A program made the position numbers and the translations under genes. Of a stretch of DNA of 64,000 bases, positions 1-64,000 are shown piece by piece. Position 1 is the first letter of the stretch, and each line of letters opens with the position of its first letter. The notes under the pieces are model-generated. The model searched no databases. It was not told the DNA's origin and saw nothing but the letters and a program-made list of their open reading frames with translations. The stretch comes from Thermodesulfobacteriota bacterium (GTDB lineage: Bacteria > Desulfobacterota_D > UBA1144 > Nemesobacterales > Nemesobacteraceae), in assembly GCA_047518015.1 (NCBI GenBank), contig JAKZRS010000034.1:9382-73381 (forward strand), given 5' to 3'.

Positions 1-433
1 TTGACCCGTCGTAGAGAACAACCTGTATATCTTCTGCTTTGCTGATTACGTGGTTGTTGGTAACTATGTAGCCGTCTTCGGTGACTATGAATCCAGAGCC
101 CAAGCCCTTTTTTCTGAATTCCCGCTCCTGGTCGTTTGGAAAAAATCTCTTGAAAAAATCCTCGAAGACGTCTCCTTCGCCGAAGTCAGGGAGCATGTTC
201 CCCCTTTTTACGACACTCGTGGTGCTTATGTTCACAACAGAATGTTTTTGTTTTTCGACAAGACCCGCGAGGGAGGGAAAAATTCCCGCAGGGCTTGAAG
301 AAGATAAAACTTCTGAGGTACTTTCACTTGACAGCAGTCCAGAGGTTTCATCGTCTTCCTCCACTTTCGCACATGAAAGAGAACCAACAAGCAAAAAACA
401 GGCAGCAAAAAACAGGAAAACAGGTTTTTTCAT
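1..433 (-). CDS. HtrA/DegP-family periplasmic serine protease; only the N-terminal part is in the window (the gene continues past position 1)
   Basis: Hand translation of the minus strand gives MKKPVFLFFAACFLLVGSLSCAKV (signal peptide), then SLAGLVEKQKHSVVNISTTSV and GSGFIVTEDGYIVTNNHVISKAEDIQVVLYDGS, the classic HtrA N-terminal and His-box motifs. ATG at 433 is preceded by GGAGG. This ORF is missing from the supplied track because it is truncated at the window edge. Confidence 0.75.
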   Translation of the reverse strand, partial: MKKPVFLFFAACFLLVGSLSCAKVEEDDETSGLLSSESTSEVLSSSSPAGIFPSLAGLVEKQKHSVVNISTTSVVKRGNMLPDFGEGDVFEDFFKRFFPNDQEREFRKKGLGSGFIVTEDGYIVTNNHVISKAEDIQVVLYDGS

Positions 434-450
434 AATTAAAGCCTCCAATT

Positions 451-963
451 TCATTTCAGCATTCCGACTATTTTATCAGCAACTTCGGAAATACTCACAT
501 CATCCGTAGAAACAAAGTTCGGCAAGCGTTCGTAAATGTCTTTTCTCTTCATGAAAAGTTCCCGGAACTCAGTACGGGGGTCCTTGACGTCAAGAAGTGG
601 CCTTCCCTTCTCACGCCCTACTCTATTCCAAAGAGTATCGATATCAGCTCTCAGATAGAAAACCTCGCCCGAGGCGTTCATTATGTCGCGGTTTTGCCGC
701 CTCAGGACCGCTCCTCCTCCCGTTGAGATCACGGCCGGGGTTGTTTTCTGCGAGAGGGTTGCAAGCATCTCGGTTTCCTTCTGCCTGAAACTTTCCTCTC
801 CGCCCGCTTCGAAGATCTCGGTCACCGAAAGCCCCTGTGTGCATTCCACTTCACTGTCAAGATCATAGAAATCCATTCCCAGCTTTCTGGAAAGCTCCTG
901 GCCGACGCTGGTTTTGCCGGCCCCCATGAACCCCGTAAGGAAAATGTGTCGTCTCTCGTTCAA
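451..963 (-). CDS. aroK: shikimate kinase
   Basis: 170 aa; Walker A GFMGAGKTSVG near the N-terminus; size and motifs typical of AroK. Confidence 0.85.
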   Translation of the reverse strand: MNERRHIFLTGFMGAGKTSVGQELSRKLGMDFYDLDSEVECTQGLSVTEIFEAGGEESFRQKETEMLATLSQKTTPAVISTGGGAVLRRQNRDIMNASGEVFYLRADIDTLWNRVGREKGRPLLDVKDPRTEFRELFMKRKDIYERLPNFVSTDDVSISEVADKIVGMLK

Positions 964-969
964 ATCATT

Positions 970-1599
970 CTACAGCCTTCTTCCGACAGGAGAACCCTCG
1001 GCGGGGGCGTTCTCGCCGGAGAGCATTTTCTCAACGTACTTGCCTATTATGTCGCACTCTATGTTAACTTCCCGGCCCCGGCGAAACTCAGAAAACATCG
1101 TTTCCCGAAGCGTGTAGGGAATTATGTTTACCGAAAACTCCGTGCCCTTTACCGAATTGACGGTGAGGCTTACACCGTCAACGGCAACCGATCCTTTTTC
1201 AACCACATATTTTGCGAGGGGATCGGGAATCGAGAAAGAAAAAACCCGGGATTCTCCGACCGGAGTAATGGACTGAACGATGCCGACTCCATCCACGTGA
1301 CCTGTGACGATATGCCCACCCATCCTGTCTCCGACCCGGAGAGATCTCTCAAGATTTACTCCGCTTCCCGCCCGAAGACCGAAAAGATTCGTCCTGGAAA
1401 GGGTCTCGTGGGATGCGTCAACGGAAAAACCCCCGTCTCCTGCCGAAACCACCGTAAGACATACACCGTTTACAGCCACGCTCTCCCCAAGACTCAGCTC
1501 CCCGACGTCAATTCTCCGAACCCCGATTCTTAAAAGAATACCTTTGTCTTTTTTCTCGAGCGCCCGGACCGCTCCAATGTCTTCAACTATCCCGCTGAA
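970..1599 (-). CDS. ribE: riboflavin synthase alpha subunit
   Basis: MFSGIVEDIG N-terminal motif with two lumazine-binding repeats. The start is set at the internal Met at 1599 because the 1635 start would overlap lspA by 53 nt. Confidence 0.8.
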   Translation of the reverse strand, partial: FSGIVEDIGAVRALEKKDKGILLRIGVRRIDVGELSLGESVAVNGVCLTVVSAGDGGFSVDASHETLSRTNLFGLRAGSGVNLERSLRVGDRMGGHIVTGHVDGVGIVQSITPVGESRVFSFSIPDPLAKYVVEKGSVAVDGVSLTVNSVKGTEFSVNIIPYTLRETMFSEFRRGREVNIECDIIGKYVEKMLSGENAPAEGSPVGRRL

Positions 1600-2092
1600 C
1601 ATCTGCTCTCTCCTTGCTCCGCCCCAAAGCTCCAAAAATCAGAATCGAAATCGCTCCAACCGTGATCGCGGAATCGGCCACATTGAAAGGAGGCCAGAGC
1701 AGACCGGGATTCCCCGGCCAGTAGACCGCGATAAAATCGGTCACGTATCCGTAGGCAAATCTGTCTATGGAGTTTCCAATCGCTCCCCCAAGTACAAAAG
1801 CCAGCGCATACCGAAAGATCTTCTGCTCTTGCTCAAGTCTGCGAAGAAAGAAAAAGATCACGACCAGCACCAAAACGAAGACAGCAATGTAAAAGTAAAA
1901 TCTTACGCTCTCGGACATGTCGCTTAACATGCCAAACGCGATTCCCGGATTTCGCAGATGCGTTATATCAAACCAGGAAAACACGTTTATCCTCGAGAGA
2001 AACGGCACGTGCGCCTTGACAAGCCATTTGGTCAGCTGGTCAAGCGACACGATCAAAAAAGATATAACGAATACTCCCAGATAATTTCTCAT
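1583..2092 (-). CDS. lspA: lipoprotein signal peptidase (signal peptidase II)
   Basis: 169 aa membrane protein; LDQLTK motif, NPGIAFG, and the FNVADSAI aspartyl-protease region. Confidence 0.85.
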   Translation of the reverse strand: MRNYLGVFVISFLIVSLDQLTKWLVKAHVPFLSRINVFSWFDITHLRNPGIAFGMLSDMSESVRFYFYIAVFVLVLVVIFFFLRRLEQEQKIFRYALAFVLGGAIGNSIDRFAYGYVTDFIAVYWPGNPGLLWPPFNVADSAITVGAISILIFGALGRSKERADVQRDS

Positions 2093-2150
2093 GAAAAAGA
2101 CAAAGAATCCTGACCCCGAAAGAATATCTTGGAAACTCCCGGCCTGCGCT

Positions 2151-2747
2151 TCAGCCTCCCTCCAGTCGAAACTCTATCGGAACCTTTACCCAGCTTGAGA
2201 CTGCCTTGAAGCCTCTTTGTGCCGGGACAAATTTCCACCTTTTAACAGCGGACAAAGCGGCCTTATCAAGAACTTTATGACCGGAGGATTTGAAGATGGT
2301 TACTTCCTCAGGCTTCCCGTTTGGAAGGACGTGCACGTTGAGCAGCACGCTTCCCTCGTAACCACGTCTTATGGCAACTGCCGGGTAGCCGGGTCTGGGA
2401 GTAAAACCGTAAGAAGGTCTCGCGGTGGTGGCATAAGCCTCTTCGGGTTGTTCCTCCTCGGCCTGAGCGGGTTTTTCTTCCTTCTTAAGCGCCAGGGAAT
2501 CATCCCGCTTTTCCACTTTCTCTACGACTTTCTCTTTTTTCTTCTCGACAACCTTCTTTTTCTTTACAACTTTTTTTACGGGGGCGGGTTTTCTGAATTC
2601 AAAATGCTTAAGAGAAACCTCTATGTGATCGCCGTATACAGGAACGCTTTGCTGCACGACAATCTTCCCCCAAGCAAAAGATATAAAAACATGGAAGACA
2701 ATTGAAAACAGTATAAATTTCTTGAGATTGTCAACCGGCCCACTCAT
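2151..2747 (-). CDS. TonB-family energy transducer (N-terminal TM segment, Lys/Glu-rich linker, TonB C-terminal domain)
   Basis: N-terminal hydrophobic segment, a KKVVKKKKVVEKKKEK low-complexity linker, and the C-terminal segment GYEGSVLLNVHVLPNGKPEEV...KRWKFVPA typical of TonB_C. Confidence 0.6.
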   Translation of the reverse strand: MSGPVDNLKKFILFSIVFHVFISFAWGKIVVQQSVPVYGDHIEVSLKHFEFRKPAPVKKVVKKKKVVEKKKEKVVEKVEKRDDSLALKKEEKPAQAEEEQPEEAYATTARPSYGFTPRPGYPAVAIRRGYEGSVLLNVHVLPNGKPEEVTIFKSSGHKVLDKAALSAVKRWKFVPAQRGFKAVSSWVKVPIEFRLEGG

Positions 2748-2755
2748 ACCAAGTA

Positions 2756-3235
2756 TTATTCTATATTAATAACCAGAAATTCCTTAATTCCTCCGGGAGC
2801 CCTGACCTGTATCTCGTCATCAACTTTCTTTCCGATAAGCGCGCTGCCGACCGGAGAAGTTACGGATATAAAGCCATTTTCAGGTTCGGATTCATCTTCC
2901 CCCACAAGCTTGTATTTTTTTATCTCCCCGGAATCGACATCCTGCACTGTAACCGTAAGGCCAAAGACAACCCTGTCACGTGCAGTGATTTTCTCGGGGT
3001 CGATTACTTCCGCTCGGCCCAGTCTGCCCTCTATATCCAGTATCTTACCCTCTATAAACGACTGTTTCTGCTTGGCGGTTTCATACTCGGCGTTTTCGGA
3101 AAGATCCCCTAGAGATCTCGCGTGCGCTATCGACCTGATCACTCCCTGTCTCTCAACAGTCTTTAACCTGTGAAGTTCTTCCCGAAGCTTTTTCCAGCCA
3201 TCAGGAGTAATTAGAACTCTTTGGGTACTCATCAA
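2756..3235 (-). CDS. greA: transcription elongation factor GreA
   Basis: 159 aa; N-terminal coiled-coil ITPDGWKKLREELHRLK plus a C-terminal FKBP-like domain; SENAEY motif. Confidence 0.85.
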   Translation of the reverse strand: MMSTQRVLITPDGWKKLREELHRLKTVERQGVIRSIAHARSLGDLSENAEYETAKQKQSFIEGKILDIEGRLGRAEVIDPEKITARDRVVFGLTVTVQDVDSGEIKKYKLVGEDESEPENGFISVTSPVGSALIGKKVDDEIQVRAPGGIKEFLVINIE

Positions 3236-3274
3236 TATCTCCTGCGCACCTTAATCATCATTCCCGCATCCGGG

Positions 3275-6200
3275 TTAATAGTAGCTTTGTAAAGCCTTTA
3301 CTTCCAGACCGCTTCTCACAAGAACCTCAATCGCTCCAACCCCGGCGACCGCGCCGGCAATAGTTGTGAAATAAGGAACGTTGTTTATAAGTGCGGTCCT
3401 TCTGATCGAATAGGACTGCGCGATTTCCTTTTTCCCGAAAGTAGTGTTTATAACCAACTGTACCTCACCGTTTTTAAGGTGATCAACTATGTGAGGCCGG
3501 CCTTGCTTAACCTTTTTCACCGTTCGCGAAAATATACCATTTTTATTGAGAAATTCCGATGTGCCCCCAGTAGCCATTATCTCAAAACCGGTATCACTGA
3601 GTCTTCGAGCTATATCAAGTATCTTGGCGGATTTATCCTCGTCTTTCACACTTATGAAAGCCACTCCACCCGACGGGAGGCTGTTACCAGCTGCGATCTG
3701 GGATTTGGCAAACGCCTGATCAAGGTCGGGAGCGATTCCCATAACCTCGCCGGTGGATTTCATTTCCGGACCCAGAATCGTGTCAACTTCCGGAAACTTA
3801 ACGAAGGGGAAGACTGATTCCTTTACGCAGTAATGCTTTGGAACGATCTCTTCTGTGTACCCGAGCTCTTCAAGAGATTTTCCGATCATCACCTTGGTTC
3901 CTATCTTGGCCAGCTGAACCCCTATTGCCTTGCTCACGAAAGGAACTGTGCGGCTGGCTCTGGGGTTTACCTCAATTATGTAAACCTCGCCGTCCTTTAC
4001 GGCAAACTGGATATTAACAAGCCCTCTCACCTCGAGTGAGAGCGCAAGTGTTTTCGTCTGGGATTTTATTTCCTCAACAATTTCGGGTTCTATCGAGAAC
4101 GGGGGCAGGATCGCCGCACTGTCTCCCGAATGAACCCCCGCTTCCTCTATGTGCTCAAGCACTCCGCCCACAACAACTGTTTTCCCGTCGCAAACCGCGT
4201 CCACGTCGACTTCCTTCGCGTCCTTTAGGAACTTGTCTATCAGTATCGGGTGGTTCGGTGAGACGCTCGCAGCTTCCCGGATGTAGGTCCGGAGAGATTC
4301 CTCATCGTAGACTATTTCCATGGCGCGACCGCCCAGAACATAGGATGGGCGGACCATGACCGGATATCCTATTTCGCGGGCTATACCAATGGCCTGCTCT
4401 TCGCTTCTCGCGGTATCGCTCTGGGGCTGGAGCAGCCCCAGCTCCGAAACAAGCTTTCTGAACCTGTCTCTGTCTTCGGCAAGATCAATGCTCTCTGGGG
4501 AAGTGCCTATTATTCTCACCCCCTCACTTTCAAGCGCGAGGGCGAGACGAAGTGGGGTCTGGCCTCCCAGATGAACTATAACCCCCCAAGGATCTTCCCT
4601 TCTTATAAGAGCCAGCGTGTCTTCAAGCGTAAGCGGCTCGAAATAAAGGCGGTCCGAGGTATCGTAATCCGTGCTCACGGTCTCGGGGTTACAGTTAACC
4701 ATGATAGCCTCGTATCCCTCTTCCCGAAGCGCAAAAGACGCGTGCACGCAACAGTAGTCAAACTCTATGCCCTGGCCTATACGGTTCGGGCCCCCACCTA
4801 GTATCACCACTTTTTTTCTGTCGGTGGGAAGCGCCTCGCTTTCACTCTCGAAAGTCGAATAGAGATAAGGCGTGTAGGCTTCAAACTCGGCAGCACAGGT
4901 ATCAACCATCTTAAAAGCAGGCTCGATTCCCTCGCGGAGACGGAAATTCCTCACTTCGTCTTCCTCCGTGGAAAGGATACTTGCGATCTCAATGTCGGAA
5001 AAACCGTAGCGCTTGGCCTGAAGTATGGTTTCACGGTGAAGCCCGTTTTCCGCAATATCCGATTCGAAATCGGTAATTTGCTTAATGTTCTGAAGAAACC
5101 ACGGATCTATGTGAGAAATTGAATAGATTTCCTCTAAGTCCATGCCCAGACGAAACGCGTCGGCTATGTACCAGAGCCGCCTGGGGGTGGGAACTCTGAG
5201 TTTCTCCCTAACCACTTCCGGATCATCTGACATCTTCTCAAAACCGTAAGAATCTATCTCAAGGGATCTTATTGCCTTGTGCAGGGACTCCTTGAAAGTC
5301 CTTGCGATGGCCATTACTTCTCCCACGGATTTCATCTGAGTAGTGAGAGCCTGGGTTGTCTGCGGAAATTTCTCAAACGCGAACCTGGGTATTTTCACCA
5401 CCACGTAATCTATCGTCGGTTCAAAAGACGCGGGAGTGTATTTAGTTATATCGTTTGAGATCTCATCGAGCGAATAGCCGACCGCGAGCTTCGCGGCTAT
5501 CTTGGCTATAGGAAACCCGGTCGCCTTTGAAGCAAGAGCGGAGCTTCGTGAAACCCTTGGATTCATCTCAATGACCATCATCCGCCCGTCTTCGGGGCTA
5601 ACGGCGAACTGGATGTTCGATCCTCCGGTATCAACGCCGATTTCCCTTATTATCGCTATGGATGCATCGCGCATCCTCTGGTATTCCTTGTCGGTAAGGG
5701 TCTGGGCGGGAGCGACCGTTATGCTGTCTCCGGTGTGGACACCCATGGCGTCAAAATTCTCTATGGAGCAGATTATGACGACGTTATCCATATGGTCCCG
5801 CATGACTTCGTACTCAAATTCCTTCCACCCCACTATGGATTCCTCTACGAGTATCTCACTTGCCGGAGAGCTTTCGATTCCCGCTTTGGCAAATTCTTTG
5901 TATTCCTCTCTGTTGTAGGCAACGCTTCCGCCGGTTCCACCAAGCGTAAAGGAAGGCCGTATGATCACCGGAAACCCTATCTCTTCCACAACATCCCAGG
6001 CCTCTTTCATGTTGTGCGCGATACCGCTTCTTGGCACCTCAAGCCCTATGTCCGCTATGGCCTTTTTGAAAAGATCTCTGTTCTCCGCCTTTTTTATCGC
6101 AGGGAGTTTCGCGCCTATGAGTTCCACGCCGTGGCGTTTGAGCACGCCTGATTCGGCAAGGGAAACGGCAAGGTTAAGAGCTGTCTGTCCGCCTATTGTG

Positions 6201-6463
6201 GGCAGAAGAGCATCGGGCTTTTCCTTCTCTATTATTTTTTCCAGTATTTCGGGAACGAGCGGCTCAATGTAAGTCCTGTCGGCAAAGTCCGGGTCGGTCA
6301 TTATGGTGGCCGGGTTGCTGTTTACCAAAACCACCCTGTAGCCCTCTTCTTTCAGCACCTTGCATGCCTGGGTGCCCGAGTAATCAAACTCGCAGGCCTG
6401 TCCTATCACTATCGGACCCGAGCCGATAATCAATATGGTTTTTATGTCAGTTCGCTTGGGCAT
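3275..6463 (-). CDS. carB: carbamoyl-phosphate synthase large subunit
   Basis: 1062 aa; N-terminus [33 protein letters not shown]; duplicated ATP-grasp halves and a C-terminal MGS-like domain. Confidence 0.95.
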
Positions 6464-6493
6464 GGAACGGAAAAGCTTGGCAATAAGGTTGCA

Positions 6494-6524
6494 AATATAT
6501 ACTTAATAACGCGCAGACAGGCAA
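6494..6524 (-). promoter_or_regulatory. candidate sigma-70 promoter for carB
   Basis: On the minus strand: TTGCCT - 17 nt - TATATA, about 30 nt upstream of the carB ATG. No other support. Confidence 0.25.
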
Positions 6525-6640
6525 CATGGAGAAATCACCACTTTCCGTGCCGGAGTCCTATCCTTAATTGATCTTGCTTGTACGTGGTGCATGCCTTAAC
6601 ATCTCGTTTTTGTATATCGCAAGATGTGTATAATGTATTC

Positions 6641-7246
6641 ATGAGCGACGGCCTGCTGCAACACAAAATCAAGCTACTAAAAGGCAATGAACCTTTTCGC
6701 GGCCAGGGAGTCAGGAAATCCCTGCGGTTATTTGATTACTGGAGATGGGCAGATTCCGAACTTCTGAACAATACAGCCCGCGGGTTTCTGGCGGAGTTTC
6801 TCGTCGCAGCAGCACTCGGTCTCCACAAGAAGCCAAGGACAGGGTGGGACGAGTATGACCTTCTCATGAAATCCGGCACCAAGATCGAAGTTAAAAGTTC
6901 CGCATACGTGCAGTCGTGGAAACAGCCCAAGCCCTCAATTATTCAGTTTGGGATCGCTCCTCATAGGAGTTGGGATACCGAAACCGGCAAATACAGGGAA
7001 GGTTCCAAGCGTTGGGCGGACATCTACGTGTTCTGTATCTTTAAGGGTAAAAAGCCCCTTCATCCTCTTGATACGAGCAAGTGGGAGTTTTACATCCTTC
7101 CCACCGAGGTACTTAACCGGGAAGTCCCCGAACAAAAGAGCATTCGACTGAATTCCCTCAAGAAACTCAAACCTTCCGAGTGTCAATATGCTAACCTGAA
7201 GAAAACCATTGAGAACATAGAGCACGATATTAGGGGAGAACCATGA
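6641..7246 (+). CDS. hypothetical small PD-(D/E)xK nuclease-fold protein, Mrr_cat-like (restriction-endonuclease-like)
   Basis: The pattern GFLAEFLVAAALGL ... WDEYDLLMKSGTKIEVKSSAY fits the Mrr catalytic-domain consensus (FE.lva.ll..G ... DgGiD ... vQcKry), i.e. an E...D...ExK core. A TATAAT sits 8 nt upstream of ATG 6641. An alternative upstream start at 6578 exists. Opposite strand to both housekeeping neighbours. Confidence 0.5.
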   Translation: MSDGLLQHKIKLLKGNEPFRGQGVRKSLRLFDYWRWADSELLNNTARGFLAEFLVAAALGLHKKPRTGWDEYDLLMKSGTKIEVKSSAYVQSWKQPKPSIIQFGIAPHRSWDTETGKYREGSKRWADIYVFCIFKGKKPLHPLDTSKWEFYILPTEVLNREVPEQKSIRLNSLKKLKPSECQYANLKKTIENIEHDIRGEP

Positions 7247-7402
7247 TAACCCATCCTAACCTCTTGAACTGATCAGTATCTACCTTTGCGGAAATAGATT
7301 CCTATTTGGAATCCTGAGTAGCTCGTTAGACCTACATAATTCCAATGATTACACATATTTTTGAAGAAAAGATATACGTACTGTATATTATTAATCTAAG
7401 TC

Positions 7403-8755
7403 ATGAGTAATTTCCCTGAATACCTTGAGCGTGGTGAGAGAGCACGTCTTTTTCCAGTTTTGGCGGATACTTCAAAAGAAGGACGTAGCACAGCAATTCT
7501 ATTATCGTGCTTGGTCCATGTTCGTGAATTCGGTCAATCCATGCTGGGCTCGGTTAGTCAGAAGATTGGAAAACTTGCAAATCTCAAAGCATACACTGAG
7601 GTCACATTCAACGGAAAGACTCAGCGGCCGGATGGTCTGATTGTTCTAAGAGTAGGCAGACGTGAATGGAGAGCTCTCCTTGAAACAAAGGTCGGAAACA
7701 CCAAGTTGGATCAAGAGCAAATTTCTGACTACATGGAGCTTGCCAAAGAACAAAATATTGATGCCGTAATCACTATCTCAAACCAATTCACATCGCGACC
7801 GGATCATCACCCGATCAAGCTACCCACAAAAACACGTTTGAAGGTAGAAGTCTATCATTGGTCATGGATGTATATAATCACGCAAGCCGACTTGCTGATT
7901 TCCAACAAAAGCATTGAAGATGAGGATCAGCATTTCATCTTAACCGAAATGGTACGGTTTCTTACACACTCAAGTACGGGAGTAAAAAGCTTTGACCGAA
8001 TGCCCCCTGCTTGGACCGATGTTGTACAAAAAGTTGCAGATGGTGCTCCACTCCAAGCAAGAAGCGAAGAAATACAAGATGTTGTAGCCGCTTGGCATCA
8101 AGAGGTTCGGGATATTAGTCTAATGCTGAGCCGACAAGTTAATGTGAAGGTCGAAGTCAAGTTATCACGTTCTCACGTATTGGATCCAGCAACTCGAGTA
8201 AAGGAAGATATCGCCAAACTTGTCAAAAACCATACACTCTCTGCTAAATTGGAAGTACAGAATGCCGCCGCATCAATTGACTTAGTCGCAGACATAAAGA
8301 GACGAACCATAAGCGCATCAATGATGCTAATGGCACCCAGCAACAGAAAAACTACTGCTTCCCGTCTCCATTGGTTGCTACAACAACTACAGAAATCCTC
8401 AGAAACGGATATTCACATAAAATTACATTGGCCCGGGCGCAAAGCTCACACACAACACGCTTTAAAAGAATTAAGAGAGAATTCAAAAATTGCTTGGGAA
8501 AGCACCAAAGACCGACATGTTGTTAGATTTGAAATCTGCATGATTCGTCAGTTGACCAAACGTTTCGGGCAACGAAAGAATTTTATAGATGAGTTGGAAA
8601 ATTTAGTCTCCAGTTTTTACGAAACTGTTGGTCAACGTCTGCGTGCTTACCAATCTCCAGCTCCTAGGGTTCGTGAGGACCGAGTTGATCCAGGAAGTGT
8701 TACCCCTGAGGGACTACAGCGCACAGCTAAAGAAGAAAAATCCGAACATATGTAA
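7403..8755 (+). CDS. hypothetical 450-aa protein with an N-terminal RecB/Cas4-like PD-(D/E)xK nuclease motif set and a long alpha-helical C-terminal region
   Basis: N-terminal region has ERARL (conserved Glu in helix), PDGLIVL (Asp), LETKVGN (ExK) and QISDY (QxxxY), the motif order of RecB-family nucleases. No Walker A elsewhere. AT-richer codon usage than flanking genes, judged by eye. Preceded by a 156-nt AT-rich spacer containing palindromes. Confidence 0.5.
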   Translation: MSNFPEYLERGERARLFPVLADTSKEGRSTAILLSCLVHVREFGQSMLGSVSQKIGKLANLKAYTEVTFNGKTQRPDGLIVLRVGRREWRALLETKVGNTKLDQEQISDYMELAKEQNIDAVITISNQFTSRPDHHPIKLPTKTRLKVEVYHWSWMYIITQADLLISNKSIEDEDQHFILTEMVRFLTHSSTGVKSFDRMPPAWTDVVQKVADGAPLQARSEEIQDVVAAWHQEVRDISLMLSRQVNVKVEVKLSRSHVLDPATRVKEDIAKLVKNHTLSAKLEVQNAAASIDLVADIKRRTISASMMLMAPSNRKTTASRLHWLLQQLQKSSETDIHIKLHWPGRKAHTQHALKELRENSKIAWESTKDRHVVRFEICMIRQLTKRFGQRKNFIDELENLVSSFYETVGQRLRAYQSPAPRVREDRVDPGSVTPEGLQRTAKEEKSEHM

Positions 8756-8795
8756 TTTTGATACTTAAAGCCAGAAAAAATCTAAAAGATTCTAC

Positions 8796-10727
<1,932 letters not shown>

Positions 10728-10729
10728 TT

Positions 10730-10830
10730 ATAAGCCCCTTTACAAATAATCCAGATAACAAAATGCATCCAGTGATGCGGTGGTGCTCTCAGCGGGAAAT
10801 CCTGTAAATAGCACCCCTGCGGTCATCGGA
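10730..10830 (-). promoter_or_regulatory. possible degenerate TPP (THI-box) riboswitch-like element in the thiC leader, overlapping the 3' end of the upstream gene
   Basis: The minus-strand RNA reads GGGGUGC - 18 nt - GCUGAGA - GCACC(ACC) ... AUCUGGAU ... AGGGG, i.e. the P2 5'-strand, J3-2 CUGAGA, P2 3'-strand (GGUGCU pairs with AGCACC) and AUCUGGAU/AGGGG motifs in the TPP-aptamer order. The canonical P4-P5 CUGG/CCAG pairing is not evident. Not verified by a covariance model. Confidence 0.2.
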
Positions 10831-12060
10831 TACAAGCAACGCCCCATCGGGGGCGACGAGAACGTCAACTGGCCTTCCCCACGCGGTTCCGTCGCTTTTA
10901 AGCCATCCTTGCGCAAACACTTGGTAGGAAACCTCTTTCCCTGGCCTGAAACACGCCAATGCTACCCTGTATCCTATGGGTGTACTCCTGTTCCACGAAC
11001 CATGCTCGGCAATGAAAATGCTGTTTTTGTAAGGCGCGGGAAACATTGAAGCCGTGTAAAACCGCATCCCTAAAGCCGCGACATGGGCGGGAAGTTCCAG
11101 TTCGGGAGGAGTAAATTCGCTGCAGGCGCGCATTGAACCGAAGCCTGGATCTGAAACATCCGTTCCATGGCAATACGGAAAACCGAAATGAAGTCCGGCA
11201 CCGCCAGCGCGGTTAAGTTCGTCCGGAGGACTGTTATCAGTAATTCGCTGGTCGTTACTGATATTGTCTCTTCCGTTATCGGTAAACCAGAGTTCACCCG
11301 ACCCCGGATGCCAGTCAAACCCCACGGTGTTTCGCACTCCGTGCGCGAAAACCTCAAGACTTGATCCGTCGGGGTTCATTCTCAGGATCGCGGCGTACCG
11401 TTCGTCACTTTTTTTGCAGACATTGCACGGCGCTCCGACAGGAACGTAGAGCTTTCCATCCGGTCCGAACCGCAGGAACTTCCACCAATGCGAAGCGCCT
11501 CCCGGAAGCATGTCAATTACGACCGTGGGGGCAGGAGGGGACGAAAGCCTGCTCTCGATTTCGTCATAGCGAATAATCCTGTTGCGTTCGGCGACATAAA
11601 GATCTCCGTCCCAAAATGCCACGCCGTTTGGAACATCAAGATTGTCCGCGATTACCCGGACGGTCTCGGCGTAATTATCGCCGTCTGTATCGCTAAGGGC
11701 GTATACGGTTCCGAGATTTCTCGTACCGACAAACAAAGTGCCATTAGTTCCTAGAGCAAGTGAACGAGCGCCAGAAATCTGCTTTGAATAAAATGAGATG
11801 GAAAACCCTTCGGGAATAGATATCTCATATGACTGCTGGGATATCGGGTCCGTAAGTGTTTTCGGATCAAGCACAAGCGAAGGGCAATCCGGAGGAGGGG
11901 GCGGCGGCGGTGGTGGTGGTTTCGAAGGAACTTCCACAGGCATAGGTCCGGCAGGATCTTGTAAAGCCATGTTCGGAACAACTTCGTCCCCGCCGCCACA
12001 GCCAGACGAAAGAAGACATAAAAGCACTGGAATCAGTAGTTTGAAAAGCTTGTGCGTCAT
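10789..12060 (-). CDS. PQQ-dependent sugar (glucose/sorbosone) dehydrogenase-family beta-propeller lipoprotein
   Basis: Lipobox LLSSGC; an 11-residue Pro run; the C-terminus GRPVDVLVAPDGALLVSDDRRGAIYRISR is typical of the SGL/sorbosone dehydrogenase family. Confidence 0.7.
   Translation of the reverse strand: MTHKLFKLLIPVLLCLLSSGCGGGDEVVPNMALQDPAGPMPVEVPSKPPPPPPPPPPDCPSLVLDPKTLTDPISQQSYEISIPEGFSISFYSKQISGARSLALGTNGTLFVGTRNLGTVYALSDTDGDNYAETVRVIADNLDVPNGVAFWDGDLYVAERNRIIRYDEIESRLSSPPAPTVVIDMLPGGASHWWKFLRFGPDGKLYVPVGAPCNVCKKSDERYAAILRMNPDGSSLEVFAHGVRNTVGFDWHPGSGELWFTDNGRDNISNDQRITDNSPPDELNRAGGAGLHFGFPYCHGTDVSDPGFGSMRACSEFTPPELELPAHVAALGMRFYTASMFPAPYKNSIFIAEHGSWNRSTPIGYRVALACFRPGKEVSYQVFAQGWLKSDGTAWGRPVDVLVAPDGALLVSDDRRGAIYRISR
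11891..11920. repeat. (GGN)10 simple-sequence tract encoding a poly-proline run on the minus strand
   Basis: ggaggagggggcggcggcggtggtggtggt read directly from the sequence; it encodes PPPPPPPPPPP in the dehydrogenase lipoprotein. Confidence 0.7.
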
Positions 12061-12224
12061 AACTTCCCTAGTATAAAAACACTCATAGACCCGCCGAATG
12101 TCAAACGGAACATGTTCGCACAGAAACGCAACAAGACCGAAAACTCTTCCTTGCCGCGCGGTTCACTAAATCGAGCGCTTGGGTAAAGTTATTATTCATT
12201 TTTCGCAAACAAGAGGTCCGGTTC

Positions 12225-13232
12225 ATGTCTTCTCTTATTCTGGGTATTGAAACATCATGCGATGAAACTTCCGCGGCGGTAGTCAAAGACGGAAACCAGA
12301 TGCTCTCAAACGTGGTCTCCTCGCAGATTGACGTTCATAACGCCTTCGGCGGAGTAGTGCCGGAGATAGCGTCACGCATGCACACCGAAATAATCCTGCA
12401 GGTAATAGATCAGGCTCTTGGGACCGCTGAAACTTCCGCCAAGGAAGTGGACGCCATAGCGGTAACCCAGGGGCCAGGGCTAATAGGCTCTCTTATGGTC
12501 GGAATTTCAACGGCAAAGGCGCTTGCGTTTTCCCACGGGAAACCCCTTGTGGGGGTAAACCACCTAGAAGCGCACATAGCCGTAGCGCATCTTGAAAACA
12601 AAATTGATTTTCCTTTTGTCGCCCTAATAGTTTCCGGAGGACACACGAACCTTTACATGGTAAGAGGATTTCTGGATTTCGAACTGCTCGGAAGCACAAG
12701 AGACGACGCCGCGGGAGAGGCTTTTGACAAGAGTGCAAAGGCTCTTGGGCTCGGATACCCAGGAGGAGTCGAAATAGACAGGCTTTCAAAAAACGGCAAC
12801 CCCGACGCGATCAGTTTTCCGAGGCCTTTTAACAATGAGTCTTTTGATTTCAGCTTCAGCGGGCTTAAAACCGCTCTTTTAAACCACATAAAGAAAAACC
12901 CTGTTGAAAGCGAAGAAAATCTCTTTGACGTATGCGCCGGGTTTCAGGAAGCCATAGTGGAAACCCTTGTTGACAAGACTCTTAATGCGGCGAGGAAAAA
13001 CGAAGTGAGAAGCGTTGTTTTAGCTGGCGGTGTGGCCTGCAATTCAAGGCTGAGGAAACTCAGCGAGGAGAGAATCAGAAGCGAGGGAATAAACGTTTTC
13101 ATGCCCTCGCCTGCCCTTTGCACCGACAACGCGGCCATGATAGCTACGCTCGGTTACCACATGTACGCGGATAGCAGGATATCCACGCTTGACATATCGC
13201 CTTATTCGACTGCAAGACGCAGAGTCTCCTAA
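12225..13232 (+). CDS. tsaD: tRNA N6-adenosine threonylcarbamoyltransferase
   Basis: MSSLILGIETSCDETSAAVV N-terminus; 335 aa Kae1/YgjD family. Confidence 0.9.
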   Translation: MSSLILGIETSCDETSAAVVKDGNQMLSNVVSSQIDVHNAFGGVVPEIASRMHTEIILQVIDQALGTAETSAKEVDAIAVTQGPGLIGSLMVGISTAKALAFSHGKPLVGVNHLEAHIAVAHLENKIDFPFVALIVSGGHTNLYMVRGFLDFELLGSTRDDAAGEAFDKSAKALGLGYPGGVEIDRLSKNGNPDAISFPRPFNNESFDFSFSGLKTALLNHIKKNPVESEENLFDVCAGFQEAIVETLVDKTLNAARKNEVRSVVLAGGVACNSRLRKLSEERIRSEGINVFMPSPALCTDNAAMIATLGYHMYADSRISTLDISPYSTARRRVS

Positions 13233-13527
13233 GGCCGTTTTAGTAAGGTAACCGTCCTTATATCCCAAATAGATTAATACTTTCCGAATCTTCTCTACTA
13301 AACATCTCAAGATTTTTATTCAAAGCACCAGATGTCTCTCTAAAAGAAATATGTGCGCAGCTTTTGACTGGCAGAGTTGCTTTGTAAGCAGGAATACAAC
13401 ATATATGATTCTTTTAGAGATAAAAACAACTTAGTTATTGCAATTAATCAAAAAGAAACTAATATATTGTTATAATTTTTAAGAGCATCTTATTTGTTTA
13501 CAATATTAGCTTGGAGAAAAGACTGAA

Positions 13528-13851
13528 ATGAGCAGAATACGTGATCAGATTAAAAACCGCCGAAAAAAACTCGCCCTAAAGCAAAAAGATATGATGTTGC
13601 GCGTCGGCATGTCAAGACAGCAGTACCAGCGGCTGGAATCCAGAGGAAACCCACGCTTAGACACTCTTGAGCTTGTTGCCAAGGGGCTTAGGATGGAAGT
13701 TGTACTTGTTCCGCAGGAAAAACTGCGCTTGGTTCGCGACATACTGGAAGGAAAAACCCATATAGGTTCAGGCGCTGAATTTGATTTCAGCCTTACAGTG
13801 GAAAACGAAACGGTTTCTGATAACCCCTGGAAAGGGCTGCTGGAGGAGTGA
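13528..13851 (+). CDS. hipB: XRE-family HTH antitoxin (HipB-like)
   Basis: 107 aa; HTH segment LALKQKDMMLRVGMSRQQYQRLESRGNPRLDTLELVAKGL; 4-nt overlap (ATGA-type) with the downstream hipA-like gene. Confidence 0.7.
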   Translation: MSRIRDQIKNRRKKLALKQKDMMLRVGMSRQQYQRLESRGNPRLDTLELVAKGLRMEVVLVPQEKLRLVRDILEGKTHIGSGAEFDFSLTVENETVSDNPWKGLLEE

Positions 13852-15119
13852 TCGTGAGCGGCGCAGAAGAAGTCAATGTTCTAGAACTCACCCTGCACGG
13901 CATGAAAGTCGGATACCTGACGGGCCACAAAGACGGCCGAAATGTCCTTACGTTCACGCCTGAGTTTACAGGGAGCAGTTCGCGACCAACCTTTACTCTG
14001 ACAACGCATCCGGATTTTCCTAACGTAAAAAACCTGCTTGCAAAGCCTTGGTCAAAGAGACAGAGACTGCATCCGGTGCTGTCCAATCTGTTGCCCGAAG
14101 GAGTATTGAAAGAGTTGCTGGCGCAAAGTCTGAAAATCCATATTGACAACGAATTCGAGTTGCTCGCCCGTCTTGGAGAGGATTTGCCCGGGGCTCTGAT
14201 CGTCACTGTCGCAGAACCCGGTGAAGTTCCCGGCTACGCATTGGCAGACAGAGCAAAAGCCATCAAAGCCGACATACGGAGTGGCGCAAAACATTTTTCT
14301 CTGGCCGGCGTACAAATGAAATTCTCAATGAGAGAACAGGATGGACGCTATCGAATTGCTGAATCAGGAGATCTTGGGGACTGGATCATCAAGACCCCGT
14401 CCACCAGACACAAACTTGTTCCCTTAAACGAGTTCACCGCCATGCGGCTTGCGCAGACAGCGGGCGTCGATATACCGGATATCCGGCTGGTTGAAATGAG
14501 TGCCATAGACAAGCTCCCCGCTATCAACCTCCCTGAAGAAGAATTCGCATTTGCCATAAGGCGGTTTGACCGCGTGGGCGAGAAACGCATTCACACAGAG
14601 GACTTCGCCCAAGTTCTGGTGAAGTACCCGCAGCAGAAGTATGACGGTCCGAACTACGAGCAGATAGGAAAGATCATTTATCAGTACACCGGCGACAGCC
14701 TCAGAAACGCCCAGCAGTTCGCCCGACGATTACTGGTCAACATTCTATTGGCCAATGGTGACGCTCACCTAAAAAACTGGTCTCTGATCTATCCCGACAC
14801 GGTCACGCCGGAACTTTCCCCCGCCTACGATCTCGTGATCACTCGCGTTTATATAGGTGACAAGAGGGAATACGCGTTGAATTTAGACAGGAACAAGGAC
14901 TGGTATAAAACCACATTCAGTCATTTTAAAGCCTGGGCGGACAAAGCCGGTATTCCATGGAAAGCCATTAAACCGCCGCTTGACGACACGCTGGATAAAG
15001 CGCGCTCTCTCTGGCCAAGATTTCTTGACGACCTACCCATGGACTATGCTCAAAAAAAAGAACTCAAAGAGCACTGGCGACTGCTGTCCGCAGACTTTCG
15101 GATTGAGACCGATAGATAG
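13848..15119 (+). CDS. hipA: HipA-family serine/threonine kinase toxin
   Basis: 423 aa; N-terminal HipA_N-like region and C-terminal catalytic loop LLVNILLANGDAHLKNWSL (DxHxKN motif). Confidence 0.8.
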   Translation: MIVSGAEEVNVLELTLHGMKVGYLTGHKDGRNVLTFTPEFTGSSSRPTFTLTTHPDFPNVKNLLAKPWSKRQRLHPVLSNLLPEGVLKELLAQSLKIHIDNEFELLARLGEDLPGALIVTVAEPGEVPGYALADRAKAIKADIRSGAKHFSLAGVQMKFSMREQDGRYRIAESGDLGDWIIKTPSTRHKLVPLNEFTAMRLAQTAGVDIPDIRLVEMSAIDKLPAINLPEEEFAFAIRRFDRVGEKRIHTEDFAQVLVKYPQQKYDGPNYEQIGKIIYQYTGDSLRNAQQFARRLLVNILLANGDAHLKNWSLIYPDTVTPELSPAYDLVITRVYIGDKREYALNLDRNKDWYKTTFSHFKAWADKAGIPWKAIKPPLDDTLDKARSLWPRFLDDLPMDYAQKKELKEHWRLLSADFRIETDR

Positions 15120-15189
15120 TTAAACTACAAACCGGACTCATCAGCAAAAAACCAACCCCCAACCCCATTTGATGAGAAAAAACTAAAAC

Positions 15190-15492
15190 TTAGGTTTCGT
15201 AGTCGGCAAGAGCTACATCAGTTCTTATCTGCCGGATGAACTGTGCGACCTTCACGTGCTCGGGGTGTTTCTGGTAGATTTCGAGATCTTCCATTGATTC
15301 AAACTCTGAATAAAGGGCAACATCGTATGAGACGGGAAGTTCGTTAAAATTTTTCCCAAGCTCCATCGTCTTTATTTCCGGAATGGCGCTTTTTAGCCCC
15401 TCTAATTCCTGCTTGATCTTGGCTATACATTCATCCTTGCTCATCCCTTCGTGTGAATCCTTTAGTTTCCACATTACTATATGCTTTATCAC
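15190..15492 (-). CDS. Dabb-family stress-responsive alpha/beta-barrel protein
   Basis: 100 aa; MIKHIVMWKLKD ... PEHVKVAQ pattern typical of the Dabb domain. Confidence 0.65.
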   Translation of the reverse strand: MIKHIVMWKLKDSHEGMSKDECIAKIKQELEGLKSAIPEIKTMELGKNFNELPVSYDVALYSEFESMEDLEIYQKHPEHVKVAQFIRQIRTDVALADYET

Positions 15493-15644
15493 CTGAATCT
15501 CCTTGGAAAAGTGGTCTGTAAATTTTCCAAACAGAGTAAATTGTTTTTAACGAAATTGCGAAAAATTCCTCTCTTATCAAGGCAGTTACTCAGCTCTGGG
15601 TCATGGAGTATATTATGGCGACAAAAAAGGTATGATTAATTTTC

Positions 15645-18380
15645 ATGCGGGGAAAAAGAGAAATATTCAACGAGCTTCCGTTCGTTTCGAATTTCGAGAA
15701 AGACAAGACCGATTTTCTGCTTAAAATCGGCGAACTGATAGAAGTGCCCGAACGCTACGTTCTCACCAAGCAGTTCGAACCGAGCCATTCTTTTTATTTC
15801 CTCGTCGAGGGCCTAGTGAATTTCTCAATCAGCGTCGAGGACAGAACCGACGAATTCTCGGTGGGGAAAAGCAGCGAAAAGTTCACGCCCGTAGGCTGGT
15901 CTGGCTTTCGCTCTCCCAAACGTTACTACACGACAATTGTATGCGAAAAGCCCTGCGTCCTGCTAAAATGGAGTCACCAGAATCTTGAGAAGTTCTTCGA
16001 TCAGGAACCTCTTCTTGGACGCGAATTTCTTCTGTTCGTTCTCAGCAAAAGCATAAACCTCCTAAAGCATGTTCGAGCTGAACTTGCTGAATACAATAAC
16101 GTCAACTGGGACATGGAGGCGGGAAAAACGGGCGGTTTCTCCCAGGAAGGAAAATACATATCCGTGCCTAACCCGCTTCAGCTTCTGAGACAATCCCCTT
16201 TTTTCGAGGTTTTTCCCGACAGAACGTTGCGTCAACTGGCAAAAGCGACCCAGAAAAAATACTATCTGAACAATGAACCCATATTTAATCAGGAAGATAT
16301 TTCCGAAGGAATAGACATACTGGCTTACGGAAAGGCCGTACTGTGCTTCTCGCCCGACGGTTCGCAGGGCGGAGTTGAGGAATCCGTGGCACTTCGCCTG
16401 ATTAACCTTCCCGGATACCTGGTCGGCTGGATGGGCGCCGCCCCCGCCGGGCCAAACGACGTTACGGCTGTTGCGAGCAGAAATTCGGTTATCTATCACA
16501 TAAGCGCCCTCAATCTTCACAAAATCCTGAATCAGGACCCATCCATGGCCCTAGCTCTAGCCAGAAGACTTCTGTGGCTGGTATCGATCCGGCTGCGAAA
16601 TGTCCGCGCGGGACTCATATCGCAAAGATACGAACGCGAAATACTGGCCATAAGCAATCTTATCGGGCAAAACGCCATGCAGTTAAGCGTAAACTCGCCT
16701 ATTCATAAGCTACCTCATCTGCTAAACAACCCGCTGACACTCGATGACGCTTTTCGGCTTCTGTTCAGACTGGAAAAAGAGGGCGAGAGTCTTGAGAGGG
16801 AACTCTCCCGTCTCAGCCTTGATATCCTCGGAAAGATCTACAAGGAATACAACTTTTTCGAGGGACTAAAAAACGTCTATCAGTCCGTGACCGCAGCACC
16901 CAAGTCACTTTCTCCAAGCGAAATAAGAACCATGGCGGCCAAGCAGTTCATGGGCGTTTTCAAGAGCACTCCTTACGTAATCGAAGGCTGGGAGAATCTG
17001 CCTGATGAGCCGGGACACATATTCATATACAATCATCTGCTGAACCATCCCTACAACACTCTGCCCAACCATTTTCAGATTACGCTCGATTCTCACTTCA
17101 TAAGCTCGATGGTTCTTTACGCCAAGTACGGCGAAGCCGGGATCCGGGTTGTCCGAGTGCCCAGGGCGGAAGAATACGGACACGAATACTACTACCAAAG
17201 GCTCGGACACATTAACGTTTACACCGACGAATCCGACACTACCAAGCAAACTTCCGAGCGGAAAAAAGCGTGGAGGAAAAAGTTCTACAAAACGGCCAGT
17301 GGATACCTGAAGAAAGGATTTAACATAGTAATAAGTCCAGAGGGAACCAGCATGACGACGGAGGAATCGCCCGGTCCGTTCAAGCTCGGCGCTTTTCTTC
17401 TGGCCGCATCCATTTCGCCCGAGCCTTATATCGTTCCCATAGCGGCAGCGAATTTTGACAAAAGAATAAACCAGAACGTGTTCTCCCTGGTAATAAAAAA
17501 GCCTTTCAGGATATCCGATTACGTCAAAAACCCCGAGGAGAACAAAGACAGGCTCTTTGAGTTTGTTAAGGAATACGGAAACGAGTACAGAACATACGTG
17601 GAAGAGGCGGCGGGACTTGCGAGACGGGTGGAATCCACCAAGATCAACTTAAAAACTTTTGAGCAGGTCGAAAAAGATTTCCTTGTAATCGATAAGAACC
17701 TGTTTGAGCAGGATGTAAGGATTCTTGAAAGACGTCACGTCGGGAAAAAGAATAACGCCACGGTGTTTTACGGCAGTTCAAGCTTTCGCCTCTGGAGAGG
17801 CATGGCAAGGGATTTTTCCGAATATAACGTCGTGAACCTGGGTTTCGGCGGCGCCAGGATCGCCTACTGCCTGCATTATTTCAAACGCCTCATAAAACCA
17901 AATGACGCTAAATCCCTGGTTTTCTACGCGGGCGATAACGATATCGGGGACGGCTGCCTGCCAAAGCAGGTGCTGAATCTCTTCGTGGATTTCTACCACC
18001 GCTTCAGAGAGTCCTATCCCCGCACCAAAATCACTTTTGTTTCCATAAAGCCCAGCCCCGTAAGATTCCATTTTCTTGACAGAATCACGGCATCAAACGA
18101 TCTCATAAGACAGTTCCTGTCAAGAGAACCCAACGCCTTTTACCTCAATGTCTACGACTACATGCTAAATGAGAATGGAGAGATAAGGGAAGAACTGTTC
18201 ACCGAAGACGGTCTTCATCTGAACAGGAAAGGATACGCTTTATGGAAAGAACTGTTTTTAGCAGACGCAAAAGAGATTTTTTATGATCCAAGGCCCGAAG
18301 AATCTGAAAAACGGGTTGAAATTCCCCCTCCGGGAAAAACCGAGCATACGCGAATATCCACAGACCTCAGCTTTAAATAG
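15645..18380 (+). CDS. multidomain protein: two cyclic-nucleotide-binding (cNMP/CAP-like) domains, a PlsC/LPLAT-like acyltransferase domain and a C-terminal SGNH/GDSL hydrolase domain
   Basis: 911 aa. FEPSHSFYFLVEGLVNF-type cNMP beta-roll segments appear twice in the first ~330 aa. FPEG-like acyltransferase block ISPEGTS. C-terminal SGNH blocks FYGSSSF, GFGGARI, YAGDNDI, DGLHLN. Confidence 0.65.
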   Translation: MRGKREIFNELPFVSNFEKDKTDFLLKIGELIEVPERYVLTKQFEPSHSFYFLVEGLVNFSISVEDRTDEFSVGKSSEKFTPVGWSGFRSPKRYYTTIVCEKPCVLLKWSHQNLEKFFDQEPLLGREFLLFVLSKSINLLKHVRAELAEYNNVNWDMEAGKTGGFSQEGKYISVPNPLQLLRQSPFFEVFPDRTLRQLAKATQKKYYLNNEPIFNQEDISEGIDILAYGKAVLCFSPDGSQGGVEESVALRLINLPGYLVGWMGAAPAGPNDVTAVASRNSVIYHISALNLHKILNQDPSMALALARRLLWLVSIRLRNVRAGLISQRYEREILAISNLIGQNAMQLSVNSPIHKLPHLLNNPLTLDDAFRLLFRLEKEGESLERELSRLSLDILGKIYKEYNFFEGLKNVYQSVTAAPKSLSPSEIRTMAAKQFMGVFKSTPYVIEGWENLPDEPGHIFIYNHLLNHPYNTLPNHFQITLDSHFISSMVLYAKYGEAGIRVVRVPRAEEYGHEYYYQRLGHINVYTDESDTTKQTSERKKAWRKKFYKTASGYLKKGFNIVISPEGTSMTTEESPGPFKLGAFLLAASISPEPYIVPIAAANFDKRINQNVFSLVIKKPFRISDYVKNPEENKDRLFEFVKEYGNEYRTYVEEAAGLARRVESTKINLKTFEQVEKDFLVIDKNLFEQDVRILERRHVGKKNNATVFYGSSSFRLWRGMARDFSEYNVVNLGFGGARIAYCLHYFKRLIKPNDAKSLVFYAGDNDIGDGCLPKQVLNLFVDFYHRFRESYPRTKITFVSIKPSPVRFHFLDRITASNDLIRQFLSREPNAFYLNVYDYMLNENGEIREELFTEDGLHLNRKGYALWKELFLADAKEIFYDPRPEESEKRVEIPPPGKTEHTRISTDLSFK

Positions 18381-18748
18381 CCCGTTACCGCCGACCGCGC
18401 TCCTTCCCCAAAGCGGGAATCAGAAGCCACATCTTTCTTTTTGAGTGACGCCCCCAGCTTGGAGAGAGCAAAACGTAATTACCTCGAAGCATCGGTGAGT
18501 CATCAAGACGAAAAGAGAGTTTGGCAGAACCTTCATAGCCCGAAACATACCTTCCCGAAACGGAAAAATCGGCTTTTGCCGAGCAAGACTGCCCGCGGAG
18601 AAAAACCCACAGGTCATTTTCCTCAAACTCGATCCCCAGAGCCTTCTGCCTTTTATCAATCCATCCCGCGTTTGGAAAAACCCAGTGGCGATAACCGCCC
18701 GTGAGTTCAAGGGAAAGGACAAAACAGGTGGTTTCCGAGACGATTTTC

Positions 18749-19525
18749 CTAACAGAGTATCTGAGAGTTGAGTTCATAGAGCAATCTAAGGCCGTGGAGA
18801 GCAAGATCTTTGTCAACCCGCGTCGTACAGGCGCACTCCTCACTCACCGCGTCAGCAAATCCCCCGGTGATTACAACCTCCGGAGAAGACCCCATCTCCT
18901 CTTTCAGTTTTGCACAGAGCCCGTCGATCATTGAAGCGTAACCATAAAACAGTCCCGACTGTATACATTCAACTGTGTCTTTGCCGATTACCTGTTCGGG
19001 CTTTTCGGGTTCTACCTTCGGAAGCTTTGATGTTCCGTGGTAAAGCGCTACTGTAGAAAGCTCGATCCCGGGAACTATCGCCCCACCCAGATATTCTCCT
19101 TTTTCAGAAACACAGTCAAAAGTAGTTGCCGTCCCGAGGTCAACCACTATCACACTTCCGCCGAAGCGGTGGTAAGCGGCAACGGCATTTGCTATCCTGT
19201 CGGCCCCGAGTTCTTCAGGATTATAAATCCGAATCGGCATGCCCGTTCTTGTCTCGGGACCCACGATTATGGGTGGATGACCGAAATATTTCTCTATCAA
19301 TTTCGCCACTCCCTCCTGCATTTCGGTAACCACACAGGAGAGTATGGCGCCGCTGAACGAAGAGGACGATATGTCATTCTCGTTCATCTTCCCGAAGAGG
19401 ATAATCCCGTAATCGTCAGGGCTTTTGGTCCTGTCTGTATCAATCCTGAAGCTGTATACAAGGTCCTCTCCGGAAAATATTCCGACCATTATGCTGGTGT
19501 TGCCGACGTCAATTGCGAGAAGCAT
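18749..19525 (-). CDS. coaX: type III pantothenate kinase
   Basis: MLLAIDVGNTSIMVGIF N-terminus; 258 aa; ASKHA fold typical of CoaX. Confidence 0.85.
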   Translation of the reverse strand: MLLAIDVGNTSIMVGIFSGEDLVYSFRIDTDRTKSPDDYGIILFGKMNENDISSSSFSGAILSCVVTEMQEGVAKLIEKYFGHPPIIVGPETRTGMPIRIYNPEELGADRIANAVAAYHRFGGSVIVVDLGTATTFDCVSEKGEYLGGAIVPGIELSTVALYHGTSKLPKVEPEKPEQVIGKDTVECIQSGLFYGYASMIDGLCAKLKEEMGSSPEVVITGGFADAVSEECACTTRVDKDLALHGLRLLYELNSQILC

Positions 19526-19718
19526 AGCGAATCAAGCCCGGTTTTTACGATCTGGCCCTTTGATGAAAGGCTCAAGAACTCCCGGAACGATAGATGCCTT
19601 TATTCCGACGGAGAAAAACCGGTTTCGAGGGGAGTATAACTTAAAAACCGGATAAACCGAAGCGCTCCCATCCAGGCTGACACCCCTTTTTTACATCAAA
19701 CTCATGGGAAATAAAACG

Positions 19719-19759
19719 CGGGGAAAAACCCTACTCCACTTCAAAAGGGTTTTTCCCCG
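19719..19759 (-). terminator. strong GC-rich hairpin (14-bp stem) in the coaX upstream/intergenic region; possible minus-strand terminator or leader attenuator
   Basis: CGGGGAAAAACCCT - 13 nt loop - AGGGTTTTTCCCCG. On the minus strand it is followed by CGCGTTTTATTTCC. No annotated minus-strand gene lies upstream of it within 200 nt. Confidence 0.3.
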
Positions 19760-19960
19760 ACCCGGCAAAACTTTATTAGGACTGATCGTTTCCTATCATC
19801 CTGAAATTATTTTCAAATCAGATTATCAATGTTCTTGACAACAACGAAGGATTGTTATTGAATTAAAAAGTAAGTTGGGGAAGTGGGTTCTTTGATACCG
19901 GAAGAGGGGAAACTGGTTATGTCAAAATTCTCAGAATTATAATAAAGGAGGGTTTAAGAA

Positions 19961-20719
19961 ATGGAGAAATTATACAATAACCCTGCGTGGCGCCGTATCA
20001 GAGGATTGCGTGGTTTCGGAATTCTTGCTTTATCAGTAGCCTTCTGTCTTACCGGATTGCTCGCACTTTCTTCCTGTGATCTTGAGTTTTGGGAGGACGA
20101 TGATGGTGAAGCGGCACCGGAAGCGATGGAGATGAGAGGGTTTTTTACGAGTGCTGACGAGAATGGTGACACGGTCTGTAGTTTTGAAGACACTAACGTG
20201 TTTCTGGAAGGAGATGAGGCTACCGGAAAACTTGACGTCAAGATGGTTGGTGGGAGTGACCAGTTCGATGCGAAATTCGGACACGTGGGGATAAAGCTCA
20301 TTAATGATATGGGTGATAAGACTATTGTAACCGCTTACGCATCTCAATCTGATGACGACCAGGAAAACTATGTTCATCCCGGGTCATATTATCTCGCTTC
20401 AACAACCGACAGTGACATTGCCGGAGGAGAAACAATATTCGCCGGTTACTGGGTCGGCCACCTTTATCGCGGCGACAACCACGTGGTTTTATGTCCGTAC
20501 GTGCTGGTACCAAGGAGCATGTCAGATAAAGAAGACTGTGGCGGAATGACGACGACGGTAGATGGTGTAGAATCGACGACGAATGGAATGGATGCAGACA
20601 TGGTCCACGAGGGGCTGCAAAAATATCTTACACAGGAGGATGGCGACAGCGGACTCGAACTGAGAGCATGCTACTCCGTTTTTGATGATGATGGCTTCGT
20701 CTCGCCCACGCAGGACTAA
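19961..20719 (+). CDS. hypothetical acidic lipoprotein
   Basis: Lipobox LLALSSC; good RBS AAGGAGGG and a TATAAT upstream; Asp/Glu-rich mature region; no recognisable family. Confidence 0.55.
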   Translation: MEKLYNNPAWRRIRGLRGFGILALSVAFCLTGLLALSSCDLEFWEDDDGEAAPEAMEMRGFFTSADENGDTVCSFEDTNVFLEGDEATGKLDVKMVGGSDQFDAKFGHVGIKLINDMGDKTIVTAYASQSDDDQENYVHPGSYYLASTTDSDIAGGETIFAGYWVGHLYRGDNHVVLCPYVLVPRSMSDKEDCGGMTTTVDGVESTTNGMDADMVHEGLQKYLTQEDGDSGLELRACYSVFDDDGFVSPTQD

Positions 20720-20760
20720 GCAATCTGCTATGGTCAAAATACCACGAAACGATTAAACAC

Positions 20761-20807
20761 AAGAAGCGGGCATGAGGTTCAAACCAAAACCTTCATGCCC
20801 GCTTCTT
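20761..20807 (+). terminator. hairpin terminator downstream of the lipoprotein gene
   Basis: AAGAAGCGGGCATGAGG - loop - CCTCATGCCCGCTTCTT, a perfect 17-bp stem, followed by TTGTCTGCT. The weak T-tract makes the assignment tentative. Confidence 0.5.
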
Positions 20808-21107
20808 TGTCTGCTGAACGATTTAAGCGAAAATCATTCGGGAGTTTAATATACCGCGATGTCTCGGGCAAAAACTCCGTGCAAGCGAATCCCGGAACCT
20901 TCTCGCTTTAAAGTCTTGGAAAGCGGCAAGGTCACGTGAGAAGGTAAGAGTTTAAATCTTCGTGCTTCCCCGAAAATGCTTGGTTTTATCTTATCGGTCA
21001 CAAGTTCCGGCAAAGGAAATTTTGAACGCAACATATTTGCGTGCCCCCGTTCTTTGACAAAATCCTAGAAGAAACCTATTATTTCACCGCATCCGGAAGG
21101 AGAAAAA

Positions 21108-22034
21108 GTGAGAATAATAGTTACAGGCGGAGCGGGATTCATAGGTTCCTGGATATGCGAAGCGTATATTTCTGATGGCCATGAGGTTCTCGTAATAGAC
21201 AACCTTTCAACGGGGTCTGAGAACAACATCCCGTCCGAAGCTGAATTCATCGAGTGCGACGTAAGGGATTGTACCAAACTCGAAAAAGCGTTTCGCCAAT
21301 TCCGCCCCGAGGTCGTGAATCATCATGCGGCACAGATAAACGTAAGAGATTCCGTTGAAAATCCTTCTCTTGACGCCGAAATAAACATAAGCGGATCTCT
21401 CAATGTTCTAAGACTCTGCGTAGAACACAAAACCGAAAAGTTTATTTTCTCATCCACCGGAGGCGCCCTTTACGGAGAACCGGGAAGACTTCCCGCAGAC
21501 GAGTCGACCCCCACCCTCCCCCTCTCCCCCTACGGCATCTCAAAACTCACAACGGAAAATTACGTAAGGTACCATTCGAAAAACCACGGTTTCGGACACG
21601 TGATCCTAAGATACGCAAACGTGTACGGAGAAAGACAGAACCCCGAGGGAGAAGCTGGGGTGATAGGGATTTTCTGCGAGAACATAATCAACGAAAAACC
21701 CTGCCTTATATTCGGAGACGGAGAACAGACGAGGGACTACGTACATGTCTCTGACGTTTCCCAGGCAAACCTTCTCGCCGCCAGTCTAAAAGAAGAGGGA
21801 ACATTCAACATAGGAACCTCGGTTGAAAGTTCTGTAAATGAAATAGCTAGCATACTCAGTGAGGTAACGAAAACCGAATTCAGGATCGTCCATGAAAAGC
21901 AGCGCCCCGGGGAGGTAAGAAGAATAAGTCTTGATTGCTCCCTGGCGGCAGAAAGACTCGGATGGAGGCCACAAGTTCCCTTGGGCGAAGGGCTTTTCAG
22001 AACATGGAACTGGTTCTTGCAGGAAGTGGATTAA
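21108..22034 (+). CDS. NAD-dependent epimerase/dehydratase (GalE/UDP-sugar 4-epimerase-like SDR)
   Basis: GTG start after GGAAGGAG RBS; MRIIVTGGAGFIGSW Rossmann motif; YxxxK region present (YANVYGERQ ... K). Confidence 0.85.
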   Translation: MRIIVTGGAGFIGSWICEAYISDGHEVLVIDNLSTGSENNIPSEAEFIECDVRDCTKLEKAFRQFRPEVVNHHAAQINVRDSVENPSLDAEINISGSLNVLRLCVEHKTEKFIFSSTGGALYGEPGRLPADESTPTLPLSPYGISKLTTENYVRYHSKNHGFGHVILRYANVYGERQNPEGEAGVIGIFCENIINEKPCLIFGDGEQTRDYVHVSDVSQANLLAASLKEEGTFNIGTSVESSVNEIASILSEVTKTEFRIVHEKQRPGEVRRISLDCSLAAERLGWRPQVPLGEGLFRTWNWFLQEVD

Positions 22035-22108
22035 GAACCGCCGGAAGTCTTTGTCTTTGAAAAAACCTCGCTCGTGGTTAGAATCTTCTCTTTTCCGGAG
22101 GCTGGAAA

Positions 22109-22285
22109 ATGAAGGATAATGAAAAATTCTTTGATGTGCGAATTTACAAAAGATATGTAAAGGAAGGGGAAATCACCCTTAAGGATTACGAAAAACACGT
22201 AAAATCCCTGCCCGACGTAAGTGACAAGGCAATGTTCCTTATAATAGACGAAGAAGAAGGAACAGGAGAACAAGAAGAAGAATAA
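22109..22285 (+). CDS. small hypothetical protein (58 aa, acidic C-terminus), translationally coupled to the downstream DUF4177 gene
   Basis: ORF MKDNEKFFDVRIYKRYVKEGEITLKDYEKHVKSLPDVSDKAMFLIIDEEEGTGEQEEE found by hand (below the 60-aa track cutoff). Its stop overlaps the next ATG as TAATG. Confidence 0.3.
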   Translation: MKDNEKFFDVRIYKRYVKEGEITLKDYEKHVKSLPDVSDKAMFLIIDEEEGTGEQEEE

Positions 22286-22497
22286 TGGAACGCTGGCAAT
22301 ACAAGGTAGTCTCGACCGACGTGCTTGTTAAAAGGTCTCAGGACCATGATATAGCCGTCTACAAGGAAGAAGCTGATTCGAGAAGGGAGGGGGCCAGGGG
22401 AAGTCTTGAAGATTCCCTCGTTTCACTTGGCGAGGAAGGCTGGGAACTTGCCACCATTACGGGTGAATTCGCCATATTTAAAAAAAGAGTCAGCTGA
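22285..22497 (+). CDS. DUF4177-like small protein
   Basis: 70 aa; W.YKVV ... LGEEGWEL ... IFKKR pattern characteristic of DUF4177. Confidence 0.5.
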   Translation: MERWQYKVVSTDVLVKRSQDHDIAVYKEEADSRREGARGSLEDSLVSLGEEGWELATITGEFAIFKKRVS

Positions 22498-22500
22498 ACG

Positions 22501-24033
22501 TCACTGCCACTCTATGGTGCCGGGAGGTTTTGTGGATATATCGTACACTACCCGGTTTATTCCCTTTACCTCGTTTATGATTCTCACCGAGATCTTCCCG
22601 AGCAGATCATAAGATATCTTTGACCAGTCGGCGGTCATTCCGTCCGTACTGCTCACAGCTCTCAGCGCGCAGACGTTTTCATAGGTGCGCTCATCACCCA
22701 TTACCCCCACCGTCTTTACGGGGATAAAAACGCAAAAAGCCTGCCATATCCCATCATAGGCGCCAGATTTTTTAAGCTCATCGATGAAAAGACTGTCGGC
22801 GTGTCTAAGTATGGAAAGTCTCTCTCGCGTAACCTCCCCCATTATCCTGATAGCAAGACCGGGACCGGGAAAAGGGTGGCGTCCTATAAGAGATGAAGGA
22901 AGCCCGAGCTTCTCACCGACGCTTCTAACCTCGTCTTTGAAAAGTTCCCGAAGAGGTTCAACTATCTCTAGGTTCATTTTTTCCGGAAGTCCTCCAACAT
23001 TATGGTGGGATTTTATCACGGCCGAGGGACCCTTGACGCTCACGCTCTCAATCACATCGGGATAGAGAGTTCCCTGGGCAAGGAAACGGACGCCGGATAT
23101 CTTCTCAGCCTCTTCCTCAAAAACCCTCACGAACTGCTCGCCCATAATCTTTCTTTTCGTTTCGGGGTCCTCAACGCCCTCAAGACAAGAGAGAAATCTC
23201 TCAGAGGCATCCACGTGAATGAAGTTCATCTCAAATTCGGAAAAAGCGTCTTGGACCTCCCGCGCCTCATCAAGCCTCATGCAGCCCGTATCGACGAAAA
23301 TGCAGTGAAGCCTGCGGCCCACCGCTTCGTTAATAAGAGCTGCCGTAACCGAGGAATCCACTCCTCCTGAGAGTCCGCATATGATTTTGCCGTCCCCGAC
23401 TATTTCTCTTATCCTGTGTATGGAGTGCTCTATGAAAGAGCCCGCCGTCCAGTTTCCACTGAGACCCGCCACTTGGAAAAGGAAATTGGAAAGTATCTCA
23501 GCTCCAAATTCCGTATGAACGACTTCGGGGTGGAACTGTACCCCGTAGATGTTTCCTCCCGCGTTTCTTACTGCCGCACACTCCGTGTTCTCGGTATCGG
23601 CTATCGCCGTAAAACCCTCGGGCACCTTCAAAACTCTGTCGCCGTGAGACATCCAGACCCCTGAGGTCCGCGCTACACCGGAGAAAAGCGGGTCTTCCGT
23701 TCCCACGTTTAAAACGGCGGGACCGTACTCTCTTTTCTCTGAACGTTCAACTTCCCCTCCGAGCTGGAAAACCAGCACCTGAAGCCCGTAACAAATGCCC
23801 AGGACAGGAATTCCCAAAGACAGTATTTCTCCATCCACTCTGGGAGAAGTTTCCTCCCAGACGCTGGAAGGCCCTCCGGAAAGTATTATAGCCCCAGGTG
23901 GATCTTTCCTTATCTCGTCTGAGGAAGTGTTGTAGGGTTTTATCTCGGAATAGACCCCGAGTTCCCTCGTGCGCCTGGCGATCAGCTGCGTATACTGTGA
24001 ACCGAAATCAAGAACCAGAACTTTTTCGCGCAT
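22501..24033 (-). CDS. guaA: GMP synthase (glutamine-hydrolysing)
   Basis: [31 protein letters not shown] GATase N-terminus; PP-loop SGGVDSSV; C-terminal dimerisation domain. Start taken at the internal Met (the track ORF extends 12 codons upstream). Confidence 0.9.
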
Positions 24034-24129
24034 TTTATGGCCGCCTCCACCGTTGCAGTGAAATCCCAAGTATGCAGAAGGGTAAACTACTCTTTTTGAG
24101 GCTGCCTTTACGAGATAAGAAAACCGTTA

Positions 24130-25599
24130 TCACCCGATCCTGTAGTTGGGAGATTCCTTGGTAATTACGATATCGTGAACGTGACTTTCCTGAAGCCCGG
24201 CGTTGGTAAGCTTTACGAACTTCGCGTTTTTCTGAAGCTCCTTTATGGTCGCTGAACCGGTGTAGCCCATTCCCGCCCGAAGCCCCCCGACCAGCTGATA
24301 AACTATGGCCCCTATATTGCCTCTGTAAGGAACCCTTCCCTCTATGCCTTCCGGAACAAGCTTGGCTTCCATCATCTCATCATCCTGGGCATAGCGGTCC
24401 CTGCTCCCGGCCCTCATCGCTTCAATCGAACCCATGCCACGGTACACCTTGTAGGTTCTCCCCTGGTAGAGAACGACCTCCCCGGGAGCTTCATCCGACC
24501 CGGCGAGCAGATTTCCTATCATGACGGAATCCGCCCCGGCGGCAAGCGCCTTGGTTATATCTCCCGAGTACTTTATTCCTCCGTCTGCTATTACGGGTAT
24601 ATCGTGTTTTTTAGCTACGGAACAGACCTTTGTTATGGCAGTTATCTGCGGCACCCCTATGCCGGCTATCACGCGCGTTGTGCATATTGATCCGGGACCT
24701 ACCCCTACCTTAAGACAATCCGCACCTGCTTTTATAAGATCCTCGGCCCCTTCAGACGTCGCTATGTTGCCGGCCACCAGATTTATATCGGGGTACTTTT
24801 TTCTTATGCGGACCAGACTGTCGAGCACTCTTTTCGAATGTCCGTGGGCGGTATCCACCACTATGACGTCACAACCCGCCGCGACAAGCTCATCCACCCG
24901 CTCCTGGCTGTGCTTGTCAACCCCGACCGCGGCTCCTGCGAGAAGCCTTCCCATCGCGTCCTTGGATGCCTTGGGGAACTTCTCTATTTTCTCTATGTCC
25001 TTCATGGTTATAAGGCCGCGAAGCTTGAAGCTGTCGTCGACAACCGGAAGTTTTTCTATCTTGAACTTGTGAAGAAGCTCTTTGGCTTCCAGAAGAGTGG
25101 TGCCTTCCTTGACGGTGACAAGCTCTTTTCTGGGGGTCATGACCTTGTCGATCTTAAGGTCCATGTTCTTTTCGAATCTTATGTCCCTGTTGGTGATTAT
25201 TCCATGAAGAGTGTTATCGGGCTTTACGACAGGAAGACCTGAGATATCGTTTTTAACCATTATCTCAAGGGCTTCACTGACCCGGGTTCCCGGACGCACG
25301 GTCAGGGGATTCACTATCATTCCGCTTTCGTACTTTTTTACCCTCTCAACCTCGCCCGCCTGTGCCGGGATGGAGAGGTTCCTGTGGATTATTCCTATGC
25401 CGCCTTCCTGTGCCATGGCGATCGCCGTCCGAAACTCCGTTACGGTATCCATGGCCGCGCTCAGTATGGGAATATTAAGGGCTATGCGCTTGGTGAGGTG
25501 GACCGAGACGTCAACTTCGGTTGGAAGAACTTCCGAGTAGCTTGGAGATAGTATTACGTCGTCAAAGGTAAGCGCTTCTTCAAAAACAAAATCCTGCAT
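24130..25599 (-). CDS. guaB: IMP dehydrogenase
   Basis: 489 aa; CBS pair; catalytic loop [12 protein letters not shown]. Confidence 0.9.
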
Positions 25600-25604
25600 A
25601 GCAG

Positions 25605-25982
25605 CTATCCCGCCTTCTTTGTGGCGGTGACTTTCTTTGTCCTGGGTTTTCTTGTCTTCGGGGCGGGTTTCGCTTCTTCCTTATCGTCGGAAGCACCGCT
25701 CCCGCTCATGCTTTTAAAACCCTTCCCGAAAAGATTCAGAATTTTCTTTCTCGCGTCGGAAGCCTCCACACCGAGTTCAATCTCTATTTCCTGCTCTTTT
25801 TCCAGGAGATTCAGAAAAACGGATACGATACCCACGTAAGTAGTGTCATCTACTTTTTCAAATCCCATGAATTTCAAAAGCTTTTTCTGAACGACCGGGA
25901 ACTGGAAACCAACGGTATTGACGGATTCTTTGGAAAGGGAACCATCTTGACTTATGCTTATTTTTATTCGTGTAGATTTCAT
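25605..25982 (-). CDS. hypothetical small protein with Lys/Pro-rich basic C-terminal tail, immediately upstream of and co-oriented with guaB
   Basis: 125 aa; ends [21 protein letters not shown]; 5-nt gap to guaB. Confidence 0.45.
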
Positions 25983-26097
25983 TATTTAACCACCGGATTA
26001 TTTCTATAAAGGGGCTATAGTTTACTAAAAACGGCTTAATAAAGCAATTTCGGCCCCTCAATGCTCTCACCAAAACCGTGACCATGAATGGTTTCCG

Positions 26098-26670
26098 CTA
26101 GCCCTCGGATATCACTTCGAAATCCGTAATCTCGATTTCGTACTTAAGGCCCAGGATCTTGTTCACGGAAAGGTAGAAAGTGTTGAAGAAAACGGTGTTG
26201 CCGGGCTTTATGTTGAAATTGGCCGATGCCTCCGTGCCGGTAAACGCCGAGAGGTCATCCCCGCTTTTCCTGCTCAGTTTCTGAACAGGATCATCCGTAT
26301 CGGCGTTTCTAAGGTCCCGCATCGAAAGTGTGTTGCCGGAATAGAAGTCCTGAACGTAAACGGTCCGCCCCGATACCTGGAAACTGCTTCTGAGCTTTAT
26401 GTAGCTGACGGGCACATCACTTTCGTTCATGATCTCCCCGCGAACGAAAAAAAGATAGCCTTTTTTTGTTGTTATCCACCGGGAATCTGTGTTTCTCACG
26501 ATCAGTTTGCGGGAAATATCATCGCTTTGCCAGAACCATCGCTCGGGATAAAGTCCGAACTTAAAAACCCCCAGACCGAGTGCGAGAACAATCCCTATCA
26601 GGATAAATATCCGCGGGTGGTTTTTCTTTTTTACTTCGTCTATCCCGTAAAATATCTTTTCCGTATCCAT
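26098..26670 (-). CDS. hypothetical single-pass membrane protein
   Basis: Start taken at MDTEKI. One TM segment IFILIGIVLALGLGVF followed by a roughly 140-aa soluble domain. Family uncertain. Confidence 0.4.
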   Translation of the reverse strand: MDTEKIFYGIDEVKKKNHPRIFILIGIVLALGLGVFKFGLYPERWFWQSDDISRKLIVRNTDSRWITTKKGYLFFVRGEIMNESDVPVSYIKLRSSFQVSGRTVYVQDFYSGNTLSMRDLRNADTDDPVQKLSRKSGDDLSAFTGTEASANFNIKPGNTVFFNTFYLSVNKILGLKYEIEITDFEVISEG

Positions 26671-26916
26671 AGGTCCAGGTCCCGGAAATAAAAGGGCAAA
26701 GTGATGTCTCCGGAGGCAGATTATAACCGTAATATCCTCTTTTCCCACAAACAGAGGCCCTCGCGGAGCGCAAGCCGGAAAGTGACCGTGGCCATTAACC
26801 GATCCATTTTACAACGCACGTCCTTCAAGCTATAAATATTAAGGACAAAGAGCTTCAGGCTCTACCCTGCGTACGGATTTAACCTCATAAATAAGAACTT
26901 ATCGGGAGAAAGAATC

Positions 26917-27744
26917 ATGAGCAGAATGCTTAAGAATCGGAAGACAAGTTTTTGGGTCTTTGTGTTCGCTGTAGGAATGATTTTCGGTGTTTCCGGCAAC
27001 GCAGTTGCCCAAAGCGGCGGTTTTTACGTCGGTGTTTCGGCCGGGGTTGAGCGCGCGAGCATAGAACACGCAAAGACCGTTGACAGTACTGATGTTCCGG
27101 AGGATTTTCTGCAGAACGGAAACATTTATAACACAAGTGATTCCGCAAGTGAAACGGGTTTTGGAGGCGGGTTGTTTTTGGGCTACCGGTTTAACCTGGA
27201 CCCAAGCGGCACTCTATATTTAGGCGCCGAGATTGACGGGCGGTTCCACGGCGGCACAGCAAGCGGAATGCTTCCCGGAGAAGGACGGTCCCAAGGTCGA
27301 AACCAGTACGGAGAAGCCTGGCCCGATGAGTGGAGCGTTGAGAGGAAAAACAGCTACGGGGCAACCTTTATGCTCGGCGTGAGTCCCCCGTTTCTGATTT
27401 CGCTTGTGGGCCCGGGTGCGGGCGTCTACGTGCTTGGCGGCCTGCGCCGCATGGACGCGGAGTTAACGGTTGATTCCAATGGTTGCTTGACTCCACGCGA
27501 GCTTTGCGGTCCCGGAGATCTAACTCCAGGCACCAACTCCTACGACGAGACTTTCTACGGATGGACGGTCGGAGGAGGCCTTGAGAAGATGATCGGAGAC
27601 AAGATAGGAATCCGGGGCGAGGTCCGCCACACGCAGTACGGAAAAGAAGACCGGGAAACTTTTCCGGATGCCCCTGTCAAGGTTCCTACATCACTTGAAG
27701 GGGATGAAACCAGTCTTTCGCTGGGAGCGGTTGTGTACTTCTGA
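26917..27744 (+). CDS. outer-membrane beta-barrel protein (OmpA-like/porin-family barrel)
   Basis: Signal peptide ending AVAQS; alternating hydrophobic beta-strand pattern; C-terminal AVVYF (terminal Phe) typical of OMPs. Confidence 0.6.
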   Translation: MSRMLKNRKTSFWVFVFAVGMIFGVSGNAVAQSGGFYVGVSAGVERASIEHAKTVDSTDVPEDFLQNGNIYNTSDSASETGFGGGLFLGYRFNLDPSGTLYLGAEIDGRFHGGTASGMLPGEGRSQGRNQYGEAWPDEWSVERKNSYGATFMLGVSPPFLISLVGPGAGVYVLGGLRRMDAELTVDSNGCLTPRELCGPGDLTPGTNSYDETFYGWTVGGGLEKMIGDKIGIRGEVRHTQYGKEDRETFPDAPVKVPTSLEGDETSLSLGAVVYF

Positions 27745-27996
27745 GCCGTCTGCGGTCATTCACCTCGCAGAAATTTTGTAAAGCTTCTCGTTTCGTTCCG
27801 AAAGATACTTTCTCCTTTAATGGCTTTTGGAATCGGAGGAAGAACCGTTAGTTCGAGATCCTAGGAAAAGAGACCCTGTGATTTTCTTACGGCAGCTCCG
27901 TCGAGAACCTCTGGTGTCTGCTCACACCGAAACAGATTGAAAAAATATCCCTATATGTAATAATAACCCTCATTGCTTTTTTTCAGGAGTGGATGA

Positions 27997-28953
27997 ATGA
28001 ACCCTGCTAACCCTTTTGCGTCCCTTAGGGAAGAAATGGATAAGCACGTAATCGGACACGACGAGGTAAAGACCGCTCTTCTTCTCGGAATAATTTCAAG
28101 AGAGCACATTTATATCGAAGGCCCTCCGGGTACGGCAAAGACCATGCTTTCGGAAATCGTTTCCAAGGCGGCCCAGCTTAATTTCTTTTTCTACCAGCTT
28201 CACAGAGACACCAGGCTCTCAGAACTTATCGGAGACCTGACTATAGTGAAGGAAGAAACCGAGTTCGGAGAAAGAATAAAGCAGGACATCATAAAGGGCG
28301 GGATACTGACGTCTGAGATCTGTCTTTTAGACGATATATCGCGCGCGCCCGGAGAATCGCTCAACATACTCCTGCGAATACTTAACGAAAGGAAATTCTT
28401 CAGCGAACCCATTCCCCTTCTGACCGCGATAGCGACAAGCAACCCCACGGCGGATGAGTACTACAACGAACCCCTTGATCCGGCCAACCTTGACCGGTTC
28501 GTTCTTCAGGTGAAGGCCCTTGGAATTTCCTACGGAAGAAAATGGGATGAAGCCAGAAAGGTTATTGAGCTTTACGCAGAAAAGCCGTTTGAAGAAAAAA
28601 TACCGAAAAGGGTAAGCAAAAAACTTTTCGACAAAAGCTATAAGAGACTTGAGAAGATCCAGATTCCACCCGATGTACAGGAAGGTCTTGCGAAGTTTAC
28701 GGCCGTACTGATTGAGGATTTCGGGCTTAACGAAACCAATTCCCTTATTTCCGACAGGACGTTTTTTGTAAAAGCGTTAAAGCTTATCCGCTCCCACGCG
28801 CTTCTAAACGAAAGGGAGGTCTGCTCAAAAGAAGACCTTGAAGTTCTCAAATACATGACCGCGTTCCGGGTTCCTCCCGACGTCTACGAACAGATGGACA
28901 ATATTCTCCGGAATATCATTCAGGATAAAAAAAAAAGCCAGATGACCAGCTGA
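27997..28953 (+). CDS. MoxR-family AAA+ ATPase
   Basis: VIGHDEVKTALLLGIISREHIYIEGPPGTAKT Walker A; 318 aa. Confidence 0.85.
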   Translation: MNPANPFASLREEMDKHVIGHDEVKTALLLGIISREHIYIEGPPGTAKTMLSEIVSKAAQLNFFFYQLHRDTRLSELIGDLTIVKEETEFGERIKQDIIKGGILTSEICLLDDISRAPGESLNILLRILNERKFFSEPIPLLTAIATSNPTADEYYNEPLDPANLDRFVLQVKALGISYGRKWDEARKVIELYAEKPFEEKIPKRVSKKLFDKSYKRLEKIQIPPDVQEGLAKFTAVLIEDFGLNETNSLISDRTFFVKALKLIRSHALLNEREVCSKEDLEVLKYMTAFRVPPDVYEQMDNILRNIIQDKKKSQMTS

Positions 28954-28970
28954 CGCCTGACCCGGATCAG

Positions 28971-30125
28971 ATGCCTGATTCGGAGTTTGACCAGGATTTT
29001 TCCCAGGAGCCCAAAGGGGAGATTCCTGACGAGGAAGCGGACAAGGAAACCGAGAATCCGCTCGCCGAGGCCCAGAAAACCTTCTTTGACGCGCTTCGGG
29101 ACCTCAAGCAGAACCTTGATAACAACCAGAGCGAAATGGCTCCTCCCGAAGGCCAGGACGTGCCAAGCGATCCTACCGGAAACCCCCAGGACAGCGGAAA
29201 CACGGAAAGAGAGGACAAATCCGCGCGCGCCTACATGAGCAGCAAGTCCTCCAAGGCCGGAGAGGACGATGAAACGGTCATCCCGGGAAGGGGAAATTCG
29301 GAAACCGCCGAGAACATAAAACGCATCATGAGAGTTCTCGAGGGTAACTTCCAGAAAAGCATGGCCAAAAAAACCCCCCACCCAGGAGGTTCTCCGAGGA
29401 AATGGAAGCGCATGTCCTCTTTTGACGAAATTGAGGACATAGATCCCGTTGAGGCGTTTATATGGTCCCAGCATACTTCTCCCCGACTCCCGCGCGTTCA
29501 TCTTCGCGAAAAAGAGACGCTCGGAGGAGAAATAGCCATACTCAGGGATATAAGCACTTCGATGATGGGAGTGTACAGCGAGTGGTCCTCATCCGTTGTA
29601 AAGGGAGTAATAGAACTTGCAAGAAGAAAGAGAATGAGAATCGGCTATCTGGAATTTAACCACCGTTCCAGAAAACACGTGAAAAATTCGCGATTTTTCA
29701 CCAGGGACTACACGTGGATAGAAAGTCTCGCGGAAAAAACGGACTGCTCGGGCAACACCAACTACGAAGAAGCTCTGGGAGAGGCGCTCAAGGAGTTTCG
29801 CGGCAGAGGACTTAGAAACAAGCACATACTCTTCATAACCGACGGGATTCCCACTTCCGGCGACGCGGAGGTGAAAAAAGAGAGGGAACGCGCGAAAAAT
29901 ATCGGCGTCTGCATACACTCCATATTCATCGGGTCAAAAAACTACCCCTCGATACTTGAGAAAATCTCAAAGGAAACAGTTGGAACACAGTTCATGGCCT
30001 CCAAGGGGCGGGACGGCATAATACGCATAGAGAGAAAAGACAGGGCTTACCTGCAAGCCGAACAGGAAAAGATTGCCCGCTCGCAGCTTGATGGCTTCGC
30101 AAAAGCGTTTAGAGGAGAATTCTAA
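28971..30125 (+). CDS. VWA-domain protein (MoxR partner)
   Basis: Acidic N-terminal region; C-terminal vWA with MIDAS-like HILFITDGIPTSGD. Confidence 0.75.
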   Translation: MPDSEFDQDFSQEPKGEIPDEEADKETENPLAEAQKTFFDALRDLKQNLDNNQSEMAPPEGQDVPSDPTGNPQDSGNTEREDKSARAYMSSKSSKAGEDDETVIPGRGNSETAENIKRIMRVLEGNFQKSMAKKTPHPGGSPRKWKRMSSFDEIEDIDPVEAFIWSQHTSPRLPRVHLREKETLGGEIAILRDISTSMMGVYSEWSSSVVKGVIELARRKRMRIGYLEFNHRSRKHVKNSRFFTRDYTWIESLAEKTDCSGNTNYEEALGEALKEFRGRGLRNKHILFITDGIPTSGDAEVKKERERAKNIGVCIHSIFIGSKNYPSILEKISKETVGTQFMASKGRDGIIRIERKDRAYLQAEQEKIARSQLDGFAKAFRGEF

Positions 30126-30158
30126 CGCGCCCGTCAAAGACGCCTCTAACGTATAAGA

Positions 30159-31160
30159 TCACTGTTTTGCCTTTTTTAAAATCTTGTTCACGGCATTTAG
30201 ATGATCCCCGTATCTGCTTGAGAAAATATGGACCCCATCCCCGCTTGAGACGAAGTAAAGATAGTCCACATCCGCCGGCTGGAGTGCCGCGCGGATTGAA
30301 TCAAGACCGGGAGCCGCTATAGGACCCGGAGGGAGTCCCGAAACCACGTAGGTGTTATAGGGAGAAGGAAAACTGAGGTCCTTTTTTCTAATATTGCCGT
30401 CAAACCTCTTGCCAAGAGCGTAAATCACCGTCGGATCGAATTCAAGCTTCATACCTGTTTTGAGCCGGTTACGTATTACTGCGGAAACAAGGGGTTTTTC
30501 CGGCGGGAAAGCGGTTTCTTTCTCTATTAGTGAAGCGATTGTTACAATCTCTTTAATCCCGGATTCCGTACTTTTGATACCAAGCGTCGCGCAAGCCTCC
30601 CGAAACCTGCTGAACATCGTTTCAACAATCTTTTCCGCGGTGCTGTTTTTTGCGAAGAAATAGGTGTCGGGAAAAAGAAATCCCTCAAGACTTAAAACGT
30701 CTACGCCAAGCTTTTTCGTGGAATATTCGCTGTTCTCCGCAAGCGCGAGAAACTCCTTGCGGGAAACTATCTGCGAAGCCTCAAGAATCCCGGCCATCTG
30801 AGCTAGGGTAATTCCCTCAGGAAAAGTGACTTTCCTCAAGAACACTTCGCCACGGCGCAGCTTTCTGTGAACGGAATAAGGAGCCTCGCCCGCTGAAAAC
30901 ACATATTCACCGTGTTTAAGCTTCCCCTGAGTTCTGCTGAGAAAGGCCGGGAGAGAAAGAATCTCCGCCTTTCTTATCACCCTCTCTCCCTCAAGCTTAT
31001 TCGCTATGGCGGATAGACCGAAGCCTTGCGGTATCTCGACAATTTTTGTTTCCACGGGGAAGCCGTCTAAGAAATAAAACCAGGCAAACAAGGTCAACAG
31101 AACAAAAACAAAAACCGCAATCCCCGCTGAGAACCGGTTGAACCCACGAGTCTCGCTCAT
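30159..31160 (-). CDS. mltG: endolytic murein transglycosylase MltG (YceG-like)
   Basis: N-terminal TM segment then a YceG domain; 333 aa; ATGA overlap with proB. Confidence 0.8.
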   Translation of the reverse strand: MSETRGFNRFSAGIAVFVFVLLTLFAWFYFLDGFPVETKIVEIPQGFGLSAIANKLEGERVIRKAEILSLPAFLSRTQGKLKHGEYVFSAGEAPYSVHRKLRRGEVFLRKVTFPEGITLAQMAGILEASQIVSRKEFLALAENSEYSTKKLGVDVLSLEGFLFPDTYFFAKNSTAEKIVETMFSRFREACATLGIKSTESGIKEIVTIASLIEKETAFPPEKPLVSAVIRNRLKTGMKLEFDPTVIYALGKRFDGNIRKKDLSFPSPYNTYVVSGLPPGPIAAPGLDSIRAALQPADVDYLYFVSSGDGVHIFSSRYGDHLNAVNKILKKAKQ

Positions 31161-32326
31161 TTGGAGAGTATCACCATCTCATTTCGGTGGATTATCTCGT
31201 CGCTGTACCTGTATCCAAGCACATCCTCTATTTCCGATGATTTCTTTCCGAGAATCTTCCTTACCTCTGAAGAACCGTAGGAACAAAGCCCCCTGGATAT
31301 CTCAACTGCGGAGGAATTAAAGCAGCTGACAAGCTCTCCTATTCCAAACTCCCCTTCAACTTCCTTTATGCCAGAAGGAAGAAGACTCCTACCTTTTTTG
31401 GTAATCGCCTCGGCCGCACCCTCGTCCAGTATAAGCTTCCCGTGGGGCTTAAGCGTATAGGCAATCCAGTGCTTTTTGCCTCTGAGTCTCTCCTTTGTCG
31501 GAAGTACTACGGTTCCGTACTCGTGGCCATTAAAAATGTTCAGCAGAGAATTTTCTCTTTTTCCGTTTGCGATTATAGTGGGTACTCCGAAGGCGGCGGC
31601 GGATTTTGCCGCCTGGATCTTGGTTCTCATCCCCCCGGAAGTGGTCTTGCCGAAAGTGTCTCCAGCAAAAGACTCTATTCTTGAATCTATCTCGGCAATT
31701 GTGGAAAGCAGCTTGGCGTCTTTGTCTTTGGCCGGATCCTTGTCGAAAAATCCTTCCACGTCGCTTAGCAACACTAGAAGATCCGCCTCAGTAAGGGAAA
31801 TCACAAGCGCCGCAAGGTTATCGTTATCACCGAACATGATCTCCTCGAAAGAGACCGTGTCGTTTTCGTTTATTACGGGAATTATTTCCATCTCAAGCAG
31901 CCGCCTTATGGTTTTTCTCGAATTAAGGAACCTTTTCCTGTCGGAGAATCCGTCACGGGTAAGGAGAATTTGCGCAACGTTCAGTCCGAATTTCGAAAAA
32001 GCCTCCTCGTAATTCCTGATAAGCTCGGTCTGGCCGCAGGCTGAGATCGCCTGTTTTACGTCTATTTCTCTTGGTTTGCTCGAAAGGCCGAGTTTCTTCA
32101 TGCCCGAAGCTATGGCTCCCGAAGAAACTATGATGGTCCTCACTCCCCTCTGCTTAAGGTTAAAAACCTGTCTTGCTATTTCCTTAAAAACGGACTCGTT
32201 AAGAGATCCGTCGTCGTGGGTAAGCACACTGCTTCCTATCTTGACGACTGCGGTCTTTACCTTTTTAATAAGGCTTTTTCTTTCCTGATCGTTCATGGCG
32301 GTCTCTATTTTACCCAAAAAATCCAT
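31157..32326 (-). CDS. proB: glutamate 5-kinase with C-terminal PUA domain
   Basis: VVKIGSSVLT kinase N-terminus and C-terminal PUA. Start set at MDFLGK (32326); an alternative is MNDQ (32296). The track ORF start at 32461 is an artefact: it reads through tRNA-Gly, and its GFEPATFS is the translated T-loop. Confidence 0.85.
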   Translation of the reverse strand: MDFLGKIETAMNDQERKSLIKKVKTAVVKIGSSVLTHDDGSLNESVFKEIARQVFNLKQRGVRTIIVSSGAIASGMKKLGLSSKPREIDVKQAISACGQTELIRNYEEAFSKFGLNVAQILLTRDGFSDRKRFLNSRKTIRRLLEMEIIPVINENDTVSFEEIMFGDNDNLAALVISLTEADLLVLLSDVEGFFDKDPAKDKDAKLLSTIAEIDSRIESFAGDTFGKTTSGGMRTKIQAAKSAAAFGVPTIIANGKRENSLLNIFNGHEYGTVVLPTKERLRGKKHWIAYTLKPHGKLILDEGAAEAITKKGRSLLPSGIKEVEGEFGIGELVSCFNSSAVEISRGLCSYGSSEVRKILGKKSSEIEDVLGYRYSDEIIHRNEMVILSK

Positions 32327-32377
32327 CCTATTTGACAATAACAACGGCCCTTGATATCTTTTCAGTTCGCTTTCGTT

Positions 32378-32454
32378 GCGGGAATAGCTCAGTTGGCTAG
32401 AGCGTCTCCTTGCCAAGGAGAAGGTCGCGGGTTCGAATCCCGTTTCCCGCTCCA
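32378..32454 (+). tRNA. tRNA-Gly (anticodon GCC)
   Basis: GCGGGAATAGCTCAGTTGGCTAGAGCGTCTCCTTGCCAAGGAGAAGGTCGCGGGTTCGAATCCCGTTTCCCGCTCCA. Cloverleaf folded by hand: 7-bp acceptor, anticodon loop TTGCCAA, encoded CCA. Confidence 0.85.
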
Positions 32455-32474
32455 CTTCCACAGATTCTCCTATT

Positions 32475-33212
32475 TCAGATCCCGGTTGCTTCGAAAAACT
32501 CGCCGATCTTCTCGCGGATCACTATATCAGCCTCGTCATCAAAAGGAGTCTCCATCAGATTTATGATCACAAGCGCGGCCCCTTTGGAAAGAGCCAAGCG
32601 AGGAAGTCCGCTTGCCGGAGCGACCAGAAGGGAAGAACCCATAACGATAAGAGTCTCGGAACTTGAGACTAGGTCAACCGATTTTTCCCACGGTTCTTCG
32701 GGAAGAGCTTCTCCGAAAAAAACGGCGTCGGGTTTCAAAATTCCCCCGCATTGGGAGCAAAGCGGAGGGTTTTCTCCCTTGGCAACGCTGCTCATCGCGT
32801 CTTCCATCGGATAATATTCCCGGCACTGGAGGCAGACGACACGCCTTAGGGAACCGTGGAGTTCAAACACATTCTCGGAACCCGCATTTGTGTGCAGGCC
32901 GTCCACGTTCTGCGTTACAACGCCCTTAAGCCAGCCCTTTTTCTCAAGACGCGCAAGCGCGTAGTGAGCCGCGTTGGGTTCGGCGGCCGCCCTCACCGGA
33001 TAGGATTCCATGGCGTACGAGTAGTAGTTCTCGGGATTTCTCAAAAACCCGGAGAGTGAGACCACCGACTGATCCATTTTTTCCCAGAGGCCGGTTCCGG
33101 GAGAACGGTAGTCGGGTATTCCAGATTCGGTGCTTATTCCGGCTCCCGTAAAGGCAACTGCCCCCTGGGTCTCCTCAAGCAGTTCCAAAAAGAGCTTAAC
33201 TTCTCTTTCCAT
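32475..33212 (-). CDS. cobB: NAD-dependent protein deacylase, Sir2 family
   Basis: GAGISTESGIPDYR NAD-binding motif; zinc ribbon CLQC ... CSQCGG. Confidence 0.8.
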   Translation of the reverse strand: MEREVKLFLELLEETQGAVAFTGAGISTESGIPDYRSPGTGLWEKMDQSVVSLSGFLRNPENYYSYAMESYPVRAAAEPNAAHYALARLEKKGWLKGVVTQNVDGLHTNAGSENVFELHGSLRRVVCLQCREYYPMEDAMSSVAKGENPPLCSQCGGILKPDAVFFGEALPEEPWEKSVDLVSSSETLIVMGSSLLVAPASGLPRLALSKGAALVIINLMETPFDDEADIVIREKIGEFFEATGI

Positions 33213-33227
33213 AAAGTACGCCCGGCA

Positions 33228-33833
33228 CTAACCAGCAAAAGCAAGAAAGTTCTGAGTTCCCTCAACGCTTCCGCACCATCTTCTAACCGACGGGTACACG
33301 TCCAGATCAAAACCCCCTTCCCCGCAAAGCATCGTGTAGGGATAGCACGCGATGTCGGCTATGGAGTAATCACCGCAAAGAAATTCGGTTCGGGAAAGGT
33401 GATCTTCAAGAATCGCAAGCGCGGCGTTTCCCTGCGCGTGAAGCTTCTCTATCGTTCCCGGCGGCACCTGGTCGGGAGGCAGGAACTTCACGAAATACCT
33501 GGCAAGCGCCAAGTTCGGATCTATAGTCGTCTTTCCGAAGAAAGCCCACTGCGCGATAAGACCGTAGGTCTCCGGGTCATCGGACAGGTAGGGGTTCGGA
33601 GAAAACTTCTTTGCCAGATAAAAAAGTATGGCGTTTGATTCCCACATGACAAAATTCCCGTCCGAAAGAGCCGGAATCTTGCAGTTGGGATTAAGCGCGG
33701 AGAATTCTTCTTTTTTATGTTCCCCCGCGAATATATCCACCGTTACTCCCTCGTATTCAACCGAAAGCTGGTGCAGTAGAAGCTTCGCCTTGTAGGCGTT
33801 TCCAGAAAGCGGGTGTTCGTACAATTTTATCAT
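33228..33833 (-). CDS. glutathione S-transferase
   Basis: 201 aa; N-terminal thioredoxin-like GST domain MIKLYEHPLSGNAYKAKLLL ... CKIPAL. Confidence 0.75.
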   Translation of the reverse strand: MIKLYEHPLSGNAYKAKLLLHQLSVEYEGVTVDIFAGEHKKEEFSALNPNCKIPALSDGNFVMWESNAILFYLAKKFSPNPYLSDDPETYGLIAQWAFFGKTTIDPNLALARYFVKFLPPDQVPPGTIEKLHAQGNAALAILEDHLSRTEFLCGDYSIADIACYPYTMLCGEGGFDLDVYPSVRRWCGSVEGTQNFLAFAG

Positions 33834-33834
33834 A

Positions 33835-34329
33835 TTAGTCTCTCACGTATTGTAAAAATTCTTCACTCAAGCGCTCAGAACCCAGCATCTCACGCAGAGC
33901 CTCCTTTCGGGGGAACACGTAGGTTACGGCGGCGCTTGCCAGCTCGGCTCCATCTTCATCCCTTATGACCGAATCGACCTCGACCCGCCTTCCCCTGATT
34001 TCCCTTATCTTTGCTCTCACGTCAAGGGTTCTGCCGCTTGGAACCTTTTTCATGTAAACCATGTCTATCTTTGCCGTAAGGGCAATCTTGCGGGTTTCAT
34101 TGAACATGGCCCAGAAAGAAACCTCGTCAACAAGTGTGCACTGCACTCCCCCGTGCACTATCCCCGGCCATCCGGAAAAATGCTCCTCGGTACATACGGT
34201 AGTGAATACCTCGTCGGTTTCCTGATCATGGAAAAACTTGAGGCGAAGCCCGTGCTCGTTGTGCGGGCCGCAGGCAAAGCAGTTATAGCCGGGAAGACCG
34301 GAGAGCACGTTTTCAATTTCCTTTATCAT
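33835..34329 (-). CDS. PaaI/4HBT-family hotdog-fold thioesterase
   Basis: 164 aa; hotdog signature GIVHGGVQCTLVDEV. Confidence 0.6.
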   Translation of the reverse strand: MIKEIENVLSGLPGYNCFACGPHNEHGLRLKFFHDQETDEVFTTVCTEEHFSGWPGIVHGGVQCTLVDEVSFWAMFNETRKIALTAKIDMVYMKKVPSGRTLDVRAKIREIRGRRVEVDSVIRDEDGAELASAAVTYVFPRKEALREMLGSERLSEEFLQYVRD

Positions 34330-36761
34330 CAGTCCCCCTCGGCAACTTTCGCAACCGCAGCCACAAGCTCGTCGGTCTCAAGGTTTATGACCTTTACCCC
34401 CTGGGTGCTGCGCCCCGTGTTGCGTATCTCGGAAACGCTCGTTCTTATAATTTTGCCGCCCTGATTGCTTATAAGCATTATTTCCGTGTCGTCACCCACC
34501 TGAAACGCCCCGACCACCCTTCCGTTTTTCTCGGTTATATTGACGGTCTTCACCCCAAGTCCTCCCCTCTTGGTAAGCCTGTACTCGGAGATTCTGGTAC
34601 GCTTGCCGTAACCCATCTCCGTTATGGTAAGTATCTGCGCGTTCTGGTTCCCTATGACCTCAAGGCTCACCACCTCGTCGCCTTCTCTGAGATTTATACC
34701 CTTAACGCCGATCGACACTCTGCCCACATTCCTTACATCAGTTCCCTTGAACCTGATCGCCTGGCCCTTTCTTGAAGTGAGCAGCACCTCGTCTTCCTCG
34801 GATGCAAGCGCCGCACCCACAAGCTCGTCCCCCTTGAGTATGTTAAGGGCGATTATTCCCCCTACGCGCGGGTGGGAATAGGCCTTAAGCTTCGTTTTCT
34901 TAACGATGCCGTTTCGAGTCGCCATGATTATGGAGACATCCTCAGTGAAGTCCTTGACGGGCAGTACGGCCGCCACCTTCTCCCCCTTGTCAAGGTTAAG
35001 GAGATTCACCATGGCTCTTCCGCGCGCCGTCGGGGAAGACTCCGGGACCTGATAAACCTTAAGCCAGTAGCATTTTCCGAAGCTTGAGAAAAACAGAATG
35101 CTGTTGTGTCTTGACGCCGTGAACAGATCATTAACGAAATCGGTGTCCCTGGTGCCCATTCCGGTTCTTCCCCTGCCTCCCCTTCTCTGGTTCCTGTAAA
35201 TGCTAAGCGGTATGCTCTTTATGTAACCCCCGTAGGTGGTGGTAACCACCATCTCCTCGTCGGTTATAAGATCCTCGATTGATATCTCCCCGACATCCTC
35301 GACGATCTCAGTTCTTCTCGCGTCCCCGAATTTCTCCCTGAGCTCTGTGAGTTCCTCGACCGCGAGATCAAGTATCAGCTTTTCGCTCCCGAGTATTTCC
35401 CTGAGTTTCGCCACGGTTTCTATAAGCTCGCGTCTTTCTTTAAGTATCTTGTCCCTCTCAAGCGCAGTAAGTCTCTGAAGACGCATCTCCAAAATGGCCT
35501 GGGCTTGGCGTTCCGAAAGCGAAAACGTCCGCACGAGACCAACTCTCGCGGCCGCCGGACTCTCGGAGCCTTTTATGAGTTCAACGATTTCATCCAGGTT
35601 ATCAAGAGCGATCTTGAACCCCTCGAGAAGGTGAAGGCGTTCCTCCGCCCTTCGAAGCTCGTACTGGGTTCTTCGGGTAATTACTTCCTTTCTGTGCTCT
35701 ATGAAATGGGCAAGGAGTTCCTTTAAGTTAAGAACCTTCGGCTGATTTCTCACAAGCGCGAGCATTATGATGCCAAACGAGGTGTACATCTGCGTATGCT
35801 TGTAAAGCTGGTTGAGAACCACCTGGGCGTGCTCCCCTCCCTTAACGTCGATAACGAACCTTATCCCTTCCCTGTCGGATTCATCCCTTATGTCGGAGAT
35901 GCCCTTTATCTTCTCCTCCCTCACTAACTCGGCAATTTTCTGGGCCAGCCGCGCCTTGTTAACCTGGTAGGGAAGCTCGGTGACGATTATCACATCCCTA
36001 TCCCCTTTTTTCTGCTTTTCTATGCGAACCTTGGCCCTCATTCTGACTATTCCGCGGCCGGTGGTGTAGGCGGAGCGGATATCATCGCGACCGCTCACAA
36101 AACCCCCCGTTGGAAAATCCGGTCCCGGCATGATCTCAATAAGCCTGTCGGTGGTGATGTCGGGGTTATGTATCTGGGCCACTACGGCGTCGAGAAGCTC
36201 CCCTAAGTTATGAGGAGGAATATTGGTCGCCATGCCCACCGCGATTCCCGAGGAACCGTTTAGAAGCAGGTTCGGCACCTTGGTAGGCAGTACGCTCGGC
36301 TCAAGTTCTCCCCCGTCGTAGTTCGGATAGAATTCGACCGTTTCCTTATCCAGATCCTCAAGCATCTCTGAAGAGATTCTTGAGAGCCTAACTTCTGTGT
36401 AGCGCATGGCCGCCGGGCTGTCCCCGTCAACGGAACCGAAATTGCCCTGTCCGTCGACAAGCGGAATTCTCATGGAAAAATCCTGCGCCATCCGGACAAG
36501 AGAATCGTAGATTGCTGAGTCTCCGTGAGGATGATATTTACCCATCACGTCTCCAACTACTCTAGCGGATTTCTTGTAAGGGCGGTTCCACACGTTTCCG
36601 ACCTCACTCATTCCGTAGAGGATTCTCCTGTGAACGGGTTTAAGTCCGTCACGCACGTCGGGAAGAGCCCTTCCGACTATCACGCTCATTGAGTAGCTGA
36701 GATAGGACTCCTTCATCTCATCTTCAATGTTTACAGTCTGCACTCTGGATAAAGTGTCCAT
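34329..36761 (-). CDS. gyrA: DNA gyrase subunit A
   Basis: 810 aa; N-terminus [26 protein letters not shown]; active-site region [11 protein letters not shown]; GyrA box QRRGGRG. Confidence 0.95.
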
Positions 36762-36987
36762 TCCTGAAAAAAACCCTCCGGAGGAAAGAAAAAGGATGCT
36801 TGTGAGATAAACAGGTTAGTAAAGTATTTTACACGAATAAATCCACGGATTCCAGAGCCCAATGCAGACTTTGTCAGCAAATTATCTAGGCTCCGAAGTG
36901 CGCTGTGAAAAGGCGCAATAGCCTGCCAGCTTCAACAGATGGAATTCGTGCTATAATTAAGAGGGAAAGAGCAGGAGGCTAGCTAAA

Positions 36988-37776
36988 ATGCACAGATACT
37001 GCAAGCTGATGATCATATCGGTTGTTTTACTTGCCGCCTGCTCTGACCAAAGCGGTGAACCGGGCCAGATCGTCGAATGTGAAGGTTCGCTAGCACCGTG
37101 CACGTTTCAGGAAATAATACCTGCCATACTGCGCAGGCACCCTGTTACACCCCTAGAAACTCCGCCATTCACCATTGACTTAATAAAGGAGAGATACGGA
37201 GTTGAAGAAATAGATTGCTCCCACCCGATTATAAGCGACAACTCCGAATTTATCAGGATAGCTGGGCTTACTCCGGACCCGGACACAAAAATATGGTTCT
37301 CTCACGAAGAACTAGAAGAATACGAAGACATCGAAATCGCCTGGGAGTGTAATAACGGCGAGAGCTTTACCGAATACGTGAAGGGAAGCCCCAGATCAAC
37401 ATCAGAGTTTCATGTTATAGATCAAACGACACGATATGTAATAGTCGAAGGCACAGTAACGGACCCCGAAGTGCTTAAGCAGTTGGAGGCGTTATGGGAA
37501 AACTGCAAAGTTGGAACCGAACCACCCAACTTTACAGGCGTTTTTACGAGTGGTACGGGCTTTCTTCCCCCGGAAAATCAAAGCTTCTGCGTAACGCTTG
37601 ACATATTGCCCGGAGCGAAGCAGTGTTTTGCTAAAACCACTCCCCCTGAATTCATCGAATATTCAATGCATACCGACAATGAAAATGACCCAATAGAACA
37701 AACGGTCTCCGAAAACGACTATTGTTACCCCGAGGAGAATCCAGGCAGTCAAGCGGGAAGGATAAAAATATTCTGA
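36988..37776 (+). CDS. hypothetical lipoprotein
   Basis: Lipobox LLAACS; TATAAT and GCAGGAGG upstream; no recognisable family. Confidence 0.5.
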   Translation: MHRYCKLMIISVVLLAACSDQSGEPGQIVECEGSLAPCTFQEIIPAILRRHPVTPLETPPFTIDLIKERYGVEEIDCSHPIISDNSEFIRIAGLTPDPDTKIWFSHEELEEYEDIEIAWECNNGESFTEYVKGSPRSTSEFHVIDQTTRYVIVEGTVTDPEVLKQLEALWENCKVGTEPPNFTGVFTSGTGFLPPENQSFCVTLDILPGAKQCFAKTTPPEFIEYSMHTDNENDPIEQTVSENDYCYPEENPGSQAGRIKIF

Positions 37777-37861
37777 TACCCGCGCGACCGCTTGAAAATT
37801 GCAAACCTGATTGTGAACTCGGAGGAAATCCGGTTTTGCAGAAAAAGCCCGTATAATCGAC

Positions 37862-38410
37862 ATGCGCGTACTTACCGGACAATGCAAGGGGAAAATACTG
37901 AAGGTTCCCAAGGAAAAATCGCTCAGACCCACCGCGGCCAGAATAAAAAAATCCATGTTCGACATACTGGGTTCCGAAGTGCCGGGAACGAAGGTGCTTG
38001 ACCTGTTCTCGGGTTCGGGAAATTTGGGAATCGAAGCTCTAAGCCTAGGTGCCGGATCCTGCGTGTTCGTTGAGAAAAACCCCGCCACAGCGCGAATGAT
38101 CGCCCAGAACCTTCGTTCCTGCGGGTACGCTGAACAATCGAGAATACTCAATTTTGATTTCAGAAGAGCATTGAGTATGTTAAGTGCGAAAAATTGTGGG
38201 TTCGATCTTGTGTTCATTGATCCTCCATATGAGTTTTACGAAAGAACAGAACCGCACACGCTTGCCCGCGAGATACGAAGCGTCGTCGGGGAGAAAGGAA
38301 TCATGGTCATTGAACATCCGTCGGGAAACGTGATGAAATCTGAAGGATTTGACGTGAGAACCAGAAAATACGGGGGTACCTCCGTAAGTTTTATAAGGAG
38401 ACTCAATTGA
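37862..38410 (+). CDS. rsmD: 16S rRNA (guanine966-N2)-methyltransferase
   Basis: DLFSGSGNLGIEALSLGA SAM motif and FIDPPY. Confidence 0.85.
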   Translation: MRVLTGQCKGKILKVPKEKSLRPTAARIKKSMFDILGSEVPGTKVLDLFSGSGNLGIEALSLGAGSCVFVEKNPATARMIAQNLRSCGYAEQSRILNFDFRRALSMLSAKNCGFDLVFIDPPYEFYERTEPHTLAREIRSVVGEKGIMVIEHPSGNVMKSEGFDVRTRKYGGTSVSFIRRLN

Positions 38411-38910
38411 ACGGCAAGACAGTAATCTATCCGGGTTCCTTTGACCCTTTTACAAACGGGCACCTGAACATAATTGCCCGGGCGGCGGGAATCTTCGAGA
38501 AAATCATAATCTCGGTTGGACACAACATTTCCAAGAAAACGACGCTTTCAACCGAAGAAAGGGTGTCTCTGATCGCCGAGGTGACCAAGGATTATCCTAA
38601 CATTGAGGTTGAAAGCTTCGAAGGGCTTCTGGTCGACTACATAAGAAAAAAGGAAACCAACACCGTCTTGCGCGGAATGAGATGCCATTCGGACTTTGAA
38701 TACGAACTTCAGATGGCCACTGCGAACAAACTTATGAACGAAGAGGTGGAAACGCTGTTTATGGTGACCGAAAGCCAATTCTCTCACATAAGTTCATCCC
38801 TCATAAAGGAAATAATTTCCCTGGGAGGTTCCGCAGAGGGTTTCGTGCCGGCGGTAGTTGAAGAGAAACTAATCGAGAAACTCCGCCCGGCAGGAAGGCG
38901 GAAGAAATGA
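38407..38910 (+). CDS. coaD: phosphopantetheine adenylyltransferase
   Basis: TTG start overlapping the rsmD stop; YPGSFDPFTNGHLNII (T/HxGH). Confidence 0.9.
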   Translation: MNGKTVIYPGSFDPFTNGHLNIIARAAGIFEKIIISVGHNISKKTTLSTEERVSLIAEVTKDYPNIEVESFEGLLVDYIRKKETNTVLRGMRCHSDFEYELQMATANKLMNEEVETLFMVTESQFSHISSSLIKEIISLGGSAEGFVPAVVEEKLIEKLRPAGRRKK

Positions 38911-40109
38911 TAACAATGAAACTTTCAGAAAGGGTCAGCAACCTAAAACCGTCAGCTACGCTTACGATAACGGCAAAAGCAAAGTCGCTTCGCGCCCAGG
39001 GAGTCGACATCATAGGGTTCGGAGCTGGAGAACCTGACTTCGACACTCCCGAGCACGTGAAAAGAGAGGGCATAGCCGCGATTAAAAGCGGCTTTACCAA
39101 ATATACCGCCGTGGGCGGAATAGATGAGCTAAAAGACGCGATAGCGGCGTCTTTGAAAAAAGATCACGGCCTTGAGTACTCAAGAGACGAGATACTGGTT
39201 TCCTGCGGAGCGAAACACTCGATATACAATATCACCCAGACGCTTTTTGAACCTGGAGACGAAGTCATAATTCCGGCCCCTTACTGGGTTTCCTATCCTG
39301 ACCAGGTGGCGCTAACGGGCGCAACCCCGGTAATCATAGACACAGACGAGCGGGAACTTTTCAAAATCACCCCTAAGCAGCTTGAAGCGGAAATAAATGA
39401 ACAAACGCGGGCCCTTATTCTCAACTATCCTTCAAATCCCACGGGGACTACGTATTCGCGCGGGGAACTTGAGGAAATAGTCAAAATCGCCCTTGACGCC
39501 GGTCTGATTATAATCTCAGATGAGATATACGAGAAAATAATCTACGGGGAAACAGAACACGTATCCGTTTGCTCTCTTAGCGACAAAGCGAGAAAATCCA
39601 CCATCCTCGTAAACGGAGTATCCAAATCCTACTCAATGACCGGGTGGCGTATAGGATACGCGGCGGGAGATAAAAGAGTAATAAGCGCGATGGCGAAGCT
39701 TCAGGGCCAGTCAACCTCAAACCCCTCGTCAATCTCGCAGATGGCCGCCCTTGAGGCGTTTTGCGGACCGCAGGACCTGCTTAATAAAAGGGCAAGCGAA
39801 TTTGAGAGAAGGAAAAACTTCATAGTAAAAAGGCTAAATGAAATCCCGGGATTTACGTGCTTTGACCCCATGGGAGCGTTCTACGTGTTTCCGAGCATAA
39901 GAGGTTTCGTTGGAAAAAGATACGGAAACAAGAAGATTGACGGATCCGTTTCGTTTACCGAATTTCTGCTTGAAGAAGCGAAAGTGGCTGTCGTGCCGGG
40001 CATAGCCTTTGGAAAGGAAGACTATCTCAGGATATCTTACGCGACATCCATGGAGAATATAGAAGAGGGCCTAAACAGAATCGAAGAGGCGGTAAAAACC
40101 CTGCTCTGA
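38907..40109 (+). CDS. class I/II pyridoxal-phosphate aminotransferase (aspartate aminotransferase-like)
   Basis: 400 aa; fold-type I PLP aminotransferase pattern with SKSYSMTGWRIGY (Lys in SKS). Confidence 0.85.
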   Translation: MITMKLSERVSNLKPSATLTITAKAKSLRAQGVDIIGFGAGEPDFDTPEHVKREGIAAIKSGFTKYTAVGGIDELKDAIAASLKKDHGLEYSRDEILVSCGAKHSIYNITQTLFEPGDEVIIPAPYWVSYPDQVALTGATPVIIDTDERELFKITPKQLEAEINEQTRALILNYPSNPTGTTYSRGELEEIVKIALDAGLIIISDEIYEKIIYGETEHVSVCSLSDKARKSTILVNGVSKSYSMTGWRIGYAAGDKRVISAMAKLQGQSTSNPSSISQMAALEAFCGPQDLLNKRASEFERRKNFIVKRLNEIPGFTCFDPMGAFYVFPSIRGFVGKRYGNKKIDGSVSFTEFLLEEAKVAVVPGIAFGKEDYLRISYATSMENIEEGLNRIEEAVKTLL

Positions 40110-40216
40110 TTCCCAACAGAAGGAAACCTTAAAAAAAGCCGGCAGATTTTCTTAACCTTGAGCCCAGGTGACCTTAGACTTCCCCTTCTTGTCCTTTTTA
40201 AGAGCGAACCGTTTGT

Positions 40217-40576
40217 TCATCGACTGCCCTTCCCCATCCTGCCATTCACCACACCACCCCAGTAGCATGTCCGAACATATCCCTTTCCGATACACCTCTC
40301 GCCGGTGCCCAAGTTATAATAATATCCCGTTGCGCTATCGTAAGACCAAGGACTGTAATCGGTATTGTAACCCCTCATATCTCCGTCCGGTTCAATAGTT
40401 GCGTTCCAGTACGCCCCTGTCCTCGTATCAAAGCCATGAAAGTTCGTATTACCTTTAGAATCGGTATTCCAATAGTAGCTGTTTCCTGAGAACCAGTCGT
40501 GGCCTGCCCCGCTTTTTTGGGCATAAGCAGGGAAAGAAAATGCGGTCAGCAACATCAGCAATAACAGCAAAAACCT
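40217..40576 (-). CDS. hypothetical secreted Tyr/Gly-rich small protein
   Basis: Start at MRFLLLLLMLLTAFSFPAYA (signal peptide); mature part rich in Y, G, W, N. Confidence 0.4.
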   Translation of the reverse strand, partial: RFLLLLLMLLTAFSFPAYAQKSGAGHDWFSGNSYYWNTDSKGNTNFHGFDTRTGAYWNATIEPDGDMRGYNTDYSPWSYDSATGYYYNLGTGERCIGKGYVRTCYWGGVVNGRMGKGSR

Positions 40577-40855
40577 CATTTTGCTAAGATAACAGGTTTT
40601 GAGTATGTCCGCAAAATCCACCCGACAATGAAAAACCAGCACCTATAAATAAGCTCCCGAACTACTTTCAGCGGCTTTCCAGAGCATTATTTAGTGGAAA
40701 CCAGGATTTACGACCAGTTGTTTTTGAAACTCTTGCCGCATAGACGTTGCGATTGCTCTTAAGCTTGTCTTTGAGGGGGATAATCTGTACCATTTTCATA
40801 TTGAGGTGAGGGGTATGGGCAGGAAACTCTGTCAACTTTCCTTTATAATTTCCCA

Positions 40856-41974
40856 ATGAAGTCTTTTAAGATCGGCCTTTCCGCAACGCTTTCCGGACGC
40901 CACGCGGTTCAGGGCAAAGAAAGCCTTAAAGGAATAAAGTTTTTTACCGAGCACCTGCGTGAACAGGGAGGAATAAGAACGCCGGATGGGAAGCTCCCAG
41001 TGCCGGAGCTTATCTTCTACGACGACGCGAGCGTTCCTGAGAAAACAAGGGAGAACACCCTTCGCTTGATAGAAAAAGACAGGGTAGACATACTGCTCGG
41101 ACCATACTCAAGCAGCCTCACGCTTGCGTGCGTTGAGGTCGCCGAAAAAACGCAAAGAGTAGTGTGGAACTACGGCGGATCGCTTGACGACATTCCCGCC
41201 CGCGCCCGAGGGAAGACGGTAAGCGCCATAACCGAGGCGTCTTCCTACTTCCAGGTGATGGTGGATATGATCCATGGCCGCTATGCCGAGGCGGCCGAAA
41301 TCGCCGTTTTGCGCCTCGCGGAAAGCCGGTTTTCCCAGACAGTGAGCGAAGGAGCAGTGCTTCGCGCCGAAGAATTGGGGATGTCGGCGGCCGTTTATGA
41401 CTTTCCCTCCGGCACAGAAGATTTCTCCGCCATACTCACCCGCGCAAAAAACCGGGGCGCTTGCTGTGTGCTTTGCTGCGGGGGAATGGAAGACGACATA
41501 AATCTCGCCATATGGGTATCGAAAAACTCCGCTCACGGATTCGGGGTAGTGGCAACGCTCGCGGCCGCGGTAAACGAATTTGAAAAACGTCTCGGGCGGG
41601 AGGCCGACGGTTTCGTCTCGACAAGCCAGTGGGAACCAACGTTTTCTGTATCCGTGGATTTCGGTCCGAGTCCAAGGGAATTCTCAGACAAGTTCGCCTC
41701 CGCCTACGGATACGTTCCTGACTACACAGCCGCGCAGTCATACAACATGGGGCTTATAATCGAAAAACTGATTGAGAAGACGGGGGGAACAGACGAACAA
41801 GCGCTTCTGCGCGAAGCCCTGCGCTCTGAGTTTACGACTTTTTACGGAGATTTCCGTATCGACCCCGACACCCTCCGTCAGACAGGACACCGAATGTTGG
41901 TAACCCAGTGGCAGGATGGGGAGAAAAAAATAGTTTTTCCTCAAGAATATTCGAATTCCCGACTGATAGCCTGA
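40856..41974 (+). CDS. type I periplasmic-binding-protein-fold protein (Leu/Ile/Val-binding/AmiC-like), apparently lacking a signal peptide
   Basis: KIGLSATLSGRHAVQG ... DRVDILLGPYSS pattern of the Peripla_BP_6 family. No hydrophobic N-terminal leader. No ABC permease or ATPase genes nearby. Confidence 0.65.
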   Translation: MKSFKIGLSATLSGRHAVQGKESLKGIKFFTEHLREQGGIRTPDGKLPVPELIFYDDASVPEKTRENTLRLIEKDRVDILLGPYSSSLTLACVEVAEKTQRVVWNYGGSLDDIPARARGKTVSAITEASSYFQVMVDMIHGRYAEAAEIAVLRLAESRFSQTVSEGAVLRAEELGMSAAVYDFPSGTEDFSAILTRAKNRGACCVLCCGGMEDDINLAIWVSKNSAHGFGVVATLAAAVNEFEKRLGREADGFVSTSQWEPTFSVSVDFGPSPREFSDKFASAYGYVPDYTAAQSYNMGLIIEKLIEKTGGTDEQALLREALRSEFTTFYGDFRIDPDTLRQTGHRMLVTQWQDGEKKIVFPQEYSNSRLIA

Positions 41975-41978
41975 GGGG

Positions 41979-42054
41979 TGGTGGAGCCGATGGGGTTCGA
42001 ACCCACGACCTCATGAATGCCATTCATGCGCTCTCCCAACTGAGCTACGGCCCC
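41979..42054 (-). tRNA. tRNA-Ala (anticodon GGC)
   Basis: Minus strand GGGGCCGTAGCTCAGTTGGGAGAGCGCATGAATGGCATTCATGAGGTCGTGGGTTCGAACCCCATCGGCTCCACCA. G3:U70 wobble in the acceptor stem (the Ala identity element); anticodon loop ATGGCAT. Confidence 0.8.
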
Positions 42055-42113
42055 ACGAAAAACAGGATTATAAATCTAGTTTCAAGGCAAGTGCATGTCA
42101 AACCCTGAAAAAG

Positions 42114-42190
<77 letters not shown>

Positions 42191-42329
42191 ACTAACAACA
42201 GGAGTAATTAGTTTATTTCAGGAAACATGACTGTCAAACCCTACGCGCCGAGACGGCGCTCCCACTGTATTGTGGAACGGATTATGTATAATTTTTCTTT
42301 TCATGCGTTAAGGGAAAGGAGATTGCCGG

Positions 42330-43631
42330 ATGAATTCTGTAAATATAGGCCTTATAGGCGCCGGAACCATAGGTTGCGGCGTTTATAAAACGATAAGCGA
42401 AAACACAGACATAATAGAGAAAAGAACCGGGATAAAACTCAACATTAAAAAAGTAGCCGACCTCGACATAAAGAGAAAACGTCCGGTCAGAATCCCGAAA
42501 AAGCTTTTTACCACAGATGCGCACGAACTCATAGATGACGAGAGCATCTCGATAATAATCGAGCTTATCGGCGGAACCACTGCGGCTCGCGAACTGGTTT
42601 TGGGTGCGATACGGAGCGGGAAAAACGTCGTAACCGCGAACAAGGCCCTTTTGGCTCACCACGGGGATGAAATTTTCAGGGAAGCGGCCGCAAACGGAGT
42701 CCACGTGGCATTTGAAGCTAGCGTTGGAGGAGGAATACCCGTAATCAAGGCGACCCATGAAAGCTACGTGGCAAACAACATTCTTTCCATACACGGAATA
42801 ATGAACGGGACGTGTAACTACATACTTCACAACATGTCGGAGCAGAAAAAAGGATTCGACGAAATGCTTGAGCGCGCCCAGGAGGAGGGATATGCCGAAG
42901 CCGATCCTTCGTTTGACATAGACGGCATCGACGCCGCCCACAAACTCTCGATCCTGATAATGCTTGCCTACGGATTCTTTCCGAAATTCGACGATATATA
43001 CGTTGAGGGAATAAGGAATATCTCCTCGACCGACATAAACTTCACCGAGCAGCTCGGCTACAGGATCAAGCTGCTTGCCATCGCCAAGCTTACCGATGCG
43101 GGCATACAGGCGGGAGTTTATCCGGCCCTTATAAGAAAAGACACTCAGCTCGCTGACGTAAAAGACGCGTTTAACGCAATCCACATCGTGGGAGACAAGG
43201 TAGGTCCGACAATGTTCTATGGAATGGGAGCCGGAATGCTCCCGACAGCAAGCGCCGTTGTGGGTGACCTGGTTTCAATCGCAAAAACTGTCCAAAACGG
43301 CTCGCAGCAGTTTCCGCCCATGCTTTATTCCGAGGACGGCGGGCGCAGGACTATTGTCGGCACAGACCGTCTTACGGGACGCTACTACCTGAGATTCCAG
43401 GTTGAGGACAAACCCGGAACTCTCGGGAAAATAACCACTGTTCTCGGGAAGTGCGGAATAAGCATAGAGTCCATAATACAGCGGACAAGAGAAACAAACG
43501 GCGGGGAGGTTCCCATCATAATAATGACCCATGAATCAAGTGAAAAAAACCTCCGAAAAGCGCTTGAGAGGATAAAAAAATCGATGACATCCGTCGCCGA
43601 TGCGATTTTCCTGAGGATTGAAGAGATATGA
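42330..43631 (+). CDS. hom: homoserine dehydrogenase (with C-terminal ACT domain)
   Basis: IGLIGAGTIGCGV NAD motif; 433 aa; the C-terminal ACT-like segment YYLRFQVEDKPGTLGKITTVLGKCGISIESI. Confidence 0.9.
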   Translation: MNSVNIGLIGAGTIGCGVYKTISENTDIIEKRTGIKLNIKKVADLDIKRKRPVRIPKKLFTTDAHELIDDESISIIIELIGGTTAARELVLGAIRSGKNVVTANKALLAHHGDEIFREAAANGVHVAFEASVGGGIPVIKATHESYVANNILSIHGIMNGTCNYILHNMSEQKKGFDEMLERAQEEGYAEADPSFDIDGIDAAHKLSILIMLAYGFFPKFDDIYVEGIRNISSTDINFTEQLGYRIKLLAIAKLTDAGIQAGVYPALIRKDTQLADVKDAFNAIHIVGDKVGPTMFYGMGAGMLPTASAVVGDLVSIAKTVQNGSQQFPPMLYSEDGGRRTIVGTDRLTGRYYLRFQVEDKPGTLGKITTVLGKCGISIESIIQRTRETNGGEVPIIIMTHESSEKNLRKALERIKKSMTSVADAIFLRIEEI

Positions 43632-44725
43632 GAGAACAGGCGGCGACCGCGAGAAAAATGGTTGCGGATATAGAACCGCAGGAACACCCGATGTTCTACA
43701 AGAACCTTCTCGATTCACTTCCCGAGGGAGTAATAGTAGCTGACAGGAACCTCAACATACTTTCCGTGAACGAACCGTCTGAAACAATACTCAATATCTC
43801 AAGACGCAAAACCGTGGGAAACCATATCTCCAGATTTCTGCCGGAGGAAATAACAAACCTCTGCGGCAGAGCTGTGAAGGAAGAAAGAGTCGTGCAGGAA
43901 AACGACCTGCTTTTCCGCATATCCGAGGAATCCTCGATCAACGTCGAATGCACTGTCTCTCCCATACACGGGAGTGATGGCAGGATGAACGGACTCGTAA
44001 TCCAGATAAGAAACACGGAAAAGATGAACATGATGTCCATCATTAGCAGAAACTGCAGCCTTGAAGAAAACTACGAAACCCTGGTAAGAGGGCTTGCGCA
44101 TGAAATCAGAAATCCTCTGAGCGGCATAAAGGGAGCGGCGCAGCTTCTAAACGGAACACTATCGAAAACGGAGAAAAACCGGTGTTCGAAGATAATAATA
44201 AGGGAAGTGGAAAGACTGAAAGACCTAGTCGACAGGCTCGTGAAACCGTCATCGGTTTCAACGCAGCATTTAATGTCGGTGGATATAAATGAAATCCTGA
44301 TTGACATAATATTCCTCGAATCGAATCTTCATAAAAACATCAAATTCAAGCACAAGCTCGACATTACCATTCCTCCCGTACCAGGCGACTATAACTCCCT
44401 CAAACAGGTGTTCATAAACATCATCCAAAATGCGGTGAACTCGATCAAGGACAACGGGCAGATAACGGTCAGCACCAAGTGGGTCACCGATTACAAGATA
44501 CGCAATAAACACACGGTCTTGATATCAGTAAAGGACGACGGAACCGGTATACAGAAAAAAGACCTGAAAAAAATATTCACCCCGTTTTTTTCGGGCAAAA
44601 AGAAAGGGACAGGGCTTGGTCTTTTCATATCGAGCCAGGTAATAGCTAAATACGGAGGAATAATTACCGCGGAGAGTGAGGAGGGAAAGGGTTCTGAATT
44701 CAAGATACAGCTCCCGGCAAGCTAA
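43628..44725 (+). CDS. ntrB: PAS-domain sensor histidine kinase, NtrB-like
   Basis: H-box LAHEIRNPLSGIKGAAQLL (near identical to the NtrB H-box); HATPase N/G boxes; the ATG overlaps the hom stop (ATGA). Confidence 0.8.
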   Translation: MREQAATARKMVADIEPQEHPMFYKNLLDSLPEGVIVADRNLNILSVNEPSETILNISRRKTVGNHISRFLPEEITNLCGRAVKEERVVQENDLLFRISEESSINVECTVSPIHGSDGRMNGLVIQIRNTEKMNMMSIISRNCSLEENYETLVRGLAHEIRNPLSGIKGAAQLLNGTLSKTEKNRCSKIIIREVERLKDLVDRLVKPSSVSTQHLMSVDINEILIDIIFLESNLHKNIKFKHKLDITIPPVPGDYNSLKQVFINIIQNAVNSIKDNGQITVSTKWVTDYKIRNKHTVLISVKDDGTGIQKKDLKKIFTPFFSGKKKGTGLGLFISSQVIAKYGGIITAESEEGKGSEFKIQLPAS

Positions 44726-44797
44726 AGAATTATCAGCCCTCTACCGCACTGGTACAAACAACGTAACTCGTGATGTGCCGCCTAAAGAAATCAGCTC

Positions 44798-46213
44798 ATG
44801 AAAAACCGTATTCTGATAGCCGACGACGAAGAAGATATCAGGTGGATACTCGAGACATCCCTTAAGAAATCGGGATTTGAAGTCGAGTGCGCCGAAAACG
44901 GAGAGGATGCCGTACGAAAGGCCTGCGAGGAAGCGTACTCTCTGATCCTTCTTGACATAAACATGCCGGATATGAACGGATTTGAGGTTCTAACCCAGCT
45001 TAGAAACAGAAAAATTGACTCGCCCATAATATTCATTACCGCCCAGAACACTGTCAGTAACGCAATAGATTCAATGCAGCTCGGTGCCTATGATTACCTG
45101 ACCAAGCCGTTTGACCTTGAAGAGGTCAAAATCTTTGCCGAGCGGGCTATAAAAAACTACGACGCCGGAAGAAAAATAAGACTGTCTGAAGATTCCGAGG
45201 AAAATATCTCGTTTGAAGAAATAGTAGGCAGTTCGCCCGACATGCTGAACGTATACAAGCTCATCGGTCGTACCGCATCCAAGAACATCACCGTGCTGAT
45301 AACAGGAGAAAGCGGTACCGGAAAAGAACTTATCGCAAGAGCGATTCATTATAACAGTCCGGGAAGAAAAAAAAGGCTGGTATCCGTAAACATATCCGCG
45401 ATTCCCAAGGAACTTATCGAAAGCGAACTGTTCGGATACGAAAGAGGAGCGTTTACGGGCGCCACCGCCTTGAAGAGGGGAAGATTCGAGGAAGCCGACG
45501 GCGGAACCCTTCACATAGACGAAATAGGGAACCTTTCAATCGACCTGCAGTCAAAGCTCCTAAGAGCCATCGAGGAGAAACAGATCTACCGACTCGGCAG
45601 CGAGAAACCGGTCTCCGTTGACCCGAGAATAATCGCAAGCACGAATAAGAATTTAAAAGACGCTGTCAGGGAAGGTTCTTTCAGAGAGGACCTGTTCTAC
45701 AGACTTAACGTCATAAGCATAAACCTCCCCCCTCTCAGAAAGAGAAAAGAGGATATAAGTGAACTGCTGAGGCATTTTTTGAAGAAACATTCAGCGGAAT
45801 TTGGCACTGAGAAAAAGGTCTTCTCCCGCGAAGCGGAGCAGTTGCTGATTACCCACAACTGGCCCGGAAACGTAAGAGAACTTGAAAACACCATAAAACG
45901 TCTGCTGGTTTTAAGTCCCGACAGCATAATAAGCGCAAAGGAAACAAAAGAAGCCATCGATTCGCAAACCGGTTGCGGGGAAACAGAGGTGACGGAGAGG
46001 AAAACTGAAGAACTTGTCCACATGATGGTAGAAAATTCGGACTTCTCCCTGCAGAACGTTCACGAGCAGGTAATCGGCAAAGTTGAAAAACAGTTAATCG
46101 AAACCATTCTCGCAAAAACTGACGGAAACATGAAACAGGCGGCAACCATACTGGGAATAAACAGAAACACCCTGTCAAAAAAGATAAATGATCTGGGGAT
46201 AGAAAAGAGTTGA
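44798..46213 (+). CDS. ntrC: sigma-54-dependent response regulator, NtrC family
   Basis: Receiver ILIADDEEDI; AAA+ GESGTGKELIARAIH; GAFTGA motif; C-terminal Fis-type HTH. Confidence 0.9.
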   Translation: MKNRILIADDEEDIRWILETSLKKSGFEVECAENGEDAVRKACEEAYSLILLDINMPDMNGFEVLTQLRNRKIDSPIIFITAQNTVSNAIDSMQLGAYDYLTKPFDLEEVKIFAERAIKNYDAGRKIRLSEDSEENISFEEIVGSSPDMLNVYKLIGRTASKNITVLITGESGTGKELIARAIHYNSPGRKKRLVSVNISAIPKELIESELFGYERGAFTGATALKRGRFEEADGGTLHIDEIGNLSIDLQSKLLRAIEEKQIYRLGSEKPVSVDPRIIASTNKNLKDAVREGSFREDLFYRLNVISINLPPLRKRKEDISELLRHFLKKHSAEFGTEKKVFSREAEQLLITHNWPGNVRELENTIKRLLVLSPDSIISAKETKEAIDSQTGCGETEVTERKTEELVHMMVENSDFSLQNVHEQVIGKVEKQLIETILAKTDGNMKQAATILGINRNTLSKKINDLGIEKS

Positions 46214-46216
46214 CGC

Positions 46217-46873
46217 CTAATAGCCAAGCTTTCTGAGCGCATCGCGGGCCGCGGACTGCTCGGACTGCCTTTTGCTCCTGCCCTTGCCCATGCCCTTCAG
46301 ATCGGAATGAACTCTGACCTCTACGGTGAAAGTCGTTTCATGCGGAGGACCTTCTTCGCTTAAAACCCTGTACTTCGGCATCCGTCCGAAGATGCTCTGG
46401 GAAACTTCCTGAAGTTCCGTTTTGCTGTCGCGGGGAAAATTGTTTTCTTCGATAGCGTCTTGAAACAGTTGAGAGATCACCTCGAAAGTTTTCTCGTAGC
46501 CCGCATCAAGATACAACGCGCCTATAAGTGCCTCAAAAGCGTTTGCGTTGTTTGAATCCCTTTTTCTTCCTCCTGTGTTCTCCTCGCCTTTTCCAAGCCT
46601 CATCTGTTTTCCAAGACCAAGCGCATCGGCGTATTTTGCAAAATTCGCACCGCTTACCACGCGACTTCTGATCTTGGAGAGGTCGCCCTCGGTGCATGAA
46701 GGGTATTTTTCGTAAAGCAGTACACTTACCACGCATCCCAGCAGCGCGTCTCCGAGAAACTCAAGCCTCTCGTTGCTAGGACATGAGAACTCATTTGAGT
46801 ATGAACTGTGGGTAAGCGCCGTTTCAAGCAGAGAGAGGTCTTTGAACTTGTAGCCAAGTTTCCGGTGAGTCAT
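46217..46873 (-). CDS. rnc: ribonuclease III
   Basis: ERLEFLGDALLG catalytic signature plus a C-terminal dsRBD. Confidence 0.9.
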   Translation of the reverse strand: MTHRKLGYKFKDLSLLETALTHSSYSNEFSCPSNERLEFLGDALLGCVVSVLLYEKYPSCTEGDLSKIRSRVVSGANFAKYADALGLGKQMRLGKGEENTGGRKRDSNNANAFEALIGALYLDAGYEKTFEVISQLFQDAIEENNFPRDSKTELQEVSQSIFGRMPKYRVLSEEGPPHETTFTVEVRVHSDLKGMGKGRSKRQSEQSAARDALRKLGY

Positions 46874-46943
46874 TGGGGAAAAATATCATTAACAACATTC
46901 AAAATCAATTTTGCCGCCTTAGTGTTCAAATTTTAGAATTTTA

Positions 46944-46960
46944 TGCACAATAAACGTGCA
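46944..46960. promoter_or_regulatory. NtrC-type enhancer dyad upstream of glnB-glnA
   Basis: TGCACAATAAACGTGCA, a 17-bp dyad matching the NtrC consensus TGCACC-N5-GGTGCA at 10 of 12 arm positions; about 275 nt upstream of glnB. Confidence 0.4.
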
Positions 46961-47158
46961 CCTTCGGAAAAATACAAAATGCCACTTGAGGAAAAAAGAG
47001 GTTTTTTTGCAAACAAGAATATAAATCGCATCGCTTCTGGATTCCGAAAATACTCAATGATAAAAGTTAGTTGCAAAACGAAAAGCTTCCCCTTCGCAGA
47101 AGAAACAGTTACTTTATACGGCGATTTAGAGAACCGGTTCACTTCAAAACGAAACAAA

Positions 47159-47174
47159 TGGTATATTTCTTGAT
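47159..47174 (+). promoter_or_regulatory. weak sigma-54-like -24/-12 element upstream of glnB
   Basis: TGGTATATTTCTTGAT matches the TGGCAC-N5-TTGC frame (GG and TTG conserved), but -12 is GA instead of GC. Confidence 0.25.
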
Positions 47175-47186
47175 ACTTTAATGTAG

Positions 47187-47558
<372 letters not shown>

Positions 47559-47619
47559 TTAGCGCCCATACCAAAGAATTTTTCTCTGGGAACAACCGCA
47601 TTAAGGAGGATTATTAATC

Positions 47620-49071
47620 ATGGCTACTGACAGCAAGTCGGGTCAGCCCGCTTTTCCAAAAAAGCCGGCTGAGGTAATGAAGTTCATAAAAGATTACGAG
47701 ATTGAGTTCGTCGATCTCAGGTTTCTTGATTTTATAGGGATGTGGCAGCACTTCACCGTACCGGCGGAGGAAGTTGACAAGTTGTTCTTTGAAAACGGCT
47801 TGGGTTTTGACGGTTCAAGCATCAGGGGCTGGAAGGCAATTAACGCAAGCGACATGCTACTGATTCCAGATCCCACCACTTGCAAGGTTGATCCTTTCAT
47901 GCAAGCTCAGACCCTTGCCGTAATATGTAATATCGAAGATCCCATAACGAGGGAACCTTATACTAGAGACCCAAGAAACATAGCGAGAAAAGCTGTTTCT
48001 TTCATGCAGGGCACAAAGATCGCGGACACGGCTTTCTTTGGTCCTGAACTGGAATTCTTCATTTTTGACGATGTCAGATATGATCAGAGTCCCAGCGCCG
48101 GATACTACTTCATAGATTCGGAGGAAGGCATCTGGAATTCCGGAGCTGATGAACAGCCGAACCTCGGTCACAAACTCAGACACAAAGAAGGCTACTTTCC
48201 AACACCTCCTTCAGACAGCATGCATGACATACGTTCCGAAATGGTAAGCACGCTTCTAAGCCTTGGTATTTCCATTGAAGCCCACCACCATGAGGTTGCG
48301 ACAGCGGGGCAGGCTGAGATTGACATGCGTTTCGCGCCACTGGTCAACATGGGAGACAACATGAAATGGTACAAATACGTGGTAAAAAACGTTGCCCGGG
48401 AACACGGGAAGACAGCCACTTTCATGCCAAAGCCCGTCTTTGACGATAACGGTTCCGGAATGCATGTTCACCAGTCTCTGTGGAAAAACGGAAAACCTCT
48501 TTTCGCCGGAAAAGGGTACGCGGGACTGAGCGACCTTGCTATGTACTACGTAGGTGGAATACTGAAGCATGCAAGGGCCCTATGCGCGTTTAGCAATCCG
48601 ATAACAAATTCCTACAGAAGGCTCGTTCCCGGATTCGAAGCTCCTGTAAACCTTGCCTATTCGGCGAGAAACAGAAGCGCCGCGGTAAGAATCCCCATGT
48701 ATTCTCCAAGCCCCAAGACGAAGAGAATCGAGACCCGCTTCCCAGATCCTTCATGCAACGGTTATCTGACGTTTTCCGCTATGCTGATGGCCGGACTTGA
48801 CGGAATCGAAAACAAGATCAAGCCGGGAGACCCTCTGGACAAGGATATCTACGCGCTGGGACCCGAGGAGCTAAGTGACATCCCCTCCGTACCAGGTTCG
48901 CTCGAAGAGGCCGTCAAAGCCCTTGAACAGGATCATGAGTTCCTGCTCAAAGGAGACGTGTTCACAGAAGACGTAATCGAGACATGGATTGACTACAAAA
49001 CGGAAAACGAAATCAACCCGATAAGGCTGAGACCCGTACCGTACGAATTCATGCTTTATTACGACGTATAA
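47620..49071 (+). CDS. glnA: glutamine synthetase type I
   Basis: 483 aa; N-terminal beta-grasp and catalytic domain signatures, including the segment [16 protein letters not shown]. Confidence 0.95.
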
Positions 49072-49091
49072 AGAAACAGAATCCGAAAACA

Positions 49092-49127
49092 GAAAAGGGC
49101 GCCTTTTTTAAGGCGCCTTTTTTTTTG
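49092..49127 (+). terminator. Rho-independent terminator after glnA
   Basis: AAAAGGGCGCCTTTTTTAAGGCGCCTTTTTTTTT: palindromic GGCGCC-containing stem(s) followed by a run of nine T. Confidence 0.6.
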
Positions 49128-49162
49128 CTTTTGACAAACCATACAATTTACGGAGTCGCGAC

Positions 49163-49564
49163 ATGAAACCGAAGCTAGCGATTATCACCCTGGGAGTCTC
49201 CAATATGGCGACGGCGAAAAAGTTCTATGAACAGGGAATGGGCTTGATACCCGAAAAGGAATCATCCGACACAATCACCTTCTACGATATGAACGGCGTA
49301 TGGCTGTCCCTGTATCCGGAAGACAAGCTGGCCGAAGATGTAACCATCTCGCCAGAAGGAAACGGATTCTCCGGTGTTACAATCGCACATAACGAACCGA
49401 GCAAAGAAGAAGTGCGCAAGGTGATAGGGGAGGCACGCCGTGCAGGCGCTAGAATCGTAAAGGAACCGCAGGATGTATTCTGGGGCGGTTACTCAGGGTA
49501 CTTTGAGGATCCCGACGGCCATCTCTGGGAAATCGCTTATAACCCGTTTGTTGATCTGACATAA
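49163..49564 (+). CDS. VOC/glyoxalase-family protein
   Basis: 133 aa; glyoxalase/bleomycin-resistance fold pattern. Confidence 0.75.
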   Translation: MKPKLAIITLGVSNMATAKKFYEQGMGLIPEKESSDTITFYDMNGVWLSLYPEDKLAEDVTISPEGNGFSGVTIAHNEPSKEEVRKVIGEARRAGARIVKEPQDVFWGGYSGYFEDPDGHLWEIAYNPFVDLT

Positions 49565-49693
49565 AGAAGCCGGCTTTCGAGGAAACGAGAACCAGTATCC
49601 ATATTATTTCTCCGGCGCTGGTCCGCGCTGAAGTGGTTCAGCCTTTTTCCCACTTTTGAAGCAATTCGCCGGTTGAGGTGCTATAAGGTTTCG

Positions 49694-49778
49694 TGCCGAA
49701 GGGGGGAGTCGAACCCCCACGGGCGCAATGCCCACAGGATTCTGAGTCCTGCGCGTCTGCCAATTCCGCCACTTCGGC
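49694..49778 (-). tRNA. tRNA-Leu (anticodon CAG), type II with long variable arm
   Basis: Minus strand GCCGAAGTGGCGGAATTGGCAGACGCGCAGGACTCAGAATCCTGTGGGCATTGCGCCCGTGGGGGTTCGACTCCCCCCTTCGGCA. Hand-folded; CCA not encoded. The 5' end lies 2 nt after the gspK stop codon. Confidence 0.8.
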
Positions 49779-49780
49779 TC

Positions 49781-50872
49781 TTATCTTTCTCTCCAAGATA
49801 CCATGGTCGGATACGAATTCTTCTTTCTCAGGTTTTTACGTATAACAGCCCGAATCTCCCTTGACACTGGGATTTCCTCCCCCACTATGCCGGTGGAGAC
49901 TGCAGTATAGACATCGCTTTTTCCACCTTTAAGAACCACGCCGGAAATACCGGAACTTATCTTCAGACTGGAGTCTACTCTCTTTAAGATTTTCTTGGTT
50001 TCCCTGGCCGATATAATCCTTTTGGTACTCCTGCGCGTTATTATCTCGTCTGCCATTCTCCCGACAACGCTGTCTTTTAGTTCCTGGGAATTGCTTCCCC
50101 TCTCGGTGACTGAGACCTCGGCGGCTTTAATGGTAGCCATTATCACCGTTTTTGAAGCGGTGCTGAAATTAACCTGCTTATCCTTAGGATACACGGTCAG
50201 ATAGTCCCTGACCTTGAAAAAGAAATCCTTATCTATCCCCTGAATCATCCTAATTTCCTCAACGCTGTCAAGCGGTCCGTCCTTGATATAATAAGGATTT
50301 TCAAGTTCCGCGTAATAGGCTGCAGCGGCACCATCGGGATCCTGATCGTTTCCCGCCCCTTGTGCCGCCCCGTCAAGCCAGTTTACAAGGCTCGCCACGA
50401 AGAGATTGGCCTTCTCCGTTTCCACCCCGAGAAATCGGAAAAGTTCATTTAGCTGCGTGCGGACCTGAAAATCCACCCGGTTTGATTTCTGATCCACAAG
50501 TGCGTTGAGGTTGACTTTTGATCTCTCGTCTATGACCCCAAGGGATATGTTTCCAGATCCAATGGGAAAAGAACTGATGGAAAGTCCCCAGCCACCGGCA
50601 CCGTTCTGCGACTTTATTGCCTGCGCGAGCACTCCCTTGGGCACCGGAATTTCCTCAAGGGTTTTTTTTCTCAGGATTCCTCGCACGACTCTTACCCCTG
50701 ATTTCGCTATATGCCTTGCCTGCACATCGCTTGAACTGTTGACGGAAATCTCGTAACTCACGCGGGTCGAGTACATGAAATCAATCACAATCGTGGAAAG
50801 TATCGCAATCGTTATGACAACGATAACGAGTACTATTCCTCTCTGCGCTCTTTCTGAATCTGCTCTCCGCAT
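49781..50872 (-). CDS. gspK: type II secretion minor pseudopilin GspK
   Basis: N-terminal prepilin-like hydrophobic helix GIVLVIVVITIAILSTIVID; roughly 360 aa; last gene of the pseudopilin block. Confidence 0.65.
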   Translation of the reverse strand: MRRADSERAQRGIVLVIVVITIAILSTIVIDFMYSTRVSYEISVNSSSDVQARHIAKSGVRVVRGILRKKTLEEIPVPKGVLAQAIKSQNGAGGWGLSISSFPIGSGNISLGVIDERSKVNLNALVDQKSNRVDFQVRTQLNELFRFLGVETEKANLFVASLVNWLDGAAQGAGNDQDPDGAAAAYYAELENPYYIKDGPLDSVEEIRMIQGIDKDFFFKVRDYLTVYPKDKQVNFSTASKTVIMATIKAAEVSVTERGSNSQELKDSVVGRMADEIITRRSTKRIISARETKKILKRVDSSLKISSGISGVVLKGGKSDVYTAVSTGIVGEEIPVSREIRAVIRKNLRKKNSYPTMVSWRER

Positions 50873-51547
50873 TCAGTCAGCCACCGGTATAGCAACAATC
50901 ATGGAATGGGTTTCCTCTTGACCCCCGTCCCCAACAAGAACAATCTGGACCTGAACGGCTTCAGGAAATCCTCGCATCACAGACGAATCCCACTCCCACA
51001 CCTTTTGCTCGTTAGCCGAGCCTGGCGATCGCTCGGTAAGAAAATTCACCCGAAAACTAAGCACTCTCTCCGAAATCGGGTACGCGGCTCCGGCTTCATC
51101 GTTTCCGATCCAGTAATTATCCTTCCTCATAAGGGCGAACATATCCCCGTGCTCGCCTCTAAGTGGAACCACGTAGTAGGATATCTCGCTCTGGCCGGAT
51201 TGGGTGGAATAATGCGTTGGGTCTTTCGCAAAAGAGGTAAAAACAATCCTGCTGTTCTCCCCTTCAAGCCTCCCGGTAAAATAGCGATAAGCGGAGGGAG
51301 AAAAAGTTTCGGAGTTGATGTTTCCTCTGGGAAATGCATTCACCAGGTCATGGCGCATCTTAATCAGGATAGTGTTTACCTCCTGGATCAGCTCGTTTTC
51401 CGTTTCTACTCTGCGTTTGGCGGTTATGAGCTGGGAAAAAGAACTATAGAGCATCGTAAGCACGATGACCGTTATACTAACGGCGATAAGAATCTCTAGA
51501 AGTGTAAAACCGCTTTCATCATCCCGAATCGACGAAGTTGATTTCAT
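50873..51547 (-). CDS. gspJ: type II secretion pseudopilin GspJ
   Basis: Prepilin cleavage/methylation motif GFTLLEILIAVSI. Confidence 0.65.
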   Translation of the reverse strand: MKSTSSIRDDESGFTLLEILIAVSITVIVLTMLYSSFSQLITAKRRVETENELIQEVNTILIKMRHDLVNAFPRGNINSETFSPSAYRYFTGRLEGENSRIVFTSFAKDPTHYSTQSGQSEISYYVVPLRGEHGDMFALMRKDNYWIGNDEAGAAYPISERVLSFRVNFLTERSPGSANEQKVWEWDSSVMRGFPEAVQVQIVLVGDGGQEETHSMIVAIPVAD

Positions 51548-51893
51548 AGCTCTCCTCCCCGTCGTCCCAAGTTATAAGAATACTAACGATATTCATTTTC
51601 GCTTCGAATTGCGGCAAATTGTAGGGAGCGACCACGATATGCCACTCAAAACCCGGATGATTATCAAACTCTCCGCTTCTTTGCGAATCCAAGGGGAGCC
51701 CCTCGGCGTCAATCCGGGAAGCTATTTCATCAGCGAGGCTCGTGGCGATCAGATAGTTCGTGGACTTTGTGGCGAGATTGATATTATGGCCCACGATGCC
51801 AAGGATAGACACCATTGCGAAGGAAAGCAACGCCACGGCGACCATAACTTCAAGCAGAGTGAACCCGCAAACGCTTTTTTTCGAGACCTTCAT
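51519..51893 (-). CDS. gspI: type II secretion pseudopilin GspI
   Basis: GFTLLEVMVAVALL; 124 aa. Confidence 0.65.
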   Translation of the reverse strand: MKVSKKSVCGFTLLEVMVAVALLSFAMVSILGIVGHNINLATKSTNYLIATSLADEIASRIDAEGLPLDSQRSGEFDNHPGFEWHIVVAPYNLPQFEAKMNIVSILITWDDGEESYEINFVDSG

Positions 51894-51906
51894 CCCGTTT
51901 TTTCCC

Positions 51907-52440
51907 CTACTGCTCCGTCACGCTTTGAAGCCGGTTGTTAAATTCAACGTATTTATCAAAAACTTTCGTGGCCCCGGTATAGGGATTTGTGGAAAGCGTG
52001 AAAAAATTATCCTTACCGGTTTTCAGATGAATAACCGCCGAGTCAACAATCCCCGTTGGCAAAAAAAGTATAAACGTGTCTCTTCCAGAACCAACCTTGC
52101 CCTGAGTTCTCTCCGTCTGTATATCGTTGAAGAAAACTCCGCTTGGAAGCTTTTTTCGACCATATCCCGAACTCTCTTCAGAACTAAACTGGTTTCCCTG
52201 AAGAACCTCCACCCAGTATTCTCCGGCATCAATATCGAAAGAAAGCTTGTATATCCGCTTCTCAAAAACAGACTTGCTGTACAGGTACCTTATCGTCGTG
52301 ACAAGCCCTCTTGAAGCGCTACGCAGGCTCATGTCACCCGTTTTGAAAACCCGCGGCATCGCCACGGAGAAAAAAGCTCCGAGCAGAAAAACTACCACCA
52401 TGATCTCAATTAAGGTAAAACCCGCGGATTTTCTTCTCAT
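51907..52440 (-). CDS. gspH: type II secretion pseudopilin GspH
   Basis: GFTLIEIMVVVFLLG; 177 aa. Confidence 0.65.
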   Translation of the reverse strand: MRRKSAGFTLIEIMVVVFLLGAFFSVAMPRVFKTGDMSLRSASRGLVTTIRYLYSKSVFEKRIYKLSFDIDAGEYWVEVLQGNQFSSEESSGYGRKKLPSGVFFNDIQTERTQGKVGSGRDTFILFLPTGIVDSAVIHLKTGKDNFFTLSTNPYTGATKVFDKYVEFNNRLQSVTEQ

Positions 52441-52856
52441 CTGTCTCTGCTGGACAGATCATCATCCGAATTCCCTACACCATCCGGACCGTTAGACCTA
52501 ATATAGTACAATCCATCCTCGGTCTGGTCAGCTCCGAAATATATAAACTCGTTTCCCCAAGGATCAAACGGCACATTTGCGGACTCCAGATAACGCCTCC
52601 ATCTTCTGGCTTCCCTGCCCACCGCTACTGGGTCGATCAGAGCACGCAGCCCCTGCTGGGTTTCGGGATAAAAACCATTATCAAACTTAAACAACTGAAG
52701 CGCCTGCTCAAACTGCTTGATCTGAATCAGGGCCTGTTTTTCCTTTGCCCTCTCCCCCTGACCTATCACGTTCGTGCCCACTATGTAGGCAAGTCCCGCG
52801 ATGATAAGCACGACCACCATAATTTCAATCAGAGTAAATCCCATCTGGGATCTCAT
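52437..52856 (-). CDS. gspG: type II secretion major pseudopilin GspG
   Basis: GFTLIEIMVVVLIIAGLA; 139 aa; conserved GspG body (FDNGFYP). Confidence 0.85.
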   Translation of the reverse strand: MRSQMGFTLIEIMVVVLIIAGLAYIVGTNVIGQGERAKEKQALIQIKQFEQALQLFKFDNGFYPETQQGLRALIDPVAVGREARRWRRYLESANVPFDPWGNEFIYFGADQTEDGLYYIRSNGPDGVGNSDDDLSSRDR

Positions 52857-52873
52857 TTTTTCTGCCTCCCTGT

Positions 52874-54082
52874 TCAGCTTATTACCGAAGTTAAATTCAA
52901 CACGGGTAAAAGTATAGCGAAAACTATAAAACCCATAATAACTCCCATAATCAGTATCATTACCGGTTCAAGAAGAGAAGTCAGCGTGGAAAGCATGCCG
53001 TCGACCTCAGTGTCGTACATATCGGCCACCTTCGAGAGCATGACTTCAACTTTGCCGGCTTCCTCGCCCACAGAGACCATTCTTACCACAAGGGGCGGGA
53101 AAATCCCGGTCTGCCCAAGACAGTCTCCAAACGCCGAGCCTTCCGCCACCTTGACCCGGACATCCCTGATATTGTCAACATAAAGACTGTTTCCAAGAAC
53201 TGATTCGCTCACCTTAACCGCGTCAAGAAGAGGAATACCGCTTGAAAGCAGCGTGGCAAGCGTCCTTGTAAAACGGGAGATCATCACTTTTGAAGACATT
53301 TTCCCGAACACAGGAATCCGAAGGGATAATCTGTCGTAGATCTTTTTTCCAGAAGGGGTGTTCACGTATCTGTGCGCAAAAAAGAATACGACGGCCATAA
53401 AAACCAGCAACAGGGCAAAATTCTCCCTGAGAAAATCGCTTGCACCTATAAGAACTACGGTAACAAAAGGCAAAGCTTTGTTGCTGGCCTCGAAGATATC
53501 GGCGACTTTGGGAATTACGAAAGTCATCATGAAGACAAGTACCCCCATCCCGACGACAAACATTATCGCCGGATATATCATGGCGCCCCTGATCTTCGAA
53601 GTGAGTTCCAGCTGTTTTTCAAGAAAATCCGCGAGACGGTCTAGCACAACGTCAAGAGTACCGCTTGCCTCGCCCGCGCGGACCATGCTGACGTAAAGGT
53701 CGGAAAAAACGCTTTTGTGCTCTTCAAGTGCAGCGTGAAGAGAACTACCTTCACTCAGTCGGTTTCTGACCTCGGAGAGAATCTCCTTCAGCTTCTGGTC
53801 ATCGGTCTGCTCGTAGAGAGCCACAAGCGACGTCTCAAGAGGAAGACCGGCAGAAATCAACGTGGAGAACTGCCTTGTCATAACGGCAAGTTCCGAGATG
53901 CTCACCCCGCTCCACGGAAGGCTTCTCGACGAACGACGAGCCCCGGTCGCCTCCTTTATGGAGGAGAGGTAGACTCCGCCTTTTCTGAGCTTGTCGCTTG
54001 CGAGCTTGACCGATTCTGCGCTGATAACCCCCTTTACCGATTCCCCTTTGTCGTTAATAGCTTTATAGTTGTAAACAGGCAT
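52874..54082 (-). CDS. gspF: type II secretion inner-membrane platform protein GspF
   Basis: 402 aa; two T2SSF repeats; three TM segments. Confidence 0.9.
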   Translation of the reverse strand: MPVYNYKAINDKGESVKGVISAESVKLASDKLRKGGVYLSSIKEATGARRSSRSLPWSGVSISELAVMTRQFSTLISAGLPLETSLVALYEQTDDQKLKEILSEVRNRLSEGSSLHAALEEHKSVFSDLYVSMVRAGEASGTLDVVLDRLADFLEKQLELTSKIRGAMIYPAIMFVVGMGVLVFMMTFVIPKVADIFEASNKALPFVTVVLIGASDFLRENFALLLVFMAVVFFFAHRYVNTPSGKKIYDRLSLRIPVFGKMSSKVMISRFTRTLATLLSSGIPLLDAVKVSESVLGNSLYVDNIRDVRVKVAEGSAFGDCLGQTGIFPPLVVRMVSVGEEAGKVEVMLSKVADMYDTEVDGMLSTLTSLLEPVMILIMGVIMGFIVFAILLPVLNLTSVIS

Positions 54083-54118
54083 TTTGTTGAAATACCGATG
54101 CTAAAAGACAACCCCGGG

Positions 54119-55804
54119 TTAGCTCTCCGCCAGCTCCTCTTCCGTAACCCTGAGCACCTCGTCAATTGACGTTATACCTTTCGCGACTTTTTCAGCACCG
54201 TCCATTCTCAGGGTGACAAGTCCGTTTTTCAGAGCCTTCTCCTTAAGCGTAGTCGAATCCAGGTTTGTGAGAACAGTGTTCTTAAGCTCGTCATCAATCA
54301 GCAGAATTTCAAAAATTGCTATTCTTCCAGAAAACCCCGTCTCCATGCACTCATGGCACCCTCTGGCCCTGTAGATCTTTCCTTCGGGACAAAACCCGCG
54401 CGCAAGTCCTCCGATACGGGCAAGTTCTCCGTCAAGCGGCACGTACTGTTCCTTGCACTGCGTGCACAGAATCCTGACAAGTCTCTGGGCTACTACCGCC
54501 GAGAGGGTCGAGGCTATAAGAAAGGGTTCCACTCCCATATCGGCAAGCCTGGTCACGGCACTTACCGAGTCATTAGTGTGCAATGTGGAGAATACGAGGT
54601 GTCCCGTGAGCGAAGCGTTCATGGAAATATCGGCGGTTTCCCTGTCCCTTATTTCCCCCACAAGTATAACGTCGGGATCCTGTCTCAGTATTGAGCGAAG
54701 TCCGTTTGCAAAAGTAAGATCCACCTTGCTGTTAACCTGGATCTGGTTGATTCCCTGTATCTGGTACTCAACCGGGTCTTCTATGGTAATTATCTTCTTG
54801 TCGGGAAGATTGATCCTCTGCAGGGCGGCATAAAGGCTCGTCGTCTTGCCGCTTCCCGTGGGTCCCGTAACGAGTATGATTCCGTGGGGACGCCTGGCAA
54901 GGGATTCGAGCAACCTAAGCTTTTTCCCTCCAAGACCAAGCTGTTCAAAGCTCATAAGCACCGAAGACCTGTAAAGCAGCCGCATTACCACGCTTTCTCC
55001 CCACGAAGTGGGAACGGTCGAAACCCTTACGTCAATATCCCTTCCTCCAATCTTCAGCCTTATGCTTCCGTCCTGAGGTTTTCTTCTCTCCGCTATGTCA
55101 AGTTGAGACATGATCTTCACGCGCGAGATCACCGAAGACTGCACCTTTTTCGGAACTTTCGTCACGTCGTGCAGAATGCCGTCCTTTCTGAACCGGACCA
55201 GCACTTCTTTTTCGAAACACTCTATATGAATATCGCTGGCATGCTCCCTTACGGCCTGAAAAAGAAGCGTGTTTATGAATTTTATGATCGGGGCTTCATC
55301 TTCGGCCTCGATCAGATCCTGGGGTTCGGTAAACTCCATGTTGGAGAGACCCGAACCGTCGTTTATATCTTCTGAGACAACGTCTTTTCCCTGTTCGTAA
55401 ACCCTGTTAATGCTGTCGTTCAGCACGCGCTCAAGAGTAATATAAGTTTCAAGTGAGCAGTTAAAGCGGGATCGCACCTCGTCAAGGGCGTAGAGCTCCT
55501 GAGGCGGGGCGAACACAACTTTGAGCGTTCCGTTGTCTTTGTTTATGGGGAGTATTCTGAATTTCTTGGCGAAACTGATCGGAAACTGCTTTATCAGTTC
55601 ATAATCTATGTCGTTTTCCGGAATTGATTCGATTTTCTCGATTCCGTAGAATTCGGAAAGGACGTCAAGGGCCGGGGAATCTTTGAGTATGTCCGTTTTG
55701 AGCAGTATGTCTTCGGTGTTCCGACCGTTTTTCCCTTTTAGCTCTTCAATTCTCCCCATAACCTCGGGGTAACGCCTGCTTATTATTTCATCCAGGGCCT
55801 TCAT
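54119..55804 (-). CDS. gspE: type II secretion ATPase GspE
   Basis: Walker A GPTGSGKTT; Asp/His boxes; tetracysteine region CTQC ... CHEC. Confidence 0.9.
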   Translation of the reverse strand: MKALDEIISRRYPEVMGRIEELKGKNGRNTEDILLKTDILKDSPALDVLSEFYGIEKIESIPENDIDYELIKQFPISFAKKFRILPINKDNGTLKVVFAPPQELYALDEVRSRFNCSLETYITLERVLNDSINRVYEQGKDVVSEDINDGSGLSNMEFTEPQDLIEAEDEAPIIKFINTLLFQAVREHASDIHIECFEKEVLVRFRKDGILHDVTKVPKKVQSSVISRVKIMSQLDIAERRKPQDGSIRLKIGGRDIDVRVSTVPTSWGESVVMRLLYRSSVLMSFEQLGLGGKKLRLLESLARRPHGIILVTGPTGSGKTTSLYAALQRINLPDKKIITIEDPVEYQIQGINQIQVNSKVDLTFANGLRSILRQDPDVILVGEIRDRETADISMNASLTGHLVFSTLHTNDSVSAVTRLADMGVEPFLIASTLSAVVAQRLVRILCTQCKEQYVPLDGELARIGGLARGFCPEGKIYRARGCHECMETGFSGRIAIFEILLIDDELKNTVLTNLDSTTLKEKALKNGLVTLRMDGAEKVAKGITSIDEVLRVTEEELAES

Positions 55805-55819
55805 TTTTTAAAAACTTCC

Positions 55820-58375
55820 CTATTCAAGCGTATTCAGATCCCTTTTGTGAAGCAAGGTCTTTCTTCTCTGGTAATCCAGAAGCAGCTGCTTCATATCACT
55901 TTCCGTCTCAACTATCCGCGGGGTAATAAGTATCATCAGGTTGAGCTTCCTGGTCTGGGTACGTTTGAACCTGAACAGGTTTCCAATCAGCGGAATATCT
56001 CCAAGTAAAGGGGTTTTGTTGTAAAGCACCTCTTCTCTGTCCTGAACCAGCCCGCCTATAATAAGGGTCTGTCCGTTTTTGACTATAACCGACGAGTCGG
56101 CGCTTCTCGTCGTGGTCGCGATACCGAATTGGGCGGTATTAAGTCCCGAGGGCGCCTCCCGTGTGGATGAAACCTCGGTGACTATGTCAAGGTTAAGGTA
56201 TTCGCCCTCGCTTATCTGGGGTGTGATACTGAGCCTTATTCCTACCGGCAGCCTCTCGATCGTCTGAACCGTCACGCCGCTTGTGCCCACGGTGCTGCCC
56301 ATCGGAAACGGTATTATGTCAGCAACCACTATCTCAGCCGGCTCGTTGTCGGTAGTGATAATGCTCGGGGTTGAGAGAACGTTGACGTCGGTCACGGAAT
56401 TTAAAGCCTGGAACACCGCGGAGAACGAAGGAAGAGCCGGAAGGGGACCCGAACCGTCGGCATCGATTTCCGCTCCCACAACGCCGAGAAAAAGCCCCGA
56501 AAGACTGCCTATGGAGGTCGCTGCGGCCGCGGGGTTGGCCGCGACTCCGAGAAGGCTCGGGATGCCCGGCAGCTGCTGTCCGATAAAACCGAGGTTATCG
56601 CCCTCGATTCTAAGACCGAGGCCGAAATTGGTTCCCAGCGCGCGTAAGTTATCAAGACCCACCTCAAGTATGGCGGCTTCAACGAATACCTGTCTTCTTC
56701 TTACGTCAAGCTTGTCAACTATCTGCTTGACCATTCTGTACTGCGTGAGGGAACCGACCACTATAATAGAGTTTGTAGCGGGATCCGAAGTTATCTTCAA
56801 TCCCTCGGAGGAAGACACGGCTACGGAACTGCCGGTCTGTTGGCCCTCTCCTCTTTGTATGTTCCCGCCTCCTGAGCCGAGACCTCCGGCATCTCTGCTA
56901 TTACTCAGGTTGCCCTCTCCGAGACGGTTTGAAGACTGGCCGGTTCTGCCGGATTGCCGCATATTGTCACGGTAGGAAGCAGAAGAAACTGCATTGCCCC
57001 CTCCCTCCGCGAACAGATTCCCTAGAACCTCGATTATCTGCTCAGCATCGGCGTTTCTAACCGATATAACGTAGACATCCTGTTCGGTGTGTTCGCTTTC
57101 GATGTCCAAAAGGGCGATCGTCTCCTTTATCAGGGGAAGGTCCCTCGGATCGGCGATCACTATTATGGAATTTGTCCGCTCGTCGTTTATCACTTTAAAT
57201 CCCAGAAGCTCCGAGCTTCCGGATACGAATCTGTCGTTTTTACCTTTTGACGATTTGGTTTTGGCGCTTTGAGGGCTGAAGATCTCAAGCAGCTTGAATA
57301 TGACGTTGGCTGAGTTTGTGTTATTCACCCTTACAAATTCTATTTTCTTGTTGTAGTCAAGGCTCGCCACCACCTCGGCTATCTTGTTCACGTTATCTTC
57401 ATTGTCAATTACAACCAGAGTGTTTGCCGGTGCGTAAGCCCTAATAAACCCTTCCTTGCTCACGAGGCTTTTAAGAACGTTAGAGATCCCTTTGGCTTTT
57501 ACGCTTTTAAGCTTTATCAGCTTCATCACGTATTGCTGGGAGGACTCCGTAGGCTCGAAATCGAACCTTAACGGTATGTTCTCTGACTTTATCCCTTTTT
57601 TCGGGACGATCTTGTTAACTCCGCTTGCGCTTACGACCGAATAGCCGTTCATATCAAGCAGTATTTCAAAGATCCTAAACGCGGTTTCCTTCTCGAAACC
57701 GCCTTGAGGAGTGATGATCGTTACGTTCTTGTCCCTGATCTTGTCACTTAGGAGATAGACCTCGGAGGTGATCTCACTTATGGTCTTTACCATTTCCTTA
57801 AGCGTCATGTTGGCTCGAAGGTTGACCATTCCCTCGTCCTCGAGAATTTCCTCGCCATCTTCTCCGACAGCCTCATCGCTGGAACCCTCGGCGATCTCCT
57901 CAGGTTTAGCTTTAGCGGTCTTCTCAGTTGAGTCCTCGGCGACCGCGGGGGGCGCTTCCCCAGGCTCTTCCACTTCAAGCTCCGGCTCAGCTACGACTCC
58001 CGGCTGAGCCAAATCGATCGGGAGGCCGGGGTCTTCAGCAAAATCCTCCGGGATTTCATTGCCCGAGACCTTAACCGCGTCCTTACCGAAGGGTCTCATG
58101 GCTTTTCTGCCAGGATTCTTCGCCGCTTCTTCGGCTAACGCCTTTGCGGCTTCTCTGACAATATCAGCAGGTTTCGGAGGCAAATCTTTTATGGACCCAT
58201 CCTGCCCGGGCGCTTCCTGCTGTCCGGAACTCGGAGCGACGACAGCCTTTAACGTCCTAGGATCCGGCGGCTCTGGGTTCTCGCCGGAAGCCGGCTGCGG
58301 ACAGACGATCGAAGCGGAAAAAACGAGAACCGCCGCCAGAACCGAGAAAAGATTTTTATTAAGAAAAGATCTCAT
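55820..58375 (-). CDS. gspD: type II secretion secretin GspD, with an extended acidic low-complexity N-terminal region
   Basis: 851 aa; C-terminal secretin domain (VPLLGDIPLIGNLFR); N0-N3 domains; roughly 150-aa Glu/Pro/Ala-rich segment after the signal peptide. Confidence 0.9.
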   Translation of the reverse strand: MRSFLNKNLFSVLAAVLVFSASIVCPQPASGENPEPPDPRTLKAVVAPSSGQQEAPGQDGSIKDLPPKPADIVREAAKALAEEAAKNPGRKAMRPFGKDAVKVSGNEIPEDFAEDPGLPIDLAQPGVVAEPELEVEEPGEAPPAVAEDSTEKTAKAKPEEIAEGSSDEAVGEDGEEILEDEGMVNLRANMTLKEMVKTISEITSEVYLLSDKIRDKNVTIITPQGGFEKETAFRIFEILLDMNGYSVVSASGVNKIVPKKGIKSENIPLRFDFEPTESSQQYVMKLIKLKSVKAKGISNVLKSLVSKEGFIRAYAPANTLVVIDNEDNVNKIAEVVASLDYNKKIEFVRVNNTNSANVIFKLLEIFSPQSAKTKSSKGKNDRFVSGSSELLGFKVINDERTNSIIVIADPRDLPLIKETIALLDIESEHTEQDVYVISVRNADAEQIIEVLGNLFAEGGGNAVSSASYRDNMRQSGRTGQSSNRLGEGNLSNSRDAGGLGSGGGNIQRGEGQQTGSSVAVSSSEGLKITSDPATNSIIVVGSLTQYRMVKQIVDKLDVRRRQVFVEAAILEVGLDNLRALGTNFGLGLRIEGDNLGFIGQQLPGIPSLLGVAANPAAAATSIGSLSGLFLGVVGAEIDADGSGPLPALPSFSAVFQALNSVTDVNVLSTPSIITTDNEPAEIVVADIIPFPMGSTVGTSGVTVQTIERLPVGIRLSITPQISEGEYLNLDIVTEVSSTREAPSGLNTAQFGIATTTRSADSSVIVKNGQTLIIGGLVQDREEVLYNKTPLLGDIPLIGNLFRFKRTQTRKLNLMILITPRIVETESDMKQLLLDYQRRKTLLHKRDLNTLE

Positions 58376-58416
58376 AACCTGTTTTAACCTTAAGAAACTG
58401 AATTTTCGCCGGGAAC

Positions 58417-59367
58417 CTAGTAAACCGTGTACCGGTTGCTTTTTCTTTTACCCCTCCTCGTAAAATCAACGGTAAATTCGCTCTGACCCTTTAAATCGGT
58501 GAAAAGCGAAAGGGCATTTTGCACATCGTTTAAAGCAACTTCATTTATCTGGTGAACTATATCCCCGTTTCTAAGACCCATTTTATAAAACACGCTTCTG
58601 CTTTTCACTCCGAAAATCTTGATGCCGTCATCGCGCGGTACGATCTTAGCTTCGGTTATTAAACTGCCGGGCTCCGAGAGCATCTCGTCAAACATCCTTC
58701 TCTCTATCTGGTACACACCGTCGCTGACTTTGCTTACTCCCGAAGCTGACGACTTTTTTGACTTCGGTGAAGGCTTGTTTTTTCCTGAAGAAGAACTGGG
58801 AGCGGTTTTTGAAAAAACTGATTCAAGCTCATTTCCGCATGTAATCAGCTCTGGACCTTCGGCGCGACGTATAGTCACCTCGCAGTCGTCTATTTTTACT
58901 ACCTCCACTTTTTCGGATGTTACAAGATCAACCCACTGCCCTTCAGAATAACCCTTTATTTTAAGATTTTCCATGTTCTTTATTACAGCAACGCTCTTGT
59001 TCGCCGAAGGATGGGTGCTGTTTTTGACTATGAAAGTTCCCAGAAGTTCAAGCTTAAGGGATGTTTTCGGGGTAATTTCCCCCTCCAGAACTCCAGGAAG
59101 ATCCATGGTTTCCATCTGCCCTGCGTATCCACCCGCTCCAAAGAGGTTCGTTTTCAATATTGAGTCGTAGTAGCTCCTTGAACGATAAGGAATCTTAACC
59201 CGTCCATACTTCTCCTTATAGAGGTGTTCGCTTGTCACACCACCCTTATCAGATTCTATTTTGTCGCGCAGGCCGTTGTTGATCATGGCCGCGACCGAGT
59301 ACGCGATGGCGACTATCAATAAGACATTTACGACCCAGACATACTTTCTTAAAAGAAGCAAAAGCAT
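58417..59367 (-). CDS. gspC: T2SS inner-membrane protein GspC-like (TM + HR + C-terminal PDZ)
   Basis: N-terminal TM segment VWVVNVLLIVAIAYSV; C-terminal PDZ-like GLRNGDIVHQINEVALNDV; first gene of the gsp operon. Confidence 0.55.
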   Translation of the reverse strand: MLLLLLRKYVWVVNVLLIVAIAYSVAAMINNGLRDKIESDKGGVTSEHLYKEKYGRVKIPYRSRSYYDSILKTNLFGAGGYAGQMETMDLPGVLEGEITPKTSLKLELLGTFIVKNSTHPSANKSVAVIKNMENLKIKGYSEGQWVDLVTSEKVEVVKIDDCEVTIRRAEGPELITCGNELESVFSKTAPSSSSGKNKPSPKSKKSSASGVSKVSDGVYQIERRMFDEMLSEPGSLITEAKIVPRDDGIKIFGVKSRSVFYKMGLRNGDIVHQINEVALNDVQNALSLFTDLKGQSEFTVDFTRRGKRKSNRYTVY

Positions 59368-59515
59368 AGTCAGTTCCTAAATTAATTTCACGTAACTTAA
59401 CAAAATACCTTATTTTTTGGTAATATCTCCACGTAACCTCCGGAAACCCGAGGTTGCGAAAACTCAGAATCCTTAAGCGACATCAAACCACGATTTTTCA
59501 ATATCAGTGCAAGGT

Positions 59516-60559
59516 TCATCCACTCTCGTTTCTCCGGCCCGCCGCACCGACGGCAGGGGAGTTTTCAAGCACGGCGCAAAAATACCGCTTCTCAAGATTA
59601 TATATATCAAAAGCAAGTTCCGAAGCCCGCTCGAATCCCTGTTCGCACGAAGCACCCTCGCTTATCTCTTTGAAAAGCACCCCCATATCGTACCACTTAT
59701 GACCGATCCTGTTCATCTCCTCCGAGAAACCGGATCCGTAAAAAGGCGAAAGCACAGCGGAGACCTCTTCCAGAAAATCCCTGTAAAACCATCTGAACGC
59801 GGCACCGCAAACCCCTCTTCTGCATATAATCTGATAAGTGAACCTTGATGTCCACTTCCAGTCGGCAATATCCTTCCATCCCGGAAGATCCTCGGCCCAT
59901 TTCTTTATGACCTCAACGCTTGAGGTTCCTCTGAGAGTGGTTCGGCCTTCAAGCATCATCTCGGCGTTTTTTCTGACAGCACCAAGAACCATATCCCCAA
60001 GATCAAGGCCGTTTTCCAGGAACTCCACTTCAACACGGTTGTTGGAAAGGGGGTACGGCATCGCTTTTGAGCTTCGCGCCTTTTCCATGTTCTCAAAAGA
60101 GACGGTCTGAAGATTTTCAAACGAGTTGTCTGCCACGTAAAAAACTGATTCAGAGTCGTCATATCCGCATACCGCTATTACGTGTCCGGGGAAATGGGTT
60201 TTGGAGTCAAAATACTCAAGGTAGCAGATATCCGCCTGTATAAGTACCGGAATATCCCTGTCAATAAATTCCTTAAGGTCTGCCGAGGCCCGCTCATCGT
60301 CGCCCTCGTATTTCCAGTCGGCGACGTCAACACCGAAATTCCTCAGAAAATTAATTTCCATCAAGGGACCGCGGGGCTGTATAATCCTGCTTGGGTTCAT
60401 CCGTTCATCGCAAGAGTAATAAAAACCGAGCCCAGATCCAAGCCCAAAACACATCTGCTCGGAGAGATCGCTTCCGTAGTAACGGCAGATGTCCCTGATC
60501 ACGGCGGAACCGCAGTGCACGCCTTTTAAGTGTTTCCAACCCTCTATTATCTTCTTCAT
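59516..60559 (-). CDS. BtrH_N-domain (papain-like) plus DUF4872-like protein
   Basis: Start at MKKIIEGW; N-terminal GVHCGSAVIRDICRYYG (Cys nucleophile context) and HVIAVCGYDD (His), consistent with the BtrH N-terminal domain family; C-terminal half resembles DUF4872. Confidence 0.5.
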   Translation of the reverse strand: MKKIIEGWKHLKGVHCGSAVIRDICRYYGSDLSEQMCFGLGSGLGFYYSCDERMNPSRIIQPRGPLMEINFLRNFGVDVADWKYEGDDERASADLKEFIDRDIPVLIQADICYLEYFDSKTHFPGHVIAVCGYDDSESVFYVADNSFENLQTVSFENMEKARSSKAMPYPLSNNRVEVEFLENGLDLGDMVLGAVRKNAEMMLEGRTTLRGTSSVEVIKKWAEDLPGWKDIADWKWTSRFTYQIICRRGVCGAAFRWFYRDFLEEVSAVLSPFYGSGFSEEMNRIGHKWYDMGVLFKEISEGASCEQGFERASELAFDIYNLEKRYFCAVLENSPAVGAAGRRNESG

Positions 60560-60708
60560 AAAAAGTCGTAAGACAAGCAGGTTAATATAGCCGGAAATCG
60601 ACATTCCTTAAAGACCCAGTCCTACCCAGTCGATTCATCACGCAAGGAAACTACCTTGATGATTCCGGCAGAACAGATATTAATAATCATCTCTGCGGAT
60701 GAACCATT

Positions 60709-61650
60709 ATGCTTGAGAAGATCCTTAAAAATTCAAAAAAAGCCATTGTACTCGGAATAGGAGGAGGAGGCGATGTGGTCGGAACCCTTCCAACAGTGAA
60801 CCTGCTCGAGACAAACGGCATACAATGCGTTTTGGGAGGACTGAGCTGGGAGCGTTTCACGATAGACCCCGACCCAGGACCCAGAAAACTCGAAGAGGCG
60901 CACAACGTTTGCGAGATAAACGATGTGGTCTGGAAATGCAATAAAGATTCGGTGACCCGCGCGGGAGCAAGATTCGCCGAGGCGGGCATGGCCGAAGTTC
61001 TGGGAGAAGAAACCCTTCTTGTCGACATCAGTTACGGTCCGGCAAAGGTTTTCGAGGGGATAACGGACGCAGCCGAAAAACTCGGGGCAGACCTGGTGGT
61101 GGGAATAGACGTCGGGGGAGACGTGCTCGGGTTCGGAGACGAAAAAGGGCTTATGAGTCCGCTTGCCGACGCCATAATGACCGCCGCGCTTTACAGACAT
61201 AGCTTCCAGATGCCTACCATAATGGGAGTATTCGGTTTCGGAAGCGACGGAGAACTGTCCAAAGCAGAACTTGAAAGATCATTCGGGATCATAGCACGGA
61301 ATAACGGAATGCTCGGGAGCTGGGGGGTATCAATGAGAACCCTGAAACTTATGGAAAAAGCTATAAGTGTAATACCTACCGAGGCAAGCAGAGGACCCGT
61401 TGAATACGCAAAAGGCATTTTTAGCACCACTTCAATAAGGGACGGCAGCAGGAAAGTTGAACTCGACATAAGCTCCACCGTGACTTTTTACGTGGACCCA
61501 AAAGTGGTTTACGAAAAAATATCAAAACCCGCGCAAGCGGTTTACGGATGCGAAACGATACGGGATGCAAACACCAAGCTTAACGAAGCGGGTATCAGAA
61601 CGGAACTTGATATTGAAATGGAACTTCACGAAAATCTCGGGAGAAACTAA
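60709..61650 (+). CDS. DUF1152-family protein
   Basis: GIGGGGDVVG glycine-rich motif near the N-terminus and a second GIDVGGDV motif; family assignment from memory of the DUF1152 signature. Confidence 0.45.
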   Translation: MLEKILKNSKKAIVLGIGGGGDVVGTLPTVNLLETNGIQCVLGGLSWERFTIDPDPGPRKLEEAHNVCEINDVVWKCNKDSVTRAGARFAEAGMAEVLGEETLLVDISYGPAKVFEGITDAAEKLGADLVVGIDVGGDVLGFGDEKGLMSPLADAIMTAALYRHSFQMPTIMGVFGFGSDGELSKAELERSFGIIARNNGMLGSWGVSMRTLKLMEKAISVIPTEASRGPVEYAKGIFSTTSIRDGSRKVELDISSTVTFYVDPKVVYEKISKPAQAVYGCETIRDANTKLNEAGIRTELDIEMELHENLGRN

Positions 61651-62045
61651 TCGAGCTTTTCGTGAATAAGCTTTAGAATACGCCTTGACTCGTCTTCATT
61701 TCCCCATATACCCACACGGATAGTCAGATTGGTTATCTCGGGCTTGTGGTACTTGACGGTTATGTAGACTTTTTTGTCCTGGTCAGAAAGCTTGGCTTCA
61801 ATCAGCGCCTTTCCCGCTTTGCTTTCTTTTTTGGTTACCTCAAATTCCTGCTGTTCAACAGTCTCCACCACCGCAAACCAGACTTTGTCAAACGAGGCAG
61901 ATTCCTTGGTTTTTAGAACTCCCTTCAAATAGGCCGCAGCACCCCCGCCGACTACGCCACCCACTACGACCGCGCAGCCTGAAGAAAAAACAAGCACGAG
62001 CAAGCAAAGAAGCACCGTGCGATATTTATTTGAAAGGAAATTCAT
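61647..62045 (-). CDS. small lipoprotein (DUF3568-like)
   Basis: Lipobox VFSSGC; 132 aa. Confidence 0.4.
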   Translation of the reverse strand: MNFLSNKYRTVLLCLLVLVFSSGCAVVVGGVVGGGAAAYLKGVLKTKESASFDKVWFAVVETVEQQEFEVTKKESKAGKALIEAKLSDQDKKVYITVKYHKPEITNLTIRVGIWGNEDESRRILKLIHEKLD

Positions 62046-62124
62046 TTTTACTCTCGGCAGGCTTTACAAAAAAACCCTGTATATTTAATTAATTTATCCC
62101 AAGGGAGAAAAGAGTCAAGAATTC

Positions 62125-63348
62125 ATGGAATCTTTTATATCGAAAAACAGGCTGGTTCTGGGAATAATCGCGGGCGTTCTTCTGGGCGGAGCCGTGGGTT
62201 CGTTTTTCCCCGAGTTCGGCGCAGGAACACAAATTATCGGGGAGCTTTTCCTAAACGCCCTTAAGATGGTGGTGCTTCCCCTCATAATAGTTTCAATCAC
62301 GCTCAGCATAATGAAAGTCGGCAACCTGGGGTCTTTGGGACTTAAAACCATCGCCTACTACGCGGCAACTACCGCGATAGCCGTTTCAATCGGAATAGTC
62401 GTAGTCACAATGGTGCAGCCCGGGGACGGAAGCGAGATACTCAAGGGAACAATGCCTGAGGTCGTAAAAAGCAAGGAGGGGTTCCGCGTAACCGATATCT
62501 TCAAACAGATATCAACGCCGAATCTTTTCAAGTCCGCCTACGAATTCCAGATTCTTCCCATCGTAATTGCGTCTCTTCTTTTCGGAATAGCGTTTGGAAA
62601 ACTCAAAAAAGAAAAGCAGCTGGTCTTGGACTTGTTTGAAGCCATGGACAAAGCCATAATGAAGATAGTCCACTGGATAATCGTCTTGACTCCGATAGGC
62701 ATTTTTGGTCTCATAGCCGGAAAAATCGGAGAAGCGGGCGGCGGGGATGAAGTACTGAGAATAGCCATGCAGCTGGGCAAATACGTGTTCTGCGTCCTTC
62801 TCGGACTGCTGATCCACGGGTTCGTGGTTCTTCCTCTGCTGCTGCGGATATTATCCGGGAGGAACCCTGTTACCTATTTCAAAAACCTGAGCGAAACGCT
62901 TCTCACGGCTTTTTCAACCGCGTCATCCTCAGCCACTCTGCCCCTTACCATCACAAACGTGACGGAAAACGCCAAGGTTTCGCCAAAAATCTCAAAATTC
63001 GTTCTGCCCCTTGGAGCCACAATTAACATGGACGGAACGGCTCTTTACGAGTCTGTCGCGGTAATATTCATCGCTCAGAGTTACGGAATACATCTCGGGG
63101 GAGGAGAACTCGTGGTGGTTTTCCTCACAGCAACTCTGGCGGCCATAGGAGCCGCGGGGATACCGGAGGCCGGACTCGTAACCATGGTGCTGGTACTGCA
63201 GGCCGTCGGACTCCCTATAGAAGGCATAGGGATAATACTCGCAATTGACTGGTTTCTGGACAGGTTCCGCACCACCGTAAACGTATGGGGAGACTGCATA
63301 GGAGCGGCAGTTATAGAAAAACTGGAGCCCGATGAAAACACCGGCTGA
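62125..63348 (+). CDS. dicarboxylate/amino acid:cation symporter (DAACS/GltP family)
   Basis: 407 aa polytopic membrane protein; SSSATLP and GATINMDGTALYE motifs. Confidence 0.85.
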   Translation: MESFISKNRLVLGIIAGVLLGGAVGSFFPEFGAGTQIIGELFLNALKMVVLPLIIVSITLSIMKVGNLGSLGLKTIAYYAATTAIAVSIGIVVVTMVQPGDGSEILKGTMPEVVKSKEGFRVTDIFKQISTPNLFKSAYEFQILPIVIASLLFGIAFGKLKKEKQLVLDLFEAMDKAIMKIVHWIIVLTPIGIFGLIAGKIGEAGGGDEVLRIAMQLGKYVFCVLLGLLIHGFVVLPLLLRILSGRNPVTYFKNLSETLLTAFSTASSSATLPLTITNVTENAKVSPKISKFVLPLGATINMDGTALYESVAVIFIAQSYGIHLGGGELVVVFLTATLAAIGAAGIPEAGLVTMVLVLQAVGLPIEGIGIILAIDWFLDRFRTTVNVWGDCIGAAVIEKLEPDENTG

Positions 63349-63778
63349 AAAACAAAGTGGAGCCTCAGGGAGAACTATTTCCCTTGACATAGGAACCAAG
63401 ACGATAGGGGTCGCCGTAAGCGATGAGCTTGGGATTACCGCAAACGGCGTCGGTACCATCCGGCGTAAAAACGAAGAAAAAGACCTTGCGGAACTTCGCG
63501 ATATAGTAGAGCGGTATTCCCCTTGTGAAATTCTCGTGGGGCTGCCTTACAGCCAAGACGGTTCGCTTGGAAGCAGGGCAAAAAGTATAAAGAGATTTTC
63601 CGAACGCATTCGAGATTCTCTGGGTCTTGCGGTGAAATACTGGGATGAGAGTTTTTCCACCAAGGCCGCTGAGCAGACGCTCATAGAGGCAGGGATCGGA
63701 AGGAAAAAGCGAAAGACGGTAATAGACAAGATGGCGGCTACCGTGATACTGGAAGAATATCTTATGAGCAGAAATTAG
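63332..63778 (+). CDS. ruvX: Holliday junction resolvase-like RuvX/YqgF
   Basis: ISLDIGTKTIGVAVSD N-terminal motif; 148 aa. Confidence 0.85.
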   Translation: MKTPAEKQSGASGRTISLDIGTKTIGVAVSDELGITANGVGTIRRKNEEKDLAELRDIVERYSPCEILVGLPYSQDGSLGSRAKSIKRFSERIRDSLGLAVKYWDESFSTKAAEQTLIEAGIGRKKRKTVIDKMAATVILEEYLMSRN

Positions 63779-63801
63779 ATAAGCCCCAGAGTAAAACTGA
63801 T

Positions 63802-64000
63802 ATGCCATATGCAAAGACAAACGGAATAAGCCTTTATTACGAAGAATACGGACAAGGAGACCCACTTGTGCTCATCCACGGCCTTGGGAGCACTCTTGAG
63901 AGCTGGTCAGTACAAGTACCTATCTACTCGGAACATTTCCGCGTAATAGTGTTTGACAACAGGGGCTCGGGCCGCTCCGAGAAACCCGATTATCCGTACA
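63802..64000 (+). CDS. alpha/beta-hydrolase-fold protein (N-terminal part; the gene runs off the window end)
   Basis: MPYAKTNGISLYYEEYGQGDPLVLIHGLGSTLESW ... FDNRGSGRS, the typical alpha/beta-hydrolase N-terminus. Confidence 0.6.
   Translation, partial: MPYAKTNGISLYYEEYGQGDPLVLIHGLGSTLESWSVQVPIYSEHFRVIVFDNRGSGRSEKPDYPY

What the first reader, a model, noticed from the sequence alone, without database searches (positions are those of the whole stretch)
15645..18380. Unusual 911-aa fusion: tandem cNMP-binding domains + glycerolipid acyltransferase-like domain + SGNH hydrolase
The N-terminal roughly 330 aa look like two CAP/CRP-type cyclic-nucleotide-binding beta-rolls. The middle has an LPLAT/PlsC-like block (ISPEGTS = FPEGT motif III, NHF...LDSHF region). 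The C-terminal roughly 200 aa have all four SGNH blocks (GSSS, GGARI, GDND, DGLHLN). Coupling a second-messenger sensor to both an acyl-transfer and an acyl-hydrolase activity suggests cNMP-gated lipid or glycan acyl remodelling. I do not recognise this architecture as a described family.
Basis: partly seen in the sequence, partly recalled or inferred. Interest (0 to 1): 0.5.

Follow-up and report, generated by a model that had tools for sequence, protein, structure and literature searches.

The report
Sensor-acyltransferase-esterase fusion of a conserved operon
This is a real 911-residue protein of a Dadabacteria chromosome, made by fusing a conserved two-gene pair: a sensor-linked PlsC-like acyltransferase and its partner SGNH esterase. 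The family is widespread and I found no study of it, and its sensor pocket does not look like a standard cAMP/cGMP site.

Summary
The ORF (15645-18380, +) and all three domain calls hold.
- **Not an artefact:** 22 of 22 Dadabacteria genome loci checked keep an open 903-924-codon frame, in conserved synteny.
- **Origin of the fusion:** a ~650-690-aa CNB-CNB-AT protein occurs in several phyla. In 7 of 9 contexts an orthologous ~195-214-aa GDSL gene lies directly downstream. The fusion point is about residue 680.
- **Other fused forms:** they appear at six or more separate positions on an NJ tree, including cultured Marinomonas, Flagellimonas and Reichenbachiella.
  - The conserved catalytic His is H464, not H476. 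It pairs with D482 as H-X17-D rather than HX4D.
  - CNB-A has an invariant Trp where the canonical Glu sits. CNB-B also lacks the Arg. cAMP/cGMP gating is therefore unproven and doubtful.
- **Best reading (inferred):** a ligand-gated, soluble or peripheral module that cycles an acyl ester on and off a phosphate-bearing lipid-like substrate.
- **Literature:** five full-text searches found nothing on this family.

The parts
15645..18380 (+). Whole gene: 911-aa CNB-CNB-acyltransferase-SGNH fusion protein, including the stop codon
   Evidence: ORF. There are 25 clusters of full-length homologues at 54-95% identity. The frame is intact at 22 of 22 genome loci checked.
15645..16094 (+). CNB-A (aa 1-150). 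A beta-roll with a highly conserved but non-canonical phosphate-binding cassette, G84-W85-S86-G87-F88..P91.R93-Y94.T96-T97. The W85 codon is 15897-15899 and the R93 codon is 15921-15923.
   Evidence: Pfam second stretch. hhalign against CRP. Family profile hit to DNR, residues 6-143, E 3.6e-7. W85 is present in 165 of 171 sequences and R93 in 170 of 171. Model pLDDT is about 90.
16158..16634 (+). CNB-B (aa 172-330). A beta-roll plus a long C-helix. Its cassette is degenerate: W262, and N271 (codon 16455-16457) at the Arg position.
   Evidence: Pfam best stretch 205-298. hhalign against PKA RI-alpha, probability 95%. Profile hits to PKG and PKA CNB domains, E down to 5e-15. Foldseek finds tandem-CNB matches at E about 1e-13.
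16635..16964 (+). All-helical connector (aa 331-440) between the sensor and the acyltransferase core. It contains conserved residues such as E332, S351, E384 and E401.
   Evidence: DSSP on the model gives helices 332-440. Invariant columns. No transmembrane segment: the maximum Kyte-Doolittle 19-residue window is 1.36.
16965..17639 (+). Acyltransferase core of the GPAT/AGPAT (LPLAT) fold (aa 441-665). Key residues: H464 (17034-17036), D482 (17088-17090), R504, E510, H513, P565-E566-G567 and P598.
17640..17684 (+). Fusion junction and disordered linker (aa 666-680). It corresponds to the former stop codon, intergenic spacer and start codon of the two-gene form.
   Evidence: pLDDT is below 50 for residues 665-680. 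The split GDSL protein of L001 begins 'MINENLYERD', aligned to window 'VIDKNLFEQD' at about aa 681.
17685..18284 (+). SGNH (GDSL-type) hydrolase domain (aa 681-880). Key residues: S712 (17778-17780), G736, N765, D855 and H858 (18216-18218).
   Evidence: Pfam Lipase_GDSL_2, E 1.1e-12. PDB hits: 6njc sialate O-acetylesterase/'lysophospholipase L1' at E 1.4e-9, and 2hsj PAF-acetylhydrolase-like at E 2.9e-6. It is 50% identical to the split partner in L001 and 44% to the one in L003. The blocks are conserved in fused, split and solo forms.
18285..18380 (+). Disordered C-terminal tail (aa 881-911) plus the stop codon. It is present only in the close Dadabacteria relatives.
   Evidence: pLDDT is below 50 for residues 884-911. 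Alignment occupancy is low.

Best explanation
The gene encodes a soluble or peripherally membrane-associated, ligand-regulated enzyme with two catalytic domains. It arose when two adjacent, co-transcribed genes fused.

**The two ancestral genes**
- Gene 1 carries a tandem CNB sensor, a helical connector and a PlsC/GPAT-fold acyltransferase. The acyltransferase uses H464, with D482 at the start of the next helix as the charge-relay partner. These two residues are separated by a 13-residue family-specific loop inserted into the usual HX4D motif.
- Gene 2 is a small SGNH esterase of the PAF-acetylhydrolase / sialate-O-acetylesterase-like branch. Its Ser712, Gly736, Asn765 and Asp855-His858 are all intact.

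**Proposed mechanism (inferred)**
- The acyltransferase puts an acyl group from an acyl-CoA or acyl-ACP donor onto a hydroxyl of a phosphate-bearing glycerolipid-like acceptor.
- The SGNH domain removes an ester-linked acyl group from the same class of molecule.
- Together they form a deacylation/reacylation cycle, in the manner of a Lands cycle or a writer/eraser pair.
- The balance between the two activities is set by a ligand bound at the strongly conserved CNB-A pocket. CNB-B acts mainly as a structural or transducing module.

**What is shown and what is inferred**
- Shown: the domain identities, the intact catalytic residues, the operon pairing, the recurrent fusion, and the absence of transmembrane segments.
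- Inferred: the substrate class, the direction of regulation and the identity of the ligand. A standard cAMP/cGMP ligand is not favoured by the pocket residues.
For: **Domains and folds**
- establish the domains and folds.

**Catalytic and binding residues, counted across 175 homologues**
- H464 173/175.
- D482 174/175.
- R504 173/175.
- P565 and E566 174/175 each, G567 173/175.
- P598 174/175.
- The SGNH blocks are conserved in fused, split and solo forms.

**Operon pairing**
- The GDSL gene lies directly downstream in L001, L002, L003, L006, L034, L035 and L036. The spacing runs from a 17-nt gap to a 32-nt overlap.
- These partners are 44-50% identical to window residues 681-878.
- A patatin phospholipase gene follows the pair in L001 and L002.

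**Recurrent fusion and stability**
- Fused forms sit at six or more separate positions on an NJ tree of the CNB-AT core.
- The fused frame is intact, and the TsaD-Dabb-gene-orf152-CoaX synteny is conserved in the Dadabacteria loci.

**Sensor**
- The CNB-A cassette is nearly invariant across phyla. This argues for a real ligand or contact site.
Against: - No biochemical data exist for any member, as far as five literature searches show.
- The protein lacks the hydrophobic membrane-embedded helices of canonical PlsC, so a membrane lipid substrate is not assured.
- The nearest solved relatives of the SGNH domain are acetyl-specific esterases. In the one clade that lacks the GDSL partner, the adjacent gene is an AXE1-type deacetylase. 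Both points hint at short-chain or acetyl chemistry, possibly on a non-lipid substrate.
- Motif I is non-canonical (H-X17-D). I could not measure the distance between H464 and D482 because the tools do not return model coordinates.
- The PF01553 score is only just above its threshold.
- The NJ tree has no bootstrap support.
Confidence: 0.5

Rival explanations
1. The same fusion, but the chemistry is O-acetyl (short-chain) transfer and removal on a soluble metabolite, sugar or nucleotide-sugar rather than long-chain remodelling of membrane lipids. The module would work as an acetylation/deacetylation switch.
For: - The closest solved relatives of the SGNH domain are sialate O-acetylesterase (6njc, E 1.4e-9) and a PAF-acetylhydrolase-like protein (2hsj).
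- In the clade without a GDSL partner, an AXE1 (acetyl xylan esterase / cephalosporin-C deacetylase family) gene is the immediate divergent neighbour.
- There are no transmembrane or strongly hydrophobic helices.
Against: - All strong structural relatives of the acyltransferase core handle long-chain acyl donors and lipid or glycerol-phosphate acceptors.
- A patatin phospholipase follows the pair in two loci.
- The conserved R504, at the position I infer to be motif II, fits a phosphate-bearing acceptor.
- The AXE1 association rests on a single clade.
Confidence: 0.25
2. One reading: a canonical cAMP- or cGMP-gated enzyme. Both CNB domains bind a cyclic nucleotide as PKA-R or CRP do, and this switches the catalytic domains.
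For: - Pfam cNMP_binding scores above its cut-off.
- The tandem CNB arrangement resembles PKA-R and PKG.
- CNB-A keeps the cassette Gly (G84) and an invariant Arg (R93) followed by x-A/S-T-T.
Against: - In CNB-A the Glu that binds the ribose 2'-OH is an invariant Trp, and the Ser/Thr after the Arg is Tyr.
- CNB-B has Asn, Gln, His or Thr at the Arg position, and Trp or Leu at the Glu position.
- The best PDB sequence relative of CNB-A is the DNR sensor domain, which, from my own knowledge, binds heme rather than a cyclic nucleotide.
- CNB folds that bind other ligands are well documented. The nucleoside-binding trypanosome PKA-R structures appear among the fold hits.
- No cyclase gene was found among the 30 window ORFs scanned. 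This is weak evidence, because the window is only 64 kb.
Confidence: 0.2
3. The fusion is an assembly or sequencing artefact: a frameshift or lost stop codon joining two genes.
For: Related genomes carry the two parts as separate adjacent genes.
Against: - Twenty-two independent genome loci, several on chromosome-level records of 1.5-2.4 Mb, keep an open 903-924-codon frame.
- There are 25 protein clusters at 54-95% identity with the same length.
- Fused forms also occur in cultured Marinomonas, Flagellimonas and Reichenbachiella.
Confidence: 0.01
4. A Pycsar- or CBASS-like anti-phage effector: a CNB sensor that activates a membrane-damaging lipid-modifying effector.
For: - PADLOC gives weak hits from the CNB-A region to Pycsar TIR effectors (E 7.7e-6 and 4.9e-4).
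- A patatin gene lies next to the pair in L001 and L002.
Against: - The PADLOC hits cover only the CNB domain.
- No cyclase gene lies next to the gene in the window or in the nine split-form loci with called genes.
- The gene sits in fixed synteny among housekeeping genes (TsaD, Dabb, CoaX) in the Dadabacteria loci checked.
- The family is vertically widespread, with 359 representatives at E below 1e-30.
Confidence: 0.03

Closest known systems
PlsC / AGPAT-type lysophosphatidic acid acyltransferases (PF01553; TmPlsC, PDB 5KYM)
   Same: - The catalytic His follows the first core strand: NH464 aligns to NH84 of TmPlsC.
- Motif III is (F/S)PEGT.
- A motif IV Pro (P598) is present, and an invariant Arg (R504) sits at the position I infer to be motif II.
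   Different: - Motif I is H-X17-D, with a conserved 13-residue insert (LxNHxYNTLPNxF), instead of HX4D.
- There is no hydrophobic N-terminal two-helix membrane anchor.
- About 440 residues of sensor and helical connector precede the core.
- Sequence identity is only about 20%, and the Pfam score is marginal.
PAF acetylhydrolase Ib alpha-like / sialate O-acetylesterase-like SGNH hydrolases (PDB 6NJC, 7PZG, 2HSJ)
   Same: - All SGNH blocks are present and align over about 185 residues (E 1.4e-9).
- The size (about 200 aa) is similar, and the Ser/Asp-His triad is intact.
   Different: - The family has its own signature: FYGSS[ST]xRLW, NLGFGG[SA]T, YAGDND and SIKPSP.
- It is cytoplasmic and is genetically or physically tied to an LPLAT acyltransferase.
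- Its substrate is unknown.
Neuropathy target esterase / PNPLA6-type proteins (CNB domains + patatin lysophospholipase)
   Same: - A CNB-fold sensor is joined to a lipid acyl-ester-handling catalytic domain.
- The CNB sites are degenerate and their ligand is uncertain. This comparison rests on established knowledge, not on a test done here.
   Different: - The catalytic domains here are LPLAT and SGNH, not patatin.
- There is no transmembrane anchor.
- No sequence relationship exists outside the CNB fold.
Mycobacterial cAMP-regulated protein acetyltransferase (MtPat/KATmt: CNB + GNAT)
   Same: - It is a bacterial enzyme with an N-terminal CNB domain that allosterically gates an acyl(acetyl)transferase. 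This comparison rests on established knowledge.
- A GNAT+CNB gene happens to lie about 2 kb from the family member in L033.
   Different: - It has a GNAT fold rather than an LPLAT fold.
- It has a single, canonical cAMP site.
- It has no esterase partner.
PKA/PKG regulatory modules (tandem CNB-A/CNB-B)
   Same: The tandem arrangement and the fold match (Foldseek E about 1e-13; profile E down to 5e-15).
   Different: - The cassette residues that define cNMP binding are altered in both domains.
- The output is an enzyme in cis rather than a kinase subunit.

Membership tests
Cyclic nucleotide-binding domain (PF00027, CAP/PKA-R fold) | Eight-stranded beta-roll with flanking helices, recognised by the family profile | tested here: met
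   Pfam 50.2 bits against a cut-off of 27.5, two stretches. Foldseek tandem-CNB hits at E about 1e-13. Profile hits to PKG, PKA, CRP and DNR.
Cyclic nucleotide-binding domain (PF00027, CAP/PKA-R fold) | Canonical phosphate-binding cassette G-E-x-x-L...P-R-[ST]-A (Glu to the ribose 2'-OH, Arg to the phosphate) | tested here: not met
   CNB-A reads G84-W85...R93-Y94: the Arg is kept, but Glu is replaced by an invariant Trp and Ser/Thr by Tyr. CNB-B has W262 and N271, so both Glu and Arg are absent.
Cyclic nucleotide-binding domain (PF00027, CAP/PKA-R fold) | Actual binding of cAMP or cGMP | not testable with these tools
   This needs ITC or DSF on the purified N-terminal fragment, or ligand co-folding.
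Glycerolipid acyltransferases (LPLAT/AGPAT, PF01553) | GPAT/PlsC alpha/beta core fold | tested here: met
   [not shown]
Glycerolipid acyltransferases (LPLAT/AGPAT, PF01553) | Motif I, H-X4-D catalytic dyad | tested here: not met
   The invariant H464 aligns to the PlsC catalytic His, but position +5 is Pro, Glu or Arg. The invariant Asp is D482, 18 residues later, at the N-terminus of the next helix. A functional dyad across a 13-residue insert is inferred, not shown.
Glycerolipid acyltransferases (LPLAT/AGPAT, PF01553) | Motif III (F-P-E-G) and a motif IV proline | tested here: met
   S564-P565-E566-G567 is present in 173-174 of 175 sequences and aligns to FPEGT of 5kym. P598 is present in 174 of 175.
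Glycerolipid acyltransferases (LPLAT/AGPAT, PF01553) | Membrane association through hydrophobic N-terminal helices (PlsC-type) | tested here: not met
   The maximum Kyte-Doolittle 19-residue window is 1.36. The helices that precede the core are not hydrophobic.
SGNH/GDSL hydrolases (PF13472) | Blocks I (Ser), II (Gly), III (Asn) and V (Asp-x-x-His) | tested here: met
   S712, G736, N765 and D855/H858 are present and align to 6njc. They are conserved in 27 of 28 sequences compared.
SGNH/GDSL hydrolases (PF13472) | Esterase activity and chain-length preference | not testable with these tools
   This needs assays with pNP esters and lipid substrates.
Pycsar/CBASS-type defence effectors | Co-located nucleotide cyclase and a variable defence-island context | tested here: not met
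   The neighbours are TsaD, Dabb and CoaX, in conserved synteny across the Dadabacteria loci checked. PADLOC hits only the CNB part, and weakly.

The most novel reading that the evidence does not exclude
The CNB-CNB-LPLAT plus SGNH module could be a widespread, previously unrecognised bacterial 'acyl switch'.
- It would be a writer/eraser pair, formally parallel to the eukaryotic LPCAT / PAF-acetylhydrolase cycle.
- It would set the acylation state of a specific phospholipid-like or metabolite signal.
- It would be controlled by a non-cyclic-nucleotide ligand read by a Trp-containing CNB pocket.
- The acyltransferase would use a new split H...D catalytic motif.
Probability: 0.15. Interest if true: 0.7.

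Novelty: new variant of a known kind. Interest (0 to 1): 0.45.

Why it matters
If the inferred mechanism holds, this family would be a direct, post-translational, ligand-gated control point for acyl-ester turnover in bacteria. I know of few such control points outside mycobacterial cAMP-regulated acetyltransferases and NTE-like esterases.

**Why the partnership looks real**
- The two genes pair in several phyla, and the fusion has recurred. This is classic 'Rosetta stone' evidence that the acyltransferase and the esterase work on the same pathway.

**Why it is testable**
- Fused forms occur in cultured Marinomonas mediterranea, Flagellimonas and Reichenbachiella species.
- Split forms occur in Arcticibacterium and Marinilongibacter.

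**Two sequence oddities that deserve structural attention**
- An interrupted HX4D motif.
- A Trp-for-Glu phosphate-binding cassette.

**Limits**
- All domains are known kinds.
- No function has been shown.
- No long-standing open question is resolved.

Tried and rejected
**Rejected explanations**
- Frameshift or assembly artefact: rejected. The frame is intact at 22 of 22 genome loci, and fused forms exist in cultured taxa.
- Defence-system effector: rejected as unlikely. PADLOC hits only the CNB part, weakly, and the locus is in housekeeping synteny.
H476 is Asn in most homologues, and H464 is the invariant His.

**Checks with negative or uninformative results**
- Patatin partner near the fused gene: none in the window or in the Dadabacteria loci. 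It is seen only beside the split pair in L001 and L002.
- Functional clues from the window neighbours: none. They are ThiC, GSDH-like, TsaD, HipBA, Dabb, a 152-aa unknown, CoaX and an epimerase.
- Cyclase gene among 30 window ORFs scanned against Pfam: none seen.
- Promoter and terminator scan: no more sites than expected by chance.
- NCBIfam: only sub-threshold hits.
- Five literature searches for the architecture: nothing relevant.

**Not possible with these tools**
- A Foldseek search of afdb50: the library was unavailable.
- Measuring the H464-D482 distance or the inter-domain PAE: the tools do not expose model coordinates.
Full report
**1. Observation**

An ATG-initiated ORF of 911 codons occupies 15645..18380 on the + strand. 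Pfam finds four families above their curated cut-offs:
- cNMP_binding in two stretches (E 2.7e-13).
- Acyltransferase PF01553, residues 467-600, at 25.3 bits against a cut-off of 23.
- Lipase_GDSL_2, residues 709-866 (E 1.1e-12).
- Lipase_GDSL.

NCBIfam has no model that reaches its threshold.

**2. Organism and locus**

- Close homologues are named Candidatus Dadabacteria, or Thermodesulfobacteriota in newer records. The closest genome locus is 97% identical (L007, OZ253668.1, a 1.92-Mb chromosome).
- The window is ordinary chromosomal DNA. It carries carbamoyl-phosphate synthase, ThiC, TsaD, GuaA/GuaB, GyrA, GlnA, an NtrB/NtrC-like pair and a type II secretion cluster.
- The gene stands alone between a divergent Dabb gene and a convergent, conserved 152-aa ORF followed by CoaX. 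The neighbours give no functional hint.
- The order TsaD-(HipBA)-Dabb-gene-orf152-CoaX holds in the roughly two dozen Dadabacteria loci retrieved. HipBA is present in only some of them.

**3. The fusion is real, and it joins a conserved operon pair**

Evidence that the fused gene is real:
- A search of the 5.8-billion-protein collection gave 25 clusters of full-length, 879-911-aa, three-domain homologues at 54-95% identity.
- One-genome-per-species contigs gave 25 loci carrying the gene. All 22 that I translated have an uninterrupted 903-924-codon frame. A frameshift or assembly artefact is excluded.

Evidence that it derives from two genes:
- A much larger set of ~650-690-aa proteins has only the CNB-CNB-acyltransferase part. 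These occur in other Dadabacteria-like genomes (53-57% identity), in Cytophagales such as Arcticibacterium, Marinoscillum and Marinilongibacter, in Acidobacteria and in others.
- In 7 of 9 distinct genomic contexts for this shorter form, a ~195-214-aa Lipase_GDSL_2 gene lies immediately downstream on the same strand. The spacing ranges from a 17-nt gap to a 32-nt overlap.
- That separate protein is orthologous to the C-terminal domain here. It is 50% identical in L001 and 44% in Arcticibacterium.
- The L001 protein begins exactly where the disordered linker of the fusion ends: MINENLYERD aligns to VIDKNLFEQD at about residue 681.

Evidence that the fusion has recurred:
- An exhaustive HMMER scan of 1.84 billion cluster representatives found 359 relatives at E below 1e-30. 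Among them are further three-domain proteins only 30-37% identical to this one.
- Several of these come from cultured bacteria:
  - Marinomonas mediterranea: WP_013662188 / F2K2A6, 874 aa.
  - Flagellimonas / Allomuricauda: WP_252080184, 860 aa.
  - Reichenbachiella versicolor: WP_109829541, 809 aa.
- On a neighbour-joining tree of the CNB-AT core, fused forms occupy at least six separate positions among split forms. The tree has no bootstrap support, so this is indicative only.
- Recurrent fusion of adjacent genes is strong comparative evidence that the acyltransferase and the esterase act together.

**4. Anatomy**

The full-length AlphaFold model has mean pLDDT 84 and pTM 0.65. The only disordered segments are 154-169, 665-680 (the fusion junction) and the tail 884-911.

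*(a) Sensor, residues 1-330*
- These residues form a tandem CNB module like PKA-R and PKG (Foldseek E about 1e-13; profile hits down to E 5e-15).
- The residues that define cyclic-nucleotide binding are not canonical.
  - CNB-A has the cassette G84-W85-S86-G87-F88-x-x-P91-x-R93-Y94-x-T96-T97. It is almost invariant across phyla (W85 in 165 of 171 sequences, R93 in 170 of 171). Trp replaces the ribose-binding Glu and Tyr replaces the Ser/Thr.
  - CNB-B is poorly conserved. It has Asn, Gln, His or Thr where the Arg should be.
- So the fold is a CNB fold, and CNB-A very probably has a specific ligand or contact site that could involve a phosphate. Canonical cAMP/cGMP binding is not supported.
- The best PDB sequence relative of CNB-A is the DNR sensor domain. 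Nucleoside-binding trypanosome PKA-R structures appear among the fold hits. Both are reminders that CNB folds often read other ligands.

*(b) Connector, residues 331-440*
- This is a conserved all-helical segment.

*(c) Acyltransferase, residues 441-665*
- The domain model has pLDDT 89.
- A family profile aligns NH464 to the catalytic NH84 of TmPlsC, and SPEGT to FPEGT.
- Invariant or near-invariant residues are N463, H464, D482, R504, E510, H513, Y517, P565-E566-G567 and P598.
- The classical HX4D motif is interrupted. Thirteen conserved residues (LxNHxYNTLPNxF) lie between H464 and Q478-x-T-L-D482, and D482 sits at the N-terminus of the following helix, the position I recall the canonical Asp occupying. 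I infer that H464 and D482 form the dyad across an inserted loop. This is not shown.

*(d) Esterase, residues 681-880*
- This is an SGNH hydrolase with S712, G736, N765 and D855/H858.
- It is closest to sialate O-acetylesterase ('lysophospholipase L1', 6njc, E 1.4e-9) and to a PAF-acetylhydrolase-like protein (2hsj).
- Its family signature is shared by fused, split and solo relatives.

*(e) Location*
- There is no signal peptide and no transmembrane segment (maximum Kyte-Doolittle 19-residue window 1.36).
- The protein is therefore cytoplasmic, and soluble or at most peripheral.

**5. Mechanism**

Shown:
- Two catalytically intact acyl-handling domains of opposite nominal direction, one a transferase and one a hydrolase.
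- They are obligatorily linked in evolution and sit behind a conserved sensor.

Inferred:
- The pair runs a deacylation/reacylation cycle on a phosphate-bearing, glycerolipid-like substrate. This follows from the PlsC/GPAT fold, the conserved R504, and the patatin phospholipase that follows the pair in L001 and L002.
- Ligand binding at CNB-A sets the balance between the two activities.

The main rival:
- The chemistry could be short-chain or acetyl transfer on a soluble acceptor.
- This is suggested by the acetyl-esterase relatives of the SGNH domain and by the lack of membrane helices.
- It is also suggested by the one clade where the GDSL partner is missing. There an AXE1-family deacetylase gene is the immediate divergent neighbour.
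- I rate the lipid-remodelling reading at about 0.5 and the acetyl/soluble reading at about 0.25.
- Whether the ligand is a canonical cyclic nucleotide is a separate question. I rate that at about 0.2.

**6. Comparison with known systems**

- The protein works most like a regulated LPLAT plus lipid esterase. NTE/PNPLA6 (CNB + patatin) and mycobacterial MtPat (CNB + GNAT) are analogies from established knowledge. They are not relatives outside the CNB fold.
- It is a member of the CNB fold family, the LPLAT fold superfamily and the SGNH superfamily.
- It fails the canonical cassette test, the HX4D spacing test and the PlsC membrane-anchor test.
- It is not a defence effector. PADLOC hits only the CNB part, weakly, and the locus sits in housekeeping synteny.
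- Five full-text searches found no paper on the architecture. Public databases label members only as 'cyclic nucleotide-binding domain-containing protein' or 'GDSL-type esterase/lipase family protein'.

**7. Verdict**

- The finding is real and its domains were read correctly.
- It is an evolutionary fusion of a conserved operon pair, belonging to a widespread family on which I found no published study.
- It is a new variant of known kinds rather than something categorically new.
- It is of moderate interest. The fusion gives a testable functional link, the sensor and motif I are unusual, and cultured hosts exist. Function remains inferred, and no major open question hinges on it.

Noticed in passing
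window 13528-15119 (+): A HipB-like HTH gene (107 aa) and a HipA-family kinase toxin gene (423 aa) form a toxin-antitoxin pair between TsaD and Dabb. HipA is detected at this position in only about 10 of the 25 related Dadabacteria loci, so it is a variable insertion just upstream of the studied gene.
   Followed up: partly
window 18385-18843 (-): A conserved 152-aa ORF with no Pfam match. It converges on the studied gene, with stop codons 4 nt apart, and overlaps the 3' end of CoaX by about 95 nt. It is 59-90% identical across the related genomes, so it is probably a real gene whose true start lies further downstream.
   Followed up: partly
L026 1939-7394 (OZ242379.1) and L032 (same genome): In one Dadabacteria genome the fused gene is split within CNB-A by an insertion of about 3 kb. 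The insertion carries a 606-aa ORF with a weak, sub-threshold MULE-transposase match. The same genome has a second, partial, 48%-identical copy of the C-terminal part (L032). The gene therefore looks dispensable or degenerating in that lineage.
   Followed up: partly
L004 5031-5867 (-), L033 2453-3442 (-): In the clade of CNB-CNB-acyltransferase genes that lack a downstream GDSL gene, an AXE1-family (acetyl xylan esterase / deacetylase) gene is the immediate divergent neighbour. This could be a non-orthologous replacement of the esterase partner.
   Followed up: partly
L033 1-1502 (+): A GNAT (Acetyltransf_1) plus cNMP_binding protein, with the architecture of the mycobacterial cAMP-regulated acetyltransferase, lies about 2 kb upstream of the family member in this locus.
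   Followed up: no
L001 8488-9528, L002 8775-9815 (+): A patatin-family phospholipase gene directly follows the split acyltransferase and GDSL pair in two Dadabacteria-like genomes. No patatin is found near the fused gene in the window or in the fused-gene loci.
   Followed up: yes
P0162 (JGI, 883 aa), SGNH block V: One divergent fused homologue has Asn in place of the catalytic His of the SGNH D-x-x-H block (DLLNPS). This may be an inactivated esterase domain.
   Followed up: no
window 49781-58375 (-): A type II secretion / secretin cluster (GspK-, GspF-, GspE- and GspD-like genes) lies in the window, together with an OMP beta-barrel gene at 26917-27744. Both are consistent with a diderm cell envelope in this small-genome lineage.
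   Followed up: no
window 7403-8755 (+) and 19961-20719 (+): Two sizeable ORFs, of 450 aa and 252 aa, have no Pfam match. The 252-aa one is poorly conserved among otherwise syntenic relatives, mostly 37-64% identity.
   Followed up: no
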